Shown here: positions 1 to 64,000 of the stretch, piece by piece
Position numbering within the stretch: position 1 is the first letter of the stretch
Layout: every line of letters starts with the position of its first letter
Assembly (NCBI GenBank): GCA_027406905.1
Contig: DAHZHT010000005.1
Location: 50,080 to 114,079 of the forward strand
DNA length: 64,000 nt
Origin: Elusimicrobiota bacterium
GTDB taxonomy: Bacteria; Elusimicrobiota; Elusimicrobia; UBA1565; UBA9628
Reading direction: 5' to 3'
The notes under the pieces: generated by a model
The model's input: only the letters and a program-made list of their open reading frames with translations
Databases searched by the model: none
Told to the model about the DNA's origin: nothing
Translations under genes and position numbers: made by a program

Positions 1-2288
1 AAAAACATGCCTTAGTCCAAAGAGCGACCGGCCTTTTGGCGCCCTTCTGCGATAGAATTGGCGACTCCTTTAGAAAAGCCGGTTTTATCTCTTTTGACGG
101 TATATTGATTGAGGCCCGAAATCTACTTAAAGATAATCTAAAAATTCGAAGCGAAATCAAGCGCCGCTATCATTCATTCTTGGTGGATGAATTTCAAGAC
201 ACCGACCCTTTGCAAGGAGAAATTTTATTTCTCCTTGCGGAAGACCTCCATTCAACGGCTTTGGATTGGAAAAAAGTAACTCTGGGGCCGGGCCGAATTT
301 TCGTTGTTGGAGATCCCAAACAGTCGATCTATCGCTTTCGCGGGGCCGACATCGCCGCCTATCAAGATTTCACTCGAAAAATTTTATCTCAGCCGAAATC
401 CAAAGCCCTGTCTCTCAATCTCAATTTTAGAAGCAAAGCCGAAGTTTTGCGCCCGATCAATTCTCTATTTTCAAAGACGATGAAAGAAATCAAGGGGCTT
501 CAGGCCGCCCATCAAAATCTTGAAACCACGCAAAGTTTAAGTTCCGATCCCGCCTTTCAAATTATCAAGCTGAGTTTTTCCGGAGACTCGGCCAAATCCC
601 AGGATTTTCAAAAAGCGGAGGCGCAATGGATTTGTCAATGGATTGACGAAAATTGCGGGCCTCAAAAAAAATTCCGCTATAAAGATGTCGCCGTTCTCTG
701 GCGCACCCAATTGGGGAGTTCTTATTTAACTGAAGCCCTCAAGGACGCTCAAATCCCTTACGCCGCCCAGTTGAGAAATTCTCTTTATTCCTCTCAAGAG
801 TTTATTGATTTTATGAACCTCATTCGCGTTTTAGACGACCCTGACGATCAAATCGCCTTTAATGGAGTTTTGAGATCTCCGCTAACCGATACCAAAGACT
901 CAAATCTTACGCTTAATAAAATCAAGGGGAAAAGCGCGGAGGCTTTGGAAAAAACCCTCAGAAATCTTCGCTCTCAATTAGGACGGATACCGCTGCCTGT
1001 TTTTTTAGACCGCGTAATTAAAGAAACCGCCCTTCTTCCAATCGCGGCCAAAGCTTATCACGGCGCTCAAGCGGTGTCTAACATTCTCAAAGCCTCCCGC
1101 CTCGCCGAGGAAATCGCCAACAAAGAGGGATTGACCGCTCGGGAAATGATTGAGAGAGTCTTGCGGGAAGTTCAATCGGGAGAAGAAGAAGGCGAAAGCC
1201 CGCTAGCCGATGATTCGCTTGACTGCGTTCGGTTATTAACCATTCACAAAGCCAAAGGCCTCGAATTTCCCATCGTCTTTATCCCGCGAATATCTTCGCA
1301 AGGGCAATCCAATGAAATTCCTTTTTCTTTGGCGGACTGGAAAACCCAAACGGTTGGGTTTTATCTACCCAAGGCCAAAGCCGCTTCTTTAAATATGGCC
1401 GTCCTAAGAATCAGCGAAAGAGAACGGCTCAACCACGAGGCCCTGCGCCTTCTCTATGTAGGCCTTACCCGGGCCAAGGAAAAAATATTTCTCATTGGAG
1501 ATATGAGCTTTTCACCGGAAGATTATTGTTTCTCCCGGTTTTTATCGGCCGATTTAAGCCTGCCCTCCAAAGACATCAATGTCGATTCCTCGTTTTTAAA
1601 TCCCAAGCTGAATCGTCAAAAGCCTATAAAAAAAATCTCGATTACGCCAGAAAAATGGGCTTTAAAATGGAAAGACCGCTTTCAACCGACAAGCCTTGGG
1701 TCTCGCCCCTGGTCTTTAACCCCGACTCAAAACACAAGTCGCCTTTTTGACGAGACAGATTCGCTTCCCCGCTCAAATCAAGCCGCGGTTTTAGGGCAGC
1801 TTTGCCACGAGGCCTTACGAATTCTCGATTTTAAAAATCCCGGTGAGCTTCGGTCAATCATCCATCGCGCCGCGATTTTTCTATCACAACTGGATTTAAC
1901 CCCGCCGGAGCCAAAACTGATGGAAGAAGCTGAGCGATTAATTCACGACTTTTTGGGCTCCTCATCCGCTCAGACAATCATCCAATCCAAAATTCTAGGA
2001 AGAGAAATCCCGTTTGCCTACCAGGAAAGAGACTCCATTATCCGAGGGACAATCGATATGGTCTATCAAAATGGAAATGAAACGATAGTCGCCGATTATA
2101 AAACCGGACCGGCGCCTAAGTCTCAAGAAGAGGAGAAACTCGCTTTGAAACGATACCAATCTCAGGCCCGGATTTATCTTAAAGCCATTGAAAAAACCTT
2201 AGGGAAAAAAGCCAGGTTTCAACTTCTTTTCCTGCGCCGACCTGAAAGCCCGATATGGTATAATGAGAAAGACGTTTTTCAGGATTAA
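1..2288 (+). CDS. AddA/UvrD-family ATP-dependent helicase-nuclease, C-terminal ~750 aa only (5' end lies outside the window)
   Basis: Reading frame stays open to the window edge with no upstream in-frame stop. UvrD-type helicase motifs VDEFQDTDPLQ, GDPKQSIYRFRGA and TIHKAKGLEFPIVF are present. A C-terminal PD-(D/E)XK-like nuclease segment reads ...GTIDMVYQ...IVADYKTG. No Walker A motif, consistent with a missing N-terminus. Confidence 0.8.
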   Translation, partial: KHALVQRATGLLAPFCDRIGDSFRKAGFISFDGILIEARNLLKDNLKIRSEIKRRYHSFLVDEFQDTDPLQGEILFLLAEDLHSTALDWKKVTLGPGRIFVVGDPKQSIYRFRGADIAAYQDFTRKILSQPKSKALSLNLNFRSKAEVLRPINSLFSKTMKEIKGLQAAHQNLETTQSLSSDPAFQIIKLSFSGDSAKSQDFQKAEAQWICQWIDENCGPQKKFRYKDVAVLWRTQLGSSYLTEALKDAQIPYAAQLRNSLYSSQEFIDFMNLIRVLDDPDDQIAFNGVLRSPLTDTKDSNLTLNKIKGKSAEALEKTLRNLRSQLGRIPLPVFLDRVIKETALLPIAAKAYHGAQAVSNILKASRLAEEIANKEGLTAREMIERVLREVQSGEEEGESPLADDSLDCVRLLTIHKAKGLEFPIVFIPRISSQGQSNEIPFSLADWKTQTVGFYLPKAKAASLNMAVLRISERERLNHEALRLLYVGLTRAKEKIFLIGDMSFSPEDYCFSRFLSADLSLPSKDINVDSSFLNPKLNRQKPIKKISITPEKWALKWKDRFQPTSLGSRPWSLTPTQNTSRLFDETDSLPRSNQAAVLGQLCHEALRILDFKNPGELRSIIHRAAIFLSQLDLTPPEPKLMEEAERLIHDFLGSSSAQTIIQSKILGREIPFAYQERDSIIRGTIDMVYQNGNETIVADYKTGPAPKSQEEEKLALKRYQSQARIYLKAIEKTLGKKARFQLLFLRRPESPIWYNEKDVFQD

Positions 2289-2292
2289 ATTT

Positions 2293-2619
2293 ATGTTCTA
2301 TCATCTCATTTTAGCGATTCATGTCTCCGTCTGCGTCTTAATGATTCTGGTAGTTCTCCTTCAAACCGGGCGCGGAGCGGGACTAGCCCTTTTTGGGAGC
2401 TCGGGAGATTCGCTAATCACCACCCCGACCGGATCAAGTTTCATGCGCAATTTAACCGGGGCGCTGGCCGGAGCTTTTGCCTTTACCTCCCTTTTTCTCT
2501 CTCTGTTGTCGGCGAAAAGCGGAATGTCGAGCGTCACCTCTCGTTTTTCGCTTCCGAGCGCGCCGACAGCTCAACAGGCCCCCGCTACTCCACCTGCTTC
2601 TACTAATAAAAAGAAATAA
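2293..2619 (+). CDS. secG: preprotein translocase subunit SecG
   Basis: About 108 aa with two TM helices and the SecG signature LLQTGRGAGLALFGSSG. Internal ATG at 2293 is chosen because the longer ORF would overlap the upstream stop. Confidence 0.85.
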   Translation: MFYHLILAIHVSVCVLMILVVLLQTGRGAGLALFGSSGDSLITTPTGSSFMRNLTGALAGAFAFTSLFLSLLSAKSGMSSVTSRFSLPSAPTAQQAPATPPASTNKKK

Positions 2620-2629
2620 TTTCATTTAC

Positions 2630-2711
2630 GCGCGGGTGGCGGAACTGGCAGACGCGTACGTTTGAGGGGCGTATGCCGCAAGGCGTGAGGGTTCGAGTCC
2701 CTCCCCGCGCA
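2630..2711 (+). tRNA. tRNA-Leu, anticodon GAG, long variable arm, no encoded CCA
   Basis: Hand-folded: acceptor GCGCGGG/CCCGCGC; D-arm GGCGGAACTGGCAGACGCG typical of tRNA-Leu; anticodon stem TACGT/GCGTA with loop TTGAGGG; extra arm TGCCGCAAGGCGTGA; T-arm GAGGGTTCGAGTCCCTC. Sits directly after secG, as the leuU-type gene does in other bacteria. Confidence 0.85.
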
Positions 2712-2718
2712 AATTTTA

Positions 2719-3150
2719 ATGAGTTTAAAACCTATCTCCTTTAGCTGCCGCATCTACGGAATCCTGATCGAAAATAATAAAGTTCTGATGACGCGAAGCC
2801 GTTTTATCGACCGCGAATTCGTCAATTTTCCAGGAGGGGGTGTTGAAATCGGAGAGGCTCCGGAAGACGCCTTAATCAGGGAGTATCAAGAAGAAACCGG
2901 GCTCTCCATTAAAATCGGAAAAATTCTTTTTTCCAGCAAAAAACTTCATTTATCCACTCAAAGACCGATTCAAATCGTCAGCTCTTTTTGGAGAGTGGAA
3001 AAAACCGCAGGGAATCTCAAAGAAAACGGGAACAACGACGATGTGCTTAAGCTTTTTTGGGCCGAGATTTCTTCAATCCCAAAGAGCGAGATGTTCTCCT
3101 CCGATCGGGAGTTCGCCGATCTCTTGCCCGCTCTTCTTTCTTCAAACTGA
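2719..3150 (+). CDS. NUDIX hydrolase
   Basis: Nudix box GGGVEIGEAPEDALIREYQEETGL (GX5EX7REUXEEXGU). Confidence 0.8.
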   Translation: MSLKPISFSCRIYGILIENNKVLMTRSRFIDREFVNFPGGGVEIGEAPEDALIREYQEETGLSIKIGKILFSSKKLHLSTQRPIQIVSSFWRVEKTAGNLKENGNNDDVLKLFWAEISSIPKSEMFSSDREFADLLPALLSSN

Positions 3151-3496
3151 GAATTTTCCGAACATCCTCGGCAATTTGGCGTTTCAGTTCTTCTATTGAG
3201 TCAAATTTCTTTTGGTCCCGAATTTTTTTAATGAGAGAAACCTGGAGCTTGGCTCCATAGAGATTTCCTTTAAATCCCGGAATATAGACCTCAAAAACCC
3301 TTTTATTTCCCGCCACCGTGGGCCTTCGTCCTACGCTGACCGCCCCGAGCCGAACGCCCAGATTATCGCCGAAAACCTCGCCCGCATAAACCCCGTCTTT
3401 GGGTAAAACGGCCGGGCTGATTTTTAAATTAGCGGTGGGGTATCCCAGTTTTCGCCCGAGTTTATCTCCGGGCACGACCACTCCACAGTAGAACAT
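3047..3496 (-). CDS. ribF: riboflavin kinase, stand-alone RibF C-terminal domain with no FMN-adenylyltransferase domain
   Basis: GYPTANL and PTVAG motifs and end-to-end similarity to the RibF kinase half. Only 149 aa. Start codon overlaps the truB stop at 3496. Confidence 0.8.
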   Translation of the reverse strand: MFYCGVVVPGDKLGRKLGYPTANLKISPAVLPKDGVYAGEVFGDNLGVRLGAVSVGRRPTVAGNKRVFEVYIPGFKGNLYGAKLQVSLIKKIRDQKKFDSIEELKRQIAEDVRKILSLKKEERARDRRTPDRRRTSRSLGLKKSRPKKA

Positions 3497-4239
3497 CAGG
3501 ACTTGGTTTTTATTTCCGAAGCGACTTGAAACAATTTCATCGTTCCGGATTCCAGCAATTTTTTGATGTCTTCGGTCTTTAAATGCTTTAACGATTCAAA
3601 GTCAATGGCTTCATCCACGGAAAAAGGGCCAATTTTTTCTCTTCTTAAGGTTTGAACCATGGCCCCGCATCCGATCTTGGCTCCTATCGCTTCGGCTAGG
3701 GCGCGGACATAGGTGCCGCTGGAACAAAATAGTCGATTTTCAATCTCTCCGGTATGGGGATCGTAATTTAAGGCTTCCCATCGATAGACCGTCGATTTCC
3801 GCGGTTTTTCGGGAACGACGATTCCTTTGCGGGCATAATGGTACAGCGGTTTTCCTTTGTGCTTGACGGCGGAATAAATTGGCGCGGGAAGAGAAATCTC
3901 GCCCATATATTGGTCAAGAACGCGCTGAATTTCAGGCAATGTCAAAGCGGGGACGGGCTTTTTTTCAATAACGCGCCCGGTAATATCTCCGGAATCGGTG
4001 ATGACCCCGAGCTTGATTATCCCGTAATAAATCTTGTCCAAACCCTGCATATGGGCCTGGAGCTTGCGGGTTCTTCCCGCTAAAATAATCAGAAGCCCTG
4101 TCGCAAGCGGATCGAGAGTCCCGCAGTGTCCCGCCTTTTCATTTTTCGGAAAAAAACGCCTAAAGGCGCTCACCGCGTCATGAGAGGTCCATCCCACCGG
4201 CTTGTCAAACAAAATCATTCCCGCAAACTCGGGCTTCAC
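3496..4239 (-). CDS. truB: tRNA pseudouridine(55) synthase TruB
   Basis: GTLDPLATGLLIILAGRTRK catalytic-Asp motif plus PUA-like C-terminus. Canonical position after rbfA. Confidence 0.9.
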   Translation of the reverse strand: MKPEFAGMILFDKPVGWTSHDAVSAFRRFFPKNEKAGHCGTLDPLATGLLIILAGRTRKLQAHMQGLDKIYYGIIKLGVITDSGDITGRVIEKKPVPALTLPEIQRVLDQYMGEISLPAPIYSAVKHKGKPLYHYARKGIVVPEKPRKSTVYRWEALNYDPHTGEIENRLFCSSGTYVRALAEAIGAKIGCGAMVQTLRREKIGPFSVDEAIDFESLKHLKTEDIKKLLESGTMKLFQVASEIKTKS

Positions 4240-4580
4240 TCTTGATTCCTCAACTGATCCAATATTTTATCAATGCGGGAAGCCGTTGCGGGCGTCGCGT
4301 CATACTCAAAGATAAGCTCGGGCAAAATGCGGACGCTCCACTTTTGGCTCAGTTTTTGGCGCACATAGGGGGTAGCGCGAACAAGAGCTTTCTGGCAATT
4401 TATGCGCTGACGCGGGTTTCCCATCACCGAGTAAAAGACCCTCGCGGTTTTAATATCCCGTGATAAAACGATATCGGTGACGGTAATTAATCCCGAAAAC
4501 CCGGGATCTCGAATTGTCGGCAGAATAGCGACAATTTCCTTGCGAAGAAGTTCTTGAAGCCTATCGATCCTGGAAAACAA
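4236..4580 (-). CDS. rbfA: ribosome-binding factor A
   Basis: 114 aa KH-like protein. Sits in conserved infB-rbfA-truB order, with a 4-nt overlap with truB. Confidence 0.85.
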   Translation of the reverse strand: MFSRIDRLQELLRKEIVAILPTIRDPGFSGLITVTDIVLSRDIKTARVFYSVMGNPRQRINCQKALVRATPYVRQKLSQKWSVRILPELIFEYDATPATASRIDKILDQLRNQE

Positions 4581-4586
4581 GGCAGA

Positions 4587-7058
4587 TCAGGCGCTCTCAA
4601 GCCGCCGCGTTCGAGATTCTTTCACGAAAATTTCGAGAGTATCGCCTTGCTGATAAGAAACGTTCCCGTCAATTTGAATCCCGCATTCGAGATTTTTTTC
4701 TACTTCTTTGACCTCATCTTTAAAGCGCTTGAGATTAACGACCTTCCCCTCAAAAACTTTCGCTCCGTTGCGAATAACACGGGCAAACGCCCCGCGGGAA
4801 ACCTTCCCTTCCCGAACGAAAGAGCCCGCGACAAAGGCCTTTCCCTTGAGCGGAAAAATCTCCCTGACTTCCGCTTTTCCGACAACCACTTCCACAATTT
4901 CAGGAGCCAAAAGCCCTTCCAGCGCCGCTTTGACATCGGCAATTAAGTCGTAAATAATTTTGTAGGAACGAATTTCCACTTCTTCCCGCGCCGCCAGTTC
5001 TCGGGCCCGCGATTCGGAAGAGCTGTTAAATAAGAAGATAATCGCGTTTGAAGCCGAGGCCAAAAGAACATCCGACTCGTTAGCGCTTCCAAGTCCGGCA
5101 TGAACGATGCGCACCTGGCATTCCTTGGTCGATAAGCTCTCCAGGGAATCGCGCAAAGCCTGAAGCGAACCCTGAACGTCGGCTTTAAGAATAATATTTA
5201 AATCTTTTGTCACGGACCCCAGTTGGGATTTAAGACTGACCAGACTGACATGGCGTTGGTGGGCCAAAACCTGTTCGCGGTTGAGTTTTTGCCTCTCTTC
5301 CGCGATTTCCCGGGCTTCTTTTTCGCTTTTAACGACGCTGAAAATATCTCCGGCCTGAGGCGTTTTCGATAAACCGAGAACCTCCACCGGAGTCGCCGGC
5401 TCCGCTTTTTCAAGCCTTTTTCCGTGCTCATCGACGAGCGCCTTAACCTTTCCATGGCACAGACCCACAACCAAGGGATCTCCAATGTTGAGCACCCCGG
5501 ACTGAACAAGCAAGGTCGCCACGCTTCCTCTTTGAGGATCCATCTTCGCTTCCAAAACAATGCCGGAAGCCGCGCGATCATAATTAGCTTTCAAATCCAA
5601 AAGTTCGGCTTGAAGAGAAAGCATTTCCAGAAGATGATCGATATTGGTTTTTTTCTTGGCCGAGACATCGACAAAAATCGTTTTTCCGCCCCACTCCTCC
5701 GGATTAAGGCCGTGAAGGGCGAGATCCTGGCGAATCTTTTGCGGGTTCGCCCCGGGAAGATCGATCTTATTGACCGCGACTACGATTGGAACTCCGGCGG
5801 CTTTGGCGTGATCGATGGCTTCAATGGTCTGCGGCATAATTCCATCGACCGCGCTGACGACCAAAACCACGATATCGGTGACCTTGGCCCCGCGAGATCT
5901 CATGGCGGTAAACGCTTCGTGACCCGGAGTATCCAAGAAAACCAAAACGCCTTTCGGGGTCGCGACCTTATACGCTCCAATATGCTGGGTAATGCCGCCC
6001 GCCTCTCCGGTCGCGACATTGCTCGAGCGAATCGCGTCTAAAAGGGATGTTTTACCGTGATCGACATGCCCCATGACCGTAATAATGGGAGGCCGCGATT
6101 TTAAATTCTCCGAAGAATCTTTTTGCCCGCGGGCGGTCTCGATTTCCTCTTCTTTGTACATCGCCGTCACTTTCAACTCGTAATTAAATTCCTGGGCGAT
6201 AATCATCGCGGCGTCAATTTCAAGGCGCTGATTAATGGTGGCGAAGATTCCAAGGCTCATCAATTTTTTGATCAATTCATTGGGAGTAGCTTCCATTTTC
6301 TCGGCCAACTCTCGAACCGTGATGATGCTGGGAACTTCCAGAACCCTTAAAGCGGGTTTAGCCTGAACCGAGGGAGAAGCGGGCGGAGCGGAAAGATTAA
6401 GAGCGGGTTTGGCCCCGGATTGAGGTCTAGGTTGAGGCTTTGTCGGAAGAGGATGAGTCTTAATGACTGGCCTTGGCTGAGCCGGAGGAACCGCCTTTGG
6501 GGGAGCCGCCGGAAGAGGCGCGGTTTTAGGCGGAGATGAGGCCGGAGTCGATTTTGGAGTCGGCGCGGGCGGGGCTGTCGCAGCGGAAGCCTGCGGCGCA
6601 TTTTTCTTAGGCTCTTCCGCAACAGGCTTAGATGCCGCGGGGACGGGATGAACCTGAGCCACCGGAGCCGGAACCGGAGATTGAGCGGGAGAAACTGGGG
6701 GTTTTTCCTTGGCTACCGGATTGGGAGTTCCCTTAAACCCCGTCGCCGGAGCCAAGCGCGCCACTGAAGGAACCTGCCTGGCGGGCCCGGATTTCCGCTT
6801 GAATAAATCAAAAGCCGAAACTAAATGAGAAGTTGGGGGAGCAATCGAACCTTCCTCGCTTAAAGCCCTTTCTTCCGCGCGAGCCTTGACAATAGAAGGC
6901 TTGGCGGAAGTTTTTTTCTTGGGAGAATCCGACTTGGCTTTCTTTGTCGACTCTCCTTTCTCCAAAGTGGATTTTTTGGCGTGCGGAGTTTTGGCGGATT
7001 TTTTCTCTTTTTCAGCTTTTTCTTTAGGTTCAGAAGTTTTTTTGGCTTTGGGAGGCAT
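4587..7058 (-). CDS. infB: translation initiation factor IF-2 with Pro/Ala/Lys-rich low-complexity N-terminal region
   Basis: G-domain motifs GHVDHGKTSLLD, DTPGHEAF and NKID. Domain order matches IF-2. N-terminal ~300 aa is low complexity. Confidence 0.95.
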   Translation of the reverse strand: MPPKAKKTSEPKEKAEKEKKSAKTPHAKKSTLEKGESTKKAKSDSPKKKTSAKPSIVKARAEERALSEEGSIAPPTSHLVSAFDLFKRKSGPARQVPSVARLAPATGFKGTPNPVAKEKPPVSPAQSPVPAPVAQVHPVPAASKPVAEEPKKNAPQASAATAPPAPTPKSTPASSPPKTAPLPAAPPKAVPPAQPRPVIKTHPLPTKPQPRPQSGAKPALNLSAPPASPSVQAKPALRVLEVPSIITVRELAEKMEATPNELIKKLMSLGIFATINQRLEIDAAMIIAQEFNYELKVTAMYKEEEIETARGQKDSSENLKSRPPIITVMGHVDHGKTSLLDAIRSSNVATGEAGGITQHIGAYKVATPKGVLVFLDTPGHEAFTAMRSRGAKVTDIVVLVVSAVDGIMPQTIEAIDHAKAAGVPIVVAVNKIDLPGANPQKIRQDLALHGLNPEEWGGKTIFVDVSAKKKTNIDHLLEMLSLQAELLDLKANYDRAASGIVLEAKMDPQRGSVATLLVQSGVLNIGDPLVVGLCHGKVKALVDEHGKRLEKAEPATPVEVLGLSKTPQAGDIFSVVKSEKEAREIAEERQKLNREQVLAHQRHVSLVSLKSQLGSVTKDLNIILKADVQGSLQALRDSLESLSTKECQVRIVHAGLGSANESDVLLASASNAIIFLFNSSSESRARELAAREEVEIRSYKIIYDLIADVKAALEGLLAPEIVEVVVGKAEVREIFPLKGKAFVAGSFVREGKVSRGAFARVIRNGAKVFEGKVVNLKRFKDEVKEVEKNLECGIQIDGNVSYQQGDTLEIFVKESRTRRLESA

Positions 7059-7095
7059 AGGGTTATAATATCATTTTAGAAAAAACGAAAGGGGC

Positions 7096-8334
7096 TTAGG
7101 CCTTTTTCTCAAGACTCGCTTTGGCTTTCGCGATAATTTTTACCGCCATTTTATCGGAAATCCCTTCCACCTGGGTCAAAGATTCAACGCTTAATTCCGC
7201 GATTTTATTAACATCGGAAAAGCCCGCGCGAGCCAATAAATCCATCGTCTTGGAGCTTAAGCCCTCAATTTGCGGAAGAAGGGAATTTTCTTCCGACTTT
7301 TTCTCGATTTGAGACTTAATCTCAATATTCCAGCCAATCAACCGGCAAGCCAGATCTAAATTCTGGCCTTCCTTGCCGATGGCAATCGCGAACTGGGATT
7401 CCGGAACAAAAGCGATCGCTTTCTTGGCCGCGGCATCGATGATTTTAACCTGAGAAACCACCGCCGGAGACAAAGCGTTTGAAATAAGCTTCTCCGGCTC
7501 ATCGCTGTGAGCGATCAAATCAATTTTTTCTCCAGCCAACTCATTCATCAAGCTGCGAATTCTAGAGCCGCGCAACCCCACGCAAGCGCCAACCGGATCA
7601 ATTTGGGGATCATTCGATTTCACCAAAACCTTCGCCCTAAAGCCGGGGTCGCGAACAATGGAAATAATTGAAACCGTTTTGTCTTTAATCTCCGGCACTT
7701 CAATCTCAAGCAAACGCTCCAAGAAAAGAGGCGCCGCTCTCGACAAAAGAATCTGCGGAGATTGGGAGGCCCGGTCAACCCTTAAAATGACGCAACGAAC
7801 GCTCATCCCGACATTGTAGCGCTCGCGGCGAATCTGCTCTCGCATAGGGATAACGCCTTCCACTTTTCCCAAATCCACGACGATTGTGCGCTCGATAAAA
7901 CGATGAACCGACCCCACGGTCAACTGGCCTTCCTTGGGCTTGAATTCATCGTAGAGCTTATCTCTCTCGGATTCCCGCACCTTTTGGGTCAAAAGCTGCT
8001 TTGCGGTCTGGGCCGCAATGCGGGCAAAATCGGCGGCGGGAGCGGGAAAGCGAATCTCATCCCCAACCTGGGCGTCGGATTTTATTTTTCGCGCCTCTTC
8101 CAAACTCATTTCCATTTCGGAATCAAGCACGGCGTCCACCACTTTTTTAACGACGCGCGCTTGAAATTGCGCCGTTTCCGGGTCAATATTGGCCTCGATG
8201 ACGGCGTTTTTACCGACATATTTTCTCAACGAGCTGACTACCGCGCTCTCAATCATCTGGAGTATCTCGTTTTTTGGAATGCCCTTATCGCGCTCAATTT
8301 GTTCCAAAACAAGTATCAATTCCGATTTAGCCAT
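7096..8334 (-). CDS. nusA: transcription termination/antitermination factor NusA
   Basis: S1 and KH domains followed by C-terminal helix-hairpin-helix repeats. Position upstream of infB. Confidence 0.9.
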   Translation of the reverse strand: MAKSELILVLEQIERDKGIPKNEILQMIESAVVSSLRKYVGKNAVIEANIDPETAQFQARVVKKVVDAVLDSEMEMSLEEARKIKSDAQVGDEIRFPAPAADFARIAAQTAKQLLTQKVRESERDKLYDEFKPKEGQLTVGSVHRFIERTIVVDLGKVEGVIPMREQIRRERYNVGMSVRCVILRVDRASQSPQILLSRAAPLFLERLLEIEVPEIKDKTVSIISIVRDPGFRAKVLVKSNDPQIDPVGACVGLRGSRIRSLMNELAGEKIDLIAHSDEPEKLISNALSPAVVSQVKIIDAAAKKAIAFVPESQFAIAIGKEGQNLDLACRLIGWNIEIKSQIEKKSEENSLLPQIEGLSSKTMDLLARAGFSDVNKIAELSVESLTQVEGISDKMAVKIIAKAKASLEKKA

Positions 8335-8336
8335 AT

Positions 8337-8816
8337 TTAAATAGACAGATGGGCGGCTTCATTGAGGCGAGCCTCGTCAATTGCGTCAATGCTGAAAGAG
8401 AAAGTTTTCCCCTCGCACTCGAAAGCCACCTGCCCCTCCTGGCATCCCCGGATAATTCCGGAGAAATTTCGACGTCCCTCCAAAGGCTCTTTTAATTGAA
8501 TCTTGGCGGCTTTGCCGCTAAACCTCTGGAAATCTTTTTCTTTCTTGATAACGCGGTCGATTCCGGGAGAAGAGACTTCCAGGACATAAGAAGCCGACAA
8601 CGCTTTGGAAGAATCGATTAAACTGCCAATGCGATCGGAGAAATAGGCGCAATCATCGATGGAAACTCGCGGCAATTTATCAATATAAACCCTGAGAATC
8701 CATTGCGAGCCTTCCCGAACATACTCCAAGTCCACCAATTCCGCGCCTTCCTGTTCCAAGAGCGGGCTAATCAGCGTCTCAATTTTTGATAGATCCATAA
8801 TCTGCTCCAAAAGCAA
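8337..8816 (-). CDS. rimP: ribosome maturation factor RimP
   Basis: EVSSPGIDRVIKK motif. Position immediately upstream of nusA. Confidence 0.85.
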   Translation of the reverse strand: MLLEQIMDLSKIETLISPLLEQEGAELVDLEYVREGSQWILRVYIDKLPRVSIDDCAYFSDRIGSLIDSSKALSASYVLEVSSPGIDRVIKKEKDFQRFSGKAAKIQLKEPLEGRRNFSGIIRGCQEGQVAFECEGKTFSFSIDAIDEARLNEAAHLSI

Positions 8817-8871
8817 GGCCGCTCGAACTCCCGAGCGGCCTTAAGGCTCGTCTTATATTTATTATTGTATC

Positions 8872-9780
8872 TTATTTTACGGGCGATTTCCCAAGATTTT
8901 CGGCGAAATCACGAAGGCCCTCTTTTATTCCCCGCATCAAATAGCCAACCGCCTTTTGCAGACGATCCGTCTTTAACCCCGCCTTTAAGGGCCGTTTCGC
9001 CTTTTGCTTGAGCTGCGAAGTCGGAAGTCCTTGAATTAAACTGGGGTCCAATTTAAGAATCCGCGCCGCCTCTCGCGCAAAATCGAGACGGGAGATAAAA
9101 TCGGACCCCGCGGCATGGATGATTCCGCAGGCATCTACTTTAATCAAGTTCTCTAGGGCCAGGGCCAAATCCTGGGCATATGTCGGCGTCGCCCATTGAT
9201 CGGCAGCGACCAGCATCTTCTCTTTTTGAGAAAGCCTTTTAAGCAATTGCATCGTGAAATTGTTGCCGCCCGCCTGAAAACTATAGACAGTGGTCGTGCG
9301 AACCACCAGATTACTCTCTGAAGCCTCTAAAACGGCTTTTTCTCCTTTGAGCTTACTTTCTCCATAGACATTGAGAGGATGCGTCAAAGAGTTTTCATCA
9401 TAAGGGCCGCAGGTTCCGTCAAAAACATAATCGGTAGACAGGAAAACGAGCTTGCCGCCGGGAATTTTTTTCATCTCCCGTGCGATATCGGCAGGAGATT
9501 TTGAATTAATTTGAAAGGCTTTTTCCCGAGAGGATTCGCAACCCTCGACATCCGTCATGGCCCCGCAAATAATGGCGATATCCGGGCGAACGCGAGAGAC
9601 GACCGCTGCGGCTTCTCCTTCTTGAGACAAATCAAGAGGCGTAAGGCCAGAACTCAAGCGAGAAAAACCCGTGCCCAGGGTCTGGTATTTCTCGCCAGAA
9701 AAGACCTTGAGACACAACCGCCCCAACTGCCCGGTCGCCCCAATAACTAAAATTTTCTTAGGCGAAGAATAAATCATCAT
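8872..9780 (-). CDS. rfbD: dTDP-4-dehydrorhamnose reductase-like (RmlD family)
   Basis: KILVIGATGQLG Rossmann motif, STDYVF, PLNVYGESKLKGEK (YxxxK). Colinear with RmlD. Confidence 0.75.
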   Translation of the reverse strand: MMIYSSPKKILVIGATGQLGRLCLKVFSGEKYQTLGTGFSRLSSGLTPLDLSQEGEAAAVVSRVRPDIAIICGAMTDVEGCESSREKAFQINSKSPADIAREMKKIPGGKLVFLSTDYVFDGTCGPYDENSLTHPLNVYGESKLKGEKAVLEASESNLVVRTTTVYSFQAGGNNFTMQLLKRLSQKEKMLVAADQWATPTYAQDLALALENLIKVDACGIIHAAGSDFISRLDFAREAARILKLDPSLIQGLPTSQLKQKAKRPLKAGLKTDRLQKAVGYLMRGIKEGLRDFAENLGKSPVK

Positions 9781-9820
9781 TATTATTCTAACAAATCATT
9801 AAATTTGATAGGATGAAATC

Positions 9821-10654
9821 GTGCTTTCCTTATTTCTGTGTTTTTTATTTCCCGTTCTAACCGCGCCTTTGAAAGCGAGCGCTTTAGAAAGCTCTTTTGA
9901 TCTCAATCTCTATTCTCTATGGCCGCAATCTCCAGCGCCTGTTCCTCTGCCCAGCCCTTGGAATCTTGAGCCCCTTCCGGATTTTTTACCATCCCCGATA
10001 AAAACTTCCAAATCTAGAAATCCGGCCGTCTTCGTGCGTCTCAAATTGAGCATGAAAACCAAGAAAAGCCTCAAGGATTCTCTGATAGACCTGGGCTCAC
10101 AAGCGGGGTTTCACCCTGATGCCCGGTTTAATCCTGTGGTGGATGGGCCTTCGAAAAAAGCCTTTATCTGGGGATGGATTCTTCCATCCAATATCAAGCA
10201 GGTAGCTAAACTCCCGACGGTCGAGAAAATATCCTTTTCCGACCATAAGCGCGAAACCATGTCCCCCTCTTCTCAAGAAACCCTCATTGTCGGCCTGGAG
10301 GTCAATTCCTCAGTTTCTAAAACATTGTCGGAGGATCTTCCACGAATTGTCAAAAATACGGGGTTTAAAGTCCAAAAAAAAATCGGATATCAGCCGATTC
10401 CCCAATCCGATAAAATCGCCCTTTTATTCTTAGGGCAAATCCCGATATCCAATATTGATCGCCTTCTCAATCAGCGAAATGTCGTCAAGGTATTACCGCT
10501 CATGTCGCGCTCCAAAAGAGCTTCTCCAAGCAAGGCCAAAAGCCCGCCGCCTTCCGCTATAAGCGCAGTGGAGCAATTGATGTTTTGGGGCGGAGCGGCG
10601 GGGCTTTTGATTGGGTGTTGTTTTTTTTACCTTTTAAGGTTCATAAGACCATAA
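9821..10654 (+). CDS. hypothetical secreted Pro-rich protein with C-terminal hydrophobic anchor and basic tail
   Basis: N-terminal signal-peptide-like segment. Central PxP-rich region. C-terminal LMFWGGAAGLLIGCCFFYLL followed by RFIRP. Confidence 0.4.
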   Translation: MLSLFLCFLFPVLTAPLKASALESSFDLNLYSLWPQSPAPVPLPSPWNLEPLPDFLPSPIKTSKSRNPAVFVRLKLSMKTKKSLKDSLIDLGSQAGFHPDARFNPVVDGPSKKAFIWGWILPSNIKQVAKLPTVEKISFSDHKRETMSPSSQETLIVGLEVNSSVSKTLSEDLPRIVKNTGFKVQKKIGYQPIPQSDKIALLFLGQIPISNIDRLLNQRNVVKVLPLMSRSKRASPSKAKSPPPSAISAVEQLMFWGGAAGLLIGCCFFYLLRFIRP

Positions 10655-10661
10655 TCTACCA

Positions 10662-11420
10662 ATGAAAAGACGTTTCTCTGCGGCTTTTTTGCTTGGAATC
10701 ATTCTCGGTCTCGGGGGAGAGACTCTTCTTCTATCGAAAACTGCCTCGAGGCGTTTCGCCGATAATTTGAGGAGAGATTTCCGCGTTCTTTTCTTTATGC
10801 CGGAAAAATCATCGCCACAAACTCTCTTAAGCGCTCAAAAATCAGTGGGCGCAATAGCCGGAACCCAATCCTCCGTTTTAATTTCTCCGGAAAAAGCTCT
10901 CTCAATTCTCAAGCAAGCGGATCCAGAATTGGCGCAAAATCTTTCTTTCTTGCCCACAAATCCAATAGCGCCAATCGTCGAAGCGACTTTAAACAAGAAA
11001 GGCCTCCTCTCTTTTCAATCCTGGATGGCTCAGGCCGCCGCTCAACAAAAATGGACCGAAATACGTTATCAACCGGAAGAGCTTAAATCTATTTTAAGAC
11101 TCGGGCTATATCTGCGTTTTCTGACCGTGGCGCTGACCGCTCTTCTATGCCTTTCTTCTGTTTTGTTGGTTTTAGGAGTGATTTTCCCTCTCATGGTTTT
11201 TTCAAAACGCTCCCCGCGCAAGATGATTGAGCTTCTTTCTCTTAGCGCGAAAACTTTCGGGGTTTGCCTTGTCGGCGTCTGCCTTGGGGGAATTTTTTCC
11301 GCCGCTTTTGCCTGGCCCCTGGGCCGCGCCATAGAGTGGTGGAGGTGGCCTTCCCTTTTAACTCAAGCGATATTCATTATTCCTGCGGCGCTCTCGGGCG
11401 CGATTTTATGCGTTTGGTAA
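10662..11420 (+). CDS. FtsX-like permease (cell-division ABC transporter permease family)
   Basis: One N-terminal TM helix, a periplasmic loop, then three C-terminal TM helices. Sits immediately upstream of a coiled-coil M23 (EnvC-like) gene and ctpA. No FtsE-like ATPase gene is adjacent. Confidence 0.55.
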   Translation: MKRRFSAAFLLGIILGLGGETLLLSKTASRRFADNLRRDFRVLFFMPEKSSPQTLLSAQKSVGAIAGTQSSVLISPEKALSILKQADPELAQNLSFLPTNPIAPIVEATLNKKGLLSFQSWMAQAAAQQKWTEIRYQPEELKSILRLGLYLRFLTVALTALLCLSSVLLVLGVIFPLMVFSKRSPRKMIELLSLSAKTFGVCLVGVCLGGIFSAAFAWPLGRAIEWWRWPSLLTQAIFIIPAALSGAILCVW

Positions 11421-12514
11421 TCATCTCGTGGTTATTTTTATCTCCTGCCGCGCAAGCCAAACCCCTCAGTCGAAAACTGGGCGAGATAAAAAGAGAAATT
11501 CTCGAAACCAGAAGGACTATCCGCCATTACCAAAGAACGGAAAGCCGCTTAAGAAAAGACGCCAAATTTCTCAAGAGACAACATTTGACCAACCAAAAAA
11601 CCCTTCGGCGCCTGAAAAAACTTGAAACCTCCGTCAAAAATAAAGAACAGGATCTGGCCCTCCAGTTAAAATCTCTGCAAGAGGACTCTAATTTTTGGTC
11701 TGAAGAACTGAAAAAAAATATCCGGGCTTATTTTTCCGACATCGAAACCGGAGGCGGCTATCAAGGCGTGGATTTTCTTCAGCAGGAACAATTCCTAAGG
11801 TTTTCTCTCGTCAATGATTCCGCAATGCTCAAAGCTCTCAGCGGAAGCGCTCAAAAAACCGTCCAGGATAAACAAAAAACGGATGAGGTTAAAGAGGGAA
11901 TCATCGCGCAAAGCCAAAAAGCCATCGCGCAAAGCCAAAAACTCTCCGCCTCTTTTTCCCGCGAACAATCTCTCATCCAAAGCGTCGCCGCAAAAAAAAT
12001 CGCGGCATTAAAAAGAGAAAAGAAACTGGAAGAATCTGAAAAGGCCCTGACGCTCCTGTTAAAAAAATTTAATCACCGAAAGAGAATGCGCCCCATTAGA
12101 AAGATTTATCGCCCTCGCCCAGTCATAGGCCCCCACTCCTTGCCTTGGCCCGCGCGCGGCAAAGTTATCAGTTTCTTTGGAAAGGAAAAAAACCCCGAAC
12201 TGGAGACCTGGGTCATTCATCAGGGAATACTCCTTGAAACTCCGCCCCGTTCGCCAGTCCATAATGTCGCTTTAGGGCGGGTTATCTTTGCCGGACCATT
12301 CCGCTCTTACGGCCAAATCGTGATTATCGATTGCGGCCGCGAATTCTTCGCCATCTACGGACATTTGGGGTCCATTCTGGCGAGAACCGGGGAAACGGTT
12401 GGACGAGGACAAACCATTGGAACCACCTCTTCCGGCCCGCGCGCGGGGAATTTATATTTTGAGCTCCGGCAAGGGACCACCGCGCTTAATCCGCTTGGCT
12501 GGTTGAAAAAATAA
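11408..12514 (+). CDS. EnvC-like murein hydrolase activator (coiled-coil plus LytM/M23 domain)
   Basis: Signal peptide MRLVIISWLFLSPAAQA. Long coiled-coil region. C-terminal M23 domain GQIVIIDCGREFFAIYGHLGSILARTGETVGRGQTIG. Start moved to the internal ATG at 11408. Confidence 0.7.
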   Translation: MRLVIISWLFLSPAAQAKPLSRKLGEIKREILETRRTIRHYQRTESRLRKDAKFLKRQHLTNQKTLRRLKKLETSVKNKEQDLALQLKSLQEDSNFWSEELKKNIRAYFSDIETGGGYQGVDFLQQEQFLRFSLVNDSAMLKALSGSAQKTVQDKQKTDEVKEGIIAQSQKAIAQSQKLSASFSREQSLIQSVAAKKIAALKREKKLEESEKALTLLLKKFNHRKRMRPIRKIYRPRPVIGPHSLPWPARGKVISFFGKEKNPELETWVIHQGILLETPPRSPVHNVALGRVIFAGPFRSYGQIVIIDCGREFFAIYGHLGSILARTGETVGRGQTIGTTSSGPRAGNLYFELRQGTTALNPLGWLKK

Positions 12515-12526
12515 TATGATGATAAG

Positions 12527-13864
12527 ATGAGATCCCGCTTAGGAAAAACACACTGGACCATCCTGATCATTTCTTTTTTCTCTTTTTTCGCCGCGACTCT
12601 TTGTCTGCCCGCCCAAAGTCAAGTCATCGTATCTTCATCTTCCCAAGAAGGGCTTTCCGGGGATGAGACCTATAAAAAAATTAAAACCCTAGTCGATGTT
12701 CTGCATTACATTCGCGAAGACTATGTCGATCCGGTTTCAACCAAGCAATTGATGGACGGGGCTTTGTCGGGCATGGTTGACACCTTGGATCCTTTTTCTC
12801 AATATCTGGGCGTTGAAGCGGCCGGAGAAATGGACACCGAAACCAAGGGTCATTTTGACGGAGTGGGCCTTCAACTCAACGTGGATGGAGATTGGCTCAC
12901 CGTCATTACTCCCATTCCAGGGACCCCCGCCTACAGCGCTGGCATCTTGCCGGGAGATCGCTTGTCCGCGGTCAACGGGAAAACCACCAAGGATGCAACA
13001 TTAAACGAGATTCAAAAAGATCTATGGGGAAAACCCGGCAGCAAAGTGTCCTTAACAATTCTCCGGAAAGTTCCGGAGGGCAATTCCGAAATCTGGAAGC
13101 CTCTTAATTTTACGGTCGAAAGGAAAAACATAAAAATAGAAAGCGTTCACTCTCGAATGCTTCCTAATCACATCGGATACATTCGAATCGTGGAATTTAA
13201 CGCCAACACCGCCCGAGACGCCTTGCTCGCGCTTAATTCCTTGAAAAAACAAGGGATGACGAGCCTTATTTTAGACCTCAGGAATAATCCCGGCGGGCTT
13301 TTGTCCTCTGCGGTTCAGATCGCCTCATATTTCCTGGCCGGAAAAAAATTAATCGTCTATACGCAGGGAAGAAAACCTGACGATCGCGAGGAATTTAGAA
13401 GCTTTGAGACCGCTCCATTTCCCGATCTTCCGATGATCGTTTTAGTCAACGGAGGATCCGCCTCGGCGGCAGAGATCGTTTCTGGAGCGCTTCAAGACAA
13501 TCACCGCGCTCTATTGGTCGGCATGCGCACATATGGAAAAGCCAGCGTTCAATCCATCATTCCTCTCGATGACGGCTCCAGCCTTCGCCTGACTATCGCC
13601 CGCTACTATACCCCGTCCGGGCGCTCGATTCAGCGCAACGAGACAGACCACACTGGCGGAATTCTGCCCGACATTGTCGTCAATGTTCCACCCAACATTG
13701 AGGCCAAACTTTACGATCAGTGGGACATGATTTACGCGAAAAACCAGAAACCCCACTCAATGGTCGAGAAAAAATACCGCGTCCCGGACAAAATTCTCGA
13801 CCGCGCGGAAGAAATTCTCAAAGCCCGCAGCATCTTGGGAACACAGGGAAACGCCGCCCCTTGA
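12527..13864 (+). CDS. ctpA: carboxyl-terminal processing protease (S41 family, with PDZ domain)
   Basis: PDZ segment GILPGDRLSAVNGK. S41 catalytic region GGSASAAEIVSGALQD...GMRTYGKASVQS. Confidence 0.85.
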   Translation: MRSRLGKTHWTILIISFFSFFAATLCLPAQSQVIVSSSSQEGLSGDETYKKIKTLVDVLHYIREDYVDPVSTKQLMDGALSGMVDTLDPFSQYLGVEAAGEMDTETKGHFDGVGLQLNVDGDWLTVITPIPGTPAYSAGILPGDRLSAVNGKTTKDATLNEIQKDLWGKPGSKVSLTILRKVPEGNSEIWKPLNFTVERKNIKIESVHSRMLPNHIGYIRIVEFNANTARDALLALNSLKKQGMTSLILDLRNNPGGLLSSAVQIASYFLAGKKLIVYTQGRKPDDREEFRSFETAPFPDLPMIVLVNGGSASAAEIVSGALQDNHRALLVGMRTYGKASVQSIIPLDDGSSLRLTIARYYTPSGRSIQRNETDHTGGILPDIVVNVPPNIEAKLYDQWDMIYAKNQKPHSMVEKKYRVPDKILDRAEEILKARSILGTQGNAAP

Positions 13865-14904
13865 AAGTCCTAGGAATTGAAACCTCTTGCGATGAAACCT
13901 CGGCCGCTGTGGTCGATAAAAAACGGGGTATCTTGTCGAATGTCGTGATTTCTCAAATCCCTCTTCACCGTCCTTATCAAGGCGTCGTTCCGGAGTTAGC
14001 TTCAAGAGCCCATTTTAAAAAAATAGCTCCGGTCATAGAAGAAGCGTGCCTAAAGGCCGGAATTAAACAGCCGGACGCCGTCGCTTTTACTCAAGGTCCC
14101 GGGCTGATGGGATCTCTTCTGGTTGGAAGAGTCGCCGCCGAGACGCTGGGACGGATTTGGAATTGCCCCGTCATTGGAATCAATCATCTTGAGGGACATA
14201 TCTTCGCCGCCGAATTAGAGGGCAAAATTCGTTTTCCCTTACTGGCCCTGATTGTTTCGGGAGGGCATACCGACTTGGTTCTAGCTTTTAAGCCCGGGAA
14301 ATACCGGGTTCTAGGCCGGACCCGCGATGACGCCGCCGGAGAATGTTATGACAAAGCGGCAAAGATATTGGGATTGGGATATCCCGGCGGCCCCATCATC
14401 GACCGGCTTGCCAAGAGCGGAGATAAGAACTCTATTATTTTCCCGCGCCCTTATCTTGAAGGGACTTTTGATTTTTCCTTTTCGGGGCTTAAGACCGCTG
14501 TTCTCTACTACATCAACAAACGCCTTAAAAGACCGATGAACGCTAAAATCGAAAGTTCCAAAAAGCCCGTTTTAAAGCCGGAAGAAATTTCAAATATTTG
14601 CGCCGGGTTTCAAGAAGCCGTCTGCGAAACCCTCGTCCATAAGACCCTTGTCGCCGCGAAAAAATTTGGGATTCGCCAAATCGTCGTTGGAGGAGGCGTT
14701 TCCGCCAATAGCCGCCTAAGAGAAATGTTTATCGCGCGATGCCAGGAGCAAAAGATATCCGTCAGCCTTTCATCTCTAAAACTCTGCACCGACAACGGAG
14801 CGATGATCGCCCAAGTCGCCATTCATAAACTCTCATCGAAAGCCAAAAAGCGCTCTTCTGAGAGTAAAAGCGACCCCGCCCTTCCTTTTAAGAATTGGGC
14901 TTAG
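13861..14904 (+). CDS. tsaD: tRNA N6-threonylcarbamoyladenosine synthase TsaD
   Basis: MKVLGIETSCDETSAAV N-terminus, read with TTG as the start, which overlaps the ctpA stop. Kae1/TsaD family throughout. Confidence 0.85.
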   Translation: MKVLGIETSCDETSAAVVDKKRGILSNVVISQIPLHRPYQGVVPELASRAHFKKIAPVIEEACLKAGIKQPDAVAFTQGPGLMGSLLVGRVAAETLGRIWNCPVIGINHLEGHIFAAELEGKIRFPLLALIVSGGHTDLVLAFKPGKYRVLGRTRDDAAGECYDKAAKILGLGYPGGPIIDRLAKSGDKNSIIFPRPYLEGTFDFSFSGLKTAVLYYINKRLKRPMNAKIESSKKPVLKPEEISNICAGFQEAVCETLVHKTLVAAKKFGIRQIVVGGGVSANSRLREMFIARCQEQKISVSLSSLKLCTDNGAMIAQVAIHKLSSKAKKRSSESKSDPALPFKNWA

Positions 14905-14916
14905 GAAACTAAGGCG

Positions 14917-16023
14917 TTAAAAACCAACTAATTTTTTAAGCCTCGGAAGAGGCTCCATTCCTAAGCCCGCTCGAGCTTTCGAAAGGTCATAAAGGCCTTT
15001 GCGGCCAATAGACGGACCTTTCCAGAGTTTTCGGGAAAACCAAAGCGGGGTATCCAAATCGACGAAACTAAAATCTCCCCTCCCGCAGGCAAAATGGGCG
15101 GAGGCCGTCATGGCCAAAGCGGTCTCGATATTTCCTCCAATCATTAAAATCTTTCCTTTCTTTCGAGCCAAATCCGCGATTTGAATATTCTCGATGATTC
15201 CGCATTTCATGAGCTTAATATTGACGGCGGAGGGAAAAGAGCGGCGAAACAAATTTTGGACGGCTTTAAAACTGTAGGCGGATTCATCGGCGCAGACGGG
15301 AACCCCGCCGTATTTTTCGACATCAAAAAGCCCTTCCAAATCTTCTCTTTTAACCGGCTGCTCAAAAAGAGCCGGCAAAATCCCGCGCTTTTTTAAGCGC
15401 AGAAGAAAATCAAGAGCTTGTTTTGAAGAATAGCCCTGATTGGCGTCGATAATTAATCTCGCCTTGGGGGCCTCCGAAAGAACCGCCAAAACCCGCTTTT
15501 CATCCTCCGCCAAATCGCATCCCACCTTGATTTTGATCGTTTGAACCCCCAATCGCGCGATTTTTCGAGCCGCCAGGCGAGACTTTTCTGGCGGAATCAA
15601 GGTCACCGTCACGTCCGAAAAAACGCGTTTTTTCGCCCCACCCAAAAAAGATCTTAAAGGGATATTTTTAAACCGAGTCCAGGCGTCTAAGATCGCCATC
15701 TGAATGGCCGCGCGCGCGGCCCCGCGTTCCGGCGGCATTCGCCGATCGAGTTTCTTTAAAAAAGATTCGACATCAGCAATCGATTTTCCTTCCAGAAATG
15801 AAATCTCTTCAGTCAGCGCGCGATAAGTCAGATCTTGACTGTCCCCGTTAAAGGTCGTAGAGGGAGCGCCTTCGCCGTATCCGACAGCGCCGTCTTTAAG
15901 GCGCACGCGGACCAAGACATTACTGGTCTCGCTTTGAGAGCCCGAGGAAATGGGAAACGGCTCGTTTAAAGGTTCGTTTAGCCGCGCAACCAGAACTTGA
16001 GAGATGACGGGAGAATCTCTCAT
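14917..16023 (-). CDS. enolase-superfamily dipeptide epimerase (L-Ala-D/L-Glu epimerase-like)
   Basis: Mandelate racemase/muconate lactonizing enzyme fold with IKIKVG, IIDANQGY and FEQP-type metal-ligand motifs. Confidence 0.7.
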   Translation of the reverse strand: MRDSPVISQVLVARLNEPLNEPFPISSGSQSETSNVLVRVRLKDGAVGYGEGAPSTTFNGDSQDLTYRALTEEISFLEGKSIADVESFLKKLDRRMPPERGAARAAIQMAILDAWTRFKNIPLRSFLGGAKKRVFSDVTVTLIPPEKSRLAARKIARLGVQTIKIKVGCDLAEDEKRVLAVLSEAPKARLIIDANQGYSSKQALDFLLRLKKRGILPALFEQPVKREDLEGLFDVEKYGGVPVCADESAYSFKAVQNLFRRSFPSAVNIKLMKCGIIENIQIADLARKKGKILMIGGNIETALAMTASAHFACGRGDFSFVDLDTPLWFSRKLWKGPSIGRKGLYDLSKARAGLGMEPLPRLKKLVGF

Positions 16024-16919
16024 TGAGGAATCAACAAAATCTGCGCCAATTCGCCTAATCTCTCGCTATTTAAATTAAGCCCCGCGTTTTGATAGACCGC
16101 CATTAAATTGCGCAAAAGCCGCATCAAAATATGGGAATTAGAGACCGGTCTTAAAACGCTTGGATCATAACTAAACCCGTTTTGGGCCAAACGCTTGCGC
16201 ATTCCGGAAACGTCGAGGGTTTTATTTAAAATGGGATCCCAGAACAAAGACGGGCGCCCGAGCCCGACAATAAAATGGCCCGGAAGACCAATCCCGAAAG
16301 CTGGAATTTTAAGCCGGCGCGCCAATATCAGGAAAAGAATGGACAAGCTGAGGGGCGTTCCCCGCCGCATTTCAATGACCCGGTTTAAATAGTTATTGTC
16401 CGGATCGTAATAGTTTTCCTCATTAATGCGAAAGCCCATGGCGTTGGAAAGAAAGGAGTGGAGGCGCTTAAAGGCCGTCGTCGAATTTTCGGAAGAGGAA
16501 ATATCGCTTTTAATTTTATCCGCGACATGGTCCAACCACTTGCGATAAATCCTTTCATCGAGAAGGGGATAGGCAAAACGCGCGATCAAAAAAGCTCCTT
16601 TTTCCAAATCTCTCTTGGCTTCGCTTAAACGCGCGAATTTCTCAAATTCCTTTTTAGTTTCTCCAAAGACAACGTCTGAGATAAGCCCTTTGGCCTTTTC
16701 AAAAAGCGGAGGATGAGAACGCTCCAAATCCATCAAATAAGGGAGAATTGGCGCTCCGATTTTGAGGATATGATCTCTTACCAAGGAGGCGCTATTGGGC
16801 TCTTCGTCTTCAAGCAACAAGACCAGGCTTCTTAAATTGCGGTCTCTCCCGGTTTTTCCCGCGCGAGCCTTTGTCTTCTCCATACTGGATATTGTATCCC
16901 CTGCCGCTGACTTTTTCAA
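16020..16919 (-). CDS. SirB1/YchA (UPF0162) family transglutaminase-like protein
   Basis: RRGTPLSLSILFLILARRLKIPAFGIGLPGHFIVG matches the family core. Confidence 0.6.
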   Translation of the reverse strand: MKKSAAGDTISSMEKTKARAGKTGRDRNLRSLVLLLEDEEPNSASLVRDHILKIGAPILPYLMDLERSHPPLFEKAKGLISDVVFGETKKEFEKFARLSEAKRDLEKGAFLIARFAYPLLDERIYRKWLDHVADKIKSDISSSENSTTAFKRLHSFLSNAMGFRINEENYYDPDNNYLNRVIEMRRGTPLSLSILFLILARRLKIPAFGIGLPGHFIVGLGRPSLFWDPILNKTLDVSGMRKRLAQNGFSYDPSVLRPVSNSHILMRLLRNLMAVYQNAGLNLNSERLGELAQILLIPQ

Positions 16920-18568
16920 TATGCGCCGCTTCTTACGATATTGGCCGCCTGGATAGAGCCCGAAGCGGCGAGCAATTTGGATAAAATCTTGCGCCCCTCT
17001 AAATCATGGGTCAAATCGTAAACGAAAATCGAGTTTCCGGCGGTGAAAGCGGGAGTTCTCTTTTTAAGCCAGGAAAATACATTCTTATCGGAAAAATAGA
17101 CCGCCTGGAGATTGGTTTCCGAAATGGCGAAGAAAAGCGGCCCGGAATTATCCGGAAGGACCGTCCCATCGCGACGGTCGACATTGGAATAAAACGCCAG
17201 AGGAAAGTATCGGATTCCTTCATATGAGGGATCGGCGACCCCAAAATAAGAAAGAATGATCGGTGGATTGCCGCGCTTTTTTAGTTCCCGTCCCAAATCT
17301 TTCAAGCCCTGCCCCCAATCCAGGCTCGAGTCGGCGAGCAGATGATAACCGCCGCCAGGCCCTCCGGTCAACTCGTTAAAATAAACGAGATAATGGGGGT
17401 AGACCCGAAATACGCTCAACGCCGTCCAAAGCGCGGCAACGATGAAAGTGGCAGCAAACATCGCTTGAGAGAGTCGAAGTTTTAAAGCGGCGACGGCGCG
17501 AGCGGCAAAAACAATCAAAAAAGGATAAATGGGGAGAATATGGCGATAGCCGATATCGGTTTTAGAAATTAAGGCCGCGATAAAGTAAGCCACCGGGGGC
17601 ATTAATAGCCAAATCTCCCTCTCGGAAGGCTTTTTTAACGCCAAATAAATCCCAAGCGCGGCCAAAAGAAGGAGCGGAATCGGGGTTTTGACCGCGAGAG
17701 CCACAGGGAAAAAATCCCAGAATCCATTTTGGCTATAGCGGCCCCATAAAAAAGACGGACGGCCGTGACTGAGTCTTGTCAGTGTTTGCGCAAGCCCGCC
17801 CCAATAAAGGGAAAGACCGCTCAAGCGGTAAGCGAACGCAAGAATCAACGCCGCTAGAAAGACAAAAATGAGAATTTGAGAAATTTTTGGCTGGCGCTTG
17901 GGAGACACCCGCGCCTCGGTTAAAAGAGCGCTGACAATGACTATCGGAAGGATAATCATGCTAAATTTTGAGGCCAAAGCCCCTCCCAAACACAATCCGG
18001 ACAAGGCCCAATCACCAAAGCCGCGATGAGGGCGGGAAAGGAAAAAACAGGTCAAAAAGTAAAAGACAGCCGGCATCGCGTCGGTGGTCGCCAGCGCAAA
18101 ATTGGAAAAAATCGGCGGGCAAAAGGCGAGGAAAAAAGACGCCGCAAGAAAGGCCGTCTCCCGGCCCAAACTCCAAGACCAAATCAAAACTGCGGGAAAC
18201 AAAATTAAAAGAAGACTGATTAAATTCCAAATTCGGGCGGAATTAAGCAAGCGAGAAGCGTCAACCCGATTTTTATAGATGAATTGATCCGAAAAATTAT
18301 AAAGCCTCCCGAAATCGGGATTTAGGGTCATGGTGGAAGGATTTAAAAAAAGAAGCGGAAAAGCCCCCCATATTTCCGCTAAGGGAGGATGATCGCGCCA
18401 GTTCAGCGGCGGCAATTGGGTTTTAAGCGCGAGATATCCGCTCGCCAAATGGACGGGCTCGTCATAGGTCGCGGATGAATCTTCAATCTGGGAAATTCCA
18501 AAAAATACCGCGGTAAAAAACGCGGCCAAGGCCGCCGCTGCCAGCCCCATTATTTTCGCCTTCGACAC
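16916..18568 (-). CDS. GT-C fold glycosyltransferase (family 39, ArnT/PMT-like polyprenyl-phosphate-sugar-dependent transferase)
   Basis: More than 10 predicted TM helices. N-terminal loop with acidic motif typical of GT39. 550 aa. Confidence 0.65.
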   Translation of the reverse strand: MSKAKIMGLAAAALAAFFTAVFFGISQIEDSSATYDEPVHLASGYLALKTQLPPLNWRDHPPLAEIWGAFPLLFLNPSTMTLNPDFGRLYNFSDQFIYKNRVDASRLLNSARIWNLISLLLILFPAVLIWSWSLGRETAFLAASFFLAFCPPIFSNFALATTDAMPAVFYFLTCFFLSRPHRGFGDWALSGLCLGGALASKFSMIILPIVIVSALLTEARVSPKRQPKISQILIFVFLAALILAFAYRLSGLSLYWGGLAQTLTRLSHGRPSFLWGRYSQNGFWDFFPVALAVKTPIPLLLLAALGIYLALKKPSEREIWLLMPPVAYFIAALISKTDIGYRHILPIYPFLIVFAARAVAALKLRLSQAMFAATFIVAALWTALSVFRVYPHYLVYFNELTGGPGGGYHLLADSSLDWGQGLKDLGRELKKRGNPPIILSYFGVADPSYEGIRYFPLAFYSNVDRRDGTVLPDNSGPLFFAISETNLQAVYFSDKNVFSWLKKRTPAFTAGNSIFVYDLTHDLEGRKILSKLLAASGSIQAANIVRSGAY

Positions 18569-28188: not shown

Positions 28189-29265
28189 TTAGCTTCCACC
28201 GAGCGAAGACAATTCCCGGGAGGCTTCTTTTCGGTTTTCCGAATCCGGGTCGTTTTTGACCACCCACTGAAGAAAACCCCGATACTGCGCCGGATCCATC
28301 AACTCTTTAAGTTCAAGCCTGGCATTGGTGCGCCGGATAGGATCGGGATTGGTCTTGGCATAATGGACCAAGATGGGGATGACTTGGTGACTGCGAGAAG
28401 CGAAAAGGGCCGTTTCAATCATCATTCGCTCATCTTCATCGCCAAGGGCTTGATATTTTTTAATTAAATCCTTAATCTGATCTTCACTGGCCGAAATTCC
28501 CACCTTGATGGCTAATTGATGGCGGAGATTATTAGGCAAGCGATTGTTTTCGACGATGGCGAGCATCTGATTATATGATTTCTCCATGACGGACATTGGA
28601 ATTTCCGTAGCTGCGGCTTCATCGGCCATCGCCCGCTTGGCCGCGCTGCCGCTTTTGGCCCAATCGACCAGAAGCGGAAGGGTTTTGGACCAAAAACGAG
28701 AAGCGAGAATGCGGGCGACAGAAGGCGCCTGTTCGGCTTTTTTGACTATGAGTTTAAAGGCTTTGTCGCCTTCCCATAAAGCCAACGCGTCCAAGGCCTC
28801 ATAATGAGCGTCCCACATCCGCTTATCCTTGAGAAGCGTCGCCTGTTCGGGGCCGGAAAATTTAAATTTAGATTCCGCGATTTTCTCGATGATGGGAAGA
28901 GCCCTCTGGGAACGCAATTGAAAGGCCCCCTCAATGGCGAACATCAATATTTGGGGATCCTTATGCGATAAATAACCCAAGAAAACCGAGGCGAGTTCGC
29001 GATTGGGACCCTTGAGAAGAGAAAGGGAACTCATCACCGCGGCCTGAGGCAACGGTTGCGGATAGCGCATATAAAGATCGAAATCATATTGAACGTCAAT
29101 GGGGGTTGCGGGAGCGGTCTGGGAAATCTGTTTGAGTATTTTTTCCTTTTCGCCCTTGTCAATCGACTGATAATAAGAGCGGCAAAGAGAAACAATAGGG
29201 GGATGGTCCGGAGAAAACTGCTGCGCCCATAAGCTGGAACTAAGCAAGAAAAGAATGGTCGTCAT
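28189..29265 (-). CDS. hypothetical secreted HEAT/ARM-like repeat protein
   Basis: Signal peptide and alpha-helical repeat composition. 4-nt overlap with nagZ. Confidence 0.4.
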   Translation of the reverse strand: MTTILFLLSSSLWAQQFSPDHPPIVSLCRSYYQSIDKGEKEKILKQISQTAPATPIDVQYDFDLYMRYPQPLPQAAVMSSLSLLKGPNRELASVFLGYLSHKDPQILMFAIEGAFQLRSQRALPIIEKIAESKFKFSGPEQATLLKDKRMWDAHYEALDALALWEGDKAFKLIVKKAEQAPSVARILASRFWSKTLPLLVDWAKSGSAAKRAMADEAAATEIPMSVMEKSYNQMLAIVENNRLPNNLRHQLAIKVGISASEDQIKDLIKKYQALGDEDERMMIETALFASRSHQVIPILVHYAKTNPDPIRRTNARLELKELMDPAQYRGFLQWVVKNDPDSENRKEASRELSSLGGS

Positions 29266-30704
29266 TTGAGAATCACCTTTAACGCGGCTTCTATTTGAGA
29301 CTTCCTGTCTCCCGCCATATCAATGACGGCGGATTTTGAGTCAATCAACTTCAAATCGGCGTCGCCTCTCATCAAAAAAACCGTGGTTTTATCTGCCGCC
29401 ACTTTGTTGAGAAGATCTAAAACAGCTTTCTGGCCGGGAAAGCGCCGCGCCTCAAAGCAGAAAAATAAAATTTCCTTGGCACAGCGAATCTGAGAAAGCA
29501 TAGAACCAAGATTTTTGTTTTGAACCGGAGTTTCAATCAATTGAACATTTCCCTGGTTTAAAAGTCGGGCTTTTAGCCAGCGCGCCGGACCCTCGGAGCC
29601 GCCTTCAAAGGTAAACAGCGATTTTACTTCTGAAAGTTTTGGAAACAATGCCAATATAGGGCCTTGTCTTTTTTCCAAAGGGAAATTTTTTTCCCCCGAA
29701 CTTAAAACGCGAACCGACTTTTGAGAAATCCAAGCCGCCAGGCGGTTTCCATGAAGAGAATCGGGGTTTTTGCGATTCTTTCTTTGAGTCAAAATAGAGT
29801 CAATTTTTTCTCTGAAAGGAAATTTTCTCACCGCCTCTTGTACCTGAGCATGAAGCCCAAAATCGGGGTGAGAGAGAATCAATAGATCATGCCCCGCTTG
29901 ACAGGCTTGGGTAGCCGCCTCAGCGGCGCTTAAACCGCTTTTTAAAACCGCTCCCATTGAAAGGTCATCTGAAATGACCAGGCCCTTAAATCCCAACTTT
30001 TTCTTTAAAAGCCCGGTCACGATTTTTTTTGAGAATGTGGCGAGTTTTGAGTCTAGAGCCGGATAATGGATATGCGAGGTCATCACGCAATGAACCCCCG
30101 CTTTAAACGCGGCTAAAAACGGCGGCAAATGACGCTTAAAAATAAGCGCGCGAGAATCAGCGATTTTAGGAATTGAGACATGAGGGTCTAAGCGCGCGTC
30201 TCCCATTCCGGGAAAATGTTTCGCGCAGGCCCAAACATGATGATCCTCAAGCCCGCGAATAAAATTCGCGCCATAGAGAGAAACCGTTTTCGGATCTTCT
30301 CCAAAGGAACGAATTCCAATCCCGGGGTTATCCGATGAACCGCTTAAATCCATGACCGGAGCGAAATTAATTGAGATGCCCACGCTTGAGAGTTCAAGAG
30401 CCATTTGGCGGCCCACCGCATAAGAGAGATCCGGGTTTCCCGTTCTCCCCAACGCTTGCGCGCTGGGAAAAGGGGTCACTCCTCTTGAAAAGCGCGTGAC
30501 ATTTCCCCCCTCATGATCGATAGCCCAAAGGAGCGGCTTTCCCAAGGATTGATTGATGTCTGAAATCAGAGTTTTTAATTGGCGCGGAGAGTCAATATTG
30601 CGGGCTAATAGTAAAATCCCCGCAGGGTTAATCGCTTTGAGATGGGAAACCAAGGCGCGGCTTACCTTCTTTCCCTCAATTCCTATAATCAAAGGGCTAT
30701 ACAT
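29262..30704 (-). CDS. nagZ: beta-N-acetylhexosaminidase (GH3, NagZ-like) with extra C-terminal domain
   Basis: GH3 N-domain with KHFPGMGDARLDPHVSIP and AGHDLLIL-type segments. Confidence 0.8.
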   Translation of the reverse strand: MYSPLIIGIEGKKVSRALVSHLKAINPAGILLLARNIDSPRQLKTLISDINQSLGKPLLWAIDHEGGNVTRFSRGVTPFPSAQALGRTGNPDLSYAVGRQMALELSSVGISINFAPVMDLSGSSDNPGIGIRSFGEDPKTVSLYGANFIRGLEDHHVWACAKHFPGMGDARLDPHVSIPKIADSRALIFKRHLPPFLAAFKAGVHCVMTSHIHYPALDSKLATFSKKIVTGLLKKKLGFKGLVISDDLSMGAVLKSGLSAAEAATQACQAGHDLLILSHPDFGLHAQVQEAVRKFPFREKIDSILTQRKNRKNPDSLHGNRLAAWISQKSVRVLSSGEKNFPLEKRQGPILALFPKLSEVKSLFTFEGGSEGPARWLKARLLNQGNVQLIETPVQNKNLGSMLSQIRCAKEILFFCFEARRFPGQKAVLDLLNKVAADKTTVFLMRGDADLKLIDSKSAVIDMAGDRKSQIEAALKVILK

Positions 30705-30749
30705 TTAAGAAATCCTAACATTTTGTAGAATGGGATTAAGGAGAATCTC

Positions 30750-31193
30750 ATGGATTCCGAAACTGGAAGCGCCTGCCGCTTGTCGGGAAGCTCGGACGAT
30801 TTAGAAACGATAAAAAAAATCCTGGCCTATAAGACGATCGCGGTCGTCGGCTGTTCTCCCAAGCCCGAGCGCCCCAGCCACTCCGTCGCCGCCTATCTAA
30901 AGGAAGAAGGCTATAAAATTATCCCGGTCAACCCGGGGCACAAGGAAATTCTCGGCGAAAAATGTTACCCGTCTCTTCTCGACATCCCCGGGCCGGTAGA
31001 CGTGGTCGACGTTTTCAGAAGATCGGAAGAGGTCTTGCCGGTCATTGAGGAAGCGATTTTGATTAAGGCCAAGGCTCTTTGGCTTCAAGACGGAATTTCC
31101 CATCCCGAAGGGGAAGCTCGCGCCAAAAAAGCCGGGATACTCGTGATTTCAAACGATTGCCTCGGCCGCCGGCGCTCTCAAATCAAGTCTTAA
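30750..31193 (+). CDS. CoA-binding domain protein (YccU-like)
   Basis: KTIAVVGCSPKPERPSHSVAAYL...YKIIPVNP. Confidence 0.75.
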   Translation: MDSETGSACRLSGSSDDLETIKKILAYKTIAVVGCSPKPERPSHSVAAYLKEEGYKIIPVNPGHKEILGEKCYPSLLDIPGPVDVVDVFRRSEEVLPVIEEAILIKAKALWLQDGISHPEGEARAKKAGILVISNDCLGRRRSQIKS

Positions 31194-31784
31194 TTATTTT
31201 TTCCGGGTTAAGCGCCAGCCCAGCGGGAGAAGCCCGGCGGAGAGAATGGATTTAAGAATATCACCGATCAAAAACGGGTAAAACCCTTTGGCAAGAAGGC
31301 TTCCCTTGGAAACGTATAAAGAAAGAACGACCAGGCCGAAGGCCAAAATCACGAAACTCCCCAATATCATTTGGAAGAAAGCGGTCAAAGGATCACGGTC
31401 CCAGCCGCGCTCGGATAACAGGCCCACCAAATAAGACGCCGGGATAAAGCCGATCAGATACCCTCCGGTCGCTCCAAAAAGAACATGCCAGCCGGAAGAG
31501 GCTCCGGCAAAAAACGGAAACCCCAAAATTCCTAAAACGAGATAGAGACCGACGCTCGCCAACGCCCGGCGCGGCCCCAAGAGCGCAGCGGCATAGAGAA
31601 CCCCAAATGTCGAACCGGTCAAGGGAACGGGAGTGAAAGGAAGCGGAATCGTAATTTGAGCGCACAGGGCGATCAAAAGGGAAGCCCCCAAAACCCAAAG
31701 GGCCGAAGGAACGCTCATTAGTTTTGGAGACAAGTTTTCCGAAAGAGAAAGACAGCGAGAGCCGGACACCATTGAGGAATTCAT
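31194..31784 (-). CDS. bioY: BioY-family biotin transporter S-component
   Basis: ITIPLPFTPVPLTGSTFGVLYAAALLGPRRALASVGLYLVLGILGFPFFAG. Confidence 0.8.
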   Translation of the reverse strand: MNSSMVSGSRCLSLSENLSPKLMSVPSALWVLGASLLIALCAQITIPLPFTPVPLTGSTFGVLYAAALLGPRRALASVGLYLVLGILGFPFFAGASSGWHVLFGATGGYLIGFIPASYLVGLLSERGWDRDPLTAFFQMILGSFVILAFGLVVLSLYVSKGSLLAKGFYPFLIGDILKSILSAGLLPLGWRLTRKK

Positions 31785-31817
31785 AGTTTCATTTTACCTT
31801 TTTCCGACTGAAAATAC

Positions 31818-31850
31818 AAAACCCGCCGAAAAAATTCAGCGGGTTTTGTT
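31818..31850 (-). terminator. rho-independent terminator downstream of cspA
   Basis: Stem ACCCGC / GCGGGT with a 12-nt loop. T-runs flank the stem on both strands. Confidence 0.6.
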
Positions 31851-31872
31851 TAAGAACGCCTAGTGAAGGCGC

Positions 31873-32076
31873 TTAGAGCTTTTTAACGTTGGTCGCTCTG
31901 GGACCTTTGTCCGACTGCTGGATTTCGAACTCAACCGATTGATTCTCGGCCAAGGTTTTGAATCCATCGCCTGTAATGGCGCTGTGATGGACAAACAAGT
32001 CCTTGGACCCGTCGTCCGGGGTGATGAACCCGAAGCCCTTCTGATCATTGAACCACTTCACTTTTCCTGTAGGCAT
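31873..32076 (-). CDS. cspA: cold-shock protein (CspA family)
   Basis: [34 protein letters not shown] contains the RNP1 and RNP2 motifs. Confidence 0.95.
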
Positions 32077-32222
32077 TCCTGTTACTATCCTCTTTATGTT
32101 ACTGACAATGGCCGCGCAATTCGCGGCTGGCCTTTTTGGGGCCTGCTTTTATTATAGCACGAATTTTAGCGATTTCGACGAAAAAACTGTGTAGTAAAAA
32201 TATTGATGTGTTTTAGTCAAAT
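32077..32222 (-). promoter_or_regulatory. probable long 5' UTR and promoter region of cspA
   Basis: About 145 nt of noncoding sequence upstream of cspA. Long structured 5' UTRs are typical of csp genes. No motif was verified. Confidence 0.35.
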
Positions 32223-33725
32223 TTAGGACGCTTCCAAAATTTTTCTCTTGAGGATAACCCTCATTGATCTTCTGGTTTCATCAACGGCGATCTGGCCAAA
32301 TTTTTGTTTAAGCATTTCTAAAAAACCCGGGTCAGAATGGTATTTCATCCAGGCATAATCGCGGAAAGATAAAACCTCTTTTGCGCTCAGATGTTTTGTC
32401 GGCAATGGAAGGGTGTGATACGAATGTTGGGAAAAACCAGAGTAGCTCTTCGGCAGTTCCCAACCCGCTTTTTTAGCCATTCCATGCAGAGGGCTTCCCG
32501 GATAGGCCATCGCGGAATAAAAATTGGCCTCCTCCGTTCTCATTTCAAGCGCCAAATTCAACGTGGCTTGCATGCTTGACTGATCATCCTCCGGAAGGCC
32601 GAAAATATAGTTGGCGATGACGTTAATTCCGTGTTCTCTTATTTTTCTAACAACAGAGCGAATGTCAACGTCCTCAAATCGACCCTTGGTCACATCTTTG
32701 CGCACAAGAGAATTTGCGCTTTCAATTCCCAAGGCCAGCCAGTTGATTCCGGCCTTTTTCATCGTCTCAAGATAGCGATCCTTGACCGTATCCACTCTGG
32801 AATAACACCAAATATTAAAATTGTATCCTCGCTCAATAATAAGCTGGCACAGTTCTAAAAAATGATTCGGATTAAGAACAAAAAGCTCATCGGCAATTTT
32901 GATGTTCTTAATTCCTTGAGAGGCGAAATAATCGAAATCTCTGATAATATGTTTGGGATCCCAATAACGAAAAATAGCGCTCCCATCAGAAAATTCATTT
33001 TTTTGCCGATTGATGATATTGATCATGCAGAAAGAGCATTTCATTGGGCAGCCGAGACTTGTGTAAAGGGCCGCAAAAGGCTGCCTTTGAGATTGATTCG
33101 GATAAGAATGCCAGAGCGAAGTCCTATAATTTTTCATGGGAAGCAAATCCCAGGCGACTCCAGGCAAATCTTTTGGTAAATCTTCCTTGGCCACGATCGG
33201 AGAGGGAGAATTGAAAATGACTTTTCCGTTCTCTCTGTAACCGAGCCCAAGCACTTTGTCCAATCGATCGGAAAGATTTCCAGCTAAAAGGTTAGACAGG
33301 GTGTAAACTCCTTCGTTTTGACAAACAAAGTCTATGCTGGGATGCTTCCCCATCACTTCTTGAGGCAAGGCCGCGACATGTCCACCCACAAAAATAATTT
33401 TAATTTCCGGGAAATTCTTCTTAAGATGATCCGCCAGAGCCGTGGCTCCCTCCATATTCTGAGAACTCGCGGAAGGTTGCTGTCCATAAACCACGAAACA
33501 GGCAAGGCGGGGATTCAGATTTATAGTATGGGAAACGGCTTCATCATCCGTTAAGCGCAATGCTTCACAATCCAAGAGGTCAACGCGGTATCCTTTCATG
33601 CGACAGTGAGAGGCAAGCATTCCGGCCCAGATGGGCGGTTCAATCGCGGAGAAATCCTCGCTTAAATCCTGATAAACGCGATGTCCCGAATTGGAATGAA
33701 TAAAAAGAACATCAAGTTGATTCAT
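32223..33725 (-). CDS. cobalamin (B12)-binding radical SAM enzyme (class-B-like)
   Basis: N-terminal B12-binding Rossmann-like region. CxxxCxxC as CPMKCSFC. 500 aa. Confidence 0.75.
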   Translation of the reverse strand: MNQLDVLFIHSNSGHRVYQDLSEDFSAIEPPIWAGMLASHCRMKGYRVDLLDCEALRLTDDEAVSHTINLNPRLACFVVYGQQPSASSQNMEGATALADHLKKNFPEIKIIFVGGHVAALPQEVMGKHPSIDFVCQNEGVYTLSNLLAGNLSDRLDKVLGLGYRENGKVIFNSPSPIVAKEDLPKDLPGVAWDLLPMKNYRTSLWHSYPNQSQRQPFAALYTSLGCPMKCSFCMINIINRQKNEFSDGSAIFRYWDPKHIIRDFDYFASQGIKNIKIADELFVLNPNHFLELCQLIIERGYNFNIWCYSRVDTVKDRYLETMKKAGINWLALGIESANSLVRKDVTKGRFEDVDIRSVVRKIREHGINVIANYIFGLPEDDQSSMQATLNLALEMRTEEANFYSAMAYPGSPLHGMAKKAGWELPKSYSGFSQHSYHTLPLPTKHLSAKEVLSFRDYAWMKYHSDPGFLEMLKQKFGQIAVDETRRSMRVILKRKILEAS

Positions 33726-33830
33726 GAGCTTTCTGATTTTAGCATACCCTGAAGCCTGAAAATTGTGTTTATCCTTTAATGATATAATAGACTCTATGAA
33801 AGAAATATTTTCCTATCCGGCCTTGCCCTG

Positions 33831-34826
33831 ATGAAGGCTCCTTTTTATTCCTCTCTCTCTAGCGGCATGAGAGATTGGAAGCTCTACCGACTCATGCTTA
33901 AAATCAGGATGTCGGAGCAGAAAATTATTGATATTTATCCGAGCGATAAAATACAGAGCCCCATTCATCTTTCGATAGGACAAGAAGCCGTGGCTGCCGG
34001 TGTTTGTCTCGCCCTTAAATCCAGCGATCGAATTTATGGCACATACCGGGGACATGGAATTTACATTGCAAAGGGGGGAGATCTTGGGAAGATGTTCTCC
34101 GAGCTCTACGGAAAAGAAACCGGCTGTTCCAGAGGAAAAGGGGGATCCATGCATCTCTCCGCTCCGGAAGTCGGATTAGTCGGATGTTCAGCGATTGTTG
34201 GCAGTTTTATTCCCGTAGCCACGGGAGACGCTTTGGCCGCTCAAATGCGAAAAGATTCTCGCGTGGTCTGTTCGTTTTTTGGAGATGGAGCCGTTGATGA
34301 GGGCGTTTTTTTTGAAAGCGTTAATTTCGCCATTCTTAAAAATCTTCCCATTGTTTATGTTTGCGAGAACAATGGCTATGCGATCCACTCAAAAGTTTTG
34401 GATCGCCACAAACAGCCTTCCCTCGCCCGTCTCGTCTCTGGTCTCGGCTTGATTGGAAAACGCCATGATGGGAATGACGCTCCTGTCGTTTTTAAAACAA
34501 TGAGCCAAGCCATCACTCAAGCGCGTAAAGGCAAAGGCCCCGTTTTCCTGGAATATATGACCAATCGATGGCATGAACATGTCGGCCCCGGAACAGATTA
34601 TCAGGAGTCTTATCACTCCCCCAAAGACAAAGAAAATAATTCGCGCAATGACCCCATCAAAAAAATGGAAAAAATTTTGAAAAAACGGAAGGGATTTTCA
34701 CTCAGGGCGGATATTCTCAAGAAAGAAATTCAAAATGAGATAGACCAGGCCGTCAATTTCGCGGAGAAAAGCCCTTTCCCGTCCCTTCAGTCGCTTTATC
34801 ATGATCTTTATGCGGAGTCTCGATGA
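33831..34826 (+). CDS. thiamine-diphosphate-dependent dehydrogenase E1 alpha-like subunit
   Basis: ThDP-binding motif GDGAVDEGVFFESVNFA...CENNGYAI. Similar to pyruvate/acetoin dehydrogenase E1 alpha. Confidence 0.8.
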   Translation: MKAPFYSSLSSGMRDWKLYRLMLKIRMSEQKIIDIYPSDKIQSPIHLSIGQEAVAAGVCLALKSSDRIYGTYRGHGIYIAKGGDLGKMFSELYGKETGCSRGKGGSMHLSAPEVGLVGCSAIVGSFIPVATGDALAAQMRKDSRVVCSFFGDGAVDEGVFFESVNFAILKNLPIVYVCENNGYAIHSKVLDRHKQPSLARLVSGLGLIGKRHDGNDAPVVFKTMSQAITQARKGKGPVFLEYMTNRWHEHVGPGTDYQESYHSPKDKENNSRNDPIKKMEKILKKRKGFSLRADILKKEIQNEIDQAVNFAEKSPFPSLQSLYHDLYAESR

Positions 34827-35854
34827 AAAGGATGAATTACGGCCAAGCTATTCGTTCGGCGCTTCTCCATTCCATGGAACAAGATTCCTCTATTTTTATC
34901 ATGGGAATTGGAGTTGACGATCACAAGGCTGTTTTTGGAACAACGGCTGGATTGGTTGGGCGTTTTGGGAGAAATCGCGTTTTTGACACCCCCATTTCAG
35001 AATCTGGAATGACGGGCATCGCCATAGGAGCGGCCTTGGCGGGCATGAAGCCAATCCATATTCATATTCGCTCCGATTTCCTTTATCTTGCCATGGATCA
35101 GATCGCCAACATCGCCGCCAAGTGGTCTTCCATGTTTGGAGGCAACGCTTCCGTCCCGTTAGTCATTCGCTCCATCGTTGGACGAAGTTGGGGGCAAGGG
35201 GCGCAGCATTCTCAAAGCTTGCAATCGCTCTTTATGCATATTCCAGGCCTTAAGGTTCTCATGCCGACAACACCTTCCGAGGCGCAAGGCCTTCTTATCG
35301 CGGCGATCCAAGATCCTAACCCCGTACTAATTTTTGAGCATCGGCTTCTCTATGATATTATCGGAGATGTTCCCGATACGCCGACTGCGTTGCCGCTTGG
35401 CCGCGCGATAATTCGCCGAAAAGGAAGCGATATGACTCTTGTCGCCGGATCATATATGGCGGTAGAAAGCTTAAAGGCCGCAGAGTTTCTGTCCAAACAT
35501 GGCGTGGAGGCGGAAATTGTAGATCCAGTGTCTCTTGTCCCCCTGGATGAAAATAGAATTTTAGCATCCGTCGCAAAAACGGGGAGGGTCATCGTTATTG
35601 ATTCCAGCTGGACCACTTGCGGAATGAGCGCCGAGATCGCCGCCCTTATCGTTGAAAAAGGATTTCATTTCCTCAAAGCTCCGATACGCCGTCTTGGAAT
35701 GCAGCCCGTTGTCTGCCCCGTGAGCAAACCCCTGGAAGCAGCTTTCTATCCTAACGCAAAACTGATTGCCGCAGAGGCATTAACAATGCTGGGACGGGAT
35801 TTCCCAAAAACTCCCGCGCCTGAATTGCTCAACACGTTCAAAGGACCTTTTTAA
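34823..35854 (+). CDS. E1 beta-like (transketolase-type pyrimidine-binding and C-terminal domains) subunit
   Basis: Similar to 2-oxoacid dehydrogenase E1 beta. 4-nt overlap with the E1 alpha gene. Confidence 0.8.
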   Translation: MKRMNYGQAIRSALLHSMEQDSSIFIMGIGVDDHKAVFGTTAGLVGRFGRNRVFDTPISESGMTGIAIGAALAGMKPIHIHIRSDFLYLAMDQIANIAAKWSSMFGGNASVPLVIRSIVGRSWGQGAQHSQSLQSLFMHIPGLKVLMPTTPSEAQGLLIAAIQDPNPVLIFEHRLLYDIIGDVPDTPTALPLGRAIIRRKGSDMTLVAGSYMAVESLKAAEFLSKHGVEAEIVDPVSLVPLDENRILASVAKTGRVIVIDSSWTTCGMSAEIAALIVEKGFHFLKAPIRRLGMQPVVCPVSKPLEAAFYPNAKLIAAEALTMLGRDFPKTPAPELLNTFKGPF

Positions 35855-35855
35855 C

Positions 35856-37028
35856 ATGTTGCGCTATTACCTTGCTGAAGATACTATTAACCATTCCGAT
35901 GTTGACCGGCTTATCTCTTGGCTTAAAACCTATCCGCGCCTGACCAAGGGAGAAGTGACCCTTGATTTTGAGAACAAATGGGGACAATGGCTCGGGCGCG
36001 AATATTCCATCTTTTGCAATTCCGGCTCTTCCGCCAATCTTCTTATGTTTTACGCCCTTCTTCTCTCAAAGCGTTTAAAAAATAAAAAAATTATCGTCCC
36101 AAGCGTTGGCTGGGTCACTTCAGTGGCGCCAGCCATTCAATTCGGTTTTGAGCCCATTATGTGTGAGGCCGATCCTGAAACATTTGGCCTTGATCTTTCT
36201 CACCTGGAAATCCTGCTCAAACGTCATCGCCCCGGGGCGGTCATGCTTGTTCAGGTCTTGGGCGTTCCCCACAAAATGGACGAAATATTGAAACTTAAAA
36301 AGCGCTATGGGTTTCTTCTGCTTGAAGATGCCTGCGCCGCCGTTGGCGCTGAGTATCATGGAAACAAAGTGGGAACATTCGGAGATATGGCCAGTTTTTC
36401 CTACTATTTTGGGCACCAATTTTCCACGATTGAAGGGGGAATGGTTTCAACGAACGATAAGCACCTGGCAGACCTTTTGTTGATGTTGCGCAGTCACGGC
36501 TGGAGCAAGGATTTAGATGCGACAACTCATAAAAAATTAATTCGACAATATCGTGTTGATGATTTCCACAGTCCGTTTGTATTTTATGAGCCGGGGTTTA
36601 ATCTCCGATCAACCGATCTTAACGCCTATATTGGATTAGGCCAGATAGAAAAACTGTCCATGATCATAAAGGCTCGCCAAAAAAATCACTCTCAATATTT
36701 AAATCGCCTCGGTGATTATTTTTACACGCAAAAATGGGACAAAGAATCTCGCGTTTGCAGCATTTCATTTGGTCTTCTCGCAAAAAACAGAAGTGAGCGC
36801 GCGGCGGTTGTCTCGGCCCTTAACTCCCATGGAATTGAAACTAGAATTTTCTCCGCTGGAAACTTGGGCCTTCACCCTTTTTGGGTCAAGCGATACGGCA
36901 AGGCAAGTTTTCCTTTCGCCGATCGAATTCACCACACGGGATTTTTCCTTCCCAACAACCCCTCGCTTTCAGCCAAAAACATTGATTTTATATCGGATGT
37001 CGTTCTTGCCGCCGCTTTAAGAACATGA
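35856..37028 (+). CDS. DegT/ColD-family PLP enzyme, predicted nucleotide-sugar 3-dehydratase (catalytic Lys position replaced by His)
   Basis: Segment VGTFGDMASFSYYFGHQFSTIEGGMV...LRSHGWSKDLD resembles the ColD/E1 dehydratase subgroup of DegT proteins, where His replaces the Schiff-base Lys. Confidence 0.65.
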   Translation: MLRYYLAEDTINHSDVDRLISWLKTYPRLTKGEVTLDFENKWGQWLGREYSIFCNSGSSANLLMFYALLLSKRLKNKKIIVPSVGWVTSVAPAIQFGFEPIMCEADPETFGLDLSHLEILLKRHRPGAVMLVQVLGVPHKMDEILKLKKRYGFLLLEDACAAVGAEYHGNKVGTFGDMASFSYYFGHQFSTIEGGMVSTNDKHLADLLLMLRSHGWSKDLDATTHKKLIRQYRVDDFHSPFVFYEPGFNLRSTDLNAYIGLGQIEKLSMIIKARQKNHSQYLNRLGDYFYTQKWDKESRVCSISFGLLAKNRSERAAVVSALNSHGIETRIFSAGNLGLHPFWVKRYGKASFPFADRIHHTGFFLPNNPSLSAKNIDFISDVVLAAALRT

Positions 37029-37111
37029 AGAAAATTGCCCGCAAAACAAATCGCGTTCTCATTACTGGAATTGGGGACGGAATGACCAAGATGAGACGAA
37101 GGAAATCATAG
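37025..37111 (+). pseudogene. 28-codon stub of a Rossmann-fold (NAD(P)-binding) gene truncated by the IS remnant
   Basis: MKKIARKTNRVLITGIGDGMTKMRRRKS*. The ATG overlaps the stop of the ColD-like gene (ATGA). GxGxxG-like ITGIGDG is followed by immediate divergence and a stop. Confidence 0.5.
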
Positions 37112-37950
37112 GGCGAGTTCCGTTATGCCGATTTCAATCGTGAATCCGCTCAATTGGGGTTTTTTCACCGGGAAATAATTAGTTGTTGAGGGGCACTGGT
37201 GTCCGGGGAAAATCAGAACTCGAAGCATAGTTGAGGTTCCGTATTCCGCAACATGGATAATTTTCTCTCCGGTAGCCGCAGCAAATCGATCAGGCTGAGG
37301 CGATCCAAAAGGGTATTCTGAACGAGCTGTTGGAGCGGACAAGCGAGCGATGAAAGCGACATTGAAACTTGATGTAGGCCAGGAGCAAAAAGTACGTCAT
37401 GGACGCCCAAACCTGCGTGAGCACGGCGTTCTTGGAGGTGCCGAGGAACGTCTTTATCCGAAGGTGCGGCGTGATCCACTTGAAGAAAAGCTCCAGACAG
37501 AGGTCGATAGTGCCGGAATCGAAAGCGCACACGGGGTTTTTGAAGCGAAATTGATGATTGGGGGCGATGGCCTGGCAGCGCTCCAGAAGCTGGTAGAAGA
37601 GTTTCTCCATGATGCGGGAATCGCGTTTGGCGTTGGCGTCGGCCAAGGTCGATCGCTTCACGGCGGGCAATCCCCAGGTGGTAGAGCTTGGGCTCCTGGG
37701 TCTCCAGGGCGGTCTGGATGTCGCACAGGCTATTCTTGTTGGCGGCTTGAGCATACAGCAGCACCGTCAGTTGGTTCCAGGTCGAGAACTTTTTGACGTA
37801 ATGGTCTCCGCCGAAGTCGGAAACGGCTTGGTCGAACTGATGTCGGGGCAAAAGCGTCAACAACTGGTTCATGATTGTGTTAGAATACATTTGAAGAGTC
37901 CTCCGTCGGTATATTTAGCTTGCTCAGCACAAGTATTCTGCCAATGATGG
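37112..37950 (-). mobile_element. IS4-family insertion sequence remnant (3'-truncated)
   Basis: Two consecutive minus-strand reading frames give an IS4-family transposase N-terminal half (LLPRHQFDQAVSDFGGDHYVKKFSTWNQLTVLLYAQAANKNSLCDIQT; RSTLADANAKRDSRIMEKLFYQLLERC). No catalytic DDE C-terminal half. No inverted repeats identified. Confidence 0.65.
37213..37890 (-). pseudogene. frameshifted, truncated IS4-family transposase
   Basis: Covers ORFs 37213..37890 and 37290..37754, which are in different frames. Together they span about 250 aa, where a full-length transposase is more than 400 aa. Confidence 0.65.
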
Positions 37951-37998
37951 AGGATTCTTCGCTTTTAACCGGACACGAGTGATTGAGGGGCCAAATTT

Positions 37999-38937
37999 AT
38001 GAGAATGCGTATTTTTTTGACTGGCGGTAGCGGAATGGTTGGCAGAAATTTTCTTGAACATTCTGCCATAAGCGGATTCGATGTACTCGCCCCACACAGG
38101 AATGAGCTTAACTTGTTGGATTTTCAGGCAGTGACGGCATACGTTCGCGCACATAACCCTGATATTGTCATTCATGCCGCCGGTCGAGTGGGCGGTATTG
38201 AGGCCAATATGCGGGAGCCTGTTCGCTTTCTGATGGAAAACATGGATATGGGGCGCAATGTTGTTTTGGCGGCGCGTTCCATCGGAGTAAAGAAATTGTT
38301 GAATCTGGGGAGTTCTTGCATGTATCCTAGGAATGCCCCTAATCCACTGCATGAAGACATGGTGCTGAGCGGCGAACTAGAGCCAACCAATGAAGGATAT
38401 GCGCTTGCCAAGGTTGTTGTCGCGCGTCTATGTGAATATATTTCTCGCGAGAATCCGGAATATAAATACAAGACATTAATCCCGTGCAATCTCTATGGCC
38501 GCTATGACAACTTCGAACCATCGCGATCGCATTTGATGCCGGCAATTATTCATAAAATCCAAGAGGCTAAGTCCTCTGGATCAAGTGAAGTCACAATATG
38601 GGGTAATGGTATCGCGCGGCGAGAATTTATGTACGCTGGCGATTTGGCGGATTGCTTGATTGAGTCCGTTCGTCGTTTTGATAGTCTTCCCAATGTTATG
38701 AATGTGGGCGTTGGAGAAGATGCCAGCGTTGATGATTACTACAAAACCACTGCTGAAGTTATCGGTTATGGAGGCAAATTCACGCATGACTTAACCAAAC
38801 CGGTTGGAATGATGCGTAAGTTAGTATCGACGCAGAGGGCACAAGAGTGGGGATGGCGCGCTACAACTTCTTTGCGCGAAGGAATCAGGAAAGCATATGA
38901 CTTTTATGTGCAAGCATCAAAATTGAGAGTGGTATAA
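37999..38937 (+). CDS. fcl: GDP-L-fucose synthase family 3,5-epimerase/4-reductase (Fcl/ColC-like)
   Basis: Colinear with Fcl: MRIFLTGGSGMVGRN, LGSSCMYP, LEPTNEGYALAK, NLYGRYDNFEPSRSHLMPA, TIWGNGIARREF. Confidence 0.85.
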   Translation: MRMRIFLTGGSGMVGRNFLEHSAISGFDVLAPHRNELNLLDFQAVTAYVRAHNPDIVIHAAGRVGGIEANMREPVRFLMENMDMGRNVVLAARSIGVKKLLNLGSSCMYPRNAPNPLHEDMVLSGELEPTNEGYALAKVVVARLCEYISRENPEYKYKTLIPCNLYGRYDNFEPSRSHLMPAIIHKIQEAKSSGSSEVTIWGNGIARREFMYAGDLADCLIESVRRFDSLPNVMNVGVGEDASVDDYYKTTAEVIGYGGKFTHDLTKPVGMMRKLVSTQRAQEWGWRATTSLREGIRKAYDFYVQASKLRVV

Positions 38938-39046
38938 ATGGAAAACTATTACACTCTAGCCAGCACGACATGGAATGAGTCGGAACACTGGCGTATTCGA
39001 GTGGAAAAAAGATGGAAAGAGGCTTAGGGTTCTGCGGTAGAATAAA

Positions 39047-39991
39047 ATGAAAAAAGAAAAAATACTCATAACGGGGGGAGCGGGATACCTTGGATCGGTG
39101 ATGACTCGCCTTTTCCTTGAAACAGGCTATCACGTGCTTGTTCTGGATAATTTTATGTATGGACAATCCAGCCTTCTGGATTTTTGTGTTTTTGATTCTT
39201 TTGAAGTTGTGCGTGGAGACTGCCGCGATGAAGCTCTTATGAAAGGCCTCATCAAGGACGTGGATGCGGTCATTCCCTTGGCCGCATTGGTTGGCGCCCC
39301 TATCTGCAACCGCGATAAAATCGCCGCTGCGACCACCAATAGAGACGCGATCCAAATGCTCTGCCGCATAGCCGCCCCATCTCAAAAAATTCTTTTCCCC
39401 GTCACAAACAGCGGATATGGAATAGGAGAGAAAGGGAAATTTTGCACCGAGGAGAGTCCGCTGCGGCCAATTTCTTTTTACGGCCAAACAAAGGTTGAAG
39501 CGGAAAAAGCCATCTTGGATCGAGGCAATGGAATAACTTTTAGATTAGCGACAGCCTTTGGCGCTTCCCCCCGGATGCGAATGGATCTCCTGGTCAACGA
39601 TTTTGTCTACCGCGCGCTGGTGGACCGAGCTCTCATAGTGTTTGAGGGACACTTTAAGCGTAATTATATCCATGTCAGGGATATCGCGCGAGTTTTTCTT
39701 CATGGATTAAATAATTTCGAGACGATGAAAAATCAAACCTACAACGTGGGTCTTGAAGATGCCAACCTTTCAAAAATTGAGCTCTGCGCTCTTATTCAAA
39801 AAACTCTTCCGCAATTTGTCTATCACCAAGCGGAGATAGGAGAAGATCCCGATAAGCGCGATTACATCGTTTCTAACGCAAAAATACTCGCCACGGGATT
39901 TAAGCCCCAATGGAGCATCGAACGCGGAATCAAGGAACTCATTAAATGTTACACCGCTCTTGGAAAGGTCAATCTCTATGGAAATATTTAG
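39047..39991 (+). CDS. NAD-dependent epimerase/dehydratase (extended SDR)
   Basis: ILITGGAGYLGS Rossmann motif and YGQTKVEAEK (YxxxK). Lacks the T(D/E)xVYG motif of 4,6-dehydratases. Confidence 0.7.
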   Translation: MKKEKILITGGAGYLGSVMTRLFLETGYHVLVLDNFMYGQSSLLDFCVFDSFEVVRGDCRDEALMKGLIKDVDAVIPLAALVGAPICNRDKIAAATTNRDAIQMLCRIAAPSQKILFPVTNSGYGIGEKGKFCTEESPLRPISFYGQTKVEAEKAILDRGNGITFRLATAFGASPRMRMDLLVNDFVYRALVDRALIVFEGHFKRNYIHVRDIARVFLHGLNNFETMKNQTYNVGLEDANLSKIELCALIQKTLPQFVYHQAEIGEDPDKRDYIVSNAKILATGFKPQWSIERGIKELIKCYTALGKVNLYGNI

Positions 39992-39997
39992 AACCCG

Positions 39998-40993
39998 ATG
40001 ATCATCACTCGAACTCCCTTTCGCATGTCTTTTTTTGGCGGCGGAACGGATTATCCCGATTGGTATCGTGAGCATGGCGGAGCGGTTGTCGCCGCGACTA
40101 TCGACAAATATTGTTACATCACCTGCCGCTATTTGCCACCGTTTTTTAATTACAAGAGCCGCATTCTCTATTCAAAGATAGAATTAGTCGAAAATAATTC
40201 AAAAATTGAACATCCCGCCGTCCGCGCCGTTTTATCCGAATTGGGCATCGATTCAGGATTAGAAATTCATCATGATGGAGATCTTCCCGCCCGCACGGGT
40301 CTTGGTTCAAGTTCGGCTTTTCTTGTAGGCCTTCTCCATGCTATTTCCGCTTTAAAAAATCGAATGTCAACAAAAATGGAACTGGCAAAGACGGCGATAC
40401 ACGTTGAACAAACCGTGCTGAAAGAGAATGTCGGCTGCCAAGATCAGGTCATTACCGCCTTTGGCGGATTACAACGCATCGATTTTCAAAAAAGGGGCGA
40501 TATTCATATCAACCCCATTGTTATCAGCGAAGAGCGGCTGAAATTCCTGGAAAGTTCGGTCCTTCTCTATTTTACCGGCTTTTCCCGTATTGCCTCGGAA
40601 ATTGTTAAAGAGCAACTACAAAACATTCCTCAAAAAGCCCACGAGCTTTTACGCATTCGCGAGATGGTCGATGAATCAATTGAAATCCTCTCTGGAAATG
40701 GCGATTTAAACGAGTTTGGCAAACTCCTGGATGAAAGCTGGGAGCTTAAAAGAAGGCTCAGCTCCAAGGTTTCCTCCCCTGCTATTGATGAAATCTATAA
40801 AGCCGCGAAATCAGCCGGGGCTTTGGGCGGAAAAATCATGGGCGCCGGCGGCGGGGGATTTATGATGTTGTTTGCCCCCCCCGAAGCTCATCCGCGCATT
40901 CATGAAAAGCTAAAACATCTTTTAAGAATCCCCTTTCATTTTGAAAACGAGGGCAGTCACATTATTTACTATCACCCCAATGGAGGTCGCTAA
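39998..40993 (+). CDS. GHMP-family sugar kinase (heptose-7-phosphate kinase HddA / fucokinase-like)
   Basis: N-terminal TPFRMSFFGGGTDYPDWY and GHMP motif PARTGLGSSSAFLVGLL. Confidence 0.7.
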   Translation: MIITRTPFRMSFFGGGTDYPDWYREHGGAVVAATIDKYCYITCRYLPPFFNYKSRILYSKIELVENNSKIEHPAVRAVLSELGIDSGLEIHHDGDLPARTGLGSSSAFLVGLLHAISALKNRMSTKMELAKTAIHVEQTVLKENVGCQDQVITAFGGLQRIDFQKRGDIHINPIVISEERLKFLESSVLLYFTGFSRIASEIVKEQLQNIPQKAHELLRIREMVDESIEILSGNGDLNEFGKLLDESWELKRRLSSKVSSPAIDEIYKAAKSAGALGGKIMGAGGGGFMMLFAPPEAHPRIHEKLKHLLRIPFHFENEGSHIIYYHPNGGR

Positions 40994-41693
40994 CGCCATC
41001 GAAGTAGATGCCATAATTCTTTGCGGAGGGCAAGGCCGCCGCCTCGTGAAAGTTCTCCCTGACTTGCCTAAAGCTCTTGCCCCTATTGGAAACAAATCTT
41101 TCCTCGATATTCTACTCGACTACGCTGTCCAAGAAGGACTGCGGCGTTTTATTTTTTGCCTTGGACACCGCGCAAGCGCCATAGAAGAGAGATTAAGCGC
41201 GCGGCAGGATTGCGATATCGTTTTTTCAAAAGAGACCGTTCCGCTTGGGACCGCTGGCGCTCTCAAATTATGCGAACCATTGAGAAGAAGTCGAACATCC
41301 CTAGTGATGAATGGCGACTCTCTATGCAATTTCAACATCAAGGAGTTTCTTAAAGCCCATGTAGAAAATAACGCTTCGGCAAGCGTCGCGGCGGTCATGG
41401 CGCCCGATAGAGATGACGGCGGATTTATCGAGTTCGCAAAGGATTATCAGATCACGCGATTTAATGAAAAATATGGAAGCGCGAAATATATTAACGCTGG
41501 AGTTTACGCGCTCAACTCCGAGCTTTGGGGGAAAATTCCCCCAGAGCGACCCTGTTCCATCGAGAAAGACGTCTTCCCGCAACTCGTGGGACACGGCCTT
41601 TTCGCCTGGCCCACTCACGCGCCACTTTTTGACATTGGAACTCCGGAACGCCTTGAGGCTTTTCGGCTCTTATATGCTAGTAGAGATCCTTGA
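40980..41693 (+). CDS. sugar-1-phosphate nucleotidyltransferase (HddC / GDP-sugar pyrophosphorylase-like)
   Basis: AIILCGGQGRRL...LPKALAPIGNKSFLD. About 238 aa. Overlaps the kinase gene end. Confidence 0.7.
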   Translation: MEVANAIEVDAIILCGGQGRRLVKVLPDLPKALAPIGNKSFLDILLDYAVQEGLRRFIFCLGHRASAIEERLSARQDCDIVFSKETVPLGTAGALKLCEPLRRSRTSLVMNGDSLCNFNIKEFLKAHVENNASASVAAVMAPDRDDGGFIEFAKDYQITRFNEKYGSAKYINAGVYALNSELWGKIPPERPCSIEKDVFPQLVGHGLFAWPTHAPLFDIGTPERLEAFRLLYASRDP

Positions 41694-42876
41694 TTTTATC
41701 GCAGACATGCTCCGCGAATGGAATCGCACAGGTAAATCCGGGCGAAACGGCGTTGAGCACGTGCAGGGAGCGATTGTCTCCTTCGACGACAAAATCCATC
41801 TCGAGCTTCATTGTCTCGATATTCAACAGCTGGGCGCGCATGCCTGGCAGCCCCCATTTCCTGAAATTTTCAGGCCGCACTCCTTTCAATAAACGCCCCG
41901 CCAAAGCGGCCATTCTCTGCGCGGAATACTTTTGGAATTCCTCCAGGGCCAACCTCTTAAAATCAAAATCTGAATAAAAGAGAAGTCCTATATTTCTTGC
42001 CGTGATTTCAAGCATTTCTTTAAGAGAAAAGCCCTCCAGGCCCGCGTACTGCTCTCTCCAAAACGCCGGGATGGCCGTTGGACCAATATGGACGTTTCCA
42101 TTCGCCGCGAGGGTAAAGTGAACTCCGAGAAAGGGATTGCGGATATCGGGCACGGGATAGACATTCGTCCGAACGGAACCGACAGGCTCTGTCGAATTAA
42201 GATAAAGCCCTTTAAAAGGCACGATGCGGTGACGCTGTGAAAACCCAAAATCGCGAGCGATTTTATCAGCATAGAGGCCCGCCGCGTTGACCACATATCC
42301 CGCTTTGATAACTCCGGCGCTCGTGCGTACGCCATTAGGACCCACGGACAAATAGGCTTCATTTTCTCGAATATCGACCCCCTCGCTGATTGCGTCTTGG
42401 CGCAGAGATTCCATGACTTGAAACGGGTCGACCGTGGATGTCGTAGGGGAGAAAAGGGCTTTTTCATAAGTCAAGACTCGAGGTTCTATCTCTTGAGCTT
42501 CTTTCGAACTCAACATCCAAAGCGGAACCCCATTGGCTTTTCCTCGACGCATTAGTTCCTCAAGGGCCAGAATATCCTCGGGACCCTGGGCGACGACCAG
42601 TTTCCCGCAGCGGTTGAGTGGAATATTTTTATCCTCGCAATAACGAGTCAAGGCTTTGTTCCCCGATCTAGCCAATTGAGCTTTTAAGCTGTCGGGAAAA
42701 TAATAAAATCCGGCATGGATGACGCCGCTATTGCGCCCGCTGGCATGGAGGCCGCATCTCTTCTCTTTTTCCAGAACGGCGACGGAACAGTCCGGATGGA
42801 GAACTTTAAGTTCTCGGGATATTTGTATCCCGATGATTCCACCGCCGATAACGACAAAATCCCGCGATTCTATCAC
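41677..42876 (-). CDS. FAD-dependent oxidoreductase, L-2-hydroxyglutarate oxidase (LhgO)-like
   Basis: DFVVIGGGIIGIQISRELKVLHPDCSVAVLEKE...GLHASGRNSGVIHAGFYY, consistent with the LhgO/DAO family. Confidence 0.7.
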   Translation of the reverse strand: MIESRDFVVIGGGIIGIQISRELKVLHPDCSVAVLEKEKRCGLHASGRNSGVIHAGFYYFPDSLKAQLARSGNKALTRYCEDKNIPLNRCGKLVVAQGPEDILALEELMRRGKANGVPLWMLSSKEAQEIEPRVLTYEKALFSPTTSTVDPFQVMESLRQDAISEGVDIRENEAYLSVGPNGVRTSAGVIKAGYVVNAAGLYADKIARDFGFSQRHRIVPFKGLYLNSTEPVGSVRTNVYPVPDIRNPFLGVHFTLAANGNVHIGPTAIPAFWREQYAGLEGFSLKEMLEITARNIGLLFYSDFDFKRLALEEFQKYSAQRMAALAGRLLKGVRPENFRKWGLPGMRAQLLNIETMKLEMDFVVEGDNRSLHVLNAVSPGFTCAIPFAEHVCDKIKDLY

Positions 42877-42882
42877 GATCTC

Positions 42883-44127
42883 TCAGGAATTTTGCTGGAG
42901 TTCGGAAGATGGAAATATCCGCGAAAGAGCGGCTCCGGAGAAAATAATCAATAGGGCTAAGGCTGGAAGCTGGTAGCGATTGTCCCAATACCCGACGAAA
43001 ATGTGAAGACTGTAGTAGCAAAATCCCGCAAAGGCAAGAGTAGAAGCTATTGTCCAATTTGTACGCCGTAAATACATTTCCCAAAAGGCAAGAATCAAGG
43101 TCGCTAGTTCAAAAACCCAAAGGACAGCCCTAATCACAATGGGCCCCCAACGTCCTTCTTGGCGATAAACGGAAATGGGTTGATCAATCCCGAACATCGC
43201 CGAATGGCTGGTCAACCAAAAATGAATCAGGCGAGACGGGAGTTTAAAGATCAATCGCGGCCAATTGGCTTTATAATTATTCAAGGCCATCCGATAAAAT
43301 TCGGCATCCGTCTCGATCTCGCTTCTCCCCACGGCCACCTGTTTTTGGACTGCCCCAACGTCGAGAGGGCGGGAAAGCTGCGAACCGCACCAAAGCGCGG
43401 GCCCTCCCCCTGTCGCCACCGGAATCCAAACTCCCATGACCTGTTTGTTTCTCAAAGACCAAGGAAGAAGCGTTAAGTAGGCGCACAGGAGAACTCCCGC
43501 AAGATGCCGCAACAGGCGCGGTTTTTTATGATGGAAAAGAAGAATAAGGAATGCGGCTCCTGGAGGAAATAAAATAAGGCTGGGCCGACAGAGAATCGCC
43601 AGTCCAAGCACAAAGCCCGCGAAAGCAAACAACCACTCCAGATTTTTCTTTAAATTTGACTCAAAAGCGTAAAGTAAAAGACAAAGGGCGGACGACCATG
43701 TCATGATAAACAGAGTCTCCGTCATAATTTCCGCGGTATAAGCGATAAAAACAGGATGAAGAGCGTAAAAGGCCGCCCCAAAAATCGCTCCCCTGCGTTC
43801 ATTGAGAGCATAAAGACCAAAAAGATAGATAAGCCCGATCGTTATTGTGTCTAAGAATGCTTGCGCTGCGCGCGCGTAAAACCACGGCCTATTGGAAAGC
43901 ATGACAAAAATAGAAAGGAATGCCGGATATAAAGGAGGGCGTATCGCCGTAGGCTGATTTCTAATCATGGAAAATTCGCCATGGAGGGCTATATTTTGGG
44001 CAATGCCGGCATACTCTACGCTATCTCCCAACAAAGGCGCCGATCTTTTTACCACCACCATGCTGATTCGAAGGATAAATCCCATGACCAAAACAATAAA
44101 CAAAGGATTTCTTAAAAAATTTTTCAT
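42883..44127 (-). CDS. GT-C fold glycosyltransferase (family 39 ArnT/PMT-like), second copy
   Basis: Polytopic membrane protein. Start set at MKNFLRNPLFIVLVMGF, whose ATG overlaps the GT2 stop (ATGA). Confidence 0.6.
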   Translation of the reverse strand: MKNFLRNPLFIVLVMGFILRISMVVVKRSAPLLGDSVEYAGIAQNIALHGEFSMIRNQPTAIRPPLYPAFLSIFVMLSNRPWFYARAAQAFLDTITIGLIYLFGLYALNERRGAIFGAAFYALHPVFIAYTAEIMTETLFIMTWSSALCLLLYAFESNLKKNLEWLFAFAGFVLGLAILCRPSLILFPPGAAFLILLFHHKKPRLLRHLAGVLLCAYLTLLPWSLRNKQVMGVWIPVATGGGPALWCGSQLSRPLDVGAVQKQVAVGRSEIETDAEFYRMALNNYKANWPRLIFKLPSRLIHFWLTSHSAMFGIDQPISVYRQEGRWGPIVIRAVLWVFELATLILAFWEMYLRRTNWTIASTLAFAGFCYYSLHIFVGYWDNRYQLPALALLIIFSGAALSRIFPSSELQQNS

Positions 44128-44840
44128 TTCGATCCCTTCCGCCGCCAATAGAAAATTTCTCGAAGGATCTGTGCCATATAGGCTAAACCCCAACGCACAA
44201 TTTGGAGCTTCCGGTCTCCGCCTAGGCGCTTTGGCTCATCTCCAGGAATTTCCGTCACTCTCAGACGTGTTTTTGCGCAGCGGACGGAAAGGATAGGTTC
44301 CCAACTGATGCGTGTACAAAAAAATTTCTCCGGCGTGTAGGTCGAGTCCTTATCTAAATCAAGCAACCCAATAAGGTCTTTCTTATACGCGCGATACATG
44401 ACCATGGCGTCAGTGTATTGTCCGCCAAAAAGGAAGTTGATTGTATAGGTAAAAAGCCAATTGCCAAAAGCGGTCATGAAATCATCATCTTCGCTTTTGG
44501 CGCCGGCCAGGTAGCGAGACACAATCACCATGTCATAACCTTCTTTGATTTTCTCAATCAATGGGGGAATTAATTCTGGGAGAGAATTCCCATCAGGGCT
44601 GAAGGTGATAATGACATCACCTTTGATTAAGCTCATTGCTTCCAAATAGCCATGGCGCAACCCGCGCTCTTTCTGAACGATAACATCAAATCCCTGAGAA
44701 TGACAATACCCCACCGTGCCATCATTAGAGCCGCCATCAAGGACTAAAATTTGGTCAACCCAACGGCGATCAATAAGCGGCATAATTTGACGCATCCCAA
44801 TTTCTTCATTTAAGACTGGAACCAAAAGGGTGGTCTTCAT
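44124..44840 (-). CDS. GT2 polyprenyl-phosphate sugar synthase (ArnC/DPM1-like)
   Basis: VPVLNEE...ILVLDGGSNDGT...DxD-type motifs. 238 aa. Confidence 0.75.
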   Translation of the reverse strand: MKTTLLVPVLNEEIGMRQIMPLIDRRWVDQILVLDGGSNDGTVGYCHSQGFDVIVQKERGLRHGYLEAMSLIKGDVIITFSPDGNSLPELIPPLIEKIKEGYDMVIVSRYLAGAKSEDDDFMTAFGNWLFTYTINFLFGGQYTDAMVMYRAYKKDLIGLLDLDKDSTYTPEKFFCTRISWEPILSVRCAKTRLRVTEIPGDEPKRLGGDRKLQIVRWGLAYMAQILREIFYWRRKGSK

Positions 44841-45203
44841 GGACTTTAGGATTAGATCTGACTCTGGATAAAACTATTCCGCGACGCCTCCGGATTTCGA
44901 ATCCGCGTTTTCGGCTGGGATAAGCAGGTCCAATTCGATTCCCTTAACGACCGCCTCTGTTCCATTGGATCCGTGGGGTTTTTGGAGCACATTGTTTAGG
45001 CCATTCTGAATTGGTTATTGTTGATGCTGATATTATTTAGCATTATCATGTGTTGTTGAGCAAATTTTTTATGCATTAAACATCAGCTTGCGGAATCGCC
45101 GTCCCAGGCAAATTCCGGATTATGGGCATTCATCCAAAAGACAAACACTCCCCGGATAAGAAGCGCTACCAGAAATATAAACCCGGCAATGGGAAAAGGT
45201 TTT

Positions 45204-45707
45204 TTAGTCTCTAGGAGGCTCAAACTTTTCCTTCAACCTTTTTGAGATATCTGGCGGCACGAAAGAATCGACGGAAGCCCCCAGGCGGGCCACTTCCTTG
45301 ACCATCGAAGAGGCGAAATAGGTGTATCTCTCATCGGGCATCAAAAAAACCGTCTCAACGTCGGGGTAAAGGGTCCGATTAAAAGAGGCCAACTGAAACT
45401 CATAATCCATATCGCTGACCACTCTTAAACCCCTAATCAACACCTGAATTCCTTTTTCGCGAAGATAATCCACCAATAGCCCCGAAAAGACGTCCGCTTC
45501 GGCGTTGGGAATTTTATTGATCGCCCCGCGAAGCATCTCGAGGCGCTCTTGAGCCGAAAAAGTGTGTTTTTTGGCCGGATTATCCGCCACGGCCACCAGC
45601 ACCCGCTCGAACATTTTTGCGGCGCGAAAAACAATATCTAAATGCCCCAAGGTGGGAGGATCAAAGCTCCCGGGATAGACCGCAATACGGTTCTTTAAAT
45701 TAGGCAT
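45204..45707 (-). CDS. coaD: phosphopantetheine adenylyltransferase
   Basis: IAVYPGSFDPPTLGHLDIV. Confidence 0.9.
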   Translation of the reverse strand: MPNLKNRIAVYPGSFDPPTLGHLDIVFRAAKMFERVLVAVADNPAKKHTFSAQERLEMLRGAINKIPNAEADVFSGLLVDYLREKGIQVLIRGLRVVSDMDYEFQLASFNRTLYPDVETVFLMPDERYTYFASSMVKEVARLGASVDSFVPPDISKRLKEKFEPPRD

Positions 45708-45765
45708 ATGGAGAATCTACAAAAAAATAAGCGGGAAAGGCTGGCTTTTTGCTAACATCGTTTCA

Positions 45766-46974
45766 GTGCTTATTTTGGAATCGGTCGCTCTCGCTTTCGC
45801 GTTTCTTATGTCATTATTTACTTTTATGCGCTTGTTTTCCCGACATTCCAATCGTCAAACCACAGCAAAAAATAATTCCGCGGACGTTCTGGGTTGGGAA
45901 AAATTAGATCAGCTTTTGGATATGCTTTCAACTCTCCAAGAAGAAGGCGTCTCCTATTCGGGACTGGTTTCGAGAGAAGATTTCGGAAAAGCGGTTTTGA
46001 AAGCCTCCTGTCGGCTGATGAACTGCGAAAGAGGCTCCATCATGCTCTGGGAAGAAAGCGGCGGGCATCTCAAAATCGTCGCGGCCATTCCGGAGACGGG
46101 AAAACCCCAGACTCTTTTTCTTAAACCCGGAGAAGGAATCGCCGGAGAGGCGTTCTCGAAAGCTCAGACCATTTTCATCGAAGACCCTTCTTCCGACCCG
46201 CGATACCTGTCTTCCCAAAACCACGCTCATCCGTTTTTATCAATGCCGCTTTTAATTCAGTCAAAGCCGATAGGAGTTCTCAATCTTCATGCCACCGGAA
46301 ACGCGGCTCCTTTTAAAGACCATAACGCGAAATTTCTAAAGATTCTCGCTTCCGAAGCGGCCATCACATTCCACAATTTAGAACTCTTTGAGCGTTTGGA
46401 AACTTTTTATCTTGAAATGGTCAAGACTCTCGCCCGCGCGGTTGATTCCAAAGATCACTATACCCATGAGCACTCCGACCGGGCTTCCAGCAGGGCTAAA
46501 AGGCTGGCTAAGGCCCTTGATCTTGATCCGGTCTATGCCCGCTACGTCGAATATGCGGCGCTACTCCACGATATCGGGAAAATCGGCATTGATGAAGCCA
46601 TTCTCAACAAACCTGGGAAATTGACGGCGGAAGAATACGAAGAGATGAAAAAACATCCCTTGATCGGGCATCAAATATTGGCTCCGGTCAAGTTTTTAGG
46701 CCCGGTCGCGCAGATGGTTCTCCACCACCAAGAATGGTATGACGGACGCGGATATCCCAGCGGCCTTAAAGGAGAAAAAATACCGCTCGGCTCTCGCATT
46801 GTCGCCGTCATAGACGCTTGGGACGCCATGACCTCCGATCGCCCCTACCGAAAAGCCTTGGGACGGGAAAAAGCCATCGCGGAATTGCAAAAAGGGGCGG
46901 GAACGCAATTTGATCCCGCCGTGGTCGCGGCCTTTCTTAAAATAGAAGCCGAAGAAGGACTTGCCTTTAAGTAA
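45766..46974 (+). CDS. GAF-domain HD-GYP phosphodiesterase
   Basis: N-terminal TM helix, a GAF-like region, then HD-GYP motifs HSDRAS, HDIGKIGI and HHQEWYDGRGYP. Confidence 0.75.
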   Translation: MLILESVALAFAFLMSLFTFMRLFSRHSNRQTTAKNNSADVLGWEKLDQLLDMLSTLQEEGVSYSGLVSREDFGKAVLKASCRLMNCERGSIMLWEESGGHLKIVAAIPETGKPQTLFLKPGEGIAGEAFSKAQTIFIEDPSSDPRYLSSQNHAHPFLSMPLLIQSKPIGVLNLHATGNAAPFKDHNAKFLKILASEAAITFHNLELFERLETFYLEMVKTLARAVDSKDHYTHEHSDRASSRAKRLAKALDLDPVYARYVEYAALLHDIGKIGIDEAILNKPGKLTAEEYEEMKKHPLIGHQILAPVKFLGPVAQMVLHHQEWYDGRGYPSGLKGEKIPLGSRIVAVIDAWDAMTSDRPYRKALGREKAIAELQKGAGTQFDPAVVAAFLKIEAEEGLAFK

Positions 46975-47666
46975 TGCTGACTATCGTGCCTACCCCCATC
47001 GGGAATCTAGGCGATATGGGGACCCGCGCGCTTGAAGCACTCAAAAAAGCTTCTATCATTTATTGCGAAGACACCCGAAGAACGCGAATCCTTACTTCTT
47101 ATTTTGGAATTTCATCTCCGCTTAAACGATACGACGAATATAACCCCAAAATTTTAAGGCAAATGATCGATGAGCTCAAAAGCGGAAAACATCTCGCCTT
47201 GGTTTCTGACGGCGGCCTTCCAGGCATCTCCGACCCCGGGCACAAGATCGTGGCCTTGGCCCGAAGAGAAAAAATAGAAGTTTCGGCGATTCCCGGCCCC
47301 AGCGCGGTCGTAACGGCCCTGGCCGCTTCCGGCCTTCCCGCCGATTCTTTTATTTTTTTGGGTTTCTTACCCAGAGCCCCCGGAAAACGAAAGCGTATTT
47401 TGGAAAGTTTTGTCACTATTCAGAGAACCATCGTTATTTACGAATCTCCTTTCCGCGTCAAAAATCTGATGAGAGAGCTTTCGGATGTTTTTATTCCGAC
47501 GGCCCAGTGCGCGGTCGCCCGAGAAATTTCTAAAATACATGAGGAGTGGTTTTATGGGGCCCTCAGCGAGGTCTCAGACCAATTACAAGCGAGAGAAATA
47601 GTTCTTGGAGAGTTTGTCGTGATGATTCATCCCAAAGGAGACTTATTTCATGGGCCTCAAAGTTGA
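46974..47666 (+). CDS. rsmI: 16S rRNA (cytidine1402-2'-O)-methyltransferase RsmI
   Basis: Tetrapyrrole-methylase fold. IVPTPIGNLGDMG...IIYCEDTRRT. Confidence 0.85.
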   Translation: MLTIVPTPIGNLGDMGTRALEALKKASIIYCEDTRRTRILTSYFGISSPLKRYDEYNPKILRQMIDELKSGKHLALVSDGGLPGISDPGHKIVALARREKIEVSAIPGPSAVVTALAASGLPADSFIFLGFLPRAPGKRKRILESFVTIQRTIVIYESPFRVKNLMRELSDVFIPTAQCAVAREISKIHEEWFYGALSEVSDQLQAREIVLGEFVVMIHPKGDLFHGPQS

Positions 47667-48327
47667 TACGAAGATTTTTCATTTAGGGGATACCGGAAAG
47701 TTTCCGGAAGAATCCATTCAAACCTTGGCCGCAGCCGCAAAGGCCTGCCGAATCATCATCTTTCCGACCGACACCGTTTACGGCGTGGGCTCGACCGGCC
47801 TTATCAAGGCCGCTTCCCGACGCATTTATCAGATTAAAGCTCGCCCCAGCGTCAAGCCACTTCCGGTGTTAGTCTGGTCGGTTGAAGAAGCCAAAAAATG
47901 GGTTCAATGGACCGAACAGGCGGAGAAATTATCGAAAAAGTTTTGGCCCGGGGCTTTAACCTTGGTCTTAAAGCCCACGCAACAAGGAAAAATATTGACC
48001 TTTCCGGAATATCAGACGGTCGCCATTCGCGTTCCCAACCACCCTTTACTCGCCGAAATTATCAAGGCCTCGGGAGCGCCTTGGGTGTCAACTAGCGCCA
48101 ATATTTCCGGCTCCCCGGCGCTGTCTAAGGGAGAAGACGTGATTTCCACTTTCCGGGGAGTCGTCGATTATATCGTCGCGGCCGGAAATACCCCGGGCGG
48201 AGAATCCAGCGTCATTGACGCGACCGGAAAAACTATTCGCATTTTGAGGGAAGGAATAATTTCCGCATCTGAGGCTTTCGCCGTTTGCCCCCCAGAAACC
48301 GCCTCACAAGCTGGAGTTCAAAAATGA
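47650..48327 (+). CDS. tsaC: L-threonylcarbamoyladenylate synthase (YrdC/TsaC)
   Basis: [12 protein letters not shown] motif. About 225 aa, YrdC-like. Confidence 0.8.
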
Positions 48328-49589
48328 GCTCTATTCTCGAAAGCCAAGACCCTGAAATTTACCGCGCCATCCGTCTTGAAAATGAAAGGCAAAGAGATAA
48401 TCTCGAACTCATCGCCTCCGAAAATTATGTCTCCCCTGCGGTCTTAGAAGCCCAAGGATCGATTCTAACCAATAAATACGCCGAGGGATATCCGGGAAAA
48501 CGCTATTACGGCGGCTGTGAATTCGTGGATATCGCGGAAAAACTGGCGATTGAACGGGCGCAAACCCTTTTTCACGCCGAGCACGCCAACGTTCAGCCCC
48601 ATTCAGGAACCCAGGCCAATATGGCGGTCTATCTTTCGGTTCTAAAGCCCGGAGACGCGGTCATGGGTCTCAACCTGGCCCACGGGGGACATCTCTCCCA
48701 CGGACATCCCCTCAATTTCTCGGGAAAATATTTCAATATCATTCCCATTAACGTATCGAGGGAAACCGAGCTGATTGATTATGACGAAGCTGAGCGTTCG
48801 GCCTTGGAACACAAGCCGCGCTTGATTTTTGCCGGAGCCTCGAACTATTCCCGTCAATTCGACTGGACGCGCCTTAAAAAGATCGCGGACTCCGTGGGAG
48901 CTTTTTTTGCCGCCGATGTCGCCCATTACGCGGGGCTTATCGCCGCAGGAATCTATCCCTCTCCCGTGCCCTTGGCGGATTTTGTCACCTCGACAACCCA
49001 TAAAACCCTCCGCGGACCCAGAGGCGGGCTCATTCTTTCCAAATCCGCCCATCAAGCGAATCTCGACAAAATCATGTTTCCGGGAATTCAAGGCGGACCC
49101 TTGATGCATATTATCGCGGCCAAGGCCGTCTGCTTTGGAGAAGCCCTCAAGCCGGAATTTCGACAATACCAGGCCCAAATCTTAGCCAATGCCCGCAAAC
49201 TGGCGGAGGAACTAAAATCGAAGGGCTTCCGGATCGTCGCGGGTGGCACCGACTGCCATTTATTTTCCGTCGACCTTCGAGCCAAGAATATCACTGGAAA
49301 AGAAGCCGAAGAGGCTTTGGATAAAGCCGGAATTACCGTCAATAAAAATTCAATCCCCTATGATCCGCAAAAGCCTTTTATCGCCTCCGGAATCCGTATT
49401 GGAACTCCGGCCATCACGACTCGCGGGATGAAAGAAAACGAGATGACCCATATCGCAAGCCTCATTGATGAAGCTTTGTTAAAATCCAAGGATGAAGCCA
49501 GACTTCAAGCGATTAGGGGCGAGGTTAAAAAACTCTGTTCTCGCTTTCCGGTTCCGACGCAGGAAAATTTAAAAGTCGCCGCTATTTAA
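48324..49589 (+). CDS. glyA: serine hydroxymethyltransferase
   Basis: [15 protein letters not shown]-Lys motif. Full-length colinearity with GlyA. Start moved to the internal ATG at 48324. Confidence 0.95.
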
Positions 49590-49615
49590 TAAAATAAACA
49601 AGTAAAGGAAATCTC

Positions 49616-50491
49616 ATGAAATCATCTTCTAACAAAAAAGCTAAGGTAGGAATTATCGGGGGAAGCGGCCTTTATGATATGGACGGATTCTCCAACAAGC
49701 GCCTGCTTAAGATAAAAACCCCTTTTGGGGAGCCTTCCGCTCCCTTGATTTTAGGCGAGATTTCCGGAGTTCCCTGCGCTTTTTTGGCGCGGCACGGAAA
49801 TGGACACACCGTTTTGCCGCAAGAAATCAATGTGCGGGCCAATATCTGGGCGCTTAAATCGGTCGGCGTTGAACGATTGATCGGGATCACCGCAGTCGGA
49901 TCTTTAAAAGAAGAAATCGCTCCGCGGCATTTCGTTTTTCCAGACCAGATTTTTGATCTGACCCATGGCCGCGCCGCCACTTTCTTTGGAAACGGAATCG
50001 TCGCCCACACGGCTTTTCACACCCCGTTTTGCCTCGATCAATCAAAAATTCTTTTTGAAAAATCAAAAGCCCTGGGAGTTTCGACTCATCAAGGAGGAAC
50101 CTACCTCTGCATGCAGGGGCCTCTTTTTTCGACCAAGGCCGAATCACGTTTCTACAAGGGTCTCGGATTCTCCGTCATCGGCATGACGGCCGCAACCGAG
50201 GCAAAACTCGCCAGAGAAGCAGAACTGTGTTATTCCCTAATCAGCCTGGTCACCGATTATGATTGTTGGAAAGACGGAGAAGAAGTTTCCGCCGACATCG
50301 TGACCTCCGTCATGCATGACAATTCCAAGAACGCTCAAAAGCTTCTTATTTCGGCTATCTCCGATATCGCCAAGCGCGATCCCCAATGCTCTTGCCCCCA
50401 AGCCATGAAACACTCAATTGTCACCGCTCCAAAAGCCATTAAGCCTTCGGCGAAAAAGAAACTGTCCTTGATTATTGGGAAATATATTTAA
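49616..50491 (+). CDS. mtnP: S-methyl-5'-thioadenosine phosphorylase / PNP-family
   Basis: VGIIGGSGLY...ARHGNGH...VIGMTAATEAKLAREAE. Confidence 0.85.
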   Translation: MKSSSNKKAKVGIIGGSGLYDMDGFSNKRLLKIKTPFGEPSAPLILGEISGVPCAFLARHGNGHTVLPQEINVRANIWALKSVGVERLIGITAVGSLKEEIAPRHFVFPDQIFDLTHGRAATFFGNGIVAHTAFHTPFCLDQSKILFEKSKALGVSTHQGGTYLCMQGPLFSTKAESRFYKGLGFSVIGMTAATEAKLAREAELCYSLISLVTDYDCWKDGEEVSADIVTSVMHDNSKNAQKLLISAISDIAKRDPQCSCPQAMKHSIVTAPKAIKPSAKKKLSLIIGKYI

Positions 50492-50922
50492 TGCCTCAAG
50501 GCCGCAAGACGCTAAGCCGAGCTCAAAAAAATAAGCTCATTGAGCTTTCCCTCAAAGCGCGCAAAAGCGCCTATTGTCCCTATTCCCATTATGCAGTCGG
50601 CGCGGCGGTTTTAACCTCCTCCGGAAAAATTTATTCCGGATGCAATGTCGAAAATTCTTCTTATGGTCTGAGTATCTGCGCGGAAAGAAACGCCATTTTT
50701 AACGCCGTCGCTTGCGGAGATAAAAAAATAACCGCTCTCTGTGTTGCGACCAAATCGCCCAAACCCTGCGGGGCTTGCCGCCAGGTACTCATGGAGTTTG
50801 CCGGGCACGCGAGCCCGGTTTTATTAGTGGATGTCTCTCTAAAAGACCCCTTCTCCAACGTGTTAGAAACGACCGCCGCCCATTTGTTGCCTTGGGCCTT
50901 TGTCTTTCACCAGAGAAAATAA
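50491..50922 (+). CDS. cdd: cytidine deaminase
   Basis: CAERNAI and PCGACRQ zinc-ligand motifs. Confidence 0.85.
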   Translation: MPQGRKTLSRAQKNKLIELSLKARKSAYCPYSHYAVGAAVLTSSGKIYSGCNVENSSYGLSICAERNAIFNAVACGDKKITALCVATKSPKPCGACRQVLMEFAGHASPVLLVDVSLKDPFSNVLETTAAHLLPWAFVFHQRK

Positions 50923-50990
50923 AACCCAAAATCCAGCCCCCTGATTTTTAAAATTGCTAGAATGAGCATGGGCGTCTCAAGGAAACAATC

Positions 50991-51383
50991 ATGAAAACAG
51001 AAGAGATTAAAGAGATTCTTAATTGGGTCAAAAGCACGGATTTAACTCAGGTCTCCCTTAAAGAAAAGGGCTCCGGGTTTGGGTTTTCGACTTCAGAACA
51101 TGCCGATGAATCCTTCGCGGAAATGCCCGCTCCTCGCTATCAATGCGTATCGGCCCCGGCGATAGGAACTTTTCATTGGTCTCAGCCAGGGCGTCCGCAA
51201 AAAGTAGAGGAAGGAATTTCTCTTCCCGCGGAAGAAGCGCTCGGGTATATCGAAACCTTGCCGGGAAAAACCGTTCCGGTTAAAACCCCCTCCTCCGGCA
51301 AAGTGGCTCGCATCTTAGTTGAAGAATCAAGCCCCGTCGCTTACGGACAAGCCTTGATTTTTATCGAGCCAGACGGAAAATAA
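50991..51383 (+). CDS. accB: biotin carboxyl carrier protein-like (AccB) with non-canonical biotinylation hairpin
   Basis: AccB-like N-terminus. C-terminal biotinyl-domain fold ends in ...SSGKVARILVEESSPVAYGQALIFIE, but E-A-M-K-M is replaced by IETLPGKT. Sits immediately upstream of accC. Confidence 0.7.
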   Translation: MKTEEIKEILNWVKSTDLTQVSLKEKGSGFGFSTSEHADESFAEMPAPRYQCVSAPAIGTFHWSQPGRPQKVEEGISLPAEEALGYIETLPGKTVPVKTPSSGKVARILVEESSPVAYGQALIFIEPDGK

Positions 51384-51385
51384 TC

Positions 51386-52735
51386 GTGTTTAAAAAAATT
51401 TTGATCGCCAATAGAGGCGAAATAGCTCTTCGCGTCATTCGCGCCTGTCGCGAAATGGGCATCCAATCGGTCGCCGTTTACTCCGAAGCCGATCGCGAAT
51501 CCATGCATGTCCGGATGGCCGATGAGGCTTATTGCATTGGCCCGGCCCCAGCCAAACAGAGCTATCTTAATTTTGAAGCTATTTTAACGGCGGCGCGCAT
51601 TAGCCAAGCCGAAGCCATTCACCCCGGGTATGGGTTTCTTTCTGAAAATGCCGATTTTGCCGAGGTCTGCGGCGCAAACGGAATTGTTTTTATCGGTCCC
51701 TCGGCTTCCGCTATCCGAAAGCTCGGCTATAAAAGCGCCGCTAAAGCCTTGGCCCGAGAAGCGAGCGTTCCGGTCGTCCCGGGAACCCAGGGCCTCGTTG
51801 ATGAACATTTCATGAAGGAAGCTCAGGCCGTGGGTTTTCCGGTCATGGTCAAAGCCGCCTCTGGCGGCGGCGGCAAAGGGCTCAGGCTTGTCCGCGATCC
51901 CAAAGATTTAGAAGCGCAGCTCAAACTCGCTCAAAGCGAGGCCCAAGCCGCTTTTGGAGACGGCTCCGTTTATATCGAGAAATTTATCGAACGCCCACGG
52001 CACGTGGAAATTCAAATCGCCGCCGATAATTTCGGAAACGTCGTCGCTTTCCCTGAAAGAGACTGCACCGTTCAAAGGCGGCATCAAAAATTAATCGAGG
52101 AATCGCCTTCCCCTAAGGTCACTCCCGAAATCCGCGCGAAAATGCAGGAAGCCGCGCGGAAATTGGCCCTGACCGCGAAGTATTCCAATGTCGGCACCGT
52201 CGAATTTTTGCTAGACCCAAACGGCAATTTCTATTTTATCGAGGTCAATACCCGGCTTCAAGTCGAACATCCGGTCACCGAATCCGTCACCGGTCTTGAT
52301 CTCGTCAACACCCAAATTCGCCTAGCCGCAGGCGAAAAGCTTCCGTTTGACCAAGCGCGAGCCTCTGAAATTCATTTTCATTCCATAGAGCACCGAATCA
52401 ACGCCGAGGACCCGGACAATAATTTTGCGCCGTCTCCGGGAAAAATTTCGGAAGTCATTTTTCCGGGCGGCTGCGGAGTGCGTCTTGACACTCATATTTA
52501 TTCGGGATACACCGTCCCCAGTTTTTACGACAGCCTTATCGCCAAACTCATCGTTTTTTCTTCCGACAGAAATAACGCCGTCAAAAGAAGTCTTCGCGCT
52601 CTGTCGGAGCTTCAGACCCCGGGAGTTAAGACGACCAGGGATTTCCATAAAAAAGTCCTTTCCCACCAAGATTTTATCTCCGGAGATTTTGACACTTCCT
52701 TTGTTGAGAAATATTTCCTTCCCGCCAACCATTAA
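51386..52735 (+). CDS. accC: biotin carboxylase
   Basis: ATP-grasp motifs and full-length colinearity with AccC (MFKKILIANRGEIALRVIRAC...). Confidence 0.95.
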   Translation: MFKKILIANRGEIALRVIRACREMGIQSVAVYSEADRESMHVRMADEAYCIGPAPAKQSYLNFEAILTAARISQAEAIHPGYGFLSENADFAEVCGANGIVFIGPSASAIRKLGYKSAAKALAREASVPVVPGTQGLVDEHFMKEAQAVGFPVMVKAASGGGGKGLRLVRDPKDLEAQLKLAQSEAQAAFGDGSVYIEKFIERPRHVEIQIAADNFGNVVAFPERDCTVQRRHQKLIEESPSPKVTPEIRAKMQEAARKLALTAKYSNVGTVEFLLDPNGNFYFIEVNTRLQVEHPVTESVTGLDLVNTQIRLAAGEKLPFDQARASEIHFHSIEHRINAEDPDNNFAPSPGKISEVIFPGGCGVRLDTHIYSGYTVPSFYDSLIAKLIVFSSDRNNAVKRSLRALSELQTPGVKTTRDFHKKVLSHQDFISGDFDTSFVEKYFLPANH

Positions 52736-52775
52736 AAATCTGCGGGTTTATCTCTTTTTACTCGCTTTTTTTCTG

Positions 52776-53357
52776 ATGCCGAAAGCGACCCTGTCTTGCC
52801 CCAATCTAATAGATTGTTCCCCTCAAAGCCCGCGCATTAGCGGACCATGGGCTATTTTTACGACCCCTTATTTCCCGCTGGCGATGACGACTCTTACCGC
52901 CGGAAGCGCGATCTGGGATGGAGCCCAAACGCGCTTTGGAAAAACTCTTTGGCAAAGTCTTGATTCCGCCGTTATCGCCTCTGTTTCCAACACCGGAATG
53001 AAATATGCCTTCCAAAGGGCCCGGCCGACCCAGGACCTCGGAGCCAACGCCTGGTTTTCCGGGCCTCAGAGCCAAAGTTTTCCCTCCAGCGACGTGTCTA
53101 ACACTGCGGCCCTTGTCTCTCCTTTTATTTATGAATACGGATCGGATCATCCGATGGTGTATCTTTTGACTCTTTTGCCCGTGGCGGACGCGGCAGCCCG
53201 AGTAGAAGCGCGCGGGCATTACCCGACAGACACTATTGGCGGCATGGCCTTAGGTTTTGCCAGCGGCTGGGCGGCCAGGCATTTTTTCAAATCGCCGTTT
53301 ACCTTGCAGATTATTCCGGGGAGAGACTGGTCTGTTGGAATATCGCGAAAATTCTAA
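52776..53357 (+). CDS. PAP2-family phosphatase (lipid phosphate phosphatase-like)
   Basis: KYAFQRARP (KX6RP) and ARVEARGHYPTD (SRX5HX3D-like). Start moved from the ORF-track TTG at 52425, which overlaps accC, to the first internal ATG. That coordinate is plus or minus 1 nt. Confidence 0.6.
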   Translation: MPKATLSCPNLIDCSPQSPRISGPWAIFTTPYFPLAMTTLTAGSAIWDGAQTRFGKTLWQSLDSAVIASVSNTGMKYAFQRARPTQDLGANAWFSGPQSQSFPSSDVSNTAALVSPFIYEYGSDHPMVYLLTLLPVADAAARVEARGHYPTDTIGGMALGFASGWAARHFFKSPFTLQIIPGRDWSVGISRKF

Positions 53358-54040
53358 TTAGCGGAATCTTCTAGGACAAATTGAAAAGTCGTCCCGCCGC
53401 AAACGATAATATCTCCGTCCTTTAAGAGGGTAGCGGCGGTGATTTTCTCGCCATTGACAAGGGGATATCCGGAAACGACCGGAATTAAGACATACCCCTC
53501 GGGTTTGCGGTAAATAGAAGCGACCACCTCGGGAGCCGAGCCGAAAAACCCCGTTCCTTTAATGGGGATTTGAACGCGATCGGATTTGCCGATATAGGTT
53601 GAAAGTCCTTTAAGCTCGTAATCAGGCGGGCCCTCCAAGCCCTTTAACACCCGCAAGCGTCCGAGTTTGGACGGAGTTTTGGCCGACTGAGCCAGAATTT
53701 CGGATTGTTTCTCCGGAGTTAGGAAAACAGTTTTATCTCCCGCTGCGGGAGCGGGATCTCGGATAAAGACCAATGAGTGTTTGGCGATTCCAATAACGTC
53801 TTCATGATGAAGCCCGCATTTTTTAATTCGCTTTTCATTGACATAGGTTCCATTGGTCGAATCGAGGTCCTCGACATAATAGGTTTCTCCTTCCAGCGTA
53901 ATTTTACAGTGATTGGAAGAGATGGCGGGATTGTCAATGACAATATCGTTATTCGGGGCTCTCCCAACCAGGAGAGGGCCTTTATTTAAATTGATTTCCT
54001 TAAGCACCGCCACGTTAAACTTAAGAAGAAGCTTTGGCAT
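53354..54040 (-). CDS. tandem FHA-domain protein
   Basis: N-terminal FHA: LLVGRAPNNDIVIDNPAISSNHCKI...YVEDLDSTNGTYVN. A second, degenerate FHA-like domain lies in the C-terminal half. Confidence 0.75.
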   Translation of the reverse strand: MPKLLLKFNVAVLKEINLNKGPLLVGRAPNNDIVIDNPAISSNHCKITLEGETYYVEDLDSTNGTYVNEKRIKKCGLHHEDVIGIAKHSLVFIRDPAPAAGDKTVFLTPEKQSEILAQSAKTPSKLGRLRVLKGLEGPPDYELKGLSTYIGKSDRVQIPIKGTGFFGSAPEVVASIYRKPEGYVLIPVVSGYPLVNGEKITAATLLKDGDIIVCGGTTFQFVLEDSAN

Positions 54041-54839
54041 TCTTTCCTTTAAGGATCGATTTCATTTTAGACCACGAAGCCCCCAAGGCCGATTTTTCTC
54101 CGCCTTGTTCCACTCGGGCGACTACAACCGTGATATTATCAATTCCACCGGCTCCATTCGCTTCCGAAACCAAATTCGCGGCCATATTTTTAACGTCTTC
54201 TTGGCGCGATAAAATTTCTTGGATACGAAAATCCGCGACCATTTTAGTGAGCCCATCAGAAGCCAGTAAAATGATGTCCCTATAAAAGAGAGGGTGCGTG
54301 GAAACATCGACTTCCACATCCGGGTTAGAGCCCACCGCGCGAGTTAAAAGATTTTGAAGTTCTGAAGTTGCGGCTTCTTCTTCACGGAGAAGACCTCTTC
54401 TGATTTGTTCCCGGACGACGGAGTGATCTTCGGTCAGGCAGGATAACACGCCTTGCCTTAAAATATATCCGCGGCTGTCTCCCACATGCGCGATGGTCAA
54501 GGTCTTCCCATCGCCGCAAGCGCACACAAGAGTGGTTCCCATTCCGGCATCCTTGCTCATCAAGCGCCCTTTTTCATAGACAAGTCTGTTGGCCGCTTTA
54601 ACCGCAGCCTCTAAATCGGCGGCGGAAACCCGGTATTCATCATCAGAACATTTCTGTATCAAAAAATCTTTTACTAAAGAAACCGCCAAAGAGCTTGCCA
54701 CCTCTCCGGAATTGTGCCCACCCATCCCGTCGGCGACGATAAAAATACCTTTATTGCCGTCGAAGAAAAATGAGTCCTCGTTATTATTTCTTACCCGTCC
54801 AATATCTGTCAGCCCCGCCGCTTGAAAAAGAGGCTTCAT
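54021..54839 (-). CDS. PP2C-family Ser/Thr phosphatase
   Basis: GLTDIGRVRNNNED, IVADGMGGHNSGEVAS, DGLT. Confidence 0.85.
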   Translation of the reverse strand: MKPLFQAAGLTDIGRVRNNNEDSFFFDGNKGIFIVADGMGGHNSGEVASSLAVSLVKDFLIQKCSDDEYRVSAADLEAAVKAANRLVYEKGRLMSKDAGMGTTLVCACGDGKTLTIAHVGDSRGYILRQGVLSCLTEDHSVVREQIRRGLLREEEAATSELQNLLTRAVGSNPDVEVDVSTHPLFYRDIILLASDGLTKMVADFRIQEILSRQEDVKNMAANLVSEANGAGGIDNITVVVARVEQGGEKSALGASWSKMKSILKGKNAKASS

Positions 54840-57406
54840 GCCTGGACCTTAAGAACTCCGTAGCAAGCGCGGATATCGCGGGCCAACTCCGCCGCGCTTT
54901 GATATCTCGCCTCCGGGTTTTTTGCCAAACCCCGGTTTAAAATCGCCGACACCGATGGCGGAAGAGAAGGCGCGATCGAAAGAGGATCGGGATGGGGATC
55001 GTTGGCGATTTGAAAGAGAAGCGCCCCAATTCCATCTCCTCCTTTAAACGGCTTTTCTCCGGTCAAAAGTTCAAAAAGAACCACGCTGAGGGAAAAAATA
55101 TCCGAGCGCCCATCGACTTTTTTTCCAGCGACCTGCTCAGGACTCATATAAGCGGGCGTTCCCATCACGGTTCCAGTCGCCGTCTTAGAAGAGGTCATGA
55201 CGCGGGCGATTCCAAAATCAGCGACGCGAAGACTTCCGTCTTTGAGAATCATGATATTAGCGGGTTTAATATCTCGATGGACAACTCCCTGCTGATGGGC
55301 ATAGGCCAAAGCGTCCGCCACGGTCGCGACATATTCCATCGCCGATTTCAGTGGAATCAAATGCCCCTTTTCAGTGTAAGCCGCTAAACTTTGCCCTTCC
55401 AAAAACTCCATGGCGATATAGGCCACGTCATCTTCTTCTCCGGCGTCAAAAATGCGGATGATATTGGGATGATTTAATTTCCCCGCCGCCTCCGCTTCCC
55501 GGAAAAATCTCTCTTTAATTTCCTTGACGGATTGAGGATCCGCCTCTTCTCCAAGGCTCATCGTCTTAATCGCGACCCAACGGTTAATTTTAGGGTCCTT
55601 GCCTAAATAGACAATCCCCATCGCGCCGCGGCCCAATTCTTTTTGAATTTCGTATCGGCCCAGGGTTGGCTTGGCCGCTCCCGCGGCGATGACGACGGTT
55701 CCTTCCTTTTTAGAGCCGATAGAGCTCTTTAAAACCGCCCCACTGGCGGCGGATTTAAGAACCGTCATTTTAGATTGAATATCTTTATACTTGGGGTCTT
55801 TCTTAGCGATCAAATCCAAAACCGAAGCGGCCTTGGCGAATTGCCTCTTTCGCTCAAAATCCAAGGCGAGATTGTAAAGGATTTCCTTCATCGCCTCATC
55901 CAGAGGACATAGGCGAAACTTCTCAAAAGCGAGATCGAGCATCCCTTGCCCCTGAAAGGAAAGTCCCAGCATCTTATTGGTCTCAATGGCGGAAGCCTCA
56001 ACCAATTCCTTGCCTTTTTCGGTCACAAAAAATCGCCGGACAACCCCAATCAAATATCCTAAAGCCAGTAAAACGGCCGGATAGCTGGTTTTAACCCATT
56101 CCCCTAGAAGGAAAAAATAACTTCCCGCGCCCAAAATGAACACAAACAATATAAAACTCAGCGCAAAACCCCAGAAAGCGGAAAGAAAAGGCAACGCTAG
56201 GATCACAAAAGCCCCAACCAAGGCAATCAAGCCCCATTCTAATTTGGGCGCCCACGGCGGGCGGGAGATAAAGCGATTTTCCAAAATATTAGAGGTAATA
56301 TTGGCCAGGACCTCGACCGGCGGAATTAAAGGGGCCAAGGGAGTGGCATATGGAGTAGCGATGCCGGTGGCAGTGAGGCCCACCAGGACAATCTTATTTT
56401 TAAACGCCTCCATATCCACGTGTCCATCCATCACGTCGCTAAAAGAATAGTATCTAAAGGTTCGATAAGGCCCATTAAACAAGATCATCATCTGGCTTTT
56501 GGAATTGAGAGGAATATGGGTCTGGGCAAAATCGACGGATTGACCTTGAGAAAAAGTCGCCGAAGAGGGCGATAATTTCTCGAAAGCCAAGGCCAGGGCC
56601 AAGGAATAGGCCGGAATATAGGAATTTTTATAGCGCATGACGGGATAAACCCGCCTTAAAATTCCATCGGAGTCCGGTTTTAGATTGGCGTGTCCAACGC
56701 CAAGGGCGGCTTGAGCGAAAATAGCGATTGGATACGCCGGATCAAAGCCCTTTGGGATGAGCGATTGGTTCATGCCAGGCGTCACCGCCAAACGAACGCT
56801 CGCGCTTGAAAATAGAGGAGGAGTCGCTGCGGCTTGGGAATGTTCATATCCTCTTTCGGTAAAAACAAGCGGCAAAACGACATTCCCGGATTTTTCAATC
56901 GCCGAGGCCAGGCGCGCATCCGCATCTAAGCGAACTTCCTCGGATGAAATCAAGGCCTCAAATAAATGATGCTGATCAAAAATTTTGCGAGATGAGGTCA
57001 AGCGCTGGTAATTCTCGCTAATGGTTTGAAGAGCCTTGATGCCGCGGTCATTTTCCGGTTCGGAATAGATAATATCAAGGCCGATAACTCCCGCCTGCGC
57101 CTCTTTGAGCTTATCCAAGAGTTTCGCAATTCTGGTTCGAGGCCAGGGCCAGCGCCCCAACTGCTCAATTGAATTATTGTCAATCGCGATAATGGCCATT
57201 TCCCGGCCGGAGCTCAAGTCCTGGCGAAGAGTGGACCTCCAGTCATAGAATTTGCGCTCAAAAGACCTAAAAGCGGGAAAGGCCGCAGGAAAGCGATAGC
57301 CCAAAGAAACGCAGGAGGTCAAAAAAACCCCTAATAAAAGATCCCAGACAAGTCCTTTCTTTCTCAACATTATTTTAAGGCCGCTTCCAAAAGTGTAGCG
57401 GAACAA
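54836..57406 (-). CDS. CHASE2-sensor transmembrane Ser/Thr protein kinase
   Basis: C-terminal Hanks kinase with GRGAMGIVYLG, VAIK, HRDIKPANIM and DFGIAR. N-terminal ~400-aa extracytoplasmic CHASE2-like region followed by TM helices. ATGA overlap with the PP2C gene. Confidence 0.85.
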   Translation of the reverse strand: MFRYTFGSGLKIMLRKKGLVWDLLLGVFLTSCVSLGYRFPAAFPAFRSFERKFYDWRSTLRQDLSSGREMAIIAIDNNSIEQLGRWPWPRTRIAKLLDKLKEAQAGVIGLDIIYSEPENDRGIKALQTISENYQRLTSSRKIFDQHHLFEALISSEEVRLDADARLASAIEKSGNVVLPLVFTERGYEHSQAAATPPLFSSASVRLAVTPGMNQSLIPKGFDPAYPIAIFAQAALGVGHANLKPDSDGILRRVYPVMRYKNSYIPAYSLALALAFEKLSPSSATFSQGQSVDFAQTHIPLNSKSQMMILFNGPYRTFRYYSFSDVMDGHVDMEAFKNKIVLVGLTATGIATPYATPLAPLIPPVEVLANITSNILENRFISRPPWAPKLEWGLIALVGAFVILALPFLSAFWGFALSFILFVFILGAGSYFFLLGEWVKTSYPAVLLALGYLIGVVRRFFVTEKGKELVEASAIETNKMLGLSFQGQGMLDLAFEKFRLCPLDEAMKEILYNLALDFERKRQFAKAASVLDLIAKKDPKYKDIQSKMTVLKSAASGAVLKSSIGSKKEGTVVIAAGAAKPTLGRYEIQKELGRGAMGIVYLGKDPKINRWVAIKTMSLGEEADPQSVKEIKERFFREAEAAGKLNHPNIIRIFDAGEEDDVAYIAMEFLEGQSLAAYTEKGHLIPLKSAMEYVATVADALAYAHQQGVVHRDIKPANIMILKDGSLRVADFGIARVMTSSKTATGTVMGTPAYMSPEQVAGKKVDGRSDIFSLSVVLFELLTGEKPFKGGDGIGALLFQIANDPHPDPLSIAPSLPPSVSAILNRGLAKNPEARYQSAAELARDIRACYGVLKVQA

Positions 57407-57519
57407 TCGCTTTCTGTCAACCCGAAATTTTAGGCCGCTTAGGTAAAAATAGCCCAGAATTGAGCGGCAGGAATATCAAAACTATTGACAACATCCGCAG
57501 CTCCTGCAATACTAAATTG

Positions 57520-59499
57520 ATGTTTCCAAAGAGACTCCTTCTGTTTTGGGCGCTGGCGATTTTAATTTTTGGCGGCGTCCCTCATCTTTTCGCGAAAGAT
57601 TCATCACAACCTCTCAATCTCCAGACCCTCGCCATTCCAAAAGCGGAAAAAAATAATTTCCTCTGCCTTGGCTACCGCTTTGAAGCGGAGCATCTCCGCG
57701 CGCCGGATGGGCATCTAGTCACCGAGGAAGAATACGCCCAAGACACAAAACAAGCCTTTAATTACAAGCGTTGGATCAAATCCTTTCTCTCAAAACAGAA
57801 GTCCTCGATATCCCCTGATCAGGAAGAATCAGAAATGGGAGGGAGACTGGTCAATCACAACTACCGTCTCGATCCCGAAACCGCGCATGTCCTTTCGCCG
57901 GAATACCGGGCTCTCGACATTATTGAAGGAAAATGTCTGTTTAGGCGCTTATTCAGCGCGCGGTCAAGCCACCTTTCCCAAACATCCATCGAAAGCGCTG
58001 CGGCGGAAATCGGCTATACCCAAAAGATCTGCGCTCAGTTCCCCGAATCTTGCGCCCAGCAAAAAAAACTTCTCGAGAAAAAACTAAATCTCTTCGCGGC
58101 CCAGGACCCCGCGCTTAAAAGACTCCTCAAATCAGATCCTAATTTCCAAGCGAATCTCATGGGCGCCTACCAAAAACTCCGAGCGCGGTTTGATGGAGAA
58201 CAAAAGCCCTCTTCGCTCATTAATAGGGCTCTCGGAAAATATTCGACCAACCTAGAACCTCTTCCCGCTTACAATGCTCGGGAGAATTTCATCAGCCACT
58301 CTCTCCAAAAACAGGTAATCGCCAAACTTTCGCGCAATCCGGAGGGACACAAGGTTTTAGAACGCCTTAAGGTCAACGGCAAAATCGTCCTTCCTCCTAT
58401 TTTTGTCTTGGAAACCCGCAATTCGGGAGCGTTTTACCAGTGGACTCCGCAAGGAGATCGCGTGGTTTTAAACGCCGACTATGTTTTTGAAGGGCTACCT
58501 AACGAGAAAAAACTGATCTCTGATTTTAGAGCCGGGAATCGCTATCTCGCGAAGCACCCCGAAGCTCTCAAGGGCTATCTCGAGAAATACGACAATGTTT
58601 TAGCTCATGAACTCACCCATACCTGGCAGGAAAGAAAGGATCATTTGAGTTCTCTCGCTTCTGTCAATCTCCTGCCCGGACGCGACTATATTGAAGAGGA
58701 GAAAGAAGCTTTTTTAACCGAAGCGCGCTATCTCTCATATGCCGCGCTTAAAAACCCGAAGAAAGCCATGGAGCGCCCTTATTTCTATGGAAGAGTCCTT
58801 CCCTTCCTTCACAACCCCCGGCAATTTTCGGACAGCGTCCAAGATACCTATATGTTTCTCTATGGTTCAAATGTCGCGACTTTTAAAACCGCCGAAAAAA
58901 TCACGTGGGAACAAAAAGAGATTGATAAAAATCTGGCCGCTCCCCCGCCCGAGGCAAGCGTCTTAACCGCGTCTCTTTCAGCCACAGACGCTCAAAAAAT
59001 AACCCGCTGGCTTAAAGCAAAACTTAGTCTCGCCAGCGACTCTAAGGAGTTTGCCAAAGCAAGCTCCCTCAGCCGCGATTATGACAGGCGAATAGGAAAA
59101 TTAATCGCCGACTCCGGCGGGTTGATACAAAAAACGACAAGAAAACTCGGAGAATGGGATACGGCTCAGGCGTTTAAAGCGCGAAATCCTTATATCAAGA
59201 TTGGCTACTTAACGGACGCAATGCGGTATGGTAAAAACACGGCGCCGGAAATAGATTCTCTTCTTAAAAAGAAAGGCCTCCGCCGCGACCAGGCGGTAAA
59301 GGAGATGATTCATTTGGCAAAAAATATGGCGCTTAAAAGTCATGGGACCGAATCAAGCAGTCAAGCGATTAATTTTCGCGACCTCCTCCAAGGAGTTCAG
59401 TATTTACGCGCCTCATCCGCAGGCGAAATATCTTCTCAAATTAATTGGATATGGTCCTGCGGCGCCTATGGGAAAAATTGCGAGCGCTTGGAAAAATGA
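57520..59499 (+). CDS. secreted hypothetical protein with HExxH(+E) zinc-metallopeptidase-like motif
   Basis: Signal peptide MFPKRLLLFWALAILIFGGVPHLFA. VLAHELTHTWQ with EEEKEAF about 28 aa downstream. No wider family recognised. Confidence 0.45.
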   Translation: MFPKRLLLFWALAILIFGGVPHLFAKDSSQPLNLQTLAIPKAEKNNFLCLGYRFEAEHLRAPDGHLVTEEEYAQDTKQAFNYKRWIKSFLSKQKSSISPDQEESEMGGRLVNHNYRLDPETAHVLSPEYRALDIIEGKCLFRRLFSARSSHLSQTSIESAAAEIGYTQKICAQFPESCAQQKKLLEKKLNLFAAQDPALKRLLKSDPNFQANLMGAYQKLRARFDGEQKPSSLINRALGKYSTNLEPLPAYNARENFISHSLQKQVIAKLSRNPEGHKVLERLKVNGKIVLPPIFVLETRNSGAFYQWTPQGDRVVLNADYVFEGLPNEKKLISDFRAGNRYLAKHPEALKGYLEKYDNVLAHELTHTWQERKDHLSSLASVNLLPGRDYIEEEKEAFLTEARYLSYAALKNPKKAMERPYFYGRVLPFLHNPRQFSDSVQDTYMFLYGSNVATFKTAEKITWEQKEIDKNLAAPPPEASVLTASLSATDAQKITRWLKAKLSLASDSKEFAKASSLSRDYDRRIGKLIADSGGLIQKTTRKLGEWDTAQAFKARNPYIKIGYLTDAMRYGKNTAPEIDSLLKKKGLRRDQAVKEMIHLAKNMALKSHGTESSSQAINFRDLLQGVQYLRASSAGEISSQINWIWSCGAYGKNCERLEK

Positions 59500-60113
59500 T
59501 AAAAAAAACGCTGCCGTTTTTATTACTGATCGCTCTACTCTGGGCGGCATGTTCTAAAGGCTCCGCGGGAACTCCTAAAAAAAATGGAAATCAAGCGGAA
59601 AACGCCGAAGTTATCTACTCGGATCCCCAGCGCTCTTTCTCTTGCTCAATTCCCGGTTCTTGGGGGGTTGACGAAACGGAAGCCGGCGGGATTTACTCAA
59701 CCGTTAATTTTCACAGTCCGGGGCAAACATCCACGATCCGGATCGAGCGCTATATCAAAGGAACGGTTGCCGGGAATGACACGCCCAAGGAGTACATCCG
59801 CAACAGGCGGCTTGACGCGATGGAGCCAGAGACCGGCGGCTATTTTCGCGAAAAACCTTTCCCCCTCCGAAACAAGAAGGGATTTCATTTCGTAACGGTC
59901 GAGGCAGTCCCCCAAATGCCTCAGCCCTGGAACGGAACAAAGGAAGCCTATGGAACCAAGACGACCGCCTTGCGCGATGAAGAAGTCGTCTTGCCGGATA
60001 CGAACGGCTTCTATGTCATCGCCTATATTTGCGATCCTAAAATCAGTTGCAATCAGGAAACTGTCTTTCAAAACGTCGTCAAGACCTTCGCTATCAATGC
60101 GGCTAAAAAGTGA
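59496..60113 (+). CDS. hypothetical lipoprotein
   Basis: Lipobox LLWAAC-S after the signal peptide. ATG overlaps the stop of the upstream HExxH gene (ATGA). Confidence 0.5.
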   Translation: MIKKTLPFLLLIALLWAACSKGSAGTPKKNGNQAENAEVIYSDPQRSFSCSIPGSWGVDETEAGGIYSTVNFHSPGQTSTIRIERYIKGTVAGNDTPKEYIRNRRLDAMEPETGGYFREKPFPLRNKKGFHFVTVEAVPQMPQPWNGTKEAYGTKTTALRDEEVVLPDTNGFYVIAYICDPKISCNQETVFQNVVKTFAINAAKK

Positions 60114-60181
60114 GGATATCGGCGCAAAATCTCTAAAGCGCACCCGCGATTAAAAGGCGCAATTGATTGAAGAAGCAGACT

Positions 60182-60652
60182 CTAGCGGCGAACCAGGAAG
60201 GTGACCCAAGAACTCTCTTCCCCAAGGTATTTTTCGTACACCAATCCCTCATTGGGAGCGTAGAATCTTTCAATGGAACCGGTGTTTTTATCGGTCGCTA
60301 CAACCTTGAGACAATGATCAACGAGTCCGCTCGGGGTTTGGATTGAGGCGTTTAAAGATTCGACGCTGCAATATGGATAGCGGCTTGAGTCGTCCCATTC
60401 GTCATGGATATTGGGAGAAGCGGGAAGAAGCAGATGCCCTCGAGAATGAACGCCCGCCCGATCTTTGATGATTTCGTAGGTGAACGGCGGGTTTCCCATC
60501 CATCTTTCCTTTATCGTGGCCACGAACTCTCCGCCATTCTGTTTGAGAGAACTCAGCTCGCGCACGGTTTGACCGATGGCGGGAGGCTCGCTGAAGGTGA
60601 TGCTGACATAAATCCAGAGTTTTCCCGAAGATAAAGGATAGTAATCAGGCAT
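60182..60652 (-). CDS. hypothetical cytoplasmic protein
   Basis: 156-aa ORF 18 nt downstream of the PLD-like gene on the same strand. No recognisable motif. Confidence 0.35.
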   Translation of the reverse strand: MPDYYPLSSGKLWIYVSITFSEPPAIGQTVRELSSLKQNGGEFVATIKERWMGNPPFTYEIIKDRAGVHSRGHLLLPASPNIHDEWDDSSRYPYCSVESLNASIQTPSGLVDHCLKVVATDKNTGSIERFYAPNEGLVYEKYLGEESSWVTFLVRR

Positions 60653-60669
60653 GAATTTCTCCCAGAAAC

Positions 60670-62643
60670 TTAACTATTTTTTGGATTTTCCGACTCCGGG
60701 TTGGGGCGAGTCGGGGTTTGCAACAAATCGGGCTCTGTTGCCATACTCCAAAGGGCCTCAAGATAATTTGTGATGGAAGCAAGGTAGCCGCCTTTAAGGT
60801 AGAGGGTATTTTCGAAATTATTGCGAGTCCCGTTGACACTCATATTGGTTGACCCTGTCGCCACGATCCCATCGCCTTTGGGATCGCCTATAACCAGCTT
60901 ATTGTGGAATAAACCATCATTGTTGAGACCCGAAATAACGCGCACCTGCGCGCCCGCTTCCTTGAGATGCCGCATGGCGGCAATCGAAGCCGCATTATGG
61001 GATTGCCGTTGATCGGCCAGAATCCGAACCGGCAGGCCGGAACCCAAACGATCCAAAAGCTCTGACATCATGGAAGGCCAAGGATAAAAAGCGAACATTC
61101 CAATGAATATTTCTTGTTTCGCGGCCTTGACAATTTGAATCCAGGCGTCATCGGTTCCTCCCTCAGGAGAAAAAGAGGCGACGGGAAGAGAAACGCCATT
61201 GAAACTTTGACCCAGCGAATCATCCGCGGGAATGGGGGATTGAATACTAGGCTCTTCGGGATCAAGATCCTCTGAAAAAGTGCGCGCGATGCTTTTCATC
61301 CAGGTAAAATTCTTTTGGTAGAGATCAATGAGTTTCTGGTCGTCAATTAAAACGACATTTTCCCAATTGCTGGCCTGGGTGTGAGCGGAATAATTGTAGG
61401 ATCCTGTCTGTAATATTCTCGAGGTTTGGCCATTGGGAAGAGGGATATTCCAAAGGCGATATTTTGAGTGTTGGATCCCGATTCTCCCCAAACCTTTTAG
61501 GATAGAAATCTGCAAGTTTTTATTTCCCGCGAGATAGGCGTCAACCAACTTTTGGAGTTGGGGACTACGAGTCTGATGGAACTCTTGATTTTCCCGTCCC
61601 ATTTTCTCAGGAAACATATTTGAATAATCCACGATAATGTCATAGGATTTCCCTTGCTTAATTCCCTCGAGTATGGAATCAACGTCTTGGTCCAAGGTCT
61701 CTTCATACATCGCGATTTGGGTTTGTTGGCTGGCAAGATTGGCGCGAGCTAAAATTGAGGGAATGTCATCTCCGACTTCTCCTCCCGGACGATTAGGGAA
61801 GAGCGTTCTCGCTACGGATTGGCCAGCAATGTTGATGGTGTCTTTTCCATCCAGAGCGGGGAAATTCAACATTCTGGAAGCCAAAGAAGAAGCTGGAATT
61901 TGTTTTTCAGCGGGCCGGTCAAGTTCCTGCGCTGCGGAAAGGTCATAGAAAGAAAAATTTCTCATGAGCTGCCAAGCATAAGACCCCTCTTTTGGATTTT
62001 GACCACTTTTCCAAAACGGTTTGAGAGTTTCAGTAATATGGCGCACTTGCGCCGAAGTCAGGTCACGACTGATGCTTTTGACCAACTCCTTCTGGCTCTT
62101 GCTGATGGCATAAATTTTGGCCAAAGGAAGGAGAGCGGCATCTAAGTCTTTTGAGGCGTTGAAGGCGCCCGGGGAAACCGAAGAATTGGTTTGTTTTTGA
62201 AATTCCTTATAATAGGCTTTTAAAGCGGAGAAAACTTTGGGGGCGGACGCTTTTTGAGCTTCTTTAAGGCGAGAAGATATTTTCGCGACTAACGCCTGGC
62301 GCGTATTTTCATCAGTTGAAGCGGCGGCCGCCGCAATGTCTTCTTTTAATTGAGAAACAGATTCCGGAGAAAGCTCATTGAGAATGGGCGAGAGTAAAAC
62401 AGGGGCTAAATAAGAATTCCGAGAGAAAATACCGAGGTCCATTCCGCCAGAATTTCCAGAAAATTCTTTCCAAGTTCCAAGGGTTTCAAAAGTAGGTAGC
62501 GCAGCGGACAGGGAACCAGAATTGAAGAGGGGCTGTGAAAACAGCGGCGACATACCAACTGGTTCCTCGCTGACCTCAGCGCTCCAGGCCACAGAAGAGA
62601 GGCAGAAAAGCAAAACAAAAATCTTAACAACAGAACGATGCAT
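60670..62643 (-). CDS. secreted phospholipase D-superfamily protein (two HKD motifs) with ~350-aa N-terminal extension
   Basis: Signal peptide MHRSVVKIFVLLFCLSSVAWSA. HKD-like motifs IQHSKYRLWN...GSYNYS and LFHNKLVIGD...GSTNMS. Confidence 0.65.
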   Translation of the reverse strand: MHRSVVKIFVLLFCLSSVAWSAEVSEEPVGMSPLFSQPLFNSGSLSAALPTFETLGTWKEFSGNSGGMDLGIFSRNSYLAPVLLSPILNELSPESVSQLKEDIAAAAASTDENTRQALVAKISSRLKEAQKASAPKVFSALKAYYKEFQKQTNSSVSPGAFNASKDLDAALLPLAKIYAISKSQKELVKSISRDLTSAQVRHITETLKPFWKSGQNPKEGSYAWQLMRNFSFYDLSAAQELDRPAEKQIPASSLASRMLNFPALDGKDTINIAGQSVARTLFPNRPGGEVGDDIPSILARANLASQQTQIAMYEETLDQDVDSILEGIKQGKSYDIIVDYSNMFPEKMGRENQEFHQTRSPQLQKLVDAYLAGNKNLQISILKGLGRIGIQHSKYRLWNIPLPNGQTSRILQTGSYNYSAHTQASNWENVVLIDDQKLIDLYQKNFTWMKSIARTFSEDLDPEEPSIQSPIPADDSLGQSFNGVSLPVASFSPEGGTDDAWIQIVKAAKQEIFIGMFAFYPWPSMMSELLDRLGSGLPVRILADQRQSHNAASIAAMRHLKEAGAQVRVISGLNNDGLFHNKLVIGDPKGDGIVATGSTNMSVNGTRNNFENTLYLKGGYLASITNYLEALWSMATEPDLLQTPTRPNPESENPKNS

Positions 62644-62831
62644 GGAAGGCTCCTTTGAGGCTCTTCGAAAAATCCACTCCATCCATAGATTTATTTTAAG
62701 CGATTTTGCTCAAGTTCAATAGGGCCAAAGGGCCTAGACAGGTTTCAGCAAAAGGCCTAGATGAAAAGAAGTTTGAGATGATTTGATGCGAACTCTTGAG
62801 ACTCCTTCGGTAAAAATATAGAATAGGAGTC

Positions 62832-63017
62832 ATGAAGAGACGAGATTTGGTTAAATATCTCACCGACAACGGATGCGTGCTGATACGAGAAGGCGGGAAA
62901 TACTCCATTTATCAAAATCCCGTCAATCAAAAAGAAGTCCCCATCACCCGGCACCCCGAAATGGAAGATTTCGCGGCCCGGAAAGTCTGTAAGCAGCTCG
63001 GCCTTCCCCCGATTTAA
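62832..63017 (+). CDS. hicA: HicA-family mRNA-interferase toxin (YcfA-like)
   Basis: 61 aa. KRRDLVKYLTDNGCVLIREGGKYSIYQNP...VPITRHP fits HicA. Confidence 0.65.
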   Translation: MKRRDLVKYLTDNGCVLIREGGKYSIYQNPVNQKEVPITRHPEMEDFAARKVCKQLGLPPI

Positions 63018-63029
63018 AGGCTTTCCAGC

Positions 63030-63188
63030 CTAACGACGGATTAAAACAACCATCGAGTAGCCAAGAAAAATTCCGACAATGCCGGCAATTCCGGCCAATG
63101 TCGGCGGAGCCGGAACCGGCAAGCGCAAAAACCCAAAAAGAAAACCGCACCCGGCGCCGCTGATTAGACTCAGAATAATCGTTTTCAT
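63030..63188 (-). CDS. 52-aa two-TM small membrane protein translationally coupled to the upstream GT2
   Basis: Not in the ORF track because it is under 60 aa. MKTIILSLISGAGCGFLFGFLRLPVPAPPTLAGIAGIVGIFLGYSMVVLIRR. Its ATG overlaps the GT2 stop (ATGA). Confidence 0.4.
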   Translation of the reverse strand: MKTIILSLISGAGCGFLFGFLRLPVPAPPTLAGIAGIVGIFLGYSMVVLIRR

Positions 63189-63892
63189 GGATTCATTCTA
63201 ACAAGTTTCATCAATCTAAAAATCAGGAGAAGATGAGCGCGCAATTCTCTATATAAATTTAATTTCGATTTTCCGTATTGGCGGTTTTCCAACGCCGCCG
63301 GAATTTCCGAAACTTTGAACCCGCAAATCCAAAAAAGGGCCGCAATCTCGGCGTTAATTTCAAAGCCCTCGCTTTGAACAGCGAGGCTTTTTAGACAAGA
63401 ACTCCGGTATAAGCGGAAAATGGAGGTAAAAGAAGAGAAGGGAATTCCACAAGCCCAGCGGTAGGAAAAATTAGCCAGACGGCTTAAAGCGCGTCTCCAG
63501 AACAACACCTGGGAAGCGAATTCATCTCCTATCCACGGAGAACCCGAAACCATATCGGATAAATTGCGCCTTTGATTTTCTATTAGCCGAGGAATCTGCC
63601 GCGGAGAAAAGGTTAAATCCGCGTCCAAAGCCAAAATCCATTCCCCCGCGGATGCGGCAAAACCGCTTTTAAGCGCTTTTCCCAAGCCCCGGTTTTCCCG
63701 ATGAATGATTAGTTTGATTTCTTGAGATTTTTCAAACCGCCTTAATATCTCTTGACTTCCATCGTTAGAGCCGTCGTCAACGACAATAAGCTCAAACTCT
63801 TCGCCAAGCGACTTTAAAATTGGAAAAAGAGATTCTGGAAAGCGGGCGATATTTTCTCGTTCATTGAAGCATGGAATGACAATTGAAATCAC
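63185..63892 (-). CDS. GT2 polyprenyl-phosphate glycosyltransferase (GtrB/ArnC/DPM1-like), second copy
   Basis: ISIVIPCFNEREN...IVVDDGSNDGS...DAD. Confidence 0.75.
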   Translation of the reverse strand: MISIVIPCFNERENIARFPESLFPILKSLGEEFELIVVDDGSNDGSQEILRRFEKSQEIKLIIHRENRGLGKALKSGFAASAGEWILALDADLTFSPRQIPRLIENQRRNLSDMVSGSPWIGDEFASQVLFWRRALSRLANFSYRWACGIPFSSFTSIFRLYRSSCLKSLAVQSEGFEINAEIAALFWICGFKVSEIPAALENRQYGKSKLNLYRELRAHLLLIFRLMKLVRMNP

Positions 63893-64000
63893 GATTTACC
63901 GTCTTTTCGATTGCGTCATTGATTTTCAAGAACCGTCCGTCATAAAAACCGCAACGGCAAAGGTTTGTATCAATTAAACGAGGCCCCAACTTAAATTAGG

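Follow-up and report, generated by a model that had tools for sequence, protein, structure and literature searches.

The closest described systems are the capsular GDP-heptose pathways of Campylobacter jejuni, built from HddA/HddC, Cj1427, the HS:5 C3-dehydratase and Cj1428-type C4-reductases. The steps reconstituted for this organism run from heptose activation through C4 oxidation and C3 dehydration to C4 reduction, and the chemistry of Cj1427 and of a Campylobacter C3-dehydratase acting on the Cj1427 product has been described (PMC10680097). The locus studied here resembles these pathways in its enzyme families and in the probable order of chemistry: GDP-heptose activation, 2-oxoglutarate-driven C4 oxidation, PMP-dependent 3-deoxygenation and Fcl-type reduction. 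In C. jejuni, however, the 3-dehydratase has a 4,6-dehydratase as its natural predecessor and its pairing with Cj1427 is an in vitro construct (PMC10680097), whereas here the pairing is the native arrangement. The C. jejuni clusters are also not reported to contain an LhgO, an E1 pair, a B12 radical-SAM gene or a GT2/GT-C pair, all of which are present in this locus.

Further parallels come from the GDP-L-colitose pathway (Gmd, ColD, ColC), with which the locus shares a ColD-type dehydratase retaining the catalytic His and a reductase related to proteins from ColC contexts, and from ThDP-dependent C-branching (YerE/ErwE; AviB1/B2, Pau11/12, KbDH), since a stand-alone E1 pair adjoins the gene for a putative 3-deoxy-4-keto nucleotide-sugar maker. 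Such a nucleotide sugar is the acceptor type of YerE and of the C4-branching alpha-KADH2 enzymes. The latter attach C2 branches from pyruvate to keto-sugars, as established by knockouts, feeding and in vitro work (PMC12247030, PMC4753412), and the documented cases are actinomycete antibiotic sugars only, with no GDP-heptoses among them (PMC12247030). Reviewed branched cell-envelope sugars, by contrast, depend on the single-chain YerE type, while the locus has an E1 alpha/beta pair with a putative GDP-heptose role in uncultured Gram-negative-type phyla.

Gene content and conservation

All 12 open reading frames (ORFs) of region 32223-44840 were confirmed in the window, the whole 64-kb stretch of DNA that was analysed, and Pfam and NCBIfam back every family call. 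The features are as follows.

32223-33725, minus strand: B12-binding and Radical_SAM domain protein, 500 aa (Pfam)
33831-34826, plus strand: E1_dh, ThDP-dependent E1 alpha, alpha-KADH2 type (Pfam E 1e-57)
34823-35854, plus strand: E1 beta, Transket_pyr and Transketolase_C (Pfam)
35856-37028, plus strand: DegT, predicted ColD-type PMP-dependent GDP-4-keto-sugar 3-dehydratase (PDB match, His alignment)
37025-37111, plus strand: truncated 5' remnant of a third SDR, SDR3, Rmd/Gmd-like (translation against relatives)
37194-37981, minus strand: internally deleted IS4-type element (inverted repeats; transposase stub ORF 37213-37890)
37999-38937, plus strand: predicted ColC/Fcl-type GDP-4-keto-sugar 5-epimerase/4-reductase (7LL6 match, NCBIfam Fcl, homologue context)
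39047-39991, plus strand: SDR2, extended SDR, Cj1427-like GDP-heptose C4-dehydrogenase (6VO6 match)
39998-40993, plus strand: GHMP, HddA-like D-glycero-D-manno-heptose 7-phosphate kinase (NCBIfam, PDB)
40941-41693, plus strand: NTP_transferase, HddC-like sugar-1-phosphate guanylyltransferase (Pfam, NCBIfam)
41677-42876, minus strand: DAO-family flavoprotein, L-2-hydroxyglutarate oxidase, LhgO-type (NCBIfam equivalog)
42883-44127, ORF to 44193, minus strand: PMT_2 GT-C polytopic glycosyltransferase, ArnT-like (Pfam E 5e-16)
44124-44840, minus strand: small GT2, polyprenyl-phosphate sugar synthase type (Pfam Glycos_transf_2, NCBIfam)

The two E1 genes share an ATGA overlap, and the ATG of the SDR3 remnant at 37025 is coupled in the same way to the stop of the ColD-like gene. 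The kinase, nucleotidyltransferase, Fcl-like, E1 and radical-SAM proteins each fall under their NCBIfam equivalog cut-offs.

Two independent sets of loci were compared, one of 82 loci retrieved via the E1 alpha subunit and one seeded with SDR2. In the E1-seeded set, E1 beta always comes directly after E1 alpha, and the pair is accompanied by a ColD-type dehydratase in 47 loci (contiguous in these 47), by SDR2 orthologues in 47 (50-74% identity), a GHMP kinase in 48, the B12 radical-SAM enzyme in 32 (40-75%) and the small GT2 in 21, where it flanks the cassette (50-66%). The commonest composition among relatives is E1 alpha/beta, ColD, Fcl-type reductase, SDR2, kinase, nucleotidyltransferase, radical-SAM enzyme and GT2. 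All eleven functions are found in one cluster on plasmid pDMC1 of the cultured bacterium Solidesulfovibrio magneticus RS-1, whose co-directional genes encode GT2, radical-SAM enzyme, kinase, E1 alpha/beta, Fcl, DegT, SDR2, nucleotidyltransferase, GT-C, LhgO and a SIS-domain protein; every cassette gene is likewise co-directional in locus L005. The association recurs across phyla in both seeded sets and on plasmids of cultured bacteria. The gene set is conserved rather than a chance composite, and its association is far beyond chance.

These results bear out the preliminary description in its view of a linked set rather than unrelated neighbours: the neighbourhood comparison it proposed found the E1 pair and the radical-SAM gene with sugar genes in dozens of loci, the split E1 pair being contiguous with the ColD-like gene as noted above and the radical-SAM gene being divergently transcribed 105 nt from E1 alpha. 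The reported coupling of GT2 to GT-C was also found, the GT-C ATG at 44127 overlapping the GT2 stop as ATGA, with the flavoprotein gene 6 nt from GT-C. Its 'twelve genes' are real as ORFs, but one of them (37213-37890) is an IS transposase stub and not a pathway gene.

Predicted heptose activation, C4 oxidation and 3-deoxygenation

SDR2 (39047-39991), the pivotal gene, had been left unnamed. It matches PDB 6VO6 with 55% identity over 310 aa (385 bits, E 1.7e-114), an entry that, by its deposited molecule name, we take to be Campylobacter Cj1427, a GDP-heptose C4-dehydrogenase that reduces 2-oxoglutarate to L-2-hydroxyglutarate. The best NCBIfam match of the kinase is HddA. Among its four best PDB matches (3K85, 4USM/4USK, 4N3O), three are heptose phosphate kinases and one is a Burkholderia 'putative sugar kinase', presumably WcbL. 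The nucleotidyltransferase, for which ATG 40980 is the probable start and whose GGxGxR motif lies after an internal Met, is matched best by the NCBIfam models for mannose-1-P guanylyltransferase and HddC. Neither gmhA nor gmhB was found in the 64-kb window; both lie within the cassette in at least 12 related loci and adjoin the kinase gene in relatives, and the RS-1 cluster includes the SIS-domain gene. The predicted substrate is a heptose (GDP-heptose) rather than a hexose, because SDR2 is of Cj1427 type and gmhA and gmhB sit inside relatives' cassettes.

The flavoprotein scores 307.1 against the NCBIfam L-2-hydroxyglutarate oxidase equivalog, above the cut-off of 299, as do LhgO-type neighbours in four other scanned E1-seeded loci (352-400 bits); lhgO is also annotated in the RS-1 pDMC1 cluster. 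A DAO/LhgO-type ORF lies no more than 10 kb from SDR2 in six of 21 SDR2-seeded loci, and LhgO occurrence tracks SDR2, with or without E1 or radical-SAM genes. The flavoprotein probably recycles the SDR2 by-product L-2-hydroxyglutarate, its presence being explained by a C4-dehydrogenase that would run a 2-oxoglutarate/L-2-hydroxyglutarate cycle.

The closest solved structure to the DegT protein is ColD (2GMS, E 1e-54; both proteins 390 aa). The dehydratase of the window shares just 31% identity with E. coli ColD; it has a His aligned with the catalytic His188. Of 57 sequences aligned, 55 have His at this position (the ColD reference and 54 of the 56 DegTs from the loci), as do 29 of 36 DegTs from SDR2-seeded loci. 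The Fcl-like SDR matches GDP-L-fucose synthase 7LL6 (262 bits) with Ser-Cys and YxxxK motifs retained, and reaches 310 bits with the NCBIfam model for Fcl, under its cut-off of 500. The closest homologues of this SDR (77%) sit in Gmd - ColC-type - DegT trios, in which the DegT shares 62% identity with E. coli ColD; among the nearest relatives of the SDR (73-78%) are beta- and gammaproteobacterial entries. Unlike the colitose pathway, the locus lacks Gmd and the 4-keto group would come from the heptose C4-dehydrogenase, so that C6 would keep its substituents.

Several earlier assignments can now be refined. The activation pair (HddA-like and HddC-like matches), the ColD-type dehydratase (catalytic His kept) and the ColC-type reductase (77% identity to trio proteins) were correctly recognized, and so was the nature of the locus as one for GDP-type nucleotide-sugar tailoring. 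The generic 'FAD oxidase' becomes an L-2-hydroxyglutarate oxidase by the NCBIfam cut-off, and the proposed deoxysugar would be built on a heptose and not on a hexose, given the kinase matches and the gmhA/gmhB context. Since SDR2 is of Cj1427 type, the first half of the pathway would already be described; the statement that no described pathway has this combination holds for the E1/radical-SAM part, but not for heptose activation to C4 reduction, known from C. jejuni.

The slot of the Fcl-like gene is variable, being ColC-type here, human-type Fcl in L005 and Rmd/Gmd-like SDR3 in L007 and L008. That three reductase subfamilies are interchangeable here points to the ring C4 ketone being reduced, a reaction that would compete with addition by E1 at the same carbon. 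The SDR3 remnant in the window translates as MKKIARKTNRVLITGIGDGMTKMRRRKS followed by a stop and matches relatives' SDR3 N-termini through RVLITGIG; the remainder of SDR3 was not found in the 64-kb window. The neighbouring IS element spans 788 bp between 19-nt inverted repeats (37194-37212 and 37963-37981, 84% complementary), and a DUF4372 N-terminal domain of an IS4-type transposase is the sole recognizable domain of its stub ORF. As judged from these sequences, the ancestral Rmd/Gmd-like SDR3 was lost through an IS event, and a colitose-type ColC gene now fills the slot. This loss may have left the pathway of the strain impaired.

The E1 pair, the radical-SAM enzyme and proposed export

E1 alpha scores 282 bits against the NCBIfam PDH E1 alpha model, below the cut-off of 394, and the ThDP motif GDG...ENN is kept in the family alignment; the best solved-structure match of E1 beta is Geobacillus PDH E1 beta (221 bits). 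No gene with an E2- or E3-type domain was seen among the ORFs scanned (28.2-49.6 kb). The nearest E1 alpha on a Streptomyces plasmid belongs to a non-sugar cluster, so function is not assigned by sequence alone. In SDR2-seeded loci with the E1 pair, DegT is present in nine of nine. By analogy with alpha-KADH2 enzymes, we infer C2 branching at the 4-keto carbon.

The radical-SAM protein has an N-terminal B12-binding domain and a radical-SAM core with a CxxxCxxC motif (CPMKCSFC), like HpnJ, BchE and class B methylases (TokK). Unlike these, it falls under every characterized subfamily cut-off (best NCBIfam matches HpnJ, 148.6 bits against 577.6, and BchE, 121.7 bits, both far under cut-off) and belongs to a separate clade tied to heptose clusters. 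Orthologues also occur on RS-1 pDMC1 and Azospirillum plasmids. In SDR2-seeded loci it accompanies the dehydratase without the E1 pair in six of 17 cases (10 of 33 in a looser set), and its reaction would therefore be independent of the C2 branch. It could modify an unactivated carbon, C-methylation being the simplest possibility. We know of no study of the E1-pair and B12 radical-SAM enzyme types on a GDP-heptose-type sugar.

The GT2/GT-C pair resembles ArnC/ArnT, GtrB/GtrC and Ppm1/PMT in coupling a polyprenyl-phosphate-type GT2 (best NCBIfam matches AglJ, dolichyl-phosphate hexose transferase and ArnC) to a PMT_2/ArnT-like GT-C. It differs in its short, 238-aa GT2, in which a simple hydropathy scan found no hydrophobic segment, and in a donor that would be a GDP-heptose derivative. 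The same type of scan gave about six strongly hydrophobic segments for GT-C. An orthologue of GT2 is present in RS-1. The GT-C partner differs from locus to locus, with homologues in L016, L021 and L025 and a PMT-type protein in the RS-1 cluster, which also has a DedA/VTT-domain protein.

Proposed pathway and alternatives

We favour, with moderate confidence, a locus that makes and exports a tailored GDP-heptose. Heptose 7-phosphate from a GmhA encoded elsewhere in the genome would be phosphorylated at C1 by the HddA-like kinase. After activation, SDR2 would oxidize C4, its bound NADH being reoxidized with 2-oxoglutarate to give L-2-hydroxyglutarate, which the LhgO-type flavoprotein would return to 2-oxoglutarate. 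The ColD-type PMP enzyme would then remove the 3-hydroxyl, yielding GDP-3-deoxy-4-keto-heptose. Up to this intermediate the scheme draws on homology to characterized enzymes and conserved context; the later steps are inferred. The E1 pair, without E2/E3, would act as a carboligase, decarboxylating pyruvate and placing C2 onto the C4 ketone to form a 4-C-acetyl tertiary alcohol. The ColC/Fcl-type SDR might epimerize C5 and/or reduce the remaining ketone, and the radical-SAM enzyme might modify an unactivated carbon, in the simplest case by C-methylation. The small GT2 would move the finished sugar from GDP onto polyprenyl phosphate and, after flipping, GT-C would attach it to an envelope acceptor outside the cell.

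In a less probable but serious alternative, the ring chemistry would end with the ColC-type enzyme in an unbranched GDP-3-deoxy-L-heptose, the heptose counterpart of colitose, with the radical-SAM enzyme creating or methylating a carbon of the C6-C7 side chain and the E1 pair extending or branching a side-chain carbonyl. The likeness of the reductase to proteins of canonical trios and the swapping of three C4-ketoreductase subfamilies at one slot are in keeping with this, Campylobacter enzymes likewise yield GDP-3-deoxy-heptoses in vitro (PMC10680097), and the distribution of the genes, with the E1 pair confined to loci that have the radical-SAM gene but not the reverse, is in line with E1 acting after the radical-SAM step. 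However, the set has no enzyme known for side-chain oxidation, and translation of the E1 genes is coupled to that of the 3-dehydratase, the enzyme whose product has the only known ketone. In addition, E1-bearing L142 and L144 (10 kb both sides), L173 (within reach) and L018 (11 kb) have no detected reductase, which is easier to explain if E1 uses up the C4 ketone.

It is rather unlikely, though compatible with the other readings, that the cassette is decaying or rewired in this genome, the loss of SDR3 having broken the pathway and the ColC gene being a recent graft. The SDR3 stub, the IS remnant and the proteobacterial affinities of the ColC-type gene suggest as much, as does a best E1 alpha match of just 74% despite the existence of relatives whose IF-2 is 93-98% identical. 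The eleven other ORFs, however, are all intact and tightly packed, and the present composition is the commonest among relatives.

More doubtful still is a caryose-type carbocyclic nonose, in which E1 would add acetyl to C4 and a radical-SAM radical would close C7 onto the acetyl carbonyl. The biosynthesis of caryose is reported as unknown (PMC9092360). The carbon count agrees with caryose (4,8-cyclo-3,9-dideoxy-nonose), and HpnJ and BchE form five-membered carbocycles, but the HpnJ score is far below cut-off, many clusters have the radical-SAM gene without the E1 pair, and the reductase would be superfluous. Chance juxtaposition, with the E1 pair serving central 2-oxo-acid metabolism and an unrelated radical-SAM gene, might be read from the PDH-like E1 subunits and the opposite strand of the latter, but is highly improbable given linkage kept in dozens of loci, many phyla and plasmids of cultured bacteria, the absence of an E2/E3 gene from the neighbouring ORFs scanned and the co-directional genes of L005 and RS-1.

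The tailored, C4-branched GDP-heptose thus remains our preferred product: known Campylobacter steps would lead to a 3-deoxy-4-keto intermediate, on which two enzyme types new to such a sugar would then act.

Gene content and conservation of the locus

The locus at 32223-44840 holds twelve ORFs of 225-500 aa. Annotation with Pfam and NCBIfam profiles recovered every family named in a preliminary description of this DNA, along with two ORFs left unnamed there: a second extended SDR (SDR2) and an ORF matching only DUF4372, the N-terminal domain of IS4-type transposases. The twelve genes of that description are thus real ORFs, but one of them is an IS transposase stub.

Features of the locus (strand given where recorded)
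32223-33725 (-): B12-binding radical-SAM protein (rSAM)
33831-34826: ThDP-dependent E1 alpha
34823-35854: ThDP-dependent E1 beta
35856-37028: ColD-like DegT protein
from 37025: 29-codon stub of a third SDR (SDR3)
37213-37890 (-): ORF with DUF4372 match only
37194-37981: internally deleted IS4-type element of 788 bp, 19-nt inverted repeats, containing the transposase stub
37999-38937: Fcl-like SDR
39047-39991: SDR2
39998-40993: GHMP kinase
40941-41693: nucleotidyltransferase
41677-42876 (-): DAO-family flavoprotein
42883-44127: PMT_2-type GT-C
44124-44840: GT2

The two E1 genes share an ATGA overlap, a single nucleotide separates E1 beta from the DegT gene, 6 nt separate SDR2 from the kinase, and the kinase and transferase genes overlap. 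Another 6 nt lie between the GT-C and flavoprotein genes, and the ATGA coupling of GT2 and GT-C noted previously holds provided that GT-C starts at the ATG at 44127. Scanning for promoters and terminators did not settle where operons begin or end, and Rfam detected no riboswitch in the window. Flanking genes are housekeeping (BioY, CoaD, RsmI, TsaC, GlyA), and the named best matches of the window's IF-2 (4587-7058) all come from Elusimicrobiota. IF-2 has relatives 93-98% identical in public assemblies, whereas the best match for E1 alpha (33831-34826) is only 74% identical and the best ColC-type match 78%; the cassette may vary between strains or be a recent acquisition.

The E1 alpha family is large (E <= 1e-20 for 7,966 of the 8,000 candidates scored). 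Scanning an E1 alpha alignment against one genome per species yielded 80 loci, all in metagenome-assembled genomes, spanning Elusimicrobiota, Omnitrophota, Nitrospirota, Binatia, Acidobacteriota, Planctomycetota, Thermodesulfobacteriota, Chloroflexota, Spirochaetales, Alpha- and Gammaproteobacteria, candidate-phyla-radiation groups and Bathyarchaeota. The twelve window proteins were mapped on all loci and all ORFs were clustered. The counts below refer to 82 non-redundant loci, of which many are truncated at the end of a contig. A second, independent survey of metagenome contigs was seeded on an SDR2 alignment; its well-flanked set comprised 21 loci with flanks of 5 kb or more on each side, and a looser set took loci of at least 8 kb.

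Occurrence of window genes in the 82 non-redundant E1-seeded loci
E1 beta: 75/82
GHMP kinase: 48/82
ColD-like DegT: 47/82
SDR2: 47/82
Fcl-like SDR: 47/82
B12-rSAM: 32/82
Transferase: 28/82
Small GT2: 21/82
SDR3: 17/82

The order E1 alpha-E1 beta-DegT-SDR-SDR-GHMP-NTase recurs in the gene maps of four relatives, one of which (L005) ends in a 500-aa B12-rSAM gene. In the cultured bacterium Solidesulfovibrio magneticus RS-1, the 58.7-kb plasmid pDMC1 carries the whole set in one co-directional cluster: a VTT/DedA protein, GT2 (52% identity to that of the window), a second GT2, rSAM (41%), NUDIX, kinase (54%), E1 alpha (41%), E1 beta (49%), 'GDP-L-fucose synthase' (36%), DegT, SDR2 (58%), transferase (40%), a PMT-type GT-C, lhgO (40%) and a SIS-domain protein. 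Incomplete forms of the set are found on Azospirillum plasmids. The neighbourhood comparison proposed at the outset, across the 82 loci and the plasmids of cultured bacteria, shows that the gene set is conserved and not accidental.

Several cassettes vary in content. The Azospirillum argentinense Az39 plasmid p5 (L090, 13136-22021) has an operon of kinase, SDR2 and B12-rSAM genes; facing it are genes for a split transketolase, a 'cobalamin-dependent protein' and a class I methyltransferase. The transketolase is a different type of ThDP enzyme at the position held in other loci by the E1 pair. A NUDIX hydrolase, which may be a GDP-sugar hydrolase, recurs beside rSAM or kinase genes (18755-19234 in L003, 7161-7742 in L005, 10406-10885 in L088); none is present in the window locus. 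The L001 and L002 cassettes contain a SPASM-type radical-SAM gene (2806-4002 and 19407-20465, respectively) and are missing the B12-rSAM orthologue, L001 having just a truncated 549-aa B12-rSAM ORF at the edge of the locus; in L002 a class I methyltransferase lies directly 3' of the transferase.

Proposed tailoring of a GDP-heptose

SDR2 matches PDB 6VO6/6VO8 with 385 bits (E 1.7e-114, 55% identity over 310 residues). We take 6VO6 to be Cj1427 of Campylobacter jejuni, and its deposited name fits the annotation of that gene. SDR2 is accordingly predicted to be an NAD-dependent GDP-heptose C4-dehydrogenase of the Cj1427 type. The activation genes agree with a heptose substrate. The top NCBIfam match of the kinase is HddA (139.7 bits against a cut-off of 600), and the transferase matches mannose-1-P guanylyltransferase first and HddC second (91.9 bits against a cut-off of 300). 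Of the four best PDB relatives of the kinase, three are heptose phosphate kinases and the other is a Burkholderia 'putative sugar kinase', presumably WcbL. Heptose phosphate is supplied in the Campylobacter-type pathway by the isomerase GmhA and the phosphatase GmhB; homologues of gmhA and gmhB are located within the cassette of at least 12 relatives, in L083 between transferase and kinase, and the RS-1 cluster has its SIS-domain gene. Neither gmhA nor gmhB is present in the 64-kb window, and they must be encoded elsewhere in the genome.

Cj1427 is a ping-pong enzyme whose tightly bound NADH is reoxidized by 2-oxoglutarate, giving L-2-hydroxyglutarate (PMC10680097). The gene previously described as an FAD oxidase does encode a flavoprotein of the DAO family, and a more specific function can now be predicted: it exceeds the cut-off of the NCBIfam equivalog NF008726, L-2-hydroxyglutarate oxidase (LhgO), with 307.1 against 299 bits. 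LhgO-type neighbours in four related loci (L005, L010, L019 and L070) also do so, with 352-400 bits. A DAO/LhgO-type ORF lies within 10 kb of SDR2 in 6 of the 21 well-flanked SDR2-seeded loci, and often directly adjoins it (L097, L111, L131), with or without E1 or rSAM genes. On this gene context, the simplest reading is that the flavoprotein recycles the by-product of SDR2, and would convert L-2-hydroxyglutarate back to 2-oxoglutarate. The recurrent LhgO provides a concrete candidate fate for the L-2-hydroxyglutarate released by a ping-pong dehydrogenase.

The best solved relative of the DegT protein is ColD (2GMS; E 1e-54, both 390 aa), and one of its histidines aligns with His188, which in ColD stands in place of the PLP lysine. 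Of the 57 sequences aligned, 55 have His in this column, namely the ColD reference and 54 of the 56 DegTs from the loci; both exceptions are archaeal and have Lys. The same His is present in 29 of 36 DegTs from SDR2-seeded loci. The earlier assignment of a ColD-type dehydratase is borne out, and the protein is predicted to be a PMP-dependent 3-dehydratase. In the Bathyarchaeota loci L044 and L084, the E1 pair adjoins DegTs that retain the PLP lysine and hence appear to be true aminotransferases, which suggests a different, amino-sugar variant in archaea. The C3-dehydratase of Campylobacter HS:5 converts the Cj1427 product in vitro to GDP-3-deoxy-4-keto-heptose (m/z 616.08; PMC10680097). The pairing of C4-dehydrogenase and 3-dehydratase was artificial in that work, whereas here it is the native gene arrangement. 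The Gmd 4,6-dehydratase, source of the 6-deoxy-4-keto substrate in the colitose pathway, has no counterpart in the locus beyond the 29-codon Rmd/Gmd-like SDR stub.

That stub lies at the reductase slot. SDR3 directly follows the dehydratase gene in L007 and L008, the closest relatives; among solved structures it is most similar to the GDP-6-deoxy-4-hexulose reductase Rmd (200 bits) and to the GDP-heptose 4,6-dehydratase of Campylobacter (182 bits). The window has, at 37025, an ATG that overlaps the stop codon of the dehydratase gene and opens a 29-codon frame that matches SDR3 N-termini through RVLITGIG only; the remainder of SDR3 is absent from the window. The IS4-type element follows, and the Fcl-like gene starts 18 nt past it. 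A sigma-70-like site at 37857-37886 (+), inside the element, is directed into this gene. The nearest relatives of the Fcl-like protein are 73-78% identical, many of the named ones being beta- or gammaproteobacterial 'GDP-L-fucose synthase'. Two of these, 77% identical to the window protein, are encoded in the order Gmd-this protein-DegT, with a DegT 62% identical to E. coli ColD. Given this Gmd-ColC-ColD context, the window gene is a ColC-type epimerase/reductase that replaced SDR3, consistent with the Fcl/ColC-type enzyme first proposed. A human-type Fcl occupies the same slot in other cassettes. The composition seen in the window is the commonest among relatives, so the pathway is probably intact despite the IS event. 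The idea that the reductase is dispensable where the E1 pair is present found no signal (6/9 loci versus 24/33, Fisher p = 0.70).

A canonical Gmd-ColC-ColD trio also occurs in L091 (750-10115; JGI Ga0100388_10000704), directly downstream of a YerE-type yersiniose-like set of NTase, 4,6-dehydratase-like SDR, 437-aa DegT with the His motif, 546-aa TPP enzyme and SDR. The 312-aa protein of this contig is also listed at NCBI under a name that comes from a Hydrogenophilales MAG.

The E1 pair and the B12 radical-SAM enzyme

The E1 pair is stand-alone, with a ThDP motif and no E2/E3 partner, and is clustered with keto-sugar-forming genes, contiguous with that of the dehydratase. It falls below every curated NCBIfam cut-off and yielded no informative solved structure. 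Nor can similarity assign a function: E1 sequence similarity does not set alpha-KADH2 enzymes apart from other E1 pairs, and the closest cultured actinomycete match (47%) belongs to a cluster of polyketide type rather than to one for a sugar. Gene context is thus the main evidence. Every SDR2-seeded locus with the E1 pair also has DegT (4/4 well-flanked loci, 9/9 in the looser set), and most have the rSAM gene as well (4/4 and 7/9, respectively). Linkage of the E1 pair and rSAM to the sugar genes, the point on which the preliminary description had staked its interpretation, was found in both surveys and in RS-1.

Enzymes of the alpha-KADH2 group, which are of E1 alpha/beta type, transfer C2 branches from pyruvate onto C3 or C4 keto-sugars in antibiotic pathways (PMC12247030; PMC4753412), and YerE-type enzymes catalyse C2 branching on the 3,6-dideoxy-4-keto sugars of lipopolysaccharides. 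By analogy, the most likely role of the E1 pair is C2 branching at the C4 ketone. Against this, the neighbouring slot can be filled by any of three subfamilies of ring C4-ketoreductase, enzymes that would draw on the same ketone.

The rSAM protein has a B12-binding domain and a CxxxCxxC radical-SAM core. Its NCBIfam scores are all far below cut-offs, placing it in no characterized methylase subfamily; solved structures were uninformative, TokK scored only 37 bits, and the top matches, HpnJ and BchE, are not methylases and make five-membered carbocycles. The E1 pair, rSAM and DegT form nested modules in the SDR2-seeded survey: among well-flanked loci the rSAM gene is found only with DegT (10/10), while DegT is present in 3 of the 11 loci lacking rSAM. 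The rSAM may be a C-methylase. The carbocycles formed by HpnJ and BchE, and a carbon count that fits (PMC9092360), would also allow a caryose-type cyclization (caryose being a 4,8-cyclo-3,9-dideoxy-nonose), which is less likely; because 6 of 17 well-flanked loci have the rSAM gene but no E1 pair, we retain this cyclization only as a minor rival. Erwiniose, reached via a C7-methylated heptose, was rejected as the product, its published route being from CDP-3,6-dideoxy-4-keto-hexose and 4-hydroxy-2-oxopentanoate by a YerE-type enzyme.

Predicted export and overall interpretation

The 238-aa GT2 is closest to the polyprenyl-phosphate glycosyltransferases AglJ, dolichyl-phosphate hexose transferase and ArnC, and is the most conserved accessory gene (21 loci, 50-66% identity). 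The GT-C belongs to the PMT_2 family, and a simple hydropathy scan marks about six strongly hydrophobic segments in it. Pfam matches for GT2 and PMT_2 are above gathering scores, while NCBIfam equivalog cut-offs were not reached. The locus thus appears to encode a two-step glycosylation set, a GT2 of DPM1/ArnC/AglJ type with an adjacent polytopic GT-C. GT-C homologues lie beside the cassette in three other loci, and elsewhere other large polytopic proteins take that place, as expected if acceptors differ between organisms. Many cassettes are flanked by large proteins (570-675 aa) that match no Pfam family and in which the same type of scan marks about 4-10 hydrophobic segments (8124-10004 and 17386-19350 in L002, 4183-6210 in L001, 20054-21769 in L088); these could be unrecognized glycosyltransferases or polymerases for the product.

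Taken together, we tentatively propose, as a possible rather than a probable reading, that the locus makes an undescribed higher sugar: a 3-deoxy-heptose with a ThDP-installed two-carbon branch at C4 (nine carbons), subsequently C-methylated by the rSAM or, less likely, closed into a caryose-like carbocycle. A polyprenyl-phosphate carrier would bring it to the cell envelope, in Elusimicrobiota as in many further phyla that are mostly uncultured, with LhgO closing a 2-oxoglutarate cycle. The original observation is confirmed and its interpretation as a tailored GDP-deoxysugar pathway was partly right, but the statement that no such pathway had been described fails for the first half, which is already known as Campylobacter-type GDP-heptose tailoring. 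What appears to be new, judged from the genes, is the native coupling of C4-dehydrogenase and 3-dehydratase, the presumed recycling LhgO, the E1 pair and B12-rSAM that would act on GDP-heptose, and the predicted polyprenyl-phosphate export arm. We found no published description of this gene combination, nor relevant literature on heptose with ThDP or E1 or on caryose genetics, though Krug et al. 2024, reportedly an in-silico survey of about 120 alpha-KADH2 clusters, may include clusters of this kind.

If correct, the proposal would extend sugar branching of the E1 alpha/beta type beyond actinomycete antibiotics for the first time, and would provide its first case on a GDP-heptose. The locus shows where Campylobacter heptose chemistry occurs in nature beyond that genus, as a widespread native pathway. 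The substrates for the E1 pair and rSAM can already be made enzymatically, and S. magneticus RS-1 is a cultured host of the whole set. The pathway probably yields a new sugar for the envelopes of poorly known phyla, and may be relevant to the unsolved question of how branched or carbocyclic higher sugars originate.

What the first reader, a model, noticed from the sequence alone, without database searches (positions are those of the whole stretch)
32223..33725. Cobalamin-dependent radical SAM enzyme divergently transcribed from the sugar operon
B12-binding domain plus CPMKCSFC. Class-B rSAM enzymes in carbohydrate clusters are typically C-methyltransferases on unactivated carbons. Sharing a 105-bp divergent promoter region with the E1 alpha gene suggests co-regulation with the sugar pathway.
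Basis: inference. Interest (0 to 1): 0.55.

Follow-up and report, generated by a model that had tools for sequence, protein, structure and literature searches.

The report
B12 radical SAM enzyme, branched-heptose pathway
The gene encodes an uncharacterised cobalamin-type radical SAM enzyme that sits, in bacteria of many phyla, inside one conserved gene set predicted to turn GDP-heptose into a 3-deoxy, carbon-branched surface sugar whose structure nobody has yet determined.

Summary
A 500-aa ORF at 32223-33725 (-) has a B12-binding domain, a radical SAM core and the C226PMKC230SFC233 motif, and lies 105 bp from a divergent E1-alpha gene.

It matches no curated family: HpnJ scores 149 bits against a cutoff of 578, and BchE 122 against 481. 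It belongs to a large orthologous family, with at least 452 relatives found among one-genome-per-species contigs, in many phyla.

In 48 related loci with enough flank, the family sits with:
- a thiamine enzyme in 44 (E1ab, split transketolase or YerE-like)
- a ColD-type Lys-to-His PMP 3-dehydratase in 43
- an HddA-like kinase in 41
- a Cj1427-like GDP-heptose C4-dehydrogenase in 39.

A natural rSAM-E1alpha fusion exists. Solidesulfovibrio magneticus RS-1 plasmid pDMC1 carries the full set.

The predicted route is GDP-heptose, then 4-keto, then 3-deoxy-4-keto, then a thiamine-dependent C4 acyl branch, then the radical step, then export by a GT2 and a GT-C transferase.

Co-function with the sugar genes is strongly supported. 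The chemistry is not settled. C-methylation is the single most likely option (about 0.45). Rivals are carbocycle formation, as in caryose, and AprD4-like dehydration.

Verdict: an uncharacterised family in a new pathway context, of moderate to high interest.

The parts
32223..33725 (-). Cobalamin-type (class-B architecture) radical SAM enzyme, 500 aa. This is the finding.
   Evidence: Pfam B12-binding plus Radical_SAM, and the C226xxxC230xxC233 motif. No NCBIfam cutoff is met. AF2 model pLDDT 88; the best PDB folds are AprD4, TsrM, MgmA, CysS, TokK and OxsB. Followed by a csp gene and a terminator, so it is monocistronic on the minus strand.
33726..33830 (.). 105-bp divergent intergenic region between the rSAM gene and E1-alpha.
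   Evidence: Coordinates. No significant sigma-70-like site in the gap.
33831..34826 (+). ThDP-dependent E1 alpha subunit (331 aa) with no E2 or E3 partner. Predicted carboligase that adds a C2 acyl unit to the C4 ketone.
   Evidence: Pfam E1_dh 1.2e-57. PDH E1-alpha model 282 bits, below the cutoff of 394. Present next to relatives in 34 of 48 loci. Found fused to the rSAM in P0167.
34823..35854 (+). ThDP-dependent E1 beta subunit (343 aa).
   Evidence: Pfam Transket_pyr plus Transketolase_C. Homologues of 43-75% identity lie in related loci.
35856..37028 (+). ColD-type PMP-dependent NDP-4-keto-sugar 3-dehydratase (DegT fold with the catalytic Lys replaced by His).
   Evidence: Best PDB hits are ColD 2gms/3gr9 at E 1e-54. 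His aligns with ColD H188, identified through the differing residue at that position in entry 3b8x. His is present at this position in the cassette copy in all related loci examined, while non-cassette DegT paralogues keep Lys.
37213..37890 (-). Truncated IS transposase remnant (DUF4372 only, 225 aa) inserted between the 3-dehydratase and SDR genes. Not a functional part of the pathway.
   Evidence: Pfam DUF4372 2.2e-25. Absent at this position in the closest syntenic locus, L003.
37999..38937 (+). Fcl-like SDR (GDP-L-fucose-synthase-like, 312 aa). Predicted ketoreductase and/or epimerase, playing the YerF-like role.
   Evidence: NCBIfam GDP-L-fucose synthase 310 bits, below the cutoff of 500. 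An SDR of this type is present in 35 of 48 related loci.
39047..39991 (+). Cj1427-like SDR. [quoted passage not shown]
   Evidence: PDB 6VO6/6VO8 at E 1.7e-114, 385 bits over residues 4-313; 4,6-dehydratases score only about 1e-12. That 6VO6 is Cj1427 rests on my memory plus the matching molecule name. Cj1427 chemistry is from PMC10680097. Present in 39 of 48 loci.
39998..40993 (+). HddA-like GHMP sugar kinase (331 aa).
   Evidence: Best PDB hits are heptose phosphate kinases: 3k85 at 3e-41 and 4n3o. NCBIfam HddA 140 bits, below the cutoff of 600. Present in 41 of 48 loci.
40941..41693 (+). HddC/ManC-like sugar-1-phosphate guanylyltransferase (250 aa).
   Evidence: Pfam NTP_transferase. NCBIfam mannose-1-P guanylyltransferase 110 bits and HddC 92 bits, both below their cutoffs. 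Present in 33 of 48 loci.
41677..42876 (-). L-2-hydroxyglutarate oxidase (LhgO). Predicted to recycle the L-2-HG made by the Cj1427-like dehydrogenase back to alpha-ketoglutarate.
   Evidence: NCBIfam NF008726 307 bits, above the cutoff of 299. Homologues occur in 8 of 48 related loci. An annotated lhgO lies in the S. magneticus RS-1 cassette.
42883..44193 (-). PMT_2 / ArnT-like GT-C glycosyltransferase (436 aa). Predicted to transfer the sugar from a polyprenyl-phosphate carrier to its acceptor outside the cytoplasm.
   Evidence: Pfam PMT_2 5.3e-16. A 'phospholipid carrier-dependent glycosyltransferase' sits in the S. magneticus cassette.
44124..44840 (-). GT2 polyprenyl-phosphate glycosyltransferase (AglJ / dolichyl-P-hexose-transferase-like, 238 aa).
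   Evidence: Pfam Glycos_transf_2. NCBIfam AglJ 83 bits, below cutoff. Homologues of 50-66% identity lie in about 14 related loci and in S. magneticus (52%).

Best explanation
The gene encodes the radical-SAM tailoring enzyme of a conserved, widely distributed nucleotide-heptose pathway. It is not a housekeeping enzyme.

Predicted route (steps 1-4 by homology to characterised enzymes, steps 5-6 by inference):
1. [quoted passage not shown] GmhA and GmhB are encoded elsewhere in this genome and inside the cassette in some relatives.
2. The Cj1427-like SDR oxidises C4, reducing alpha-ketoglutarate to L-2-hydroxyglutarate, which the adjacent LhgO re-oxidises.
3. The ColD-type His-containing PMP enzyme removes the 3-OH, giving GDP-3-deoxy-4-keto-heptose.
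4. The E2-less E1 alpha/beta ThDP enzyme adds an acyl (probably acetyl, from pyruvate) carbanion to the C4 ketone, as YerE does in yersiniose synthesis.
5. The B12-rSAM enzyme reductively cleaves SAM at its C226/C230/C233 [4Fe-4S] cluster. The 5'-deoxyadenosyl radical abstracts a hydrogen from an unactivated carbon of the GDP-linked branched heptose. By analogy with GenK and Fom3 this is most likely the C7 hydroxymethyl carbon, and methylcobalamin then delivers a methyl group, so the net reaction is C-methylation.
6. The Fcl-like SDR reduces the remaining ketone. A GT2 enzyme loads the sugar onto polyprenyl phosphate, and a GT-C (PMT_2) enzyme transfers it to an envelope acceptor.

I hold membership of this pathway at about 0.9. 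I hold the specific chemistry (methylation) at about 0.45, and that is the confidence given below.
For: Pathway membership:
- In 48 genome loci with at least 6 kb on both sides of a family member (43-75% identity, many phyla), 44 carry a ThDP enzyme: E1a in 34, split transketolase in 8, ALS/YerE-type in 4. This is non-orthologous replacement of one function.
- In the same 48 loci, 43 carry the DegT, 41 the GHMP kinase, 39 the Cj1427-like SDR and 35 a second SDR.
- The cassette DegT has His at the ColD H188 position in every locus where the cassette copy aligned across that site, down to 25% identity.
- P0167 is a natural rSAM-E1alpha fusion.
- The complete gene set, including GT2, GT-C, lhgO and a GmhA-like SIS protein, forms one co-directional gene block (likely a single operon) on S. 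magneticus RS-1 plasmid pDMC1.
- A reverse search seeded on E1beta gave 16 metagenome loci with enough flank. Nine have this family, 5 have another B12-rSAM and only 2 have none.
- Cj1427 plus a C3-dehydratase make GDP-3-deoxy-4-keto-heptose in vitro, and Cj1427 converts aKG to L-2HG (PMC10680097).
- YerE adds pyruvate-derived acetyl to a 3-deoxy-4-keto NDP-sugar and YerF then reduces it (PMC9306805).

Methylation:
- The B12-binding domain scores above the Pfam threshold, and the N-terminal domain has many invariant residues (E29, W33, D52, G81, P84, G114).
- The fold matches the class-B methylases TsrM, MgmA, CysS and TokK.
- From established knowledge, most characterised class-B enzymes are methylases, and GenK and Fom3 methylate hydroxymethyl-type carbons.
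- Several invariant Arg/Lys residues (R201, R253, R299, R310, K347, R455, R494) would suit a nucleotide-diphosphate substrate (inference).
Against: - No methylase family model is met (KedN5 51 bits against 700; HpnR 40 against 650).
- The top curated hits (HpnJ, BchE) and the top solved structure (AprD4) are non-methylating enzymes. These similarities are generic, though: an unrelated cassette rSAM from L148 scores HpnJ 152 and BchE 179.
- The family lies directly beside a separate KedN5-like B12-rSAM in at least 6 loci. If that neighbour is the methylase, this family may do something else.
- Cobalamin binding itself is untested, and AprD4 has the same fold without using B12 (from memory).
- One carrier is a Pelagibacteraceae genome (L021). 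That lineage is generally thought not to use B12 (from memory).
- The identity of the sugar, the acyl donor and the order of steps are all inferred.
Confidence: 0.45

Rival explanations
1. Radical carbocyclase. The enzyme abstracts H from C7 of GDP-4-C-acetyl-3-deoxy-heptose, and the C7 radical adds to the branch carbonyl (C8), closing a cyclopentane fused to the pyranose. The product would be a caryose-type sugar (4,8-cyclo-3,9-dideoxy-nonose): heptose plus C2, 3-deoxy, with tertiary alcohols at C4 and C8 and a terminal methyl. The reaction would be redox-neutral and involve no methyl transfer.
For: The predicted intermediate is one C7-C8 bond away from the caryose skeleton. All other features of caryose (3-deoxy, C4 tertiary alcohol, 9-deoxy methyl, nine carbons) are what the neighbouring enzymes would produce (structure named in PMC9092360). 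Caryose biosynthesis is stated to be unknown, and the rSAM enzymes HpnJ, PtmC and Cds are the proposed sugar-to-cyclopentane catalysts (PMC9092360). HpnJ is this protein's best curated hit and BchE, another five-ring former, is second. The link to the ThDP enzyme is tight and includes a fusion. An rSAM is nearly always present in heptose-plus-ThDP cassettes (14 of 16), whereas the published hexose-based YerE and ErwE pathways are described without one.
Against: The HpnJ and BchE similarity is weak and generic (149 and 122 bits; other B12-rSAMs score the same). A ketoreductase-type SDR accompanies the cassette in 35 of 48 loci, yet cyclisation would consume the only ketone. In some cassettes the rSAM slot is filled by a different family, which is easier to explain for a generic activity.
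Confidence: 0.2
2. AprD4-like radical dehydratase, or another non-methylating, non-cyclising radical step such as epimerisation or oxidation. The enzyme would dehydrate a vicinal diol of the heptose (for example C6-C7) without using cobalamin, and the Fcl-like SDR would reduce the resulting carbonyl, as AprD3 does for AprD4, giving an extra deoxy position.
For: AprD4 is the best solved-structure match by sequence (E 3e-17 single sequence, 5e-25 by profile) and by fold (Foldseek E 2e-21, TM 0.68-0.75). An SDR reductase co-occurs in 35 of 48 loci. AprD4 acts on a sugar.
Against: Identity to AprD4 is under 20%, and the NCBIfam AprD4 model scores 85 bits against a cutoff of 500. The HMM alignment to AprD4 covers only the generic rSAM core, residues 216-426. 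The N-terminal B12-type domain is highly conserved, which is unexpected if it binds nothing. C3 deoxygenation is already covered by the ColD-type enzyme. Using a Cj1427-type dehydrogenase rather than a 4,6-dehydratase suggests the 6-OH is deliberately kept.
Confidence: 0.15
3. A housekeeping B12-rSAM enzyme (a hopanoid HpnJ/HpnP/HpnR, BchE or RNA-modifying orthologue) that merely lies next to a sugar operon by chance.
For: The best NCBIfam hits by name are HpnJ and BchE. Automatic annotations of relatives say 'anaerobic Mg-protoporphyrin IX monomethyl ester cyclase'.
Against: Scores are a quarter or less of the family cutoffs. There are no hopanoid or bacteriochlorophyll genes nearby. The sugar cassette, not any housekeeping context, is conserved around relatives across phyla, and a fusion to E1alpha exists.
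Confidence: 0.02

Closest known systems
Yersiniose A pathway (YerE ThDP carboligase plus YerF reductase) and the related erwiniose and caryophyllose schemes
   Same: A PMP-dependent 3-deoxygenation produces a 3-deoxy-4-keto NDP-sugar. A ThDP enzyme then adds an acyl carbanion to the C4 ketone and a reductase follows (PMC9306805). Four related loci use an ALS/YerE-type ThDP enzyme in place of E1ab.
   Different: The starting sugar here is predicted to be GDP-heptose with the 6-OH kept (Cj1427-type oxidation), not a CDP-3,6-dideoxyhexose. The ThDP enzyme is mostly an E2-less E1 alpha/beta pair. A B12-type radical SAM enzyme is an almost constant extra member, and it has no counterpart in the published YerE and ErwE pathways.
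Campylobacter jejuni capsular GDP-heptose modification enzymes (HddA, HddC, Cj1427 C4-dehydrogenase, HS:5 C3-dehydratase, C4-reductases)
   Same: The window has close homologues of the C4-dehydrogenase (PDB 6VO6, E 1.7e-114) and of the heptose kinase, a ColD-type 3-dehydratase and an Fcl-like reductase. The combination of Cj1427 and a C3-dehydratase gives GDP-3-deoxy-4-keto-heptose in vitro (PMC10680097).
   Different: In the C. jejuni pathways described in PMC10680097, the keto intermediate is only epimerised and reduced. No ThDP branching and no radical SAM step are described there, and there is no dedicated L-2-HG oxidase.
Class-B (cobalamin-dependent) radical SAM C-methyltransferases acting on sugars or nucleotide-linked substrates: GenK, GenD1, Fom3 (from memory; Fom3 also in the title of PMC8158854)
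   Same: N-terminal B12-binding Rossmann domain plus a CxxxCxxC rSAM core. The fold is shared with the solved methylases TsrM, TokK, CysS and MgmA. The predicted substrate is a nucleotide-linked hydroxylated carbon chain.
   Different: There is no significant family-level sequence membership. At 500 aa it is shorter than the 570-680 aa methylases. Methyl transfer is untested. It co-occurs with separate KedN5-like rSAMs.
HpnJ (hopanoid cyclitol-ether rSAM) and BchE (anaerobic Mg-protoporphyrin cyclase)
   Same: These are the best curated-model hits, aligned almost full length (HpnJ 62-469, BchE 29-463). Both are B12-domain rSAMs implicated in forming five-membered carbocycles, and HpnJ acts on a sugar (PMC9092360).
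   Different: Scores are 149 against 578 and 122 against 481, so it is not a member. There is no hopanoid or pigment gene context. The same level of similarity is shown by unrelated B12-rSAMs.
AprD4 (apramycin radical SAM 1,2-diol dehydratase, PDB 6FD2)
   Same: It is the closest solved structure by both sequence and fold, and its substrate is a sugar.
   Different: Identity is under 20%, and the NCBIfam model scores 85 against 500. AprD4 does not use cobalamin (from memory), whereas here the B12-type domain is strongly conserved.
AviB1/AviB2-type E1 alpha/beta homologues in antibiotic deoxysugar branching (from memory)
   Same: A PDH-E1-like alpha/beta pair without E2 or E3 lies inside a sugar cluster and is presumed to donate a two-carbon unit to a keto-sugar.
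   Different: Those act in actinomycete secondary metabolism on hexose or pentose intermediates and are not paired with a B12-rSAM. I did not compare sequences.

Membership tests
Radical SAM superfamily | CxxxCxxC motif that binds the SAM-cleaving [4Fe-4S] cluster, within a partial TIM-barrel core | tested here: met
   C226-x3-C230-x2-C233 is invariant in the family. Pfam PF04055 scores 62.9 bits against 29.5. The AF2 model superposes on rSAM structures.
Class B (cobalamin-dependent) radical SAM enzymes | N-terminal Rossmann-type B12-binding domain preceding the rSAM core | tested here: met
   Pfam PF02310 at residues 28-146, 54.8 bits against 32.1. The fold matches TsrM, OxsB, TokK, CysS and MgmA over both domains.
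Class B (cobalamin-dependent) radical SAM enzymes | Actually binds and uses cobalamin | not testable with these tools
   It needs purified protein. AprD4 shares the fold without B12 (from memory). No cobalamin genes or riboswitch were found in the window regions I annotated.
Class B C-methyltransferases (e.g. KedN5 family NF033712, HpnR TIGR04367, TsrM TIGR04428, MgmA TIGR04014) | Score at or above the curated family cutoff | tested here: not met
   KedN5 51 against 700; HpnR 40 against 650; TsrM 31 against 500; MJ_0865/MgmA 74 against 360.
Class B C-methyltransferases | Methyl transfer from SAM through methylcobalamin to a substrate carbon | not testable with these tools
   A biochemical assay is required.
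HpnJ (TIGR03471) | Curated cutoff of 577.6 bits and a hopanoid (hpn) gene neighbourhood | tested here: not met
   148.6 bits. The neighbours are sugar-nucleotide genes here and in relatives.
BchE (TIGR02026) | Curated cutoff of 481 bits and a bacteriochlorophyll gene context | tested here: not met
   121.7 bits. No pigment genes are present.
AprD4 family (NF033070) | Curated cutoff of 500 bits | tested here: not met
   84.6 bits, covering the core region only.
YerE/YerF-type acyl-branched sugar pathway | An enzyme that makes a 3-deoxy-4-keto NDP-sugar acceptor | tested here: met
   A ColD-type DegT with the Lys-to-His substitution, plus a C4-dehydrogenase homologue. Activity is inferred from homology.
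YerE/YerF-type acyl-branched sugar pathway | A ThDP-dependent carboligase encoded in the cluster | tested here: met
   E1 alpha/beta without E2 or E3. A ThDP enzyme of one of three types occurs in 44 of 48 related loci. Carboligation onto the sugar is inferred, not shown.
YerE/YerF-type acyl-branched sugar pathway | The ThDP enzyme is a YerE (ALS-like) orthologue | tested here: not met
   The window uses the E1 alpha/beta type. The ALS-like type appears in only 4 of 48 related loci.
[quoted passage not shown] | All four enzymes present and meeting curated cutoffs | tested here: inconclusive
   HddA-like scores 140 against 600 and HddC-like 92 against 300, although the best PDB hits are heptose kinases. 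GmhA and GmhB are absent from the 64-kb window but lie inside 13 and 12 of 48 related loci.

The most novel reading that the evidence does not exclude
This family is the missing carbocycle-forming enzyme for caryose-type sugars. A B12-domain radical SAM enzyme would close a cyclopentane by adding a C7 radical of GDP-4-C-acetyl-3-deoxy-heptose to the ThDP-installed branch carbonyl. If so, carbocyclic (pseudo-sugar) nonoses would be widespread envelope components across many bacterial phyla rather than a curiosity of one plant pathogen. A still bolder variant, not excluded, is direct radical-ThDP cooperation, as hinted by the rSAM-E1alpha fusion.
Probability: 0.18. Interest if true: 0.85.

Novelty: new variant of a known kind. 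Interest (0 to 1): 0.62.

Why it matters
If the reading is right, a large and very strongly conserved enzyme family marks a surface-sugar pathway that has not been described in the literature I could search. Members share 72-77% identity between phyla, and at least 452 relatives were found among one-genome-per-species contigs, including Omnitrophota, Planctomycetota, cyanobacteria, SAR11-type and Azospirillum genomes.

The predicted product is a heptose-derived, 3-deoxy, C4-acyl-branched sugar, further altered by radical chemistry, and exported by an ArnC/ArnT-like GT2 and GT-C pair.

Defining the radical step would add either a new sugar C-methylase or a new sugar carbocyclase to radical SAM enzymology. 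It could also reveal the origin of caryose-type sugars, which is stated to be unknown.

The cassette also shows a tidy piece of metabolic bookkeeping. The ColD-type step releases alpha-ketoglutarate, the Cj1427-type step reduces it to L-2-hydroxyglutarate, and a cassette-encoded LhgO restores it.

Cultured carriers make this directly testable: S. magneticus RS-1 plasmid pDMC1 and A. argentinense Az39 plasmid p5.

Tried and rejected
1. Trinickia/Burkholderia caryophylli genome. I wanted to check it for the cassette to test the caryose idea.
2. Literature searches. Searches combining radical SAM with GHMP kinase, heptose, cobalamin, O-antigen or yersiniose found nothing relevant. This shows absence only in the held library.
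3. PDB code '6VO6'. The search gave irrelevant hits and the Cj1427 structure paper is not held. The link between 6VO6 and Cj1427 therefore rests on memory and the matching molecule name.
4. Bradyrhizose as the product. I set this aside because its candidate cluster is built around a dTDP-glucose 4,6-dehydratase and its genes are otherwise unknown (PMC4743980).
5. KedN5-like rSAMs as replacements. I considered whether the KedN5-like B12-rSAMs in cassettes lacking this family (L093, L116) show non-orthologous replacement, which would imply this family is a methylase. That argument is weakened because the two families lie side by side in at least 6 loci.
6. Cobalamin genes. The tetrapyrrole-methylase ORF at 46974-47666 is RsmI. 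There is no B12 riboswitch, and no cob, cbi or btu genes in the roughly 51 kb of the window I annotated.
7. Promoter scan. The divergent region showed nothing above shuffled background.
8. Source organism. Exact look-ups of window proteins returned no names.
9. Fold search. It confirmed the class-B architecture but cannot tell the candidate chemistries apart, since all matches are under 20% identity.
Full report
**1. Observation**

The ORF at 32223-33725 (minus strand) is real and encodes 500 aa. Pfam finds a B12-binding domain at residues 28-146 (E 1.1e-14) and a Radical_SAM core at 222-391 (E 5.5e-17), both above their gathering scores. The cluster motif is C226-P-M-K-C230-S-F-C233.

The E1-alpha gene starts at 33831 on the other strand, so the shared intergenic region is exactly 105 bp. 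Downstream of the rSAM gene on the minus strand are a cold-shock protein gene (31873-32076) and a strong terminator-like hairpin (31849-31816). The rSAM gene is therefore the only cassette gene on that side. A consensus promoter scan shows nothing above background in the gap.

**2. What family it is**

No NCBIfam model reaches its cutoff:

| Model | Score (bits) | Cutoff |
|---|---|---|
| HpnJ | 148.6 | 577.6 |
| BchE | 121.7 | 481 |
| ApyD | 94 | 750 |
| PhpK family | 86 | 600 |
| AprD4 family | 85 | 500 |
| MgmA-type (MJ_0865) | 74 | 360 |
| KedN5 family | 51 | 700 |
| HpnR | 40 | 650 |

The closest solved chain by sequence is AprD4 (6fd2, E 3e-17; 5e-25 with a family profile). MgmA (9ccb), TokK, OxsB, TsrM and CysS follow.

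An AlphaFold model built on a 15-sequence alignment is confident (pLDDT 88, pTM 0.89). Foldseek gives the same set of structures, with AprD4 at TM 0.68-0.75 and then TsrM, MgmA, CysS, TokK and OxsB. All are under 20% identical.

The architecture is therefore class B. The protein belongs to no characterised family, and neither sequence nor fold decides its chemistry. The HpnJ and BchE hits should not be over-read, because an unrelated B12-rSAM from a related cassette (L148) scores HpnJ 152 and BchE 179.

**3. The family is large, conserved and tied to one gene set**

The word-indexed search returned 8000 hits, and the best 120 are all 71-77% identical full-length proteins. Where they carry a name, they are named as coming from Omnitrophota or Elusimicrobia MAGs. 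The exhaustive representative search found 808 50%-identity clusters at E<=1e-30.

Neighbourhoods of three close homologues show the same partners as the window:
- E1-type ThDP genes
- a DegT-family gene
- two SDR 'epimerase' genes
- a GHMP kinase
- an NTP-transferase.

A scan of one genome per species found at least 452 relatives. The best 80 (43-74% identity) come from Omnitrophota, Planctomycetota, Pelagibacteraceae, Burkholderiaceae, Cyanobacteria (including Prochlorococcus and Floridaenema), Verrucomicrobiota, Nitrospirota, Acidobacteriota, Myxococcota, Bdellovibrionota, Chlamydiota and even archaeal MAGs.

Among the 48 loci with at least 6 kb on both sides of the rSAM gene, the counts are as follows (tblastn with several representatives per family):

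| Partner | Loci of 48 |
|---|---|
| Any ThDP enzyme | 44 |
| E1alpha | 34 |
| Split transketolase type | 8 |
| Acetolactate-synthase/YerE type | 4 |
| DegT | 43 |
| GHMP kinase | 41 |
| Cj1427-like SDR | 39 |
| Second SDR | 35 |
| NTP-transferase | 33 |
| GmhA | 13 |
| GmhB | 12 |
| LhgO | 8 |
| No cassette at all | 3 |

The additional families were identified. A ThDP gene lies within 2.6 kb of the rSAM gene in 36 of the 48 loci. The most frequent gene immediately upstream of the rSAM is the DegT (14 of 48 loci), and a co-directional E1a-E1b-DegT-rSAM order recurs in many loci.

One family member (P0167, 829 aa) is a natural fusion of the full-length rSAM with an E1alpha that is 40% identical to the window's.

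A reverse search seeded on E1beta in metagenome contigs gave 16 loci with enough flank. Nine carry this family, five carry a different B12-rSAM and two carry none.

**4. What the neighbours do**

- **ColD-like 3-dehydratase.** The DegT protein (35856-37028) is most similar to ColD, the PMP-dependent GDP-4-keto-6-deoxymannose 3-dehydratase (E 1e-54). It has His where aminotransferases have the Schiff-base Lys, at the position of ColD H188. I identified that position because PDB entry 3b8x carries a different residue (Asn) there. In every related locus where the cassette DegT aligned across this site, including the cultured strains, it has this His even at 25% identity, whereas extra DegT paralogues nearby keep Lys.
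- **Cj1427-like dehydrogenase.** The SDR at 39047-39991 matches PDB 6VO6/6VO8 at E 1.7e-114, against about 1e-12 for 4,6-dehydratases. From memory, 6VO6 is C. jejuni Cj1427, and the PDB molecule name matches that gene's annotation. I could not confirm the code in a held paper.
[quoted passage not shown] Together with a PLP/Glu-dependent C3-dehydratase it yields GDP-D-glycero-3-deoxy-4-keto-heptose in vitro (PMC10680097).
- **Kinase and nucleotidyltransferase.** The kinase is closest to heptose phosphate kinases (3k85, 4n3o). The nucleotidyltransferase is closest to ManC/HddC types.
- **LhgO.** The FAD oxidase at 41677-42876 passes the curated cutoff for L-2-hydroxyglutarate oxidase (307 against 299). 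It recurs in related cassettes, including an annotated lhgO in S. magneticus.
- **E1 alpha/beta.** The pair has no E2 or E3 partner nearby.
- **YerE precedent.** ThDP-dependent addition of a pyruvate-derived acetyl unit to the C4 ketone of a 3-deoxy-4-keto NDP-sugar, followed by reduction, is the established YerE/YerF route to yersiniose. It has been generalised to erwiniose and caryophyllose (PMC9306805). That three unrelated ThDP enzyme types occupy this slot in different cassettes argues that the ThDP step is the conserved function.
- **Export.** The GT2 (AglJ/dolichyl-P-hexose-transferase-like) and the PMT_2 GT-C protein at 42883-44840 resemble an ArnC/ArnT-type export pair. Both have counterparts in the S. 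magneticus cassette. The GT2 is 50-66% identical in about 14 related loci.

**5. Mechanistic reading**

Shown by homology: the cassette should make GDP-heptose, oxidise C4, remove the 3-OH and present a 3-deoxy-4-keto acceptor to a ThDP enzyme.

Inferred: the B12-rSAM acts on the GDP-linked branched heptose, next to the ThDP step. The fusion, the adjacency and the near-constant co-occurrence support this.

For the chemistry I commit to C-methylation as the single most likely option (about 0.45). My reasons:
- The B12 domain is intact and highly conserved (invariant E29, W33, D52, G81, P84, G114).
- Most characterised class-B enzymes are methylases.
- GenK and Fom3 are precedents for methylating a hydroxymethyl-type carbon, Fom3 on a nucleotide-linked substrate (established knowledge).

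The site I favour is C7 of the heptose. This is an inference.

The main rival (about 0.2) begins with the same C7 radical but adds it to the branch carbonyl, giving a cyclopentane. The predicted intermediate is one bond away from caryose (4,8-cyclo-3,9-dideoxy-nonose), whose biosynthesis is stated to be unknown. The rSAMs proposed for sugar-to-cyclopentane conversions include HpnJ (PMC9092360). Against this rival, a ketoreductase-type SDR usually accompanies the cassette, and the HpnJ similarity is generic.

An AprD4-like dehydration paired with the SDR is a third option (about 0.15). A housekeeping role is effectively excluded.

**6. Evidence that cuts both ways**

In cassettes lacking this family, the rSAM present is sometimes KedN5-like. 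Two examples, L093 and L116, score 285 and 274 bits on the methylcobalamin C-methyltransferase subfamily model. That could mean functional replacement by a methylase. However, this family and KedN5-like genes lie side by side in L031, L057, L072, L076, L096 and L107, so they are not simply interchangeable.

**7. Comparison with known systems, and novelty**

The pathway works like a hybrid of the C. jejuni heptose-modification enzymes and the YerE/YerF branching route, with a radical SAM step that neither has. The enzyme has class-B architecture but meets no family definition that I could test.

I found no description of this cassette or family in the searchable literature. I rate it a new variant of a known kind: an uncharacterised family in a new pathway combination.

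Cultured carriers exist:
- S. magneticus RS-1 plasmid pDMC1, with the full cassette (NC_012797.1, rSAM at 24342-25847)
- A. argentinense Az39 plasmid p5, where a split transketolase is divergent from the rSAM gene, mirroring the window
- A. lipoferum 4B plasmid AZO_p6.

**8. Limits**

- Cobalamin use, the substrate, the acyl donor, the order of steps and the acceptor of the sugar are all untested.
- The window region I annotated contains no cobalamin genes, and the whole window contains no B12 riboswitch. This says little about the rest of the genome.
- The caryose hypothesis could not be checked against the producer's genome.

Noticed in passing
Family members P0122, P0126, P0129, P0131, P0132, P0135, P0136, P0139, P0146, P0150, P0156, P0158, P0160, P0166, P0173, P0175, P0186, P0192 and others; equivalent to window residue C230 (codon near 33036-33038): About 20 of the 150 best 50%-identity cluster representatives of this rSAM family carry an intein (Hint, with or without a LAGLIDADG endonuclease). 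It is inserted at or next to the second Cys of the CxxxCxxC cluster motif, around residues 230-233. Other members have inteins near residue 335 (P0141) or 404 (P0203, P0253). This is an unusually intein-rich enzyme family, with the insertion in the catalytic motif itself.
   Followed up: partly
P0167 (829 aa), relative of window 32223-33725 and 33831-34826: A natural fusion of the full-length B12-rSAM (residues 7-494, 40% identity) with an E1-alpha ThDP subunit (residues 518-829, 40% identity to the window's E1-alpha). This is a Rosetta-stone link between the two divergently transcribed window genes.
   Followed up: yes
window 41677-42876 (-): An L-2-hydroxyglutarate oxidase (above the curated cutoff) sits inside the sugar cassette. 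It recurs in related cassettes, including the annotated lhgO of S. magneticus pDMC1. It would close a cofactor loop: the ColD-type step releases alpha-KG from Glu, the Cj1427-type dehydrogenase reduces alpha-KG to L-2-HG, and LhgO regenerates alpha-KG.
   Followed up: partly
window 37213-37890 (-): A truncated IS transposase (DUF4372 N-terminal domain only, 225 aa) is inserted between the 3-dehydratase gene and the Fcl-like SDR gene. The closest syntenic locus (L003) has no insertion there and carries a different SDR at that position, so the cassette may have been rearranged here.
   Followed up: partly
window 31873-32076 (-) and 31816-31849: A 67-aa cold-shock protein gene ([18 protein letters not shown]...), missed by the 80-aa ORF filter, lies just downstream of the rSAM gene and is followed by a 15-bp-stem terminator-like hairpin. 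A sigma-70-like site (10 of 12 matches, TG-extended) lies at 32178-32151.
   Followed up: partly
L087 (Azospirillum lipoferum 4B plasmid AZO_p6, NC_016588.1), locus positions about 2586-9748: Next to the rSAM, Fcl-like and kinase genes lie a PEP-utilising enzyme, a gamma-glutamyl hydrolase-family protein, a phosphocholine-type cytidylyltransferase, an adenylyl-sulfate-kinase-like protein and a SAM methyltransferase. From memory, this set resembles the C. jejuni O-methyl-phosphoramidate (MeOPN) genes Cj1415-Cj1418.
   Followed up: no
L071 (Verrucomicrobia MAG); also L031, L057, L072, L076, L096, L107: Several related loci hold more than one B12-rSAM gene. L071 has five. In six loci a KedN5-like B12-rSAM lies directly beside the family member. 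L003 and A. argentinense Az39 each have an extra 571-581-aa BchE-like B12-rSAM. P0184 is a tandem double rSAM in one polypeptide.
   Followed up: partly
L040 9344-9934; L087 16732-17370; L088 15503-15982: A NUDIX hydrolase gene recurs next to the rSAM or kinase genes in some cassettes (A. lipoferum, S. magneticus and four genome loci) but is absent from the window. It could be a GDP-sugar hydrolase with a proofreading role.
   Followed up: no
window 16916-18568 (-) and 8872-9780 (-): A second PMT_2-family GT-C protein (550 aa) and an RmlD-type dTDP-4-dehydrorhamnose reductase lie elsewhere in the window, outside the cassette, among housekeeping genes (infB, nusA, tsaD).
   Followed up: no
window 42883-44193 and 44124-44840 (-): The listed PMT_2 ORF (TTG start at 44193) overlaps the end of the upstream GT2 ORF by 70 bp. 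The true PMT_2 start is probably further downstream.
   Followed up: no

Follow-up and report, generated by a model that had tools for sequence, protein, structure and literature searches.

The split ThDP-dependent E1 alpha/beta pair in the 64,000-nucleotide stretch of DNA analysed here (the window) is probably an aKADH2-type, E2-independent carboligase working within a GDP-heptose tailoring pathway, a reading that draws on an intact ThDP motif in the alpha subunit and on an invariant Glu and His in the beta subunit. Both open reading frames were recovered at exactly the coordinates that a preliminary description of this DNA had assigned to them:

33831..34826, + strand: E1 alpha, 331 aa, ThDP/Mg-binding (GDG at 151-153, NN at 180-181; PF00676, conserved synteny)
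34823..35854, + strand: E1 beta, 343 aa (PF02779 and PF02780; Lys285; C-terminal extension)

In Pfam scans E1 alpha matches PF00676 (E1_dh, E=1e-57) and E1 beta matches PF02779 and PF02780 (Transket_pyr, E=5e-31, and Transketolase_C, E=1e-30). The GDG...NN motif already reported for E1 alpha is present in the alignment as G151-D152-G153...N180-N181 and does not vary across 23 relatives, and column analysis of 66 family members finds both the cofactor-activating Glu60 (Bst Glu59) and the catalytic His129 (Bst His128) of E1 beta retained and invariant. On domain content and alignment, the pair is confirmed as an intact ThDP-dependent split E1 with its full predicted catalytic machinery. The 4-nt overlap of the two genes reads as ATGA at the junction of the E1 alpha stop and the E1 beta start. 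Promoter-like sites were within one standard deviation of shuffled sequence and terminator-like sites about two standard deviations above it, and no single site was informative.

Separation of the pair from E2-linked E1 enzymes

The preliminary description had noted no E2 or E3 genes near the pair, and this is upheld by several searches. Pfam scans of the window's open reading frames of at least 137 aa returned no E2/E3 domains (lipoyl, 2-oxoacid_dh, Pyr_redox), and tblastn with genuine E2/E3 queries, in which the positive controls matched each other, gave zero homologues in the 64-kb window at E<=1e-4. E2 and E3 were also absent from 86 related loci (1.43 Mb in total) in tblastn searches with working positive controls.

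The pair shares its fold, ThDP motif and catalytic Glu and His with the E1 components of pyruvate, acetoin and branched-chain 2-oxo acid dehydrogenases, and its top NCBIfam families are the PDH models for E1 alpha and E1 beta. The subunits are about 35–40% identical to those of PDH E1, and E1 alpha is 41% identical to the corresponding cassette protein of Solidesulfovibrio magneticus RS-1, a value barely above the ~40% to genuine PDH E1 alpha. These matches, and the retention of all catalytic residues, including those for reductive acylation, would suit a standard pyruvate or acetoin dehydrogenase E1 of catabolism, with its E2 and E3 genes at another place in the genome and its own presence in a sugar locus a matter of chance. 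We consider that explanation highly improbable, as the scores fall under the curated cut-offs (282.2 bits against 393.85 for E1 alpha with TIGR03182; for E1 beta, 303.4 bits against 321 with NF006667 and 285.3 against 454 with a further PDH E1 model), as none of the 86 loci carries E2 or E3 while the sugar context is kept across phyla, and as the close spacing of the pair and the downstream dehydratase gene suggests co-translation.

The E2-docking column points the same way. Whether the E2-docking residues are conserved in E1 beta was a check set by the preliminary description, and the acidic one is not: Lys285 of E1 beta aligns in the column of Bst Glu285 and human Asp289, which we take to be the E2-docking site of E1 beta, and the acidic residue is thus exchanged for one of opposite charge. 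Frank et al. in 2005 and Korotchkina and Patel in 2008 reportedly described the part that Glu285/Asp289 plays in E2 docking. The column is acidic in the E2-linked controls (E1 betas of Bst, Priestia and Desulfotalea), whereas 42 of the 66 relatives have Lys or Arg there and just 2 have Glu. E1 beta also ends in an extension of ~30 aa terminating in FKGPF, conserved in the family as ...F(K/R)GPF, while the E2-linked control E1 betas have a short C-terminus without such an extension. The phylogeny proposed earlier was borne out as far as the split from E2-linked enzymes is concerned: in a tree that included two E2-linked E1s, these separated from all E2-less E1s in 99 of 100 neighbour-joining bootstraps. 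Taken together, the missing E2 and E3, the sub-threshold PDH scores, the change at the docking residue, the distinct C-terminus and the separate clade argue that the pair acts without E2 and set it apart from the dehydrogenase E1s.

E1 matches on Streptomyces plasmids were considered as sugar-cluster comparators and set aside, being located instead in a PKS cluster of lankacidin type and in a cluster of catabolic genes.

The dehydratase and predicted GDP-heptose genes

The pair belongs to a cassette that comprises a B12-radical SAM enzyme, E1 alpha, E1 beta, a ColD-like enzyme, an SDR, a C4-dehydrogenase, a GHMP kinase, a nucleotidyltransferase, an L-2-hydroxyglutarate oxidase, a GT2 and a GT-C. 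The genes downstream of the pair that bear on its acceptor are these, together with an insertion-sequence remnant:

35856..37028, + strand: predicted ColD-type PMP/PLP-dependent sugar 3-dehydratase, 390 aa (His187, ColD structure match)
37213..37890, - strand: truncated IS4-family transposase remnant, N-terminal DUF4372 part only (PF14294)
37999..38937, + strand: GDP-L-fucose-synthase-like SDR, GMER family (NF047922, PDB)
39047..39991, + strand: predicted Cj1427-type GDP-heptose C4-dehydrogenase, an SDR (6vo6/6vo8 match)
39998..40993, + strand: GHMP sugar kinase of HddA/WcbL type, heptose phosphate kinase-like (PDB heptose kinases)
40941..41693, + strand: sugar-1-phosphate nucleotidyltransferase, probably guanylyl, HddC/ManC-like (PF00483)
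41677..42876, - strand: L-2-hydroxyglutarate oxidase, LhgO (NF008726)

The placement of the pair directly upstream of a ColD-like gene stands, the spacer being 1 nt rather than the 2 nt first given, and this spacer and the ATGA overlap suggest that the three genes are co-translated. The best PDB match of the dehydratase is ColD (2gms, also 3gr9; E=1e-54, full length), and His187, at the position of the aminotransferase PLP-Lys, aligns with ColD His188 (motif FGHQFSTIEGG, against YSHHIATMEGG in ColD). The catalytic His is found in 25/25 ColD-like and 11/11 DegT2 orthologues, while the DegT3 aminotransferases have Lys. The predicted product of such an enzyme is a 3-deoxy-4-keto sugar that could serve the pair as acceptor. 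The transposase remnant (PF14294, E=2e-25; IS4 model NF033592 covering residues 11-67 only) lies between the dehydratase and SDR genes, where it splits the cassette, and has no part in the pathway; the corresponding slot of relatives is occupied by a 4,6-dehydratase-like gene or another SDR gene.

There is reason to think that the acceptor carries a heptose. The C4-dehydrogenase matches PDB 6vo6/6vo8 over its full length with 385 bits and ~64% identity, the next structure scoring 84 bits, and 6vo6 was recognised as Campylobacter Cj1427 through a published primer encoding RAFKMMKV. Cj1427 is a GDP-D-glycero-D-manno-heptose C4-dehydrogenase that reduces alpha-ketoglutarate to L-2-hydroxyglutarate, and in vitro it yields GDP-D-glycero-3-deoxy-4-keto-heptose together with a ColD-type C3-dehydratase (PMC10680097). 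LhgO exceeds the equivalog cut-off of its family (NF008726, 307.1 bits against 299), is also encoded within the cassette at 5 other loci (RS-1, L002/L003, L006 and L013), and would turn the L-2-hydroxyglutarate left by the Cj1427-type dehydrogenase as a by-product back into alpha-ketoglutarate; the co-encoding of a dedicated oxidase lends indirect genomic support to the alpha-ketoglutarate/L-2-hydroxyglutarate ping-pong of Cj1427. The kinase is closest in the PDB to the heptose kinases 3k85, 4usk (WcbL) and 4n3o (E=3e-41 to 3e-32) and is 54% identical to the kinase of the RS-1 cassette; its top NCBIfam model is HddA, with 139.7 bits against a cut-off of 600. The nucleotidyltransferase scores 110 bits for mannose-1-P guanylyltransferase and 91.9 bits for HddC (cut-off 300), in both cases below the cut-off; its true start is probably an ATG near 40980, and its homology to the RS-1 counterpart begins at 41007. 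For these two proteins, HddA and HddC are the best functional analogues that sequence comparison suggests, at scores well below the family cut-offs. GmhA and GmhB genes were not found in the window; the RS-1 cassette has an SIS (GmhA-like) gene, and in Azospirillum lipoferum 4B an HAD-IIIA gene lies beside the cassette.

The same C2 branching from pyruvate could instead act on a GDP-3,6-dideoxy-4-keto-hexose made by GMD and ColD, giving a yersiniose-like octose. ColD, the closest structure to the dehydratase, acts on GDP-4-keto-6-deoxymannose, the nucleotidyltransferase scores slightly higher for mannose-1-P guanylyltransferase than for HddC, and the SDR is nearest to genuine GDP-fucose synthases (E=6e-77 in the PDB; 310 bits for NF047922 against a cut-off of 500). 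In addition, 17 related loci carry a 4,6-dehydratase-like gene of GDP-mannose type between the dehydratase and C4-dehydrogenase genes, and so acceptors may differ among loci. However, the window has no 4,6-dehydratase, the relatives' enzyme giving only weak SDR cross-matches as a tblastn query, and it does encode the Cj1427 orthologue along with its co-substrate recycler; the heptose kinases as best structural relatives of the kinase and the GmhA-like gene of RS-1 also speak against a hexose, which we regard as quite unlikely for this locus. The acceptor is probably GDP-3-deoxy-4-keto-heptose rather than a 6-deoxyhexose, judging from the Cj1427 orthologue, the heptose-kinase-like and HddC-like genes and the lack of a 4,6-dehydratase in the window. 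The GDP-4-keto sugar proposed in the preliminary description is retained in its GDP-4-keto part, while the 6-deoxymannose type is given up for a GDP-heptose derivative as the more likely acceptor.

The sugar setting of the pair, as first described, is kept elsewhere: nucleotide-sugar genes surround it in 36 of the 42 relatives with adequate flanks, where it usually lies directly before a His-type 3-dehydratase gene, and the 23 well-flanked loci with a C4-dehydrogenase have a His-type dehydratase in 20 cases and the kinase in 21. The cassette core (E1 alpha–E1 beta–ColD-like, C4-dehydrogenase, GHMP kinase, nucleotidyltransferase, radical SAM enzyme and GT2) recurs in many phyla, among them Elusimicrobia, Omnitrophota, Nitrospira, Acidobacteria, Planctomycetes, Alphaproteobacteria and Desulfovibrionia.

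Proposed route and tailoring genes

A possible sequence of reactions follows from these assignments. A heptose phosphate would be converted to GDP-heptose by the HddA-like kinase and HddC-like nucleotidyltransferase, and the Cj1427 orthologue, by its orthology to the characterised enzyme, would oxidise C4 while reducing alpha-ketoglutarate to L-2-hydroxyglutarate, which LhgO would re-oxidise. The ColD-type enzyme, with its catalytic His signature and the in-vitro precedent, would then strip the C3 hydroxyl to leave GDP-3-deoxy-4-keto-heptose. The E1 pair would decarboxylate pyruvate, the presumed donor, to hydroxyethylidene-ThDP, and this acetyl-anion equivalent would add to the C4 carbonyl independently of E2, by analogy with AviB1/B2, KbDH and YerE. 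The resulting tertiary alcohol, GDP-4-C-acetyl-3-deoxy-heptose, would be a branched nonose, and the remaining genes of the cassette could act upon it:

32223..33725, - strand: B12-binding radical SAM enzyme, 500 aa (PF02310 and PF04055; CX3CX2C at C226/C230/C233)
42883..44193, - strand: GT-C (PMT_2/ArnT-like) polyprenyl-phosphate-sugar-dependent glycosyltransferase (PF13231, E=5e-16)
44124..44840, - strand: GT2 polyprenyl-phosphate glycosyltransferase, AglJ/ArnC/DPM1-like (PF00535)

The Fcl-like SDR and the radical SAM enzyme may tailor the branched product further. The SDR, which in RS-1 has a 36% identical counterpart encoded between the E1 beta and DegT genes, is a candidate for C5 (or 3,5) epimerisation, for reduction of the carbonyl in the branch or ring, or for both. 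The radical SAM gene is divergent from the E1 operon and is a conserved cassette member, with orthologues of 41-75% identity in the same cassette at 21-30 loci including RS-1; it is missing from many cassette loci, A. lipoferum among them. Its best NCBIfam scores, 149 bits for HpnJ and 122 bits for BchE, are far under the cut-offs, its best PDB matches are AprD4, TokK and OxsB, and cyclisation, methylation or diol dehydration are its candidate roles. The finished sugar is predicted to be loaded on a polyprenyl phosphate carrier by the GT2, which has orthologues of 52-63% identity at 20-22 cassette loci including RS-1 and whose best NCBIfam matches, below cut-off, are AglJ and dolichyl-P hexose transferase. 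Final transfer onto an envelope acceptor is predicted for the GT-C, with counterparts in the RS-1 cassette ('phospholipid carrier-dependent glycosyltransferase') and, as a 31% identity match, at another related locus (L015).

An E2-independent pair in a sugar pathway might also perform other chemistry, using another 2-oxo acid, extending a side-chain aldehyde or attacking a carbonyl that arises after the radical SAM step. The best structural match of the radical SAM enzyme is the diol-dehydratase AprD4, and a heptose C6-C7 diol could become a carbonyl; alpha-ketoglutarate is both made and used in the pathway, an extra split transketolase is present in some relatives, and a lankacidin-type polyketide cluster that has no sugar genes contains another E1 pair from this clade, likewise without E2 and with the ...GP[FY] ending of beta. 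Such chemistry has a small chance of being correct, given that the tightest partner of the pair is the 3-dehydratase, that the sole carbonyl of its product is at C4 beside a 3-deoxy position, as in YerE-type branching, that the characterised aKADH2 sugar enzymes take pyruvate only (PMC12247030), and that so many cassette loci have no radical SAM gene. Acetyl transfer to C4 of the heptose remains our preferred reading.

A more specific outcome would be the synthesis of caryose-type higher sugars, carbocyclic or bicyclic. The nine carbons of such a sugar match a C7 heptose plus a C2 unit, the 3-deoxy position matches the ColD-type dehydratase, and the C9 methyl and the quaternary C4, which is bonded to C8, match acetyl transfer from pyruvate by an E1 pair. 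Closure of the remaining C7-C8 bond could fall to the conserved B12-radical SAM enzyme, whose nearest named relatives, HpnJ and BchE, are proposed ring-forming or ring-contracting enzymes, and epimerisation at C5 could be the task of the GMER-like SDR. We hold this outcome to be unlikely; if true, many uncultured bacteria and S. magneticus RS-1 would bear carbocyclic envelope sugars. Bradyrhizose was set aside as the product: the accounts consulted give little structural detail, and the 11-gene cluster proposed for it is described differently from this cassette.

Known systems and distribution

To our knowledge, E1-type ThDP enzymes that build quaternary carbons on sugars are so far limited to a few actinomycete antibiotic pathways. 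For branched sugars in Gram-negative envelopes, enzymes of the YerE type, unrelated to the E1 type, have been held responsible. The aKADH2 enzyme type itself is familiar from actinomycete antibiotics; its setting among GDP-heptose and envelope-glycan genes appears undescribed. Krug et al. reportedly listed ~120 aKADH2 clusters in silico in 2024 (in Angew), and the present cassette may already be among them.

The precedent that the preliminary description named, AviB1/AviB2-like E1 pairs acting on keto-sugars, is an established class: AviB1/B2, Pau11/12 and KbDH-a/b are E1-type 'aKADH2' pairs by which keto-sugars gain a C2 branch (PMC4753412; PMC12247030), and such pairs acetylate C3 or C4 keto-sugars using pyruvate (PMC12247030; PMC4753412), the only donor that the characterised sugar enzymes accept (PMC12247030). 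The pairs of avilamycin (AviB1/AviB2), paulomycin (Pau11/Pau12), aldgamycin (AlmDI/DII) and kibdelomycin (KbDH-alpha/beta) resemble ours in being split E1 enzymes without E2 or E3 in a nucleotide-sugar pathway, a likeness set by gene make-up and context, with AviB1/B2, Pau11/12, AlmDI/DII and KbDH compared by their descriptions. In these systems an acetyl C2 unit from pyruvate is added to a C3 or C4 ring ketone and the branch is later reduced or tailored, and the same reaction is proposed here. The known cases concern TDP-deoxyhexoses of Gram-positive secondary metabolites, whereas here a GDP-heptose and a polyprenyl-phosphate/GT-C route to the envelope are predicted, with a B12-radical SAM partner and in mostly uncultured lineages of Gram-negative type. 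The C-branched sugar first suggested for this locus is supported by the sugar context, the missing E2 and E3 and the E1-pair precedent, from which we infer the catalysis.

The yersiniose A pathway (DdhA-D, YerE, YerF), with which we group the YerE-like enzymes for branched sugars of LPS, follows the same logic of 4-keto formation, PMP-dependent 3-deoxygenation, ThDP-dependent C4 acylation and reduction, YerE transferring a 2-oxo acid-derived acyl anion onto C4 of a 3,6-dideoxy-4-keto sugar (PMC9306805). YerE, however, is a single polypeptide that contains FAD, belongs to the decarboxylase (acetolactate-synthase-like) superfamily and uses a CDP-3,6-dideoxy-hexose. Here the ThDP enzyme is an E1 of two subunits, GDP is the probable nucleotide, the heptose would retain both C7 and the hydroxyl at C6, and the ColD-type dehydratase works without an E3 reductase. 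The Campylobacter jejuni capsule genes (Cj1423-Cj1430, and the HS:5 C3-dehydratase) share with the cassette the Cj1427 orthologue, HddA/HddC-like activation, a ColD-type C3-dehydratase and an Fcl-like SDR, but the C. jejuni GDP-heptose pathways lack a ThDP enzyme, a radical SAM enzyme and LhgO, and end in C4 reduction. The combination of Cj1427 with a C3-dehydratase is in C. jejuni an artificial mix of serotypes, while both are co-encoded in this cassette.

If correct, the proposed route would extend E1-type chemistry to GDP-heptoses and envelope glycans in many phyla, and its predicted product, a 4-C-branched 3-deoxy-nonose that is perhaps cyclised or methylated by the B12-radical SAM enzyme, would be a new sugar. 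The pair and its relatives would also be new carboligases for the synthesis of chiral tertiary alcohols. Among the cultured carriers, S. magneticus RS-1 and A. lipoferum 4B have the cassette on plasmids (pDMC1 and AZO_p6, respectively), which makes it experimentally accessible in cultivable strains.

The E1 pair and its setting in the window

The split ThDP-dependent E1 alpha and E1 beta genes that the preliminary description had reported are two open reading frames on the same strand, and the GDG...NN motif and 4-nt overlap described for them also hold: the junction is an ATGA overlap, and the E1 alpha ThDP motif (G151-D152-G153...N180-N181) is invariant in an alignment with 23 relatives. The cofactor-activating Glu and active-site His of E1 beta are likewise retained, and invariant in 66 relatives. 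The pair had further been placed directly upstream of a ColD-like gene (a PMP/PLP 3-dehydratase with His in place of the aminotransferase Lys) after a 2-nt gap; the adjacency stands, with the gap corrected to 1 nt. The dehydratase gene thus begins one base past the E1 beta stop, a tight junction that fits joint expression. Its ColD-like assignment is confirmed by end-to-end alignment with ColD structures (E=1e-54) and by His187, which occupies the position of the ColD catalytic His188, where true DegT aminotransferases have Lys.

Genes of the cassette (window coordinates, orientation, product)
32223-33725, divergent from the E1 pair: B12-binding radical SAM protein
33831-34826, plus: E1 alpha, 331 aa (E1_dh PF00676, E=1e-57)
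34823-35854, plus: E1 beta, 343 aa (Transket_pyr and Transketolase_C domains)
35856-37028: ColD-like dehydratase
37213-37890, minus: truncated IS4/DUF4372 transposase remnant
37999-38937: GDP-fucose-synthase-like (Fcl-like) SDR
39047-39991: second SDR, Cj1427-like (PDB 6vo6/6vo8)
39998-40993: GHMP kinase
40941-41693: nucleotidyltransferase
41677-42876, minus: FAD oxidoreductase (LhgO, NF008726)
42883-44193, minus: PMT_2 GT-C glycosyltransferase
44124-44840, minus: small GT2 glycosyltransferase

The FAD oxidoreductase, GT-C and GT2 genes converge on the rest of the cassette from the minus strand, and the flanks hold housekeeping genes (IF-2, NusA, TruB, TsaD, SHMT, AccC and CoaD, from Pfam searches of all sizeable window ORFs). 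Further envelope-glycan genes lie beyond the cassette, and a consecutive row of FHA-domain protein, PP2C phosphatase and CHASE2-sensor Ser/Thr protein kinase genes looks like a eukaryote-like signalling module with no connection to the E1 finding.

Other genes in the window
8872-9780, minus: RmlD-like dTDP-4-dehydrorhamnose reductase
16916-18568, minus: second PMT_2 GT-C glycosyltransferase
53354-57406, minus: FHA/PP2C/CHASE2-kinase row
63185-63892, minus: another GT2

Comparison with E1 components of dehydrogenase complexes

Several independent sequence-level tests argue against a dehydrogenase-complex E1, and an ordinary PDH or acetoin-DH role for the pair is very unlikely. The lack of E2 and E3 genes noted at first sight was upheld when the search, lipoyl-domain E2 included, was widened: neither was found in the window (Pfam of all sizeable ORFs; tblastn with authentic E2 and E3 queries) or, by tblastn, in 1.43 Mb of related loci, with two plasmid-borne PDH operons (Priestia, Desulfotalea) as positive controls. 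Both subunits also fail to reach the curated cut-offs for PDH E1, alpha with 282 bits where 394 are required and beta with 303 where 321 are. Conserved E2-docking residues in E1 beta had been named as an observation that would speak for a complex. Glu285 of the Geobacillus and Asp289 of the human protein, presumably residues that touch the peripheral subunit-binding domain of E2, share one alignment column, and this column holds Lys285 in the window, a basic residue (Lys or Arg) in 42 of the 66 relatives and Glu in just 2, as against Glu, Asp and Asp in the E2-linked controls.

The C-terminus of a complex-forming E1 beta sits at the docking site, and here the window protein carries an extension of ~30 residues (35764-35854) of a family ending in F(K/R)GPF. 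Extensions ending F(K/R/A)GP(F/Y) recur across E2-less E1 betas (the window, related loci L002 and L014, Azospirillum lipoferum 4B and the lankacidin-type cluster of Streptomyces griseofuscus pSGRIFU1) and are missing from E2-linked E1 betas and from the E1 beta of the Solidesulfovibrio magneticus RS-1 cassette; the tail could be used as a sequence marker of stand-alone E1 carboligases. The phylogeny proposed earlier points the same way, in that a neighbour-joining tree of the two subunits, concatenated, splits two E2-linked E1s from all 67 E2-less pairs in 99/100 bootstraps, a separation that is supportive rather than decisive given just two outgroup sequences.

The pSGRIFU1 pair (L086, 11989-17519), whose alpha subunit is 47% identical to the window's over 79% of its length, is also E2-less and belongs to a polyketide/NRPS cluster without sugar genes, beside a condensation-domain protein, so the stand-alone E1 clade extends beyond sugar chemistry.

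Substrate supply and predicted pathway

The second SDR (39047-39991) was key to the reading of the pathway. It matches PDB 6vo6/6vo8 over its full length at 385 bits and ~64% identity, as against 84 bits for the next structure, and 6vo6 is Campylobacter jejuni Cj1427, a GDP-D-glycero-D-manno-heptose C4-dehydrogenase: the published primer Cj1427cF918, reverse-complemented, encodes RAFKMMKV, the C-terminal peptide of 6vo6. The tightly bound NADH of Cj1427 is re-oxidised by alpha-ketoglutarate, giving L-2-hydroxyglutarate (PMC10680097). The FAD oxidoreductase exceeds the NCBIfam L-2-hydroxyglutarate oxidase equivalog cut-off (307.1 against 299, NF008726), and an LhgO in the cluster fits the chemistry of a Cj1427-type dehydrogenase. 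Six loci encode both enzymes, which suggests in-vivo recycling of the L-2-hydroxyglutarate from the alpha-ketoglutarate ping-pong; no such oxidase partner was met in the C. jejuni literature examined.

LhgO genes in other loci
L085 (RS-1 pDMC1): 24356-25558
L002/L003: 5935-7164
L006: 1904-3094
L013: 17490-18569

The structures closest to the GHMP kinase are heptose phosphate kinases (3k85, WcbL, 4n3o), and the top models for the nucleotidyltransferase are mannose-1-P guanylyltransferase and HddC; both fall well under equivalog cut-offs and are only distant relatives of HddA and HddC. Neither GmhA nor GmhB was found in the window. Substrate supply would parallel heptose tailoring in C. jejuni.

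In the proposed pathway a heptose phosphate would be converted to GDP-heptose, the Cj1427 orthologue would oxidise C4 while LhgO returns L-2-hydroxyglutarate to alpha-ketoglutarate, and the ColD-type enzyme would take off the 3-hydroxyl, consuming glutamate and yielding alpha-ketoglutarate and ammonia. The order of these steps is set by the C4 ketone, on which the dehydratase depends and which branching uses up, so that dehydration must precede the E1 reaction. The resulting GDP-3-deoxy-4-keto-heptose, with its sole carbonyl at C4, has been made in vitro by the Raushel group with Cj1427 and the HS:5 C3-dehydratase (m/z 616.08; PMC10680097). The E1 pair would then decarboxylate pyruvate and attach the hydroxyethylidene-ThDP carbanion at C4, giving an acetyl-branched tertiary alcohol, a nine-carbon sugar. 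From gene content, the Fcl-like SDR and B12-radical SAM protein may act on this product, and the GT2 and GT-C may transfer it to polyprenyl phosphate and then to an envelope acceptor.

The C4 branching step has a precedent in yersiniose synthesis, where YerE carries it out on CDP-3,6-dideoxy-4-keto-glucose (PMC9306805), a parallel in pathway logic. By predicted function the window pair groups with the aKADH2 ('alpha-keto acid dehydrogenase 2') sugar-branching carboligases, which are E2-independent E1-type enzymes. Among these, AviB1/B2 (the precedent first named), Pau11/12, the aldgamycin enzymes and KbDH-a/b have been proposed or shown to effect C2 branching in antibiotic pathways, with pyruvate the only donor accepted (PMC4753412; PMC12247030). 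Context and precedents support and sharpen the initial C2-branching reading, with catalysis here predicted. It is possible that the pair uses another donor, or acts at a carbonyl made by the radical SAM protein, whose closest structure is the diol-dehydratase AprD4.

Closure of a ring by the conserved B12-radical SAM protein, giving a caryose-like product, seems unlikely. Caryose, a 4,8-cyclo-3,9-dideoxy-nonose of reportedly unknown biosynthesis (PMC9092360), shares with the product expected of the gene set its carbon count, 3-deoxy position, C9 methyl and C4-C8 bond.

Conservation of the cassette and the choice of acceptor

Homologues of E1 alpha number in the thousands, and the 120 nearest, at 55-74% identity, come from metagenomes and MAGs. 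A set of 83 loci was obtained by contig retrieval and by scanning species-representative genomes, and all of their ORFs were clustered into families.

Gene families in the 83 loci (number of loci)
E1 alpha: 81
E1 beta: 66
Cj1427-like C4-dehydrogenase: 41
GHMP kinase: 40
ColD-like dehydratase: 25
Nucleotidyltransferase: 23
B12-radical SAM: 21
GT2: 20
GDP-mannose-4,6-dehydratase-like: 17
Fcl-like: 14
Second dehydratase family, DegT2: 11
SIS (GmhA-like): 7
LhgO: 6

The residue aligned with ColD His188 is His in all 36 ColD-like and DegT2 members. The sugar-locus setting first described extends to the relatives, since recognisable nucleotide-sugar genes occur in 36 of the 42 loci whose flanks reach at least 6-7 kb in both directions; the C4-dehydrogenase is present in 23 of these 42, accompanied by a His-type dehydratase in 20/23 and a kinase in 21/23.

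The IS remnant (37213-37890) splits the window cassette between the dehydratase and SDR genes. The slot that it and the Fcl-like gene occupy holds a GDP-mannose-4,6-dehydratase-like gene in 17 relatives and another SDR in 8, and this suggests a past gene replacement. The preliminary description had the acceptor as a GDP-4-keto sugar, which remains the predicted type; its GDP-6-deoxyhexose version is now a minor rival. With a 4,6-dehydratase-like gene in 17 relatives, some family members may branch 6-deoxy sugars; for the window, the Cj1427 orthologue favours a heptose.

Host labels span Elusimicrobia, Omnitrophota, Nitrospira/Nitrospirae, Binatia, Acidobacteriota, Planctomycetes, Myxococcota, Verrucomicrobia and several Alphaproteobacteria. 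Among plasmids, tblastn turned up two cultured carriers, S. magneticus RS-1 (pDMC1) and A. lipoferum 4B (AZO_p6), and the cassette is thus directly testable in two cultivable strains. The pDMC1 string reads GT2, GT2, radical SAM, NUDIX, kinase, E1 alpha, E1 beta, Fcl-like, DegT (His type), C4-dehydrogenase, nucleotidyltransferase, GT-C glycosyltransferase, lhgO and SIS protein; ten of its proteins are 25-58% identical to the window's, and its gene order shows that LhgO, GT2 and GT-C form one system with the E1 pair. The AZO_p6 glycan locus holds HAD-IIIA, C4-dehydrogenase, E1 alpha, E1 beta and His-type DegT genes.

In full-text literature searches no paper was found that connects GDP-heptose genes to an E1-type pair. 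The cassette is coherent, occurs widely and has no description in the accessible literature. Krug et al. reportedly catalogued ~120 aKADH2 clusters in silico in 2024. A 2025 review assigns YerE-like enzymes to LPS branched sugars and aKADH2 to secondary metabolites (PMC12247030, Figure 1 legend).

Two further arrangements were observed among the relatives. In A. lipoferum (L084, 17394-19659) genes for MTA phosphorylase and methylthioribose-1-phosphate isomerase (methionine salvage) directly follow E1 alpha, E1 beta and the dehydratase and precede sulfotransferase genes, unusual neighbours in a glycan locus. Six loci (L046, at 15082-15909, and L049, L057, L069, L077 and L082) carry a split transketolase N-terminal gene besides the E1 pair, usually with a 4,6-dehydratase-like gene, and so have two ThDP enzymes per sugar cluster.

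Follow-up and report, generated by a model that had tools for sequence, protein, structure and literature searches.

A probable tailoring-gene exchange beside an IS4-family relic in a glycan locus of an Elusimicrobiota bacterium

In the window analyzed here (the whole stretch of DNA, 64 kb) from an Elusimicrobiota bacterium, a ColD-like gene is followed by a 28-codon open reading frame (ORF), a defective IS4-family element and an fcl-like gene. This arrangement raises the question of which gene once stood behind the ColD-like gene, what removed it, and whether the pathway survived the loss. According to the original prediction, the IS had replaced a coupled gene, and a 4,6-dehydratase step was probably lost with it. 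For the present analysis, the window was compared with related loci (designated by L numbers), protein profiles and solved structures. The features are collected in Table 1.

Table 1. Features of the replaced region and its surroundings (positions in the window)
Feature	Position	Strand	Remarks
ColD-like PLP/PMP-dependent sugar C3-dehydratase, 390 aa, intact	35856-37028	+	Pfam DegT_DnrJ_EryC1, 235 bits
Tract of raised divergence from L001, bracketing the replacement	36798-39079		Mismatch clustering
SDR head, first 16 codons	37025-37072	+	Aligns with L001 1446-1493; ATGA overlap with ColD-like stop kept
28-codon stub ORF, MKKIARKTNRVLITGIGDGMTKMRRRKS and stop	37025-37111	+	16 native codons and 12 from foreign DNA
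Left end of replacing fragment, 113 bp	37073-37185		Without match to any fetched locus or Rfam
Target-site duplication, copy 1, GTTGAGGGG	37185-37193		Abuts IS terminus
Defective IS4-family element, 788 bp	37194-37981	-	82-84% nucleotide identity to full-length copies in L018 and L020
Target-site duplication, copy 2, ATTGAGGGG	37982-37990		Abuts IS terminus; holds likely Shine-Dalgarno GAGGGG
GDP-L-fucose-synthase-type (GFS/ColC-type) 3,5-epimerase/4-reductase, 312 aa, intact	37999-38937	+	NCBIfam, PDB, motifs
Head of colD orthologue, first 15 codons, MENYYTLASTTWNES; right end of fragment	38938-38981	+
SDR tail, last 14 codons and stop, EHWRIRVEKRWKEA	38982-39027	+	Aligns with L001 2396-2441
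6vo6-like SDR, 314 aa, intact	39047-39991	+	385 bits, 55% identity over 310 aa to PDB 6vo6/6vo8
GHMP sugar kinase, HddA-like, intact	39998-40993	+
Nucleotidyltransferase, HddC/ManC-like, intact	ends at 41693	+	Kinase and nucleotidyltransferase together span 39998-41693

The replaced block and its intact counterpart

The L001 contig, which comes from a different assembly, is 99% identical to the window along both flanks (35580-37072 and 38982-41220). Where the window has 37073-38981, L001 harbors an intact gene (1446-2441) for a 331-aa SDR of the GMD/RMD clade. The replaced block in the window measures 1909 bp, codons 17-316 of the SDR are gone, and this block supersedes the extent of 37025-37950 first given to the feature. 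The predicted 28-codon ORF on the forward strand was found, with its ATG overlapping the TGA of the ColD-like gene as ATGA. Its native residues are codons 1-16 only (MKKIARKTNRVLITGI, where the intact gene reads ITGIFGSGGSYL). As supposed, the stub is the head of a Rossmann-fold SDR according to the L001 alignment, but the 'GDG' of its glycine motif is read from foreign DNA. At the opposite end, the colD head is joined in frame to the SDR tail in a chimeric 29-codon ORF (38938-39027, forward strand), and the joint itself (38981/38982) has only the microhomology GGAA.

The 1909-bp fragment comprises a 113-bp piece, the IS, the fcl-like gene and 15 codons from the start of a true colD. The 113-bp piece showed no similarity to L001, the gmd-fcl loci L007-L012, the other fetched loci, the IS or Rfam in searches by blastn-short, tblastx, and tblastn with gmd C-termini; it is presumably donor DNA from upstream of fcl. 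A resemblance of this piece to the C-terminus of gmd, seen by eye, was weak and was dismissed as unconvincing.

The original order of the cluster, still seen in L001 and L002, is ColD-like gene, 331-aa SDR coupled by ATGA, 6vo6-like SDR, GHMP kinase and nucleotidyltransferase. The intact SDR of L001 bears out that a gene in translational coupling with the ColD-like gene was destroyed; what took its place is the 1.9-kb fragment including the fcl-like gene, not the IS. Because it is part of this fragment, the fcl-like gene, which is absent from L001, is an immigrant and not the native partner of the lost SDR. The argument that gmd precedes fcl is inapplicable for the same reason, since fcl is not native at this position.

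The differences between the window and L001 are concentrated around the block: 32 of the 36 mismatches fall within 36800-37047 and 38988-39079, none within 35580-36799 and four within 39080-41220 (binomial P = 3e-28 for clustering by the junctions). The use of L002 as an outgroup to polarize these differences was uninformative (4 versus 5 sites). The clustering could reflect a contig consensus switching between strains instead of natural recombination. Taken further, the whole block might be an assembly artefact, a chimeric MAG contig built from different strains or loci, with the real genome carrying the intact SDR as L001 does. Such an error would account for the intact version in a 99% identical contig of another assembly, for the confinement of the divergence to a tract of about 2.3 kb, as expected of a strain-switching consensus, and for the fcl-like protein being seen in one contig only of the protein collection. 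However, the insert is bordered by the two ends of one gene, head and tail, in proper order, orientation and frame, which is not expected of a random mis-join; the IS shows inverted repeats that correspond to each other, together with a target duplication; the piece with fcl and the colD head ends at a 4-bp microhomology joint; and neither junction has a repeat long enough to mislead an assembler. We therefore consider an artefact very improbable.

The IS4-family relic

The relic possesses a homologous transposase, terminal inverted repeats and a target duplication, as looked for in an IS4-family element. Its longest transposase ORF lies on the reverse strand at 37213-37890, with the start at 37890 and the stop at 37213-37215. 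The N-terminal domain matched Pfam DUF4372 with 89 bits (cut-off 25), and tblastn with the ISPosp4 and Rhodoferax IS4 transposases also gave matches in the relic. The match to the NCBIfam IS4 model was weak (22.9, with the cut-off at 115), owing to the deletion of the relic's core. Two full-length relatives are present in L018 and L020, each of 1273 bp with an intact 386-aa transposase. The L020 copy is 84% identical to the relic in nucleotides. Against the annotated ISPosp4 transposase, the two encoded proteins show 42-43% identity, with 43% for that of L020.

The ends of the element were defined by these copies, as homology begins and ends exactly at CACTGG... and ...GAGTG in the window, L015, L018 and L020. 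The terminal inverted repeats, 37194-37212 (CACTGGTGTCCGG...) and 37963-37981 (...CCGGACACGAGTG), match at 16 of 19 positions (chance 1e-7), and the two copies of the 9-bp target duplication, (G/A)TTGAGGGG, agree at eight of nine (chance about 1e-4). Within the element, a deletion of ~472 bp with its junction near 37485-37496 has removed transposase residues 136-292, and two frameshifts relative to the intact relative are present (+1 near 37672 and -1 near 37342), so that the relic has no intact DDE catalytic core. The earlier description of a 0.8-kb, frameshifted, 3'-truncated IS4 transposase on the opposite strand was right in family, strand and frameshifts, but the loss is internal, with the C-terminus, the stop and both inverted repeats present. 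The relic is non-autonomous and probably immobile. A deletion breakpoint that seemed common to the window, L015 and L019 was rejected as an apparent coincidence, which arises because the alignments stop where the window lacks the deleted part.

IS4 elements related to ISPosp4 have a DUF4372 N-terminal domain plus DDE_Tnp_1. The relic shares with them DUF4372 and the single transposase ORF, is bounded by inverted repeats of ~19 bp and has duplicated 9 bp of its target; it differs from the full-length elements in lacking residues 136-292, which are most of the catalytic region, and in its two frameshifts. No further IS copies were found in the window, and a plasmid database searched with the IS yielded only distant IS4 relatives (76-80% identity over about 80 bp).

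The position of the IS argues against its agency. From the IS ends it is 121 bp to the left replacement junction (37072/37073) and 1000 bp to the right one (38981/38982). With a target duplication of its own, the IS has the appearance of a simple insertion within the fragment, and since it lies inside the fragment, away from both junctions, it is probably a bystander. Hence, the idea of an IS-mediated rearrangement in a glycan locus survives as to the rearrangement and the locus, and is not supported as to the mediation.

Incoming, lost and remaining enzymes

The fcl-like protein scored 309.9 bits against NCBIfam GDPFucSynFcl (NF047922), below the equivalog cut-off of 500, and is a member of the family that stands outside the curated equivalog. 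It matched GDP-fucose synthases of the PDB with 262 and 223 bits. Its GSSCMYP, GYALAK and SRSHLMP segments align with the motifs of the solved GFS 7ll6, and both sets of catalytic residues are kept, namely the Ser107/Tyr136/Lys140 triad and the Cys109/His179 epimerization dyad in E. coli numbering (PMC7949155). The nearest homologues (77-78% identical) are located in gmd-fcl-colD loci, between a 372-aa gmd and a ColD orthologue (550 bits against PDB 2gms), a setting which suggests that the fcl-like protein is a ColC-type colitose synthase. The colD head matches MSNY(T/S)LASTTWDEAEY, the N-termini encoded by the gene after fcl in L007 and L010. In L010, the product of this gene scored 550 bits against ColD of the PDB, and the DNA alignment of the fragment to both loci extends to 38979.

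The part of the fragment with fcl and the colD head follows the gene order of gmd-fcl(colC)-colD loci of the colitose/fucose type, and, as in the colitose module gmd-colC(fcl-like)-colD, the imported DNA is ordered as an upstream gene, the fcl-like gene and colD. It differs from that module in that the import amounts to fcl and 15 colD codons only, and the 113 bp upstream of the IS have no gmd similarity.

The translational coupling at this position is gone, and the fcl-like gene is now preceded by 0.9 kb of antisense IS, the element being placed 8 nt upstream of the fcl start; the likely Shine-Dalgarno sequence GAGGGG is 8 nt upstream of the ATG. A single promoter-like match for fcl was found within the IS, directed outward (37857-37886). 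In the promoter and terminator scan, matches were no commoner than in shuffled sequence, so this outward site is offered as a candidate, and expression of fcl would rest on it or on read-through. The fcl ORF has stayed intact over the same period in which the adjacent IS gained three disabling lesions; the statistical significance of this intactness is weak, a crude neutral model giving P of about 0.11. The product looks functional, judging from its motifs and reading frame.

The ColD-like protein is 99% identical to its counterpart in L001 (P0001), and its best solved structure is ColD 2gms (189 bits). It has the DegT fold and, in place of the Schiff-base Lys, the His of ...YYFGHQFST..., as looked for in a C3-dehydratase. 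This His aligns with the ColD residue altered in the variant entry 3b8x, which we take to be the catalytic His188, mutated as H188N. Downstream, the 6vo6-like SDR is identical in protein sequence to that of L001 and is homologous over its full length to PDB 6vo6, presumably the Cj1427 C4-dehydrogenase of Huddleston et al. 2020, so that its assignment to the Cj1427 type depends on this identification. The database label of 6vo6 is only 'putative sugar-nucleotide epimerase/dehydratase'.

Cj1427 oxidizes C4 of GDP-heptose with alpha-ketoglutarate, which gives a 4-keto sugar without a dehydratase; alpha-ketoglutarate is used in a ping-pong mechanism with tightly bound NADH, and the product is accepted in vitro by a ColD-type C3-dehydratase (PMC10680097). 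An L-2-hydroxyglutarate-oxidase equivalog, identified by profile match, adjoins the cluster, a suggestive fit to a C4-dehydrogenase that uses alpha-ketoglutarate. The kinase and nucleotidyltransferase are assigned at the family level only, because all their scores are below equivalog cut-offs. The cluster also holds pyruvate-dehydrogenase-E1-like alpha and beta subunits, a B12-radical-SAM enzyme and a pair of GT2 and GT-C (PMT_2) genes.

The lost gene, as judged from its intact form in L001, is supported as a GMD-like extended SDR translationally coupled to the ColD-like gene. Its best NCBIfam match is gmd (TIGR01472), with 133.9 bits against an equivalog cut-off of 415, and it is 38% identical both to the RMD reductase 2pk3 and to the heptose 4,6-dehydratase 7us5. 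It carries STSEVYG and PYAVSK (YxxxK) motifs; STSE and YxxxK cannot tell a dehydratase from a reductase, because their counterparts, SSE and YxxxK, are found in the reductase 2pk3. Automated names of its homologues are divided between reductase and dehydratase functions. STSE, PRRxDxF, the RW loop and the C-terminal HWR..KRG are nearer to 7us5 than to the two solved reductases, which would allow for a genuine loss of C6-deoxygenation.

Related clusters show that the SDR slot is variable. In L021, L022 and L023, the SDR overlapping the ColD-like stop belongs to the GFS family (E 1e-32 to 1e-38 against the Fcl-like protein of the window, 25-28% identity to the immigrant enzyme) and has no similarity to the lost SDR; it is followed by a Cj1427-like gene with 63-69% identity. 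In L003-L006 the slot is empty, and a search for an SDR remnant gave none, only GC-rich palindromes. Clusters of this family, known from Elusimicrobia and Nitrospira, consist of the ColD-like gene, the variable SDR slot, Cj1427-like gene, kinase, nucleotidyltransferase, E1alpha/beta, B12-radical-SAM and GT2/GT-C genes. As regards the lost SDR, its PRR motif points to a dehydratase, while the slot comparison with relatives points to a reductase.

One reading of the locus is that an IS4 element inserted into, or deleted, a 4,6-dehydratase gene, robbing the cluster of its committed dehydration step and leaving a decaying, non-functional glycan locus in which the fcl-like gene has no part. In favor of this reading, the gene that was destroyed is GMD-like (STSEVYG, gmd as top NCBIfam match, and PRR, RW and HWR..KRG in common with 7us5), no second gmd or dmhA was found by tblastn within the 64-kb window, the coupling to the ColD-like gene is broken, and IS DNA now stands between the first and second halves of the operon. 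We nevertheless regard this reading as unlikely. The junctions are away from the ends of an IS that has its own target duplication, and the replacing DNA brings in a GFS-type gene that is intact and comes from another locus. The Cj1427-like C4-dehydrogenase, if so identified, can supply the 4-keto intermediate (PMC10680097). Furthermore, the L023-type cluster appears complete although the 17 kb read there contain no GMD-like gene, all the other genes of the present cluster are intact, and the allele has apparently been exchanged by recombination, unlike a private lesion. The proposed loss of the 4,6-dehydratase step is doubtful, given the equal 38% identities of the lost SDR to 2pk3 and 7us5, the 6vo6-like neighbor and the GFS-family slot of relatives. 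From the same mixed evidence, of the two outcomes first suggested for the cluster, 'rewired' is likelier than 'inactivated'.

A history of the locus and its relatives

With moderate confidence, we conclude that the locus is best explained by a fragment swap with the IS as a bystander, import of the allele by recombination, and a pathway that was rewired and is not dead. The event was most likely a swap of a tailoring-enzyme cassette, later spread by homologous recombination. In this history, the IS4-family element inserted near fcl by ordinary transposition, as its 9-bp duplication shows, and later died through the ~472-bp deletion between two ELF-coding microhomologies and through two frameshifts. 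The replacement joints would stem from illegitimate (microhomology) recombination, with the IS a passenger or bystander and not the agent. The rearranged allele may predate the divergence of the window and L001, and homologous recombination, crossing over near 36800 and 39080, would have brought one of the two alleles into an otherwise identical background. The Cj1427-like enzyme should still provide the 4-keto sugar and the ColD-like enzyme still take off the 3-OH, and the incoming GFS-type enzyme would fill the slot held by a GFS-family SDR in the intact L021-L023. The expected outcome would be an altered stereochemistry or C6 status of the final sugar.

O-antigen and capsule clusters (Salmonella/E. 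coli rfb, Yersinia O-antigen, Campylobacter CPS) undergo mosaic cassette replacement, and IS remnants are often nearby. Like these mosaics, the window exchanges a sugar-tailoring gene for a non-orthologous one from another sugar pathway, has a decayed IS beside the incoming gene, and shows flanks with the raised divergence typical of allele import. It differs from them in its uncultured host, which the named homologues place, probably, in Elusimicrobiota, in the visible head and tail stubs of the displaced gene, and in the intact 'before' allele on flanks that are 99-100% identical.

The gene content also resembles the GDP-heptose pathways of Campylobacter jejuni, in the HddA/HddC-like pair, the 6vo6-like SDR (taken to be of the Cj1427 type), the ColD-type C3-dehydratase and a slot of GFS or GMD/RMD type. 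GDP-heptose modification in C. jejuni involves the Cj1427 C4-dehydrogenase, a PLP C3-dehydratase, GFS-like C4-reductases and the 4,6-dehydratase DdahA/DmhA (PMC10680097, PMC10440746, PMC7949155). Unlike that system, the window adds the E1-like alpha/beta and B12-radical-SAM genes and has a GT2 and GT-C (PMT_2) read-out in place of capsule export. The E1alpha/E1beta-like pairs AviB1/AviB2 and Pau11/Pau12 carry out two-carbon branching of deoxysugars at C-4, followed by the ketoreductase Pau7 (PMC4753412). Similarly, the E1alpha/E1beta-like genes of the window lie directly upstream of the C3-dehydratase, and the SDR slot could be a ketoreductase. The Avi and Pau systems, unlike the window, belong to antibiotic biosynthesis in actinomycetes and act on other sugar nucleotides, and the likeness is one of gene content alone.

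Tentatively, an in-situ non-orthologous displacement, from a GMD/RMD-type to a GFS-type slot architecture, both of which are natural, may have its 'before' allele in L001 and its 'after' allele in the window; the product of the cluster may be a new 3-deoxy-heptose, C-branched or methylated, with L-2-hydroxyglutarate recycled by a co-operonic LhgO. If this is true, surface-glycan diversification would be seen at nucleotide resolution in an uncultured lineage.

The rearrangement belongs to a common type of glycan-locus reshuffling and is no simple mobile-element knock-out, and it does not overturn current understanding. For annotation, the stub, the IS relic, the 29-codon chimera and the 'fcl' gene should be taken as a scar and an immigrant tailoring gene, not as a colitose/fucose operon minus gmd. 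With both alleles known on near-identical flanks, the locus would offer a clean, datable case of glycan-locus diversification in uncultured bacteria, by cassette replacement through illegitimate joints and subsequent spread by homologous recombination. It also points to a conserved, uncharacterized pathway around a 6vo6-like C4-dehydrogenase, presumably Cj1427-like, in which the variable SDR slot could predict the stereochemistry of the product.

Anatomy of the replacement

Searching proteins with the ColD-like gene as query led to L001, a 4.6-kb ENA contig encoding a 99% identical ColD-like protein. The contig aligned to the window in two blocks, between which L001 has 902 bp and the window 1909 bp (37073-38981). 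In L001, an intact SDR gene spans this interval, whereas the window retains only its first 16 codons (MKKIARKTNRVLITGI) and its tail. Because the insert is flanked by the head and tail of one gene in the correct order and frame, a random mis-join is strongly argued against, and an assembly artefact is a very improbable explanation of the window allele. The predicted 28-codon ORF was found at the ColD-like stop; its glycine motif, GIGDG, is there as claimed, but part of it is encoded by foreign DNA, and the true motif is ITGIFGSGGSYL. In the ColD-like protein itself, a His aligns with the residue of ColD that is altered in variant entry 3b8x, which we take to be catalytic His188 (mutation H188N).

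Coordinates of the features in the window and in the intact allele L001
Feature	Coordinates	Strand	Remarks
Sugar island	about 32.2-44.8 kb (32223-44840)		
ColD-like gene, DegT family, 390 aa	35856-37028	+	best solved relative, colitose C3-dehydratase ColD (2gms, 189 bits)
Stub ORF, 28 codons	37025-37111	+	ATG overlaps TGA of ColD-like gene
IS4-family element	37194-37981	opposite to stub	transposase ORF 37213-37890, starts with DUF4372
fcl-like gene, intact, 312 aa	37999-38937		GDP-L-fucose-synthase (GFS) family; part of replacing fragment
colD head, 44 bp after fcl stop	38938-38981		encodes MENYYTLASTTWNES; matches ColD orthologue N-termini MSNY(T/S)LASTTWDEAEY
Lost SDR tail	38982-39027		last 14 codons, EHWRIRVEKRWKEA, and stop
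LhgO	41677-42876	-	convergent operon
PMT_2 (GT-C)	42883-44193	-	convergent operon
GT2	44124-44840	-	convergent operon
BLASTN block 1	L001 1-1493 = window 35580-37072		99% identity
BLASTN block 2	L001 2396-4634 = window 38982-41220		99% identity
Intact SDR, 331 aa	L001 1446-2441		ATGA-coupled to ColD-like gene; completed by the 902 bp of L001
Window/L001 mismatches	35580-36799		0
Window/L001 mismatches	36800-37047		13
Window/L001 mismatches	38988-39079		19
Window/L001 mismatches	39080-41220		4

At the left end of the replacing fragment, the 113 bp that separate the SDR head from the target duplication of the IS (37073-37185) had no similarity among the fetched sequences; one frame closes an ORF (...NPLNWGFFTGK, then stop) 22 nt ahead of the pre-insertion fcl start. 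The fcl-like protein scored 310 bits against NCBIfam Fcl, under the cut-off of 500, and 262 and 223 bits against solved GFS structures. It keeps the Ser/Tyr/Lys triad and the Cys/His epimerisation dyad (residue roles from PMC7949155). Its closest homologues, the window's own copy aside, are 77-78% identical, and those named are from Hydrogenophilales and other Proteobacteria. In their contigs, a 372-aa gmd stands on one side of the gene and a DegT gene on the other; the L010 version of the latter scores 550 bits against ColD. The DNA alignment of the colD head to the gmd-fcl loci L007 and L010 extends to 38979, and the head is joined in frame to the lost-SDR tail at a GGAA microhomology. The resulting chimeric 29-codon ORF (38938-39027, plus strand; MENYYTLASTTWNESEHWRIRVEKRWKEA, then stop), colD head plus destroyed-SDR tail, begins directly after the fcl stop codon.

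The IS4-family element and the origin of the allele

The opposite-strand transposase is of the IS4 family, as predicted, and its DUF4372 domain is typical of one group of that family. When metagenome contigs were scanned with the sequence of the right end, L018 and L020 proved to carry full-length copies (1273 bp, 82-84% identical, intact 386-aa transposase), and solo end fragments appeared in L015, L017, and L019. The solo right-end fragments (L015 3002-3304, L019 12340-12642, L017 3704-3762) belong to other genomes or metagenomes, including Elusimicrobia bacterium GWA2_66_18. In this group, the same IS was apparently active at first and decayed repeatedly afterwards.

Homology to all of these relatives begins exactly at CACTGGTGTCCGG (37194) and extends precisely to CCGGACACGAGTG (37981). 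These two ends form inverted repeats that agree at 16 of the 19 positions (chance 1e-7), and a 9-bp target duplication flanks them (GTTGAGGGG, 37185-37193; ATTGAGGGG, 37982-37990; chance 1e-4). Compared with L020, the window copy is without about 472 bp encoding residues 136-292, a deletion falling between two ELF-coding stretches, and the predicted frameshifting is seen as single-base shifts near 37672 and 37342. The predicted 3' truncation did not hold, as the C-terminus and stop are both there; the IS is therefore internally deleted. Taking it out yields ...TTAGTTGTTGAGGGGCCAAATTTATG, in which fcl has an ordinary Shine-Dalgarno sequence and start, so the IS landed 8 nt upstream of that gene. 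A sigma-70-like match with an extended -10 (TCAACA-18-TAGAAT; 37857-37886, plus strand) inside the IS left end faces fcl and could be an outward promoter; promoter-like matches here are no commoner than in shuffled sequence.

The original prediction had the IS remnant replacing the gene. This is unsupported: 121 bp and 1000 bp separate the ends of the IS from the replacement joints (37072/3 and 38981/2), the element has a target duplication of its own, and no link between transposition and the replacement itself was found. The joints have the look of illegitimate recombination, and the IS that of a passenger or later insertion. The 36 differences between the window and L001 are clustered (P = 3e-28), so that divergence between the rearranged allele and the intact one is much greater than between the genomic backgrounds in which they sit. 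Most simply, homologous recombination with crossovers near 36800 and 39080 would have brought one allele into the background of the other; a strain switch at these points in the contig consensus would look the same. The related cluster L002, used as outgroup, did not polarise the window/L001 changes.

Rewiring or inactivation of the cluster

The lost SDR is GMD-like, with gmd as its top NCBIfam match (134 bits vs a cut-off of 415), and carries STSEVYG and YxxxK. The reductase RMD (2pk3, 197 bits) and the C. jejuni GDP-heptose 4,6-dehydratase (7us5, 178 bits) each share 38% identity with it. The loop motifs of the lost SDR (PRRxDxF, RW, HWR..KRG) side with the dehydratase, and among its homologues at 65-75% identity, many of them from Elusimicrobia, automated naming is divided between gmd and rmd. 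These comparisons point both ways on a reductase or dehydratase function.

The gene that follows (39047-39991) encodes a protein with 55% full-length identity to PDB 6vo6/6vo8, presumably Cj1427. Cj1427 forms a 4-keto sugar by oxidising C4 of GDP-heptose with alpha-ketoglutarate, and in vitro a ColD-type C3-dehydratase takes that product (PMC10680097; see also PMC10440746). Of the related clusters, three that are intact (L021 and L022 from Elusimicrobia, L023 from Nitrospira) have a GFS-family rather than a GMD-like SDR overlapping the ColD-like stop, followed by a Cj1427-like gene; no GMD-like gene lies within the 17 kb read of L023. In its derived order (ColD-like, GFS-type, Cj1427-like, kinase, nucleotidyltransferase), the window thus repeats an architecture found intact in nature. 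In L003-L006, the slot is empty, with no SDR remnant in its spacer, and a GFS-like gene lies elsewhere in the cluster. That spacer, 334 bp between the ColD-like and Cj1427-like genes (L003 11174-11506; the same in L004-L006), has many REP-element-like GC-rich palindromes (CCCTCTCCCGC...GCGGGAGAGGG).

Of the predicted loss of a 4,6-dehydratase step, the destruction of a GMD-like gene is borne out; the 6vo6-like gene and the GFS-type slot relatives weaken the case for a lost committed step. Inactivation of the cluster, put forward along with rewiring as a possible outcome of that loss, appears unlikely: the derived order exists intact, every other cluster gene in the window is intact, and the fcl ORF is still open while the adjoining IS gathered three disabling lesions, a weakly significant contrast (P about 0.11). 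On balance, we therefore lean towards a cassette swap in a variable tailoring slot, altering product stereochemistry or C6 status. The original prediction was thus borne out in part, both as observation and as interpretation.

The surrounding island and its relatives

Named homologues suggest that the host is probably a member of the Elusimicrobiota. The island belongs to a recurrent cluster family in Elusimicrobia and Nitrospira (L021, L022, L023, L002, and L003-L006) containing ColD-like, variable SDR slot, Cj1427-like, GHMP kinase, nucleotidyltransferase, E1alpha/beta (or split transketolase), and B12-radical-SAM genes; GT2 and PMT genes also occur in the L021 and window clusters. In the window, the plus strand carries pyruvate-dehydrogenase-E1-like alpha and beta subunits, and the B12-radical-SAM gene lies upstream, divergently oriented. 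In gene content only, the E1-like pair resembles AviB1/AviB2 and Pau11/Pau12, proposed to add a C-4 acetyl branch that a ketoreductase then reduces (PMC4753412).

A GT2, PMT_2 (GT-C), LhgO operon runs convergently towards the sugar operon, and its last gene encodes a protein passing the NCBIfam L-2-hydroxyglutarate oxidase equivalog cut-off (307 vs 299 bits). The 6vo6-like dehydrogenase of the sugar operon, which we take to be of the Cj1427 type, should make L-2-hydroxyglutarate from alpha-ketoglutarate, and LhgO beside the sugar operon may provide built-in co-substrate recycling. A 2-Hacid_dh gene lies within the equivalent L021 cluster. Elsewhere in the window, at 18660-19259 (plus strand), an HNH endonuclease gene is situated upstream of one for a metallophosphoesterase, and the sole Rfam match is one tRNA gene (2630-2711, plus strand).

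From gene content, the island probably makes a modified 3-deoxy-heptose, with transfer by way of a polyprenyl carrier, and the product of the cluster family is probably a C-branched or methylated 3-deoxy-heptose. The event is another instance of the well-known mosaic evolution of polysaccharide loci, with an unusually clear anatomy.
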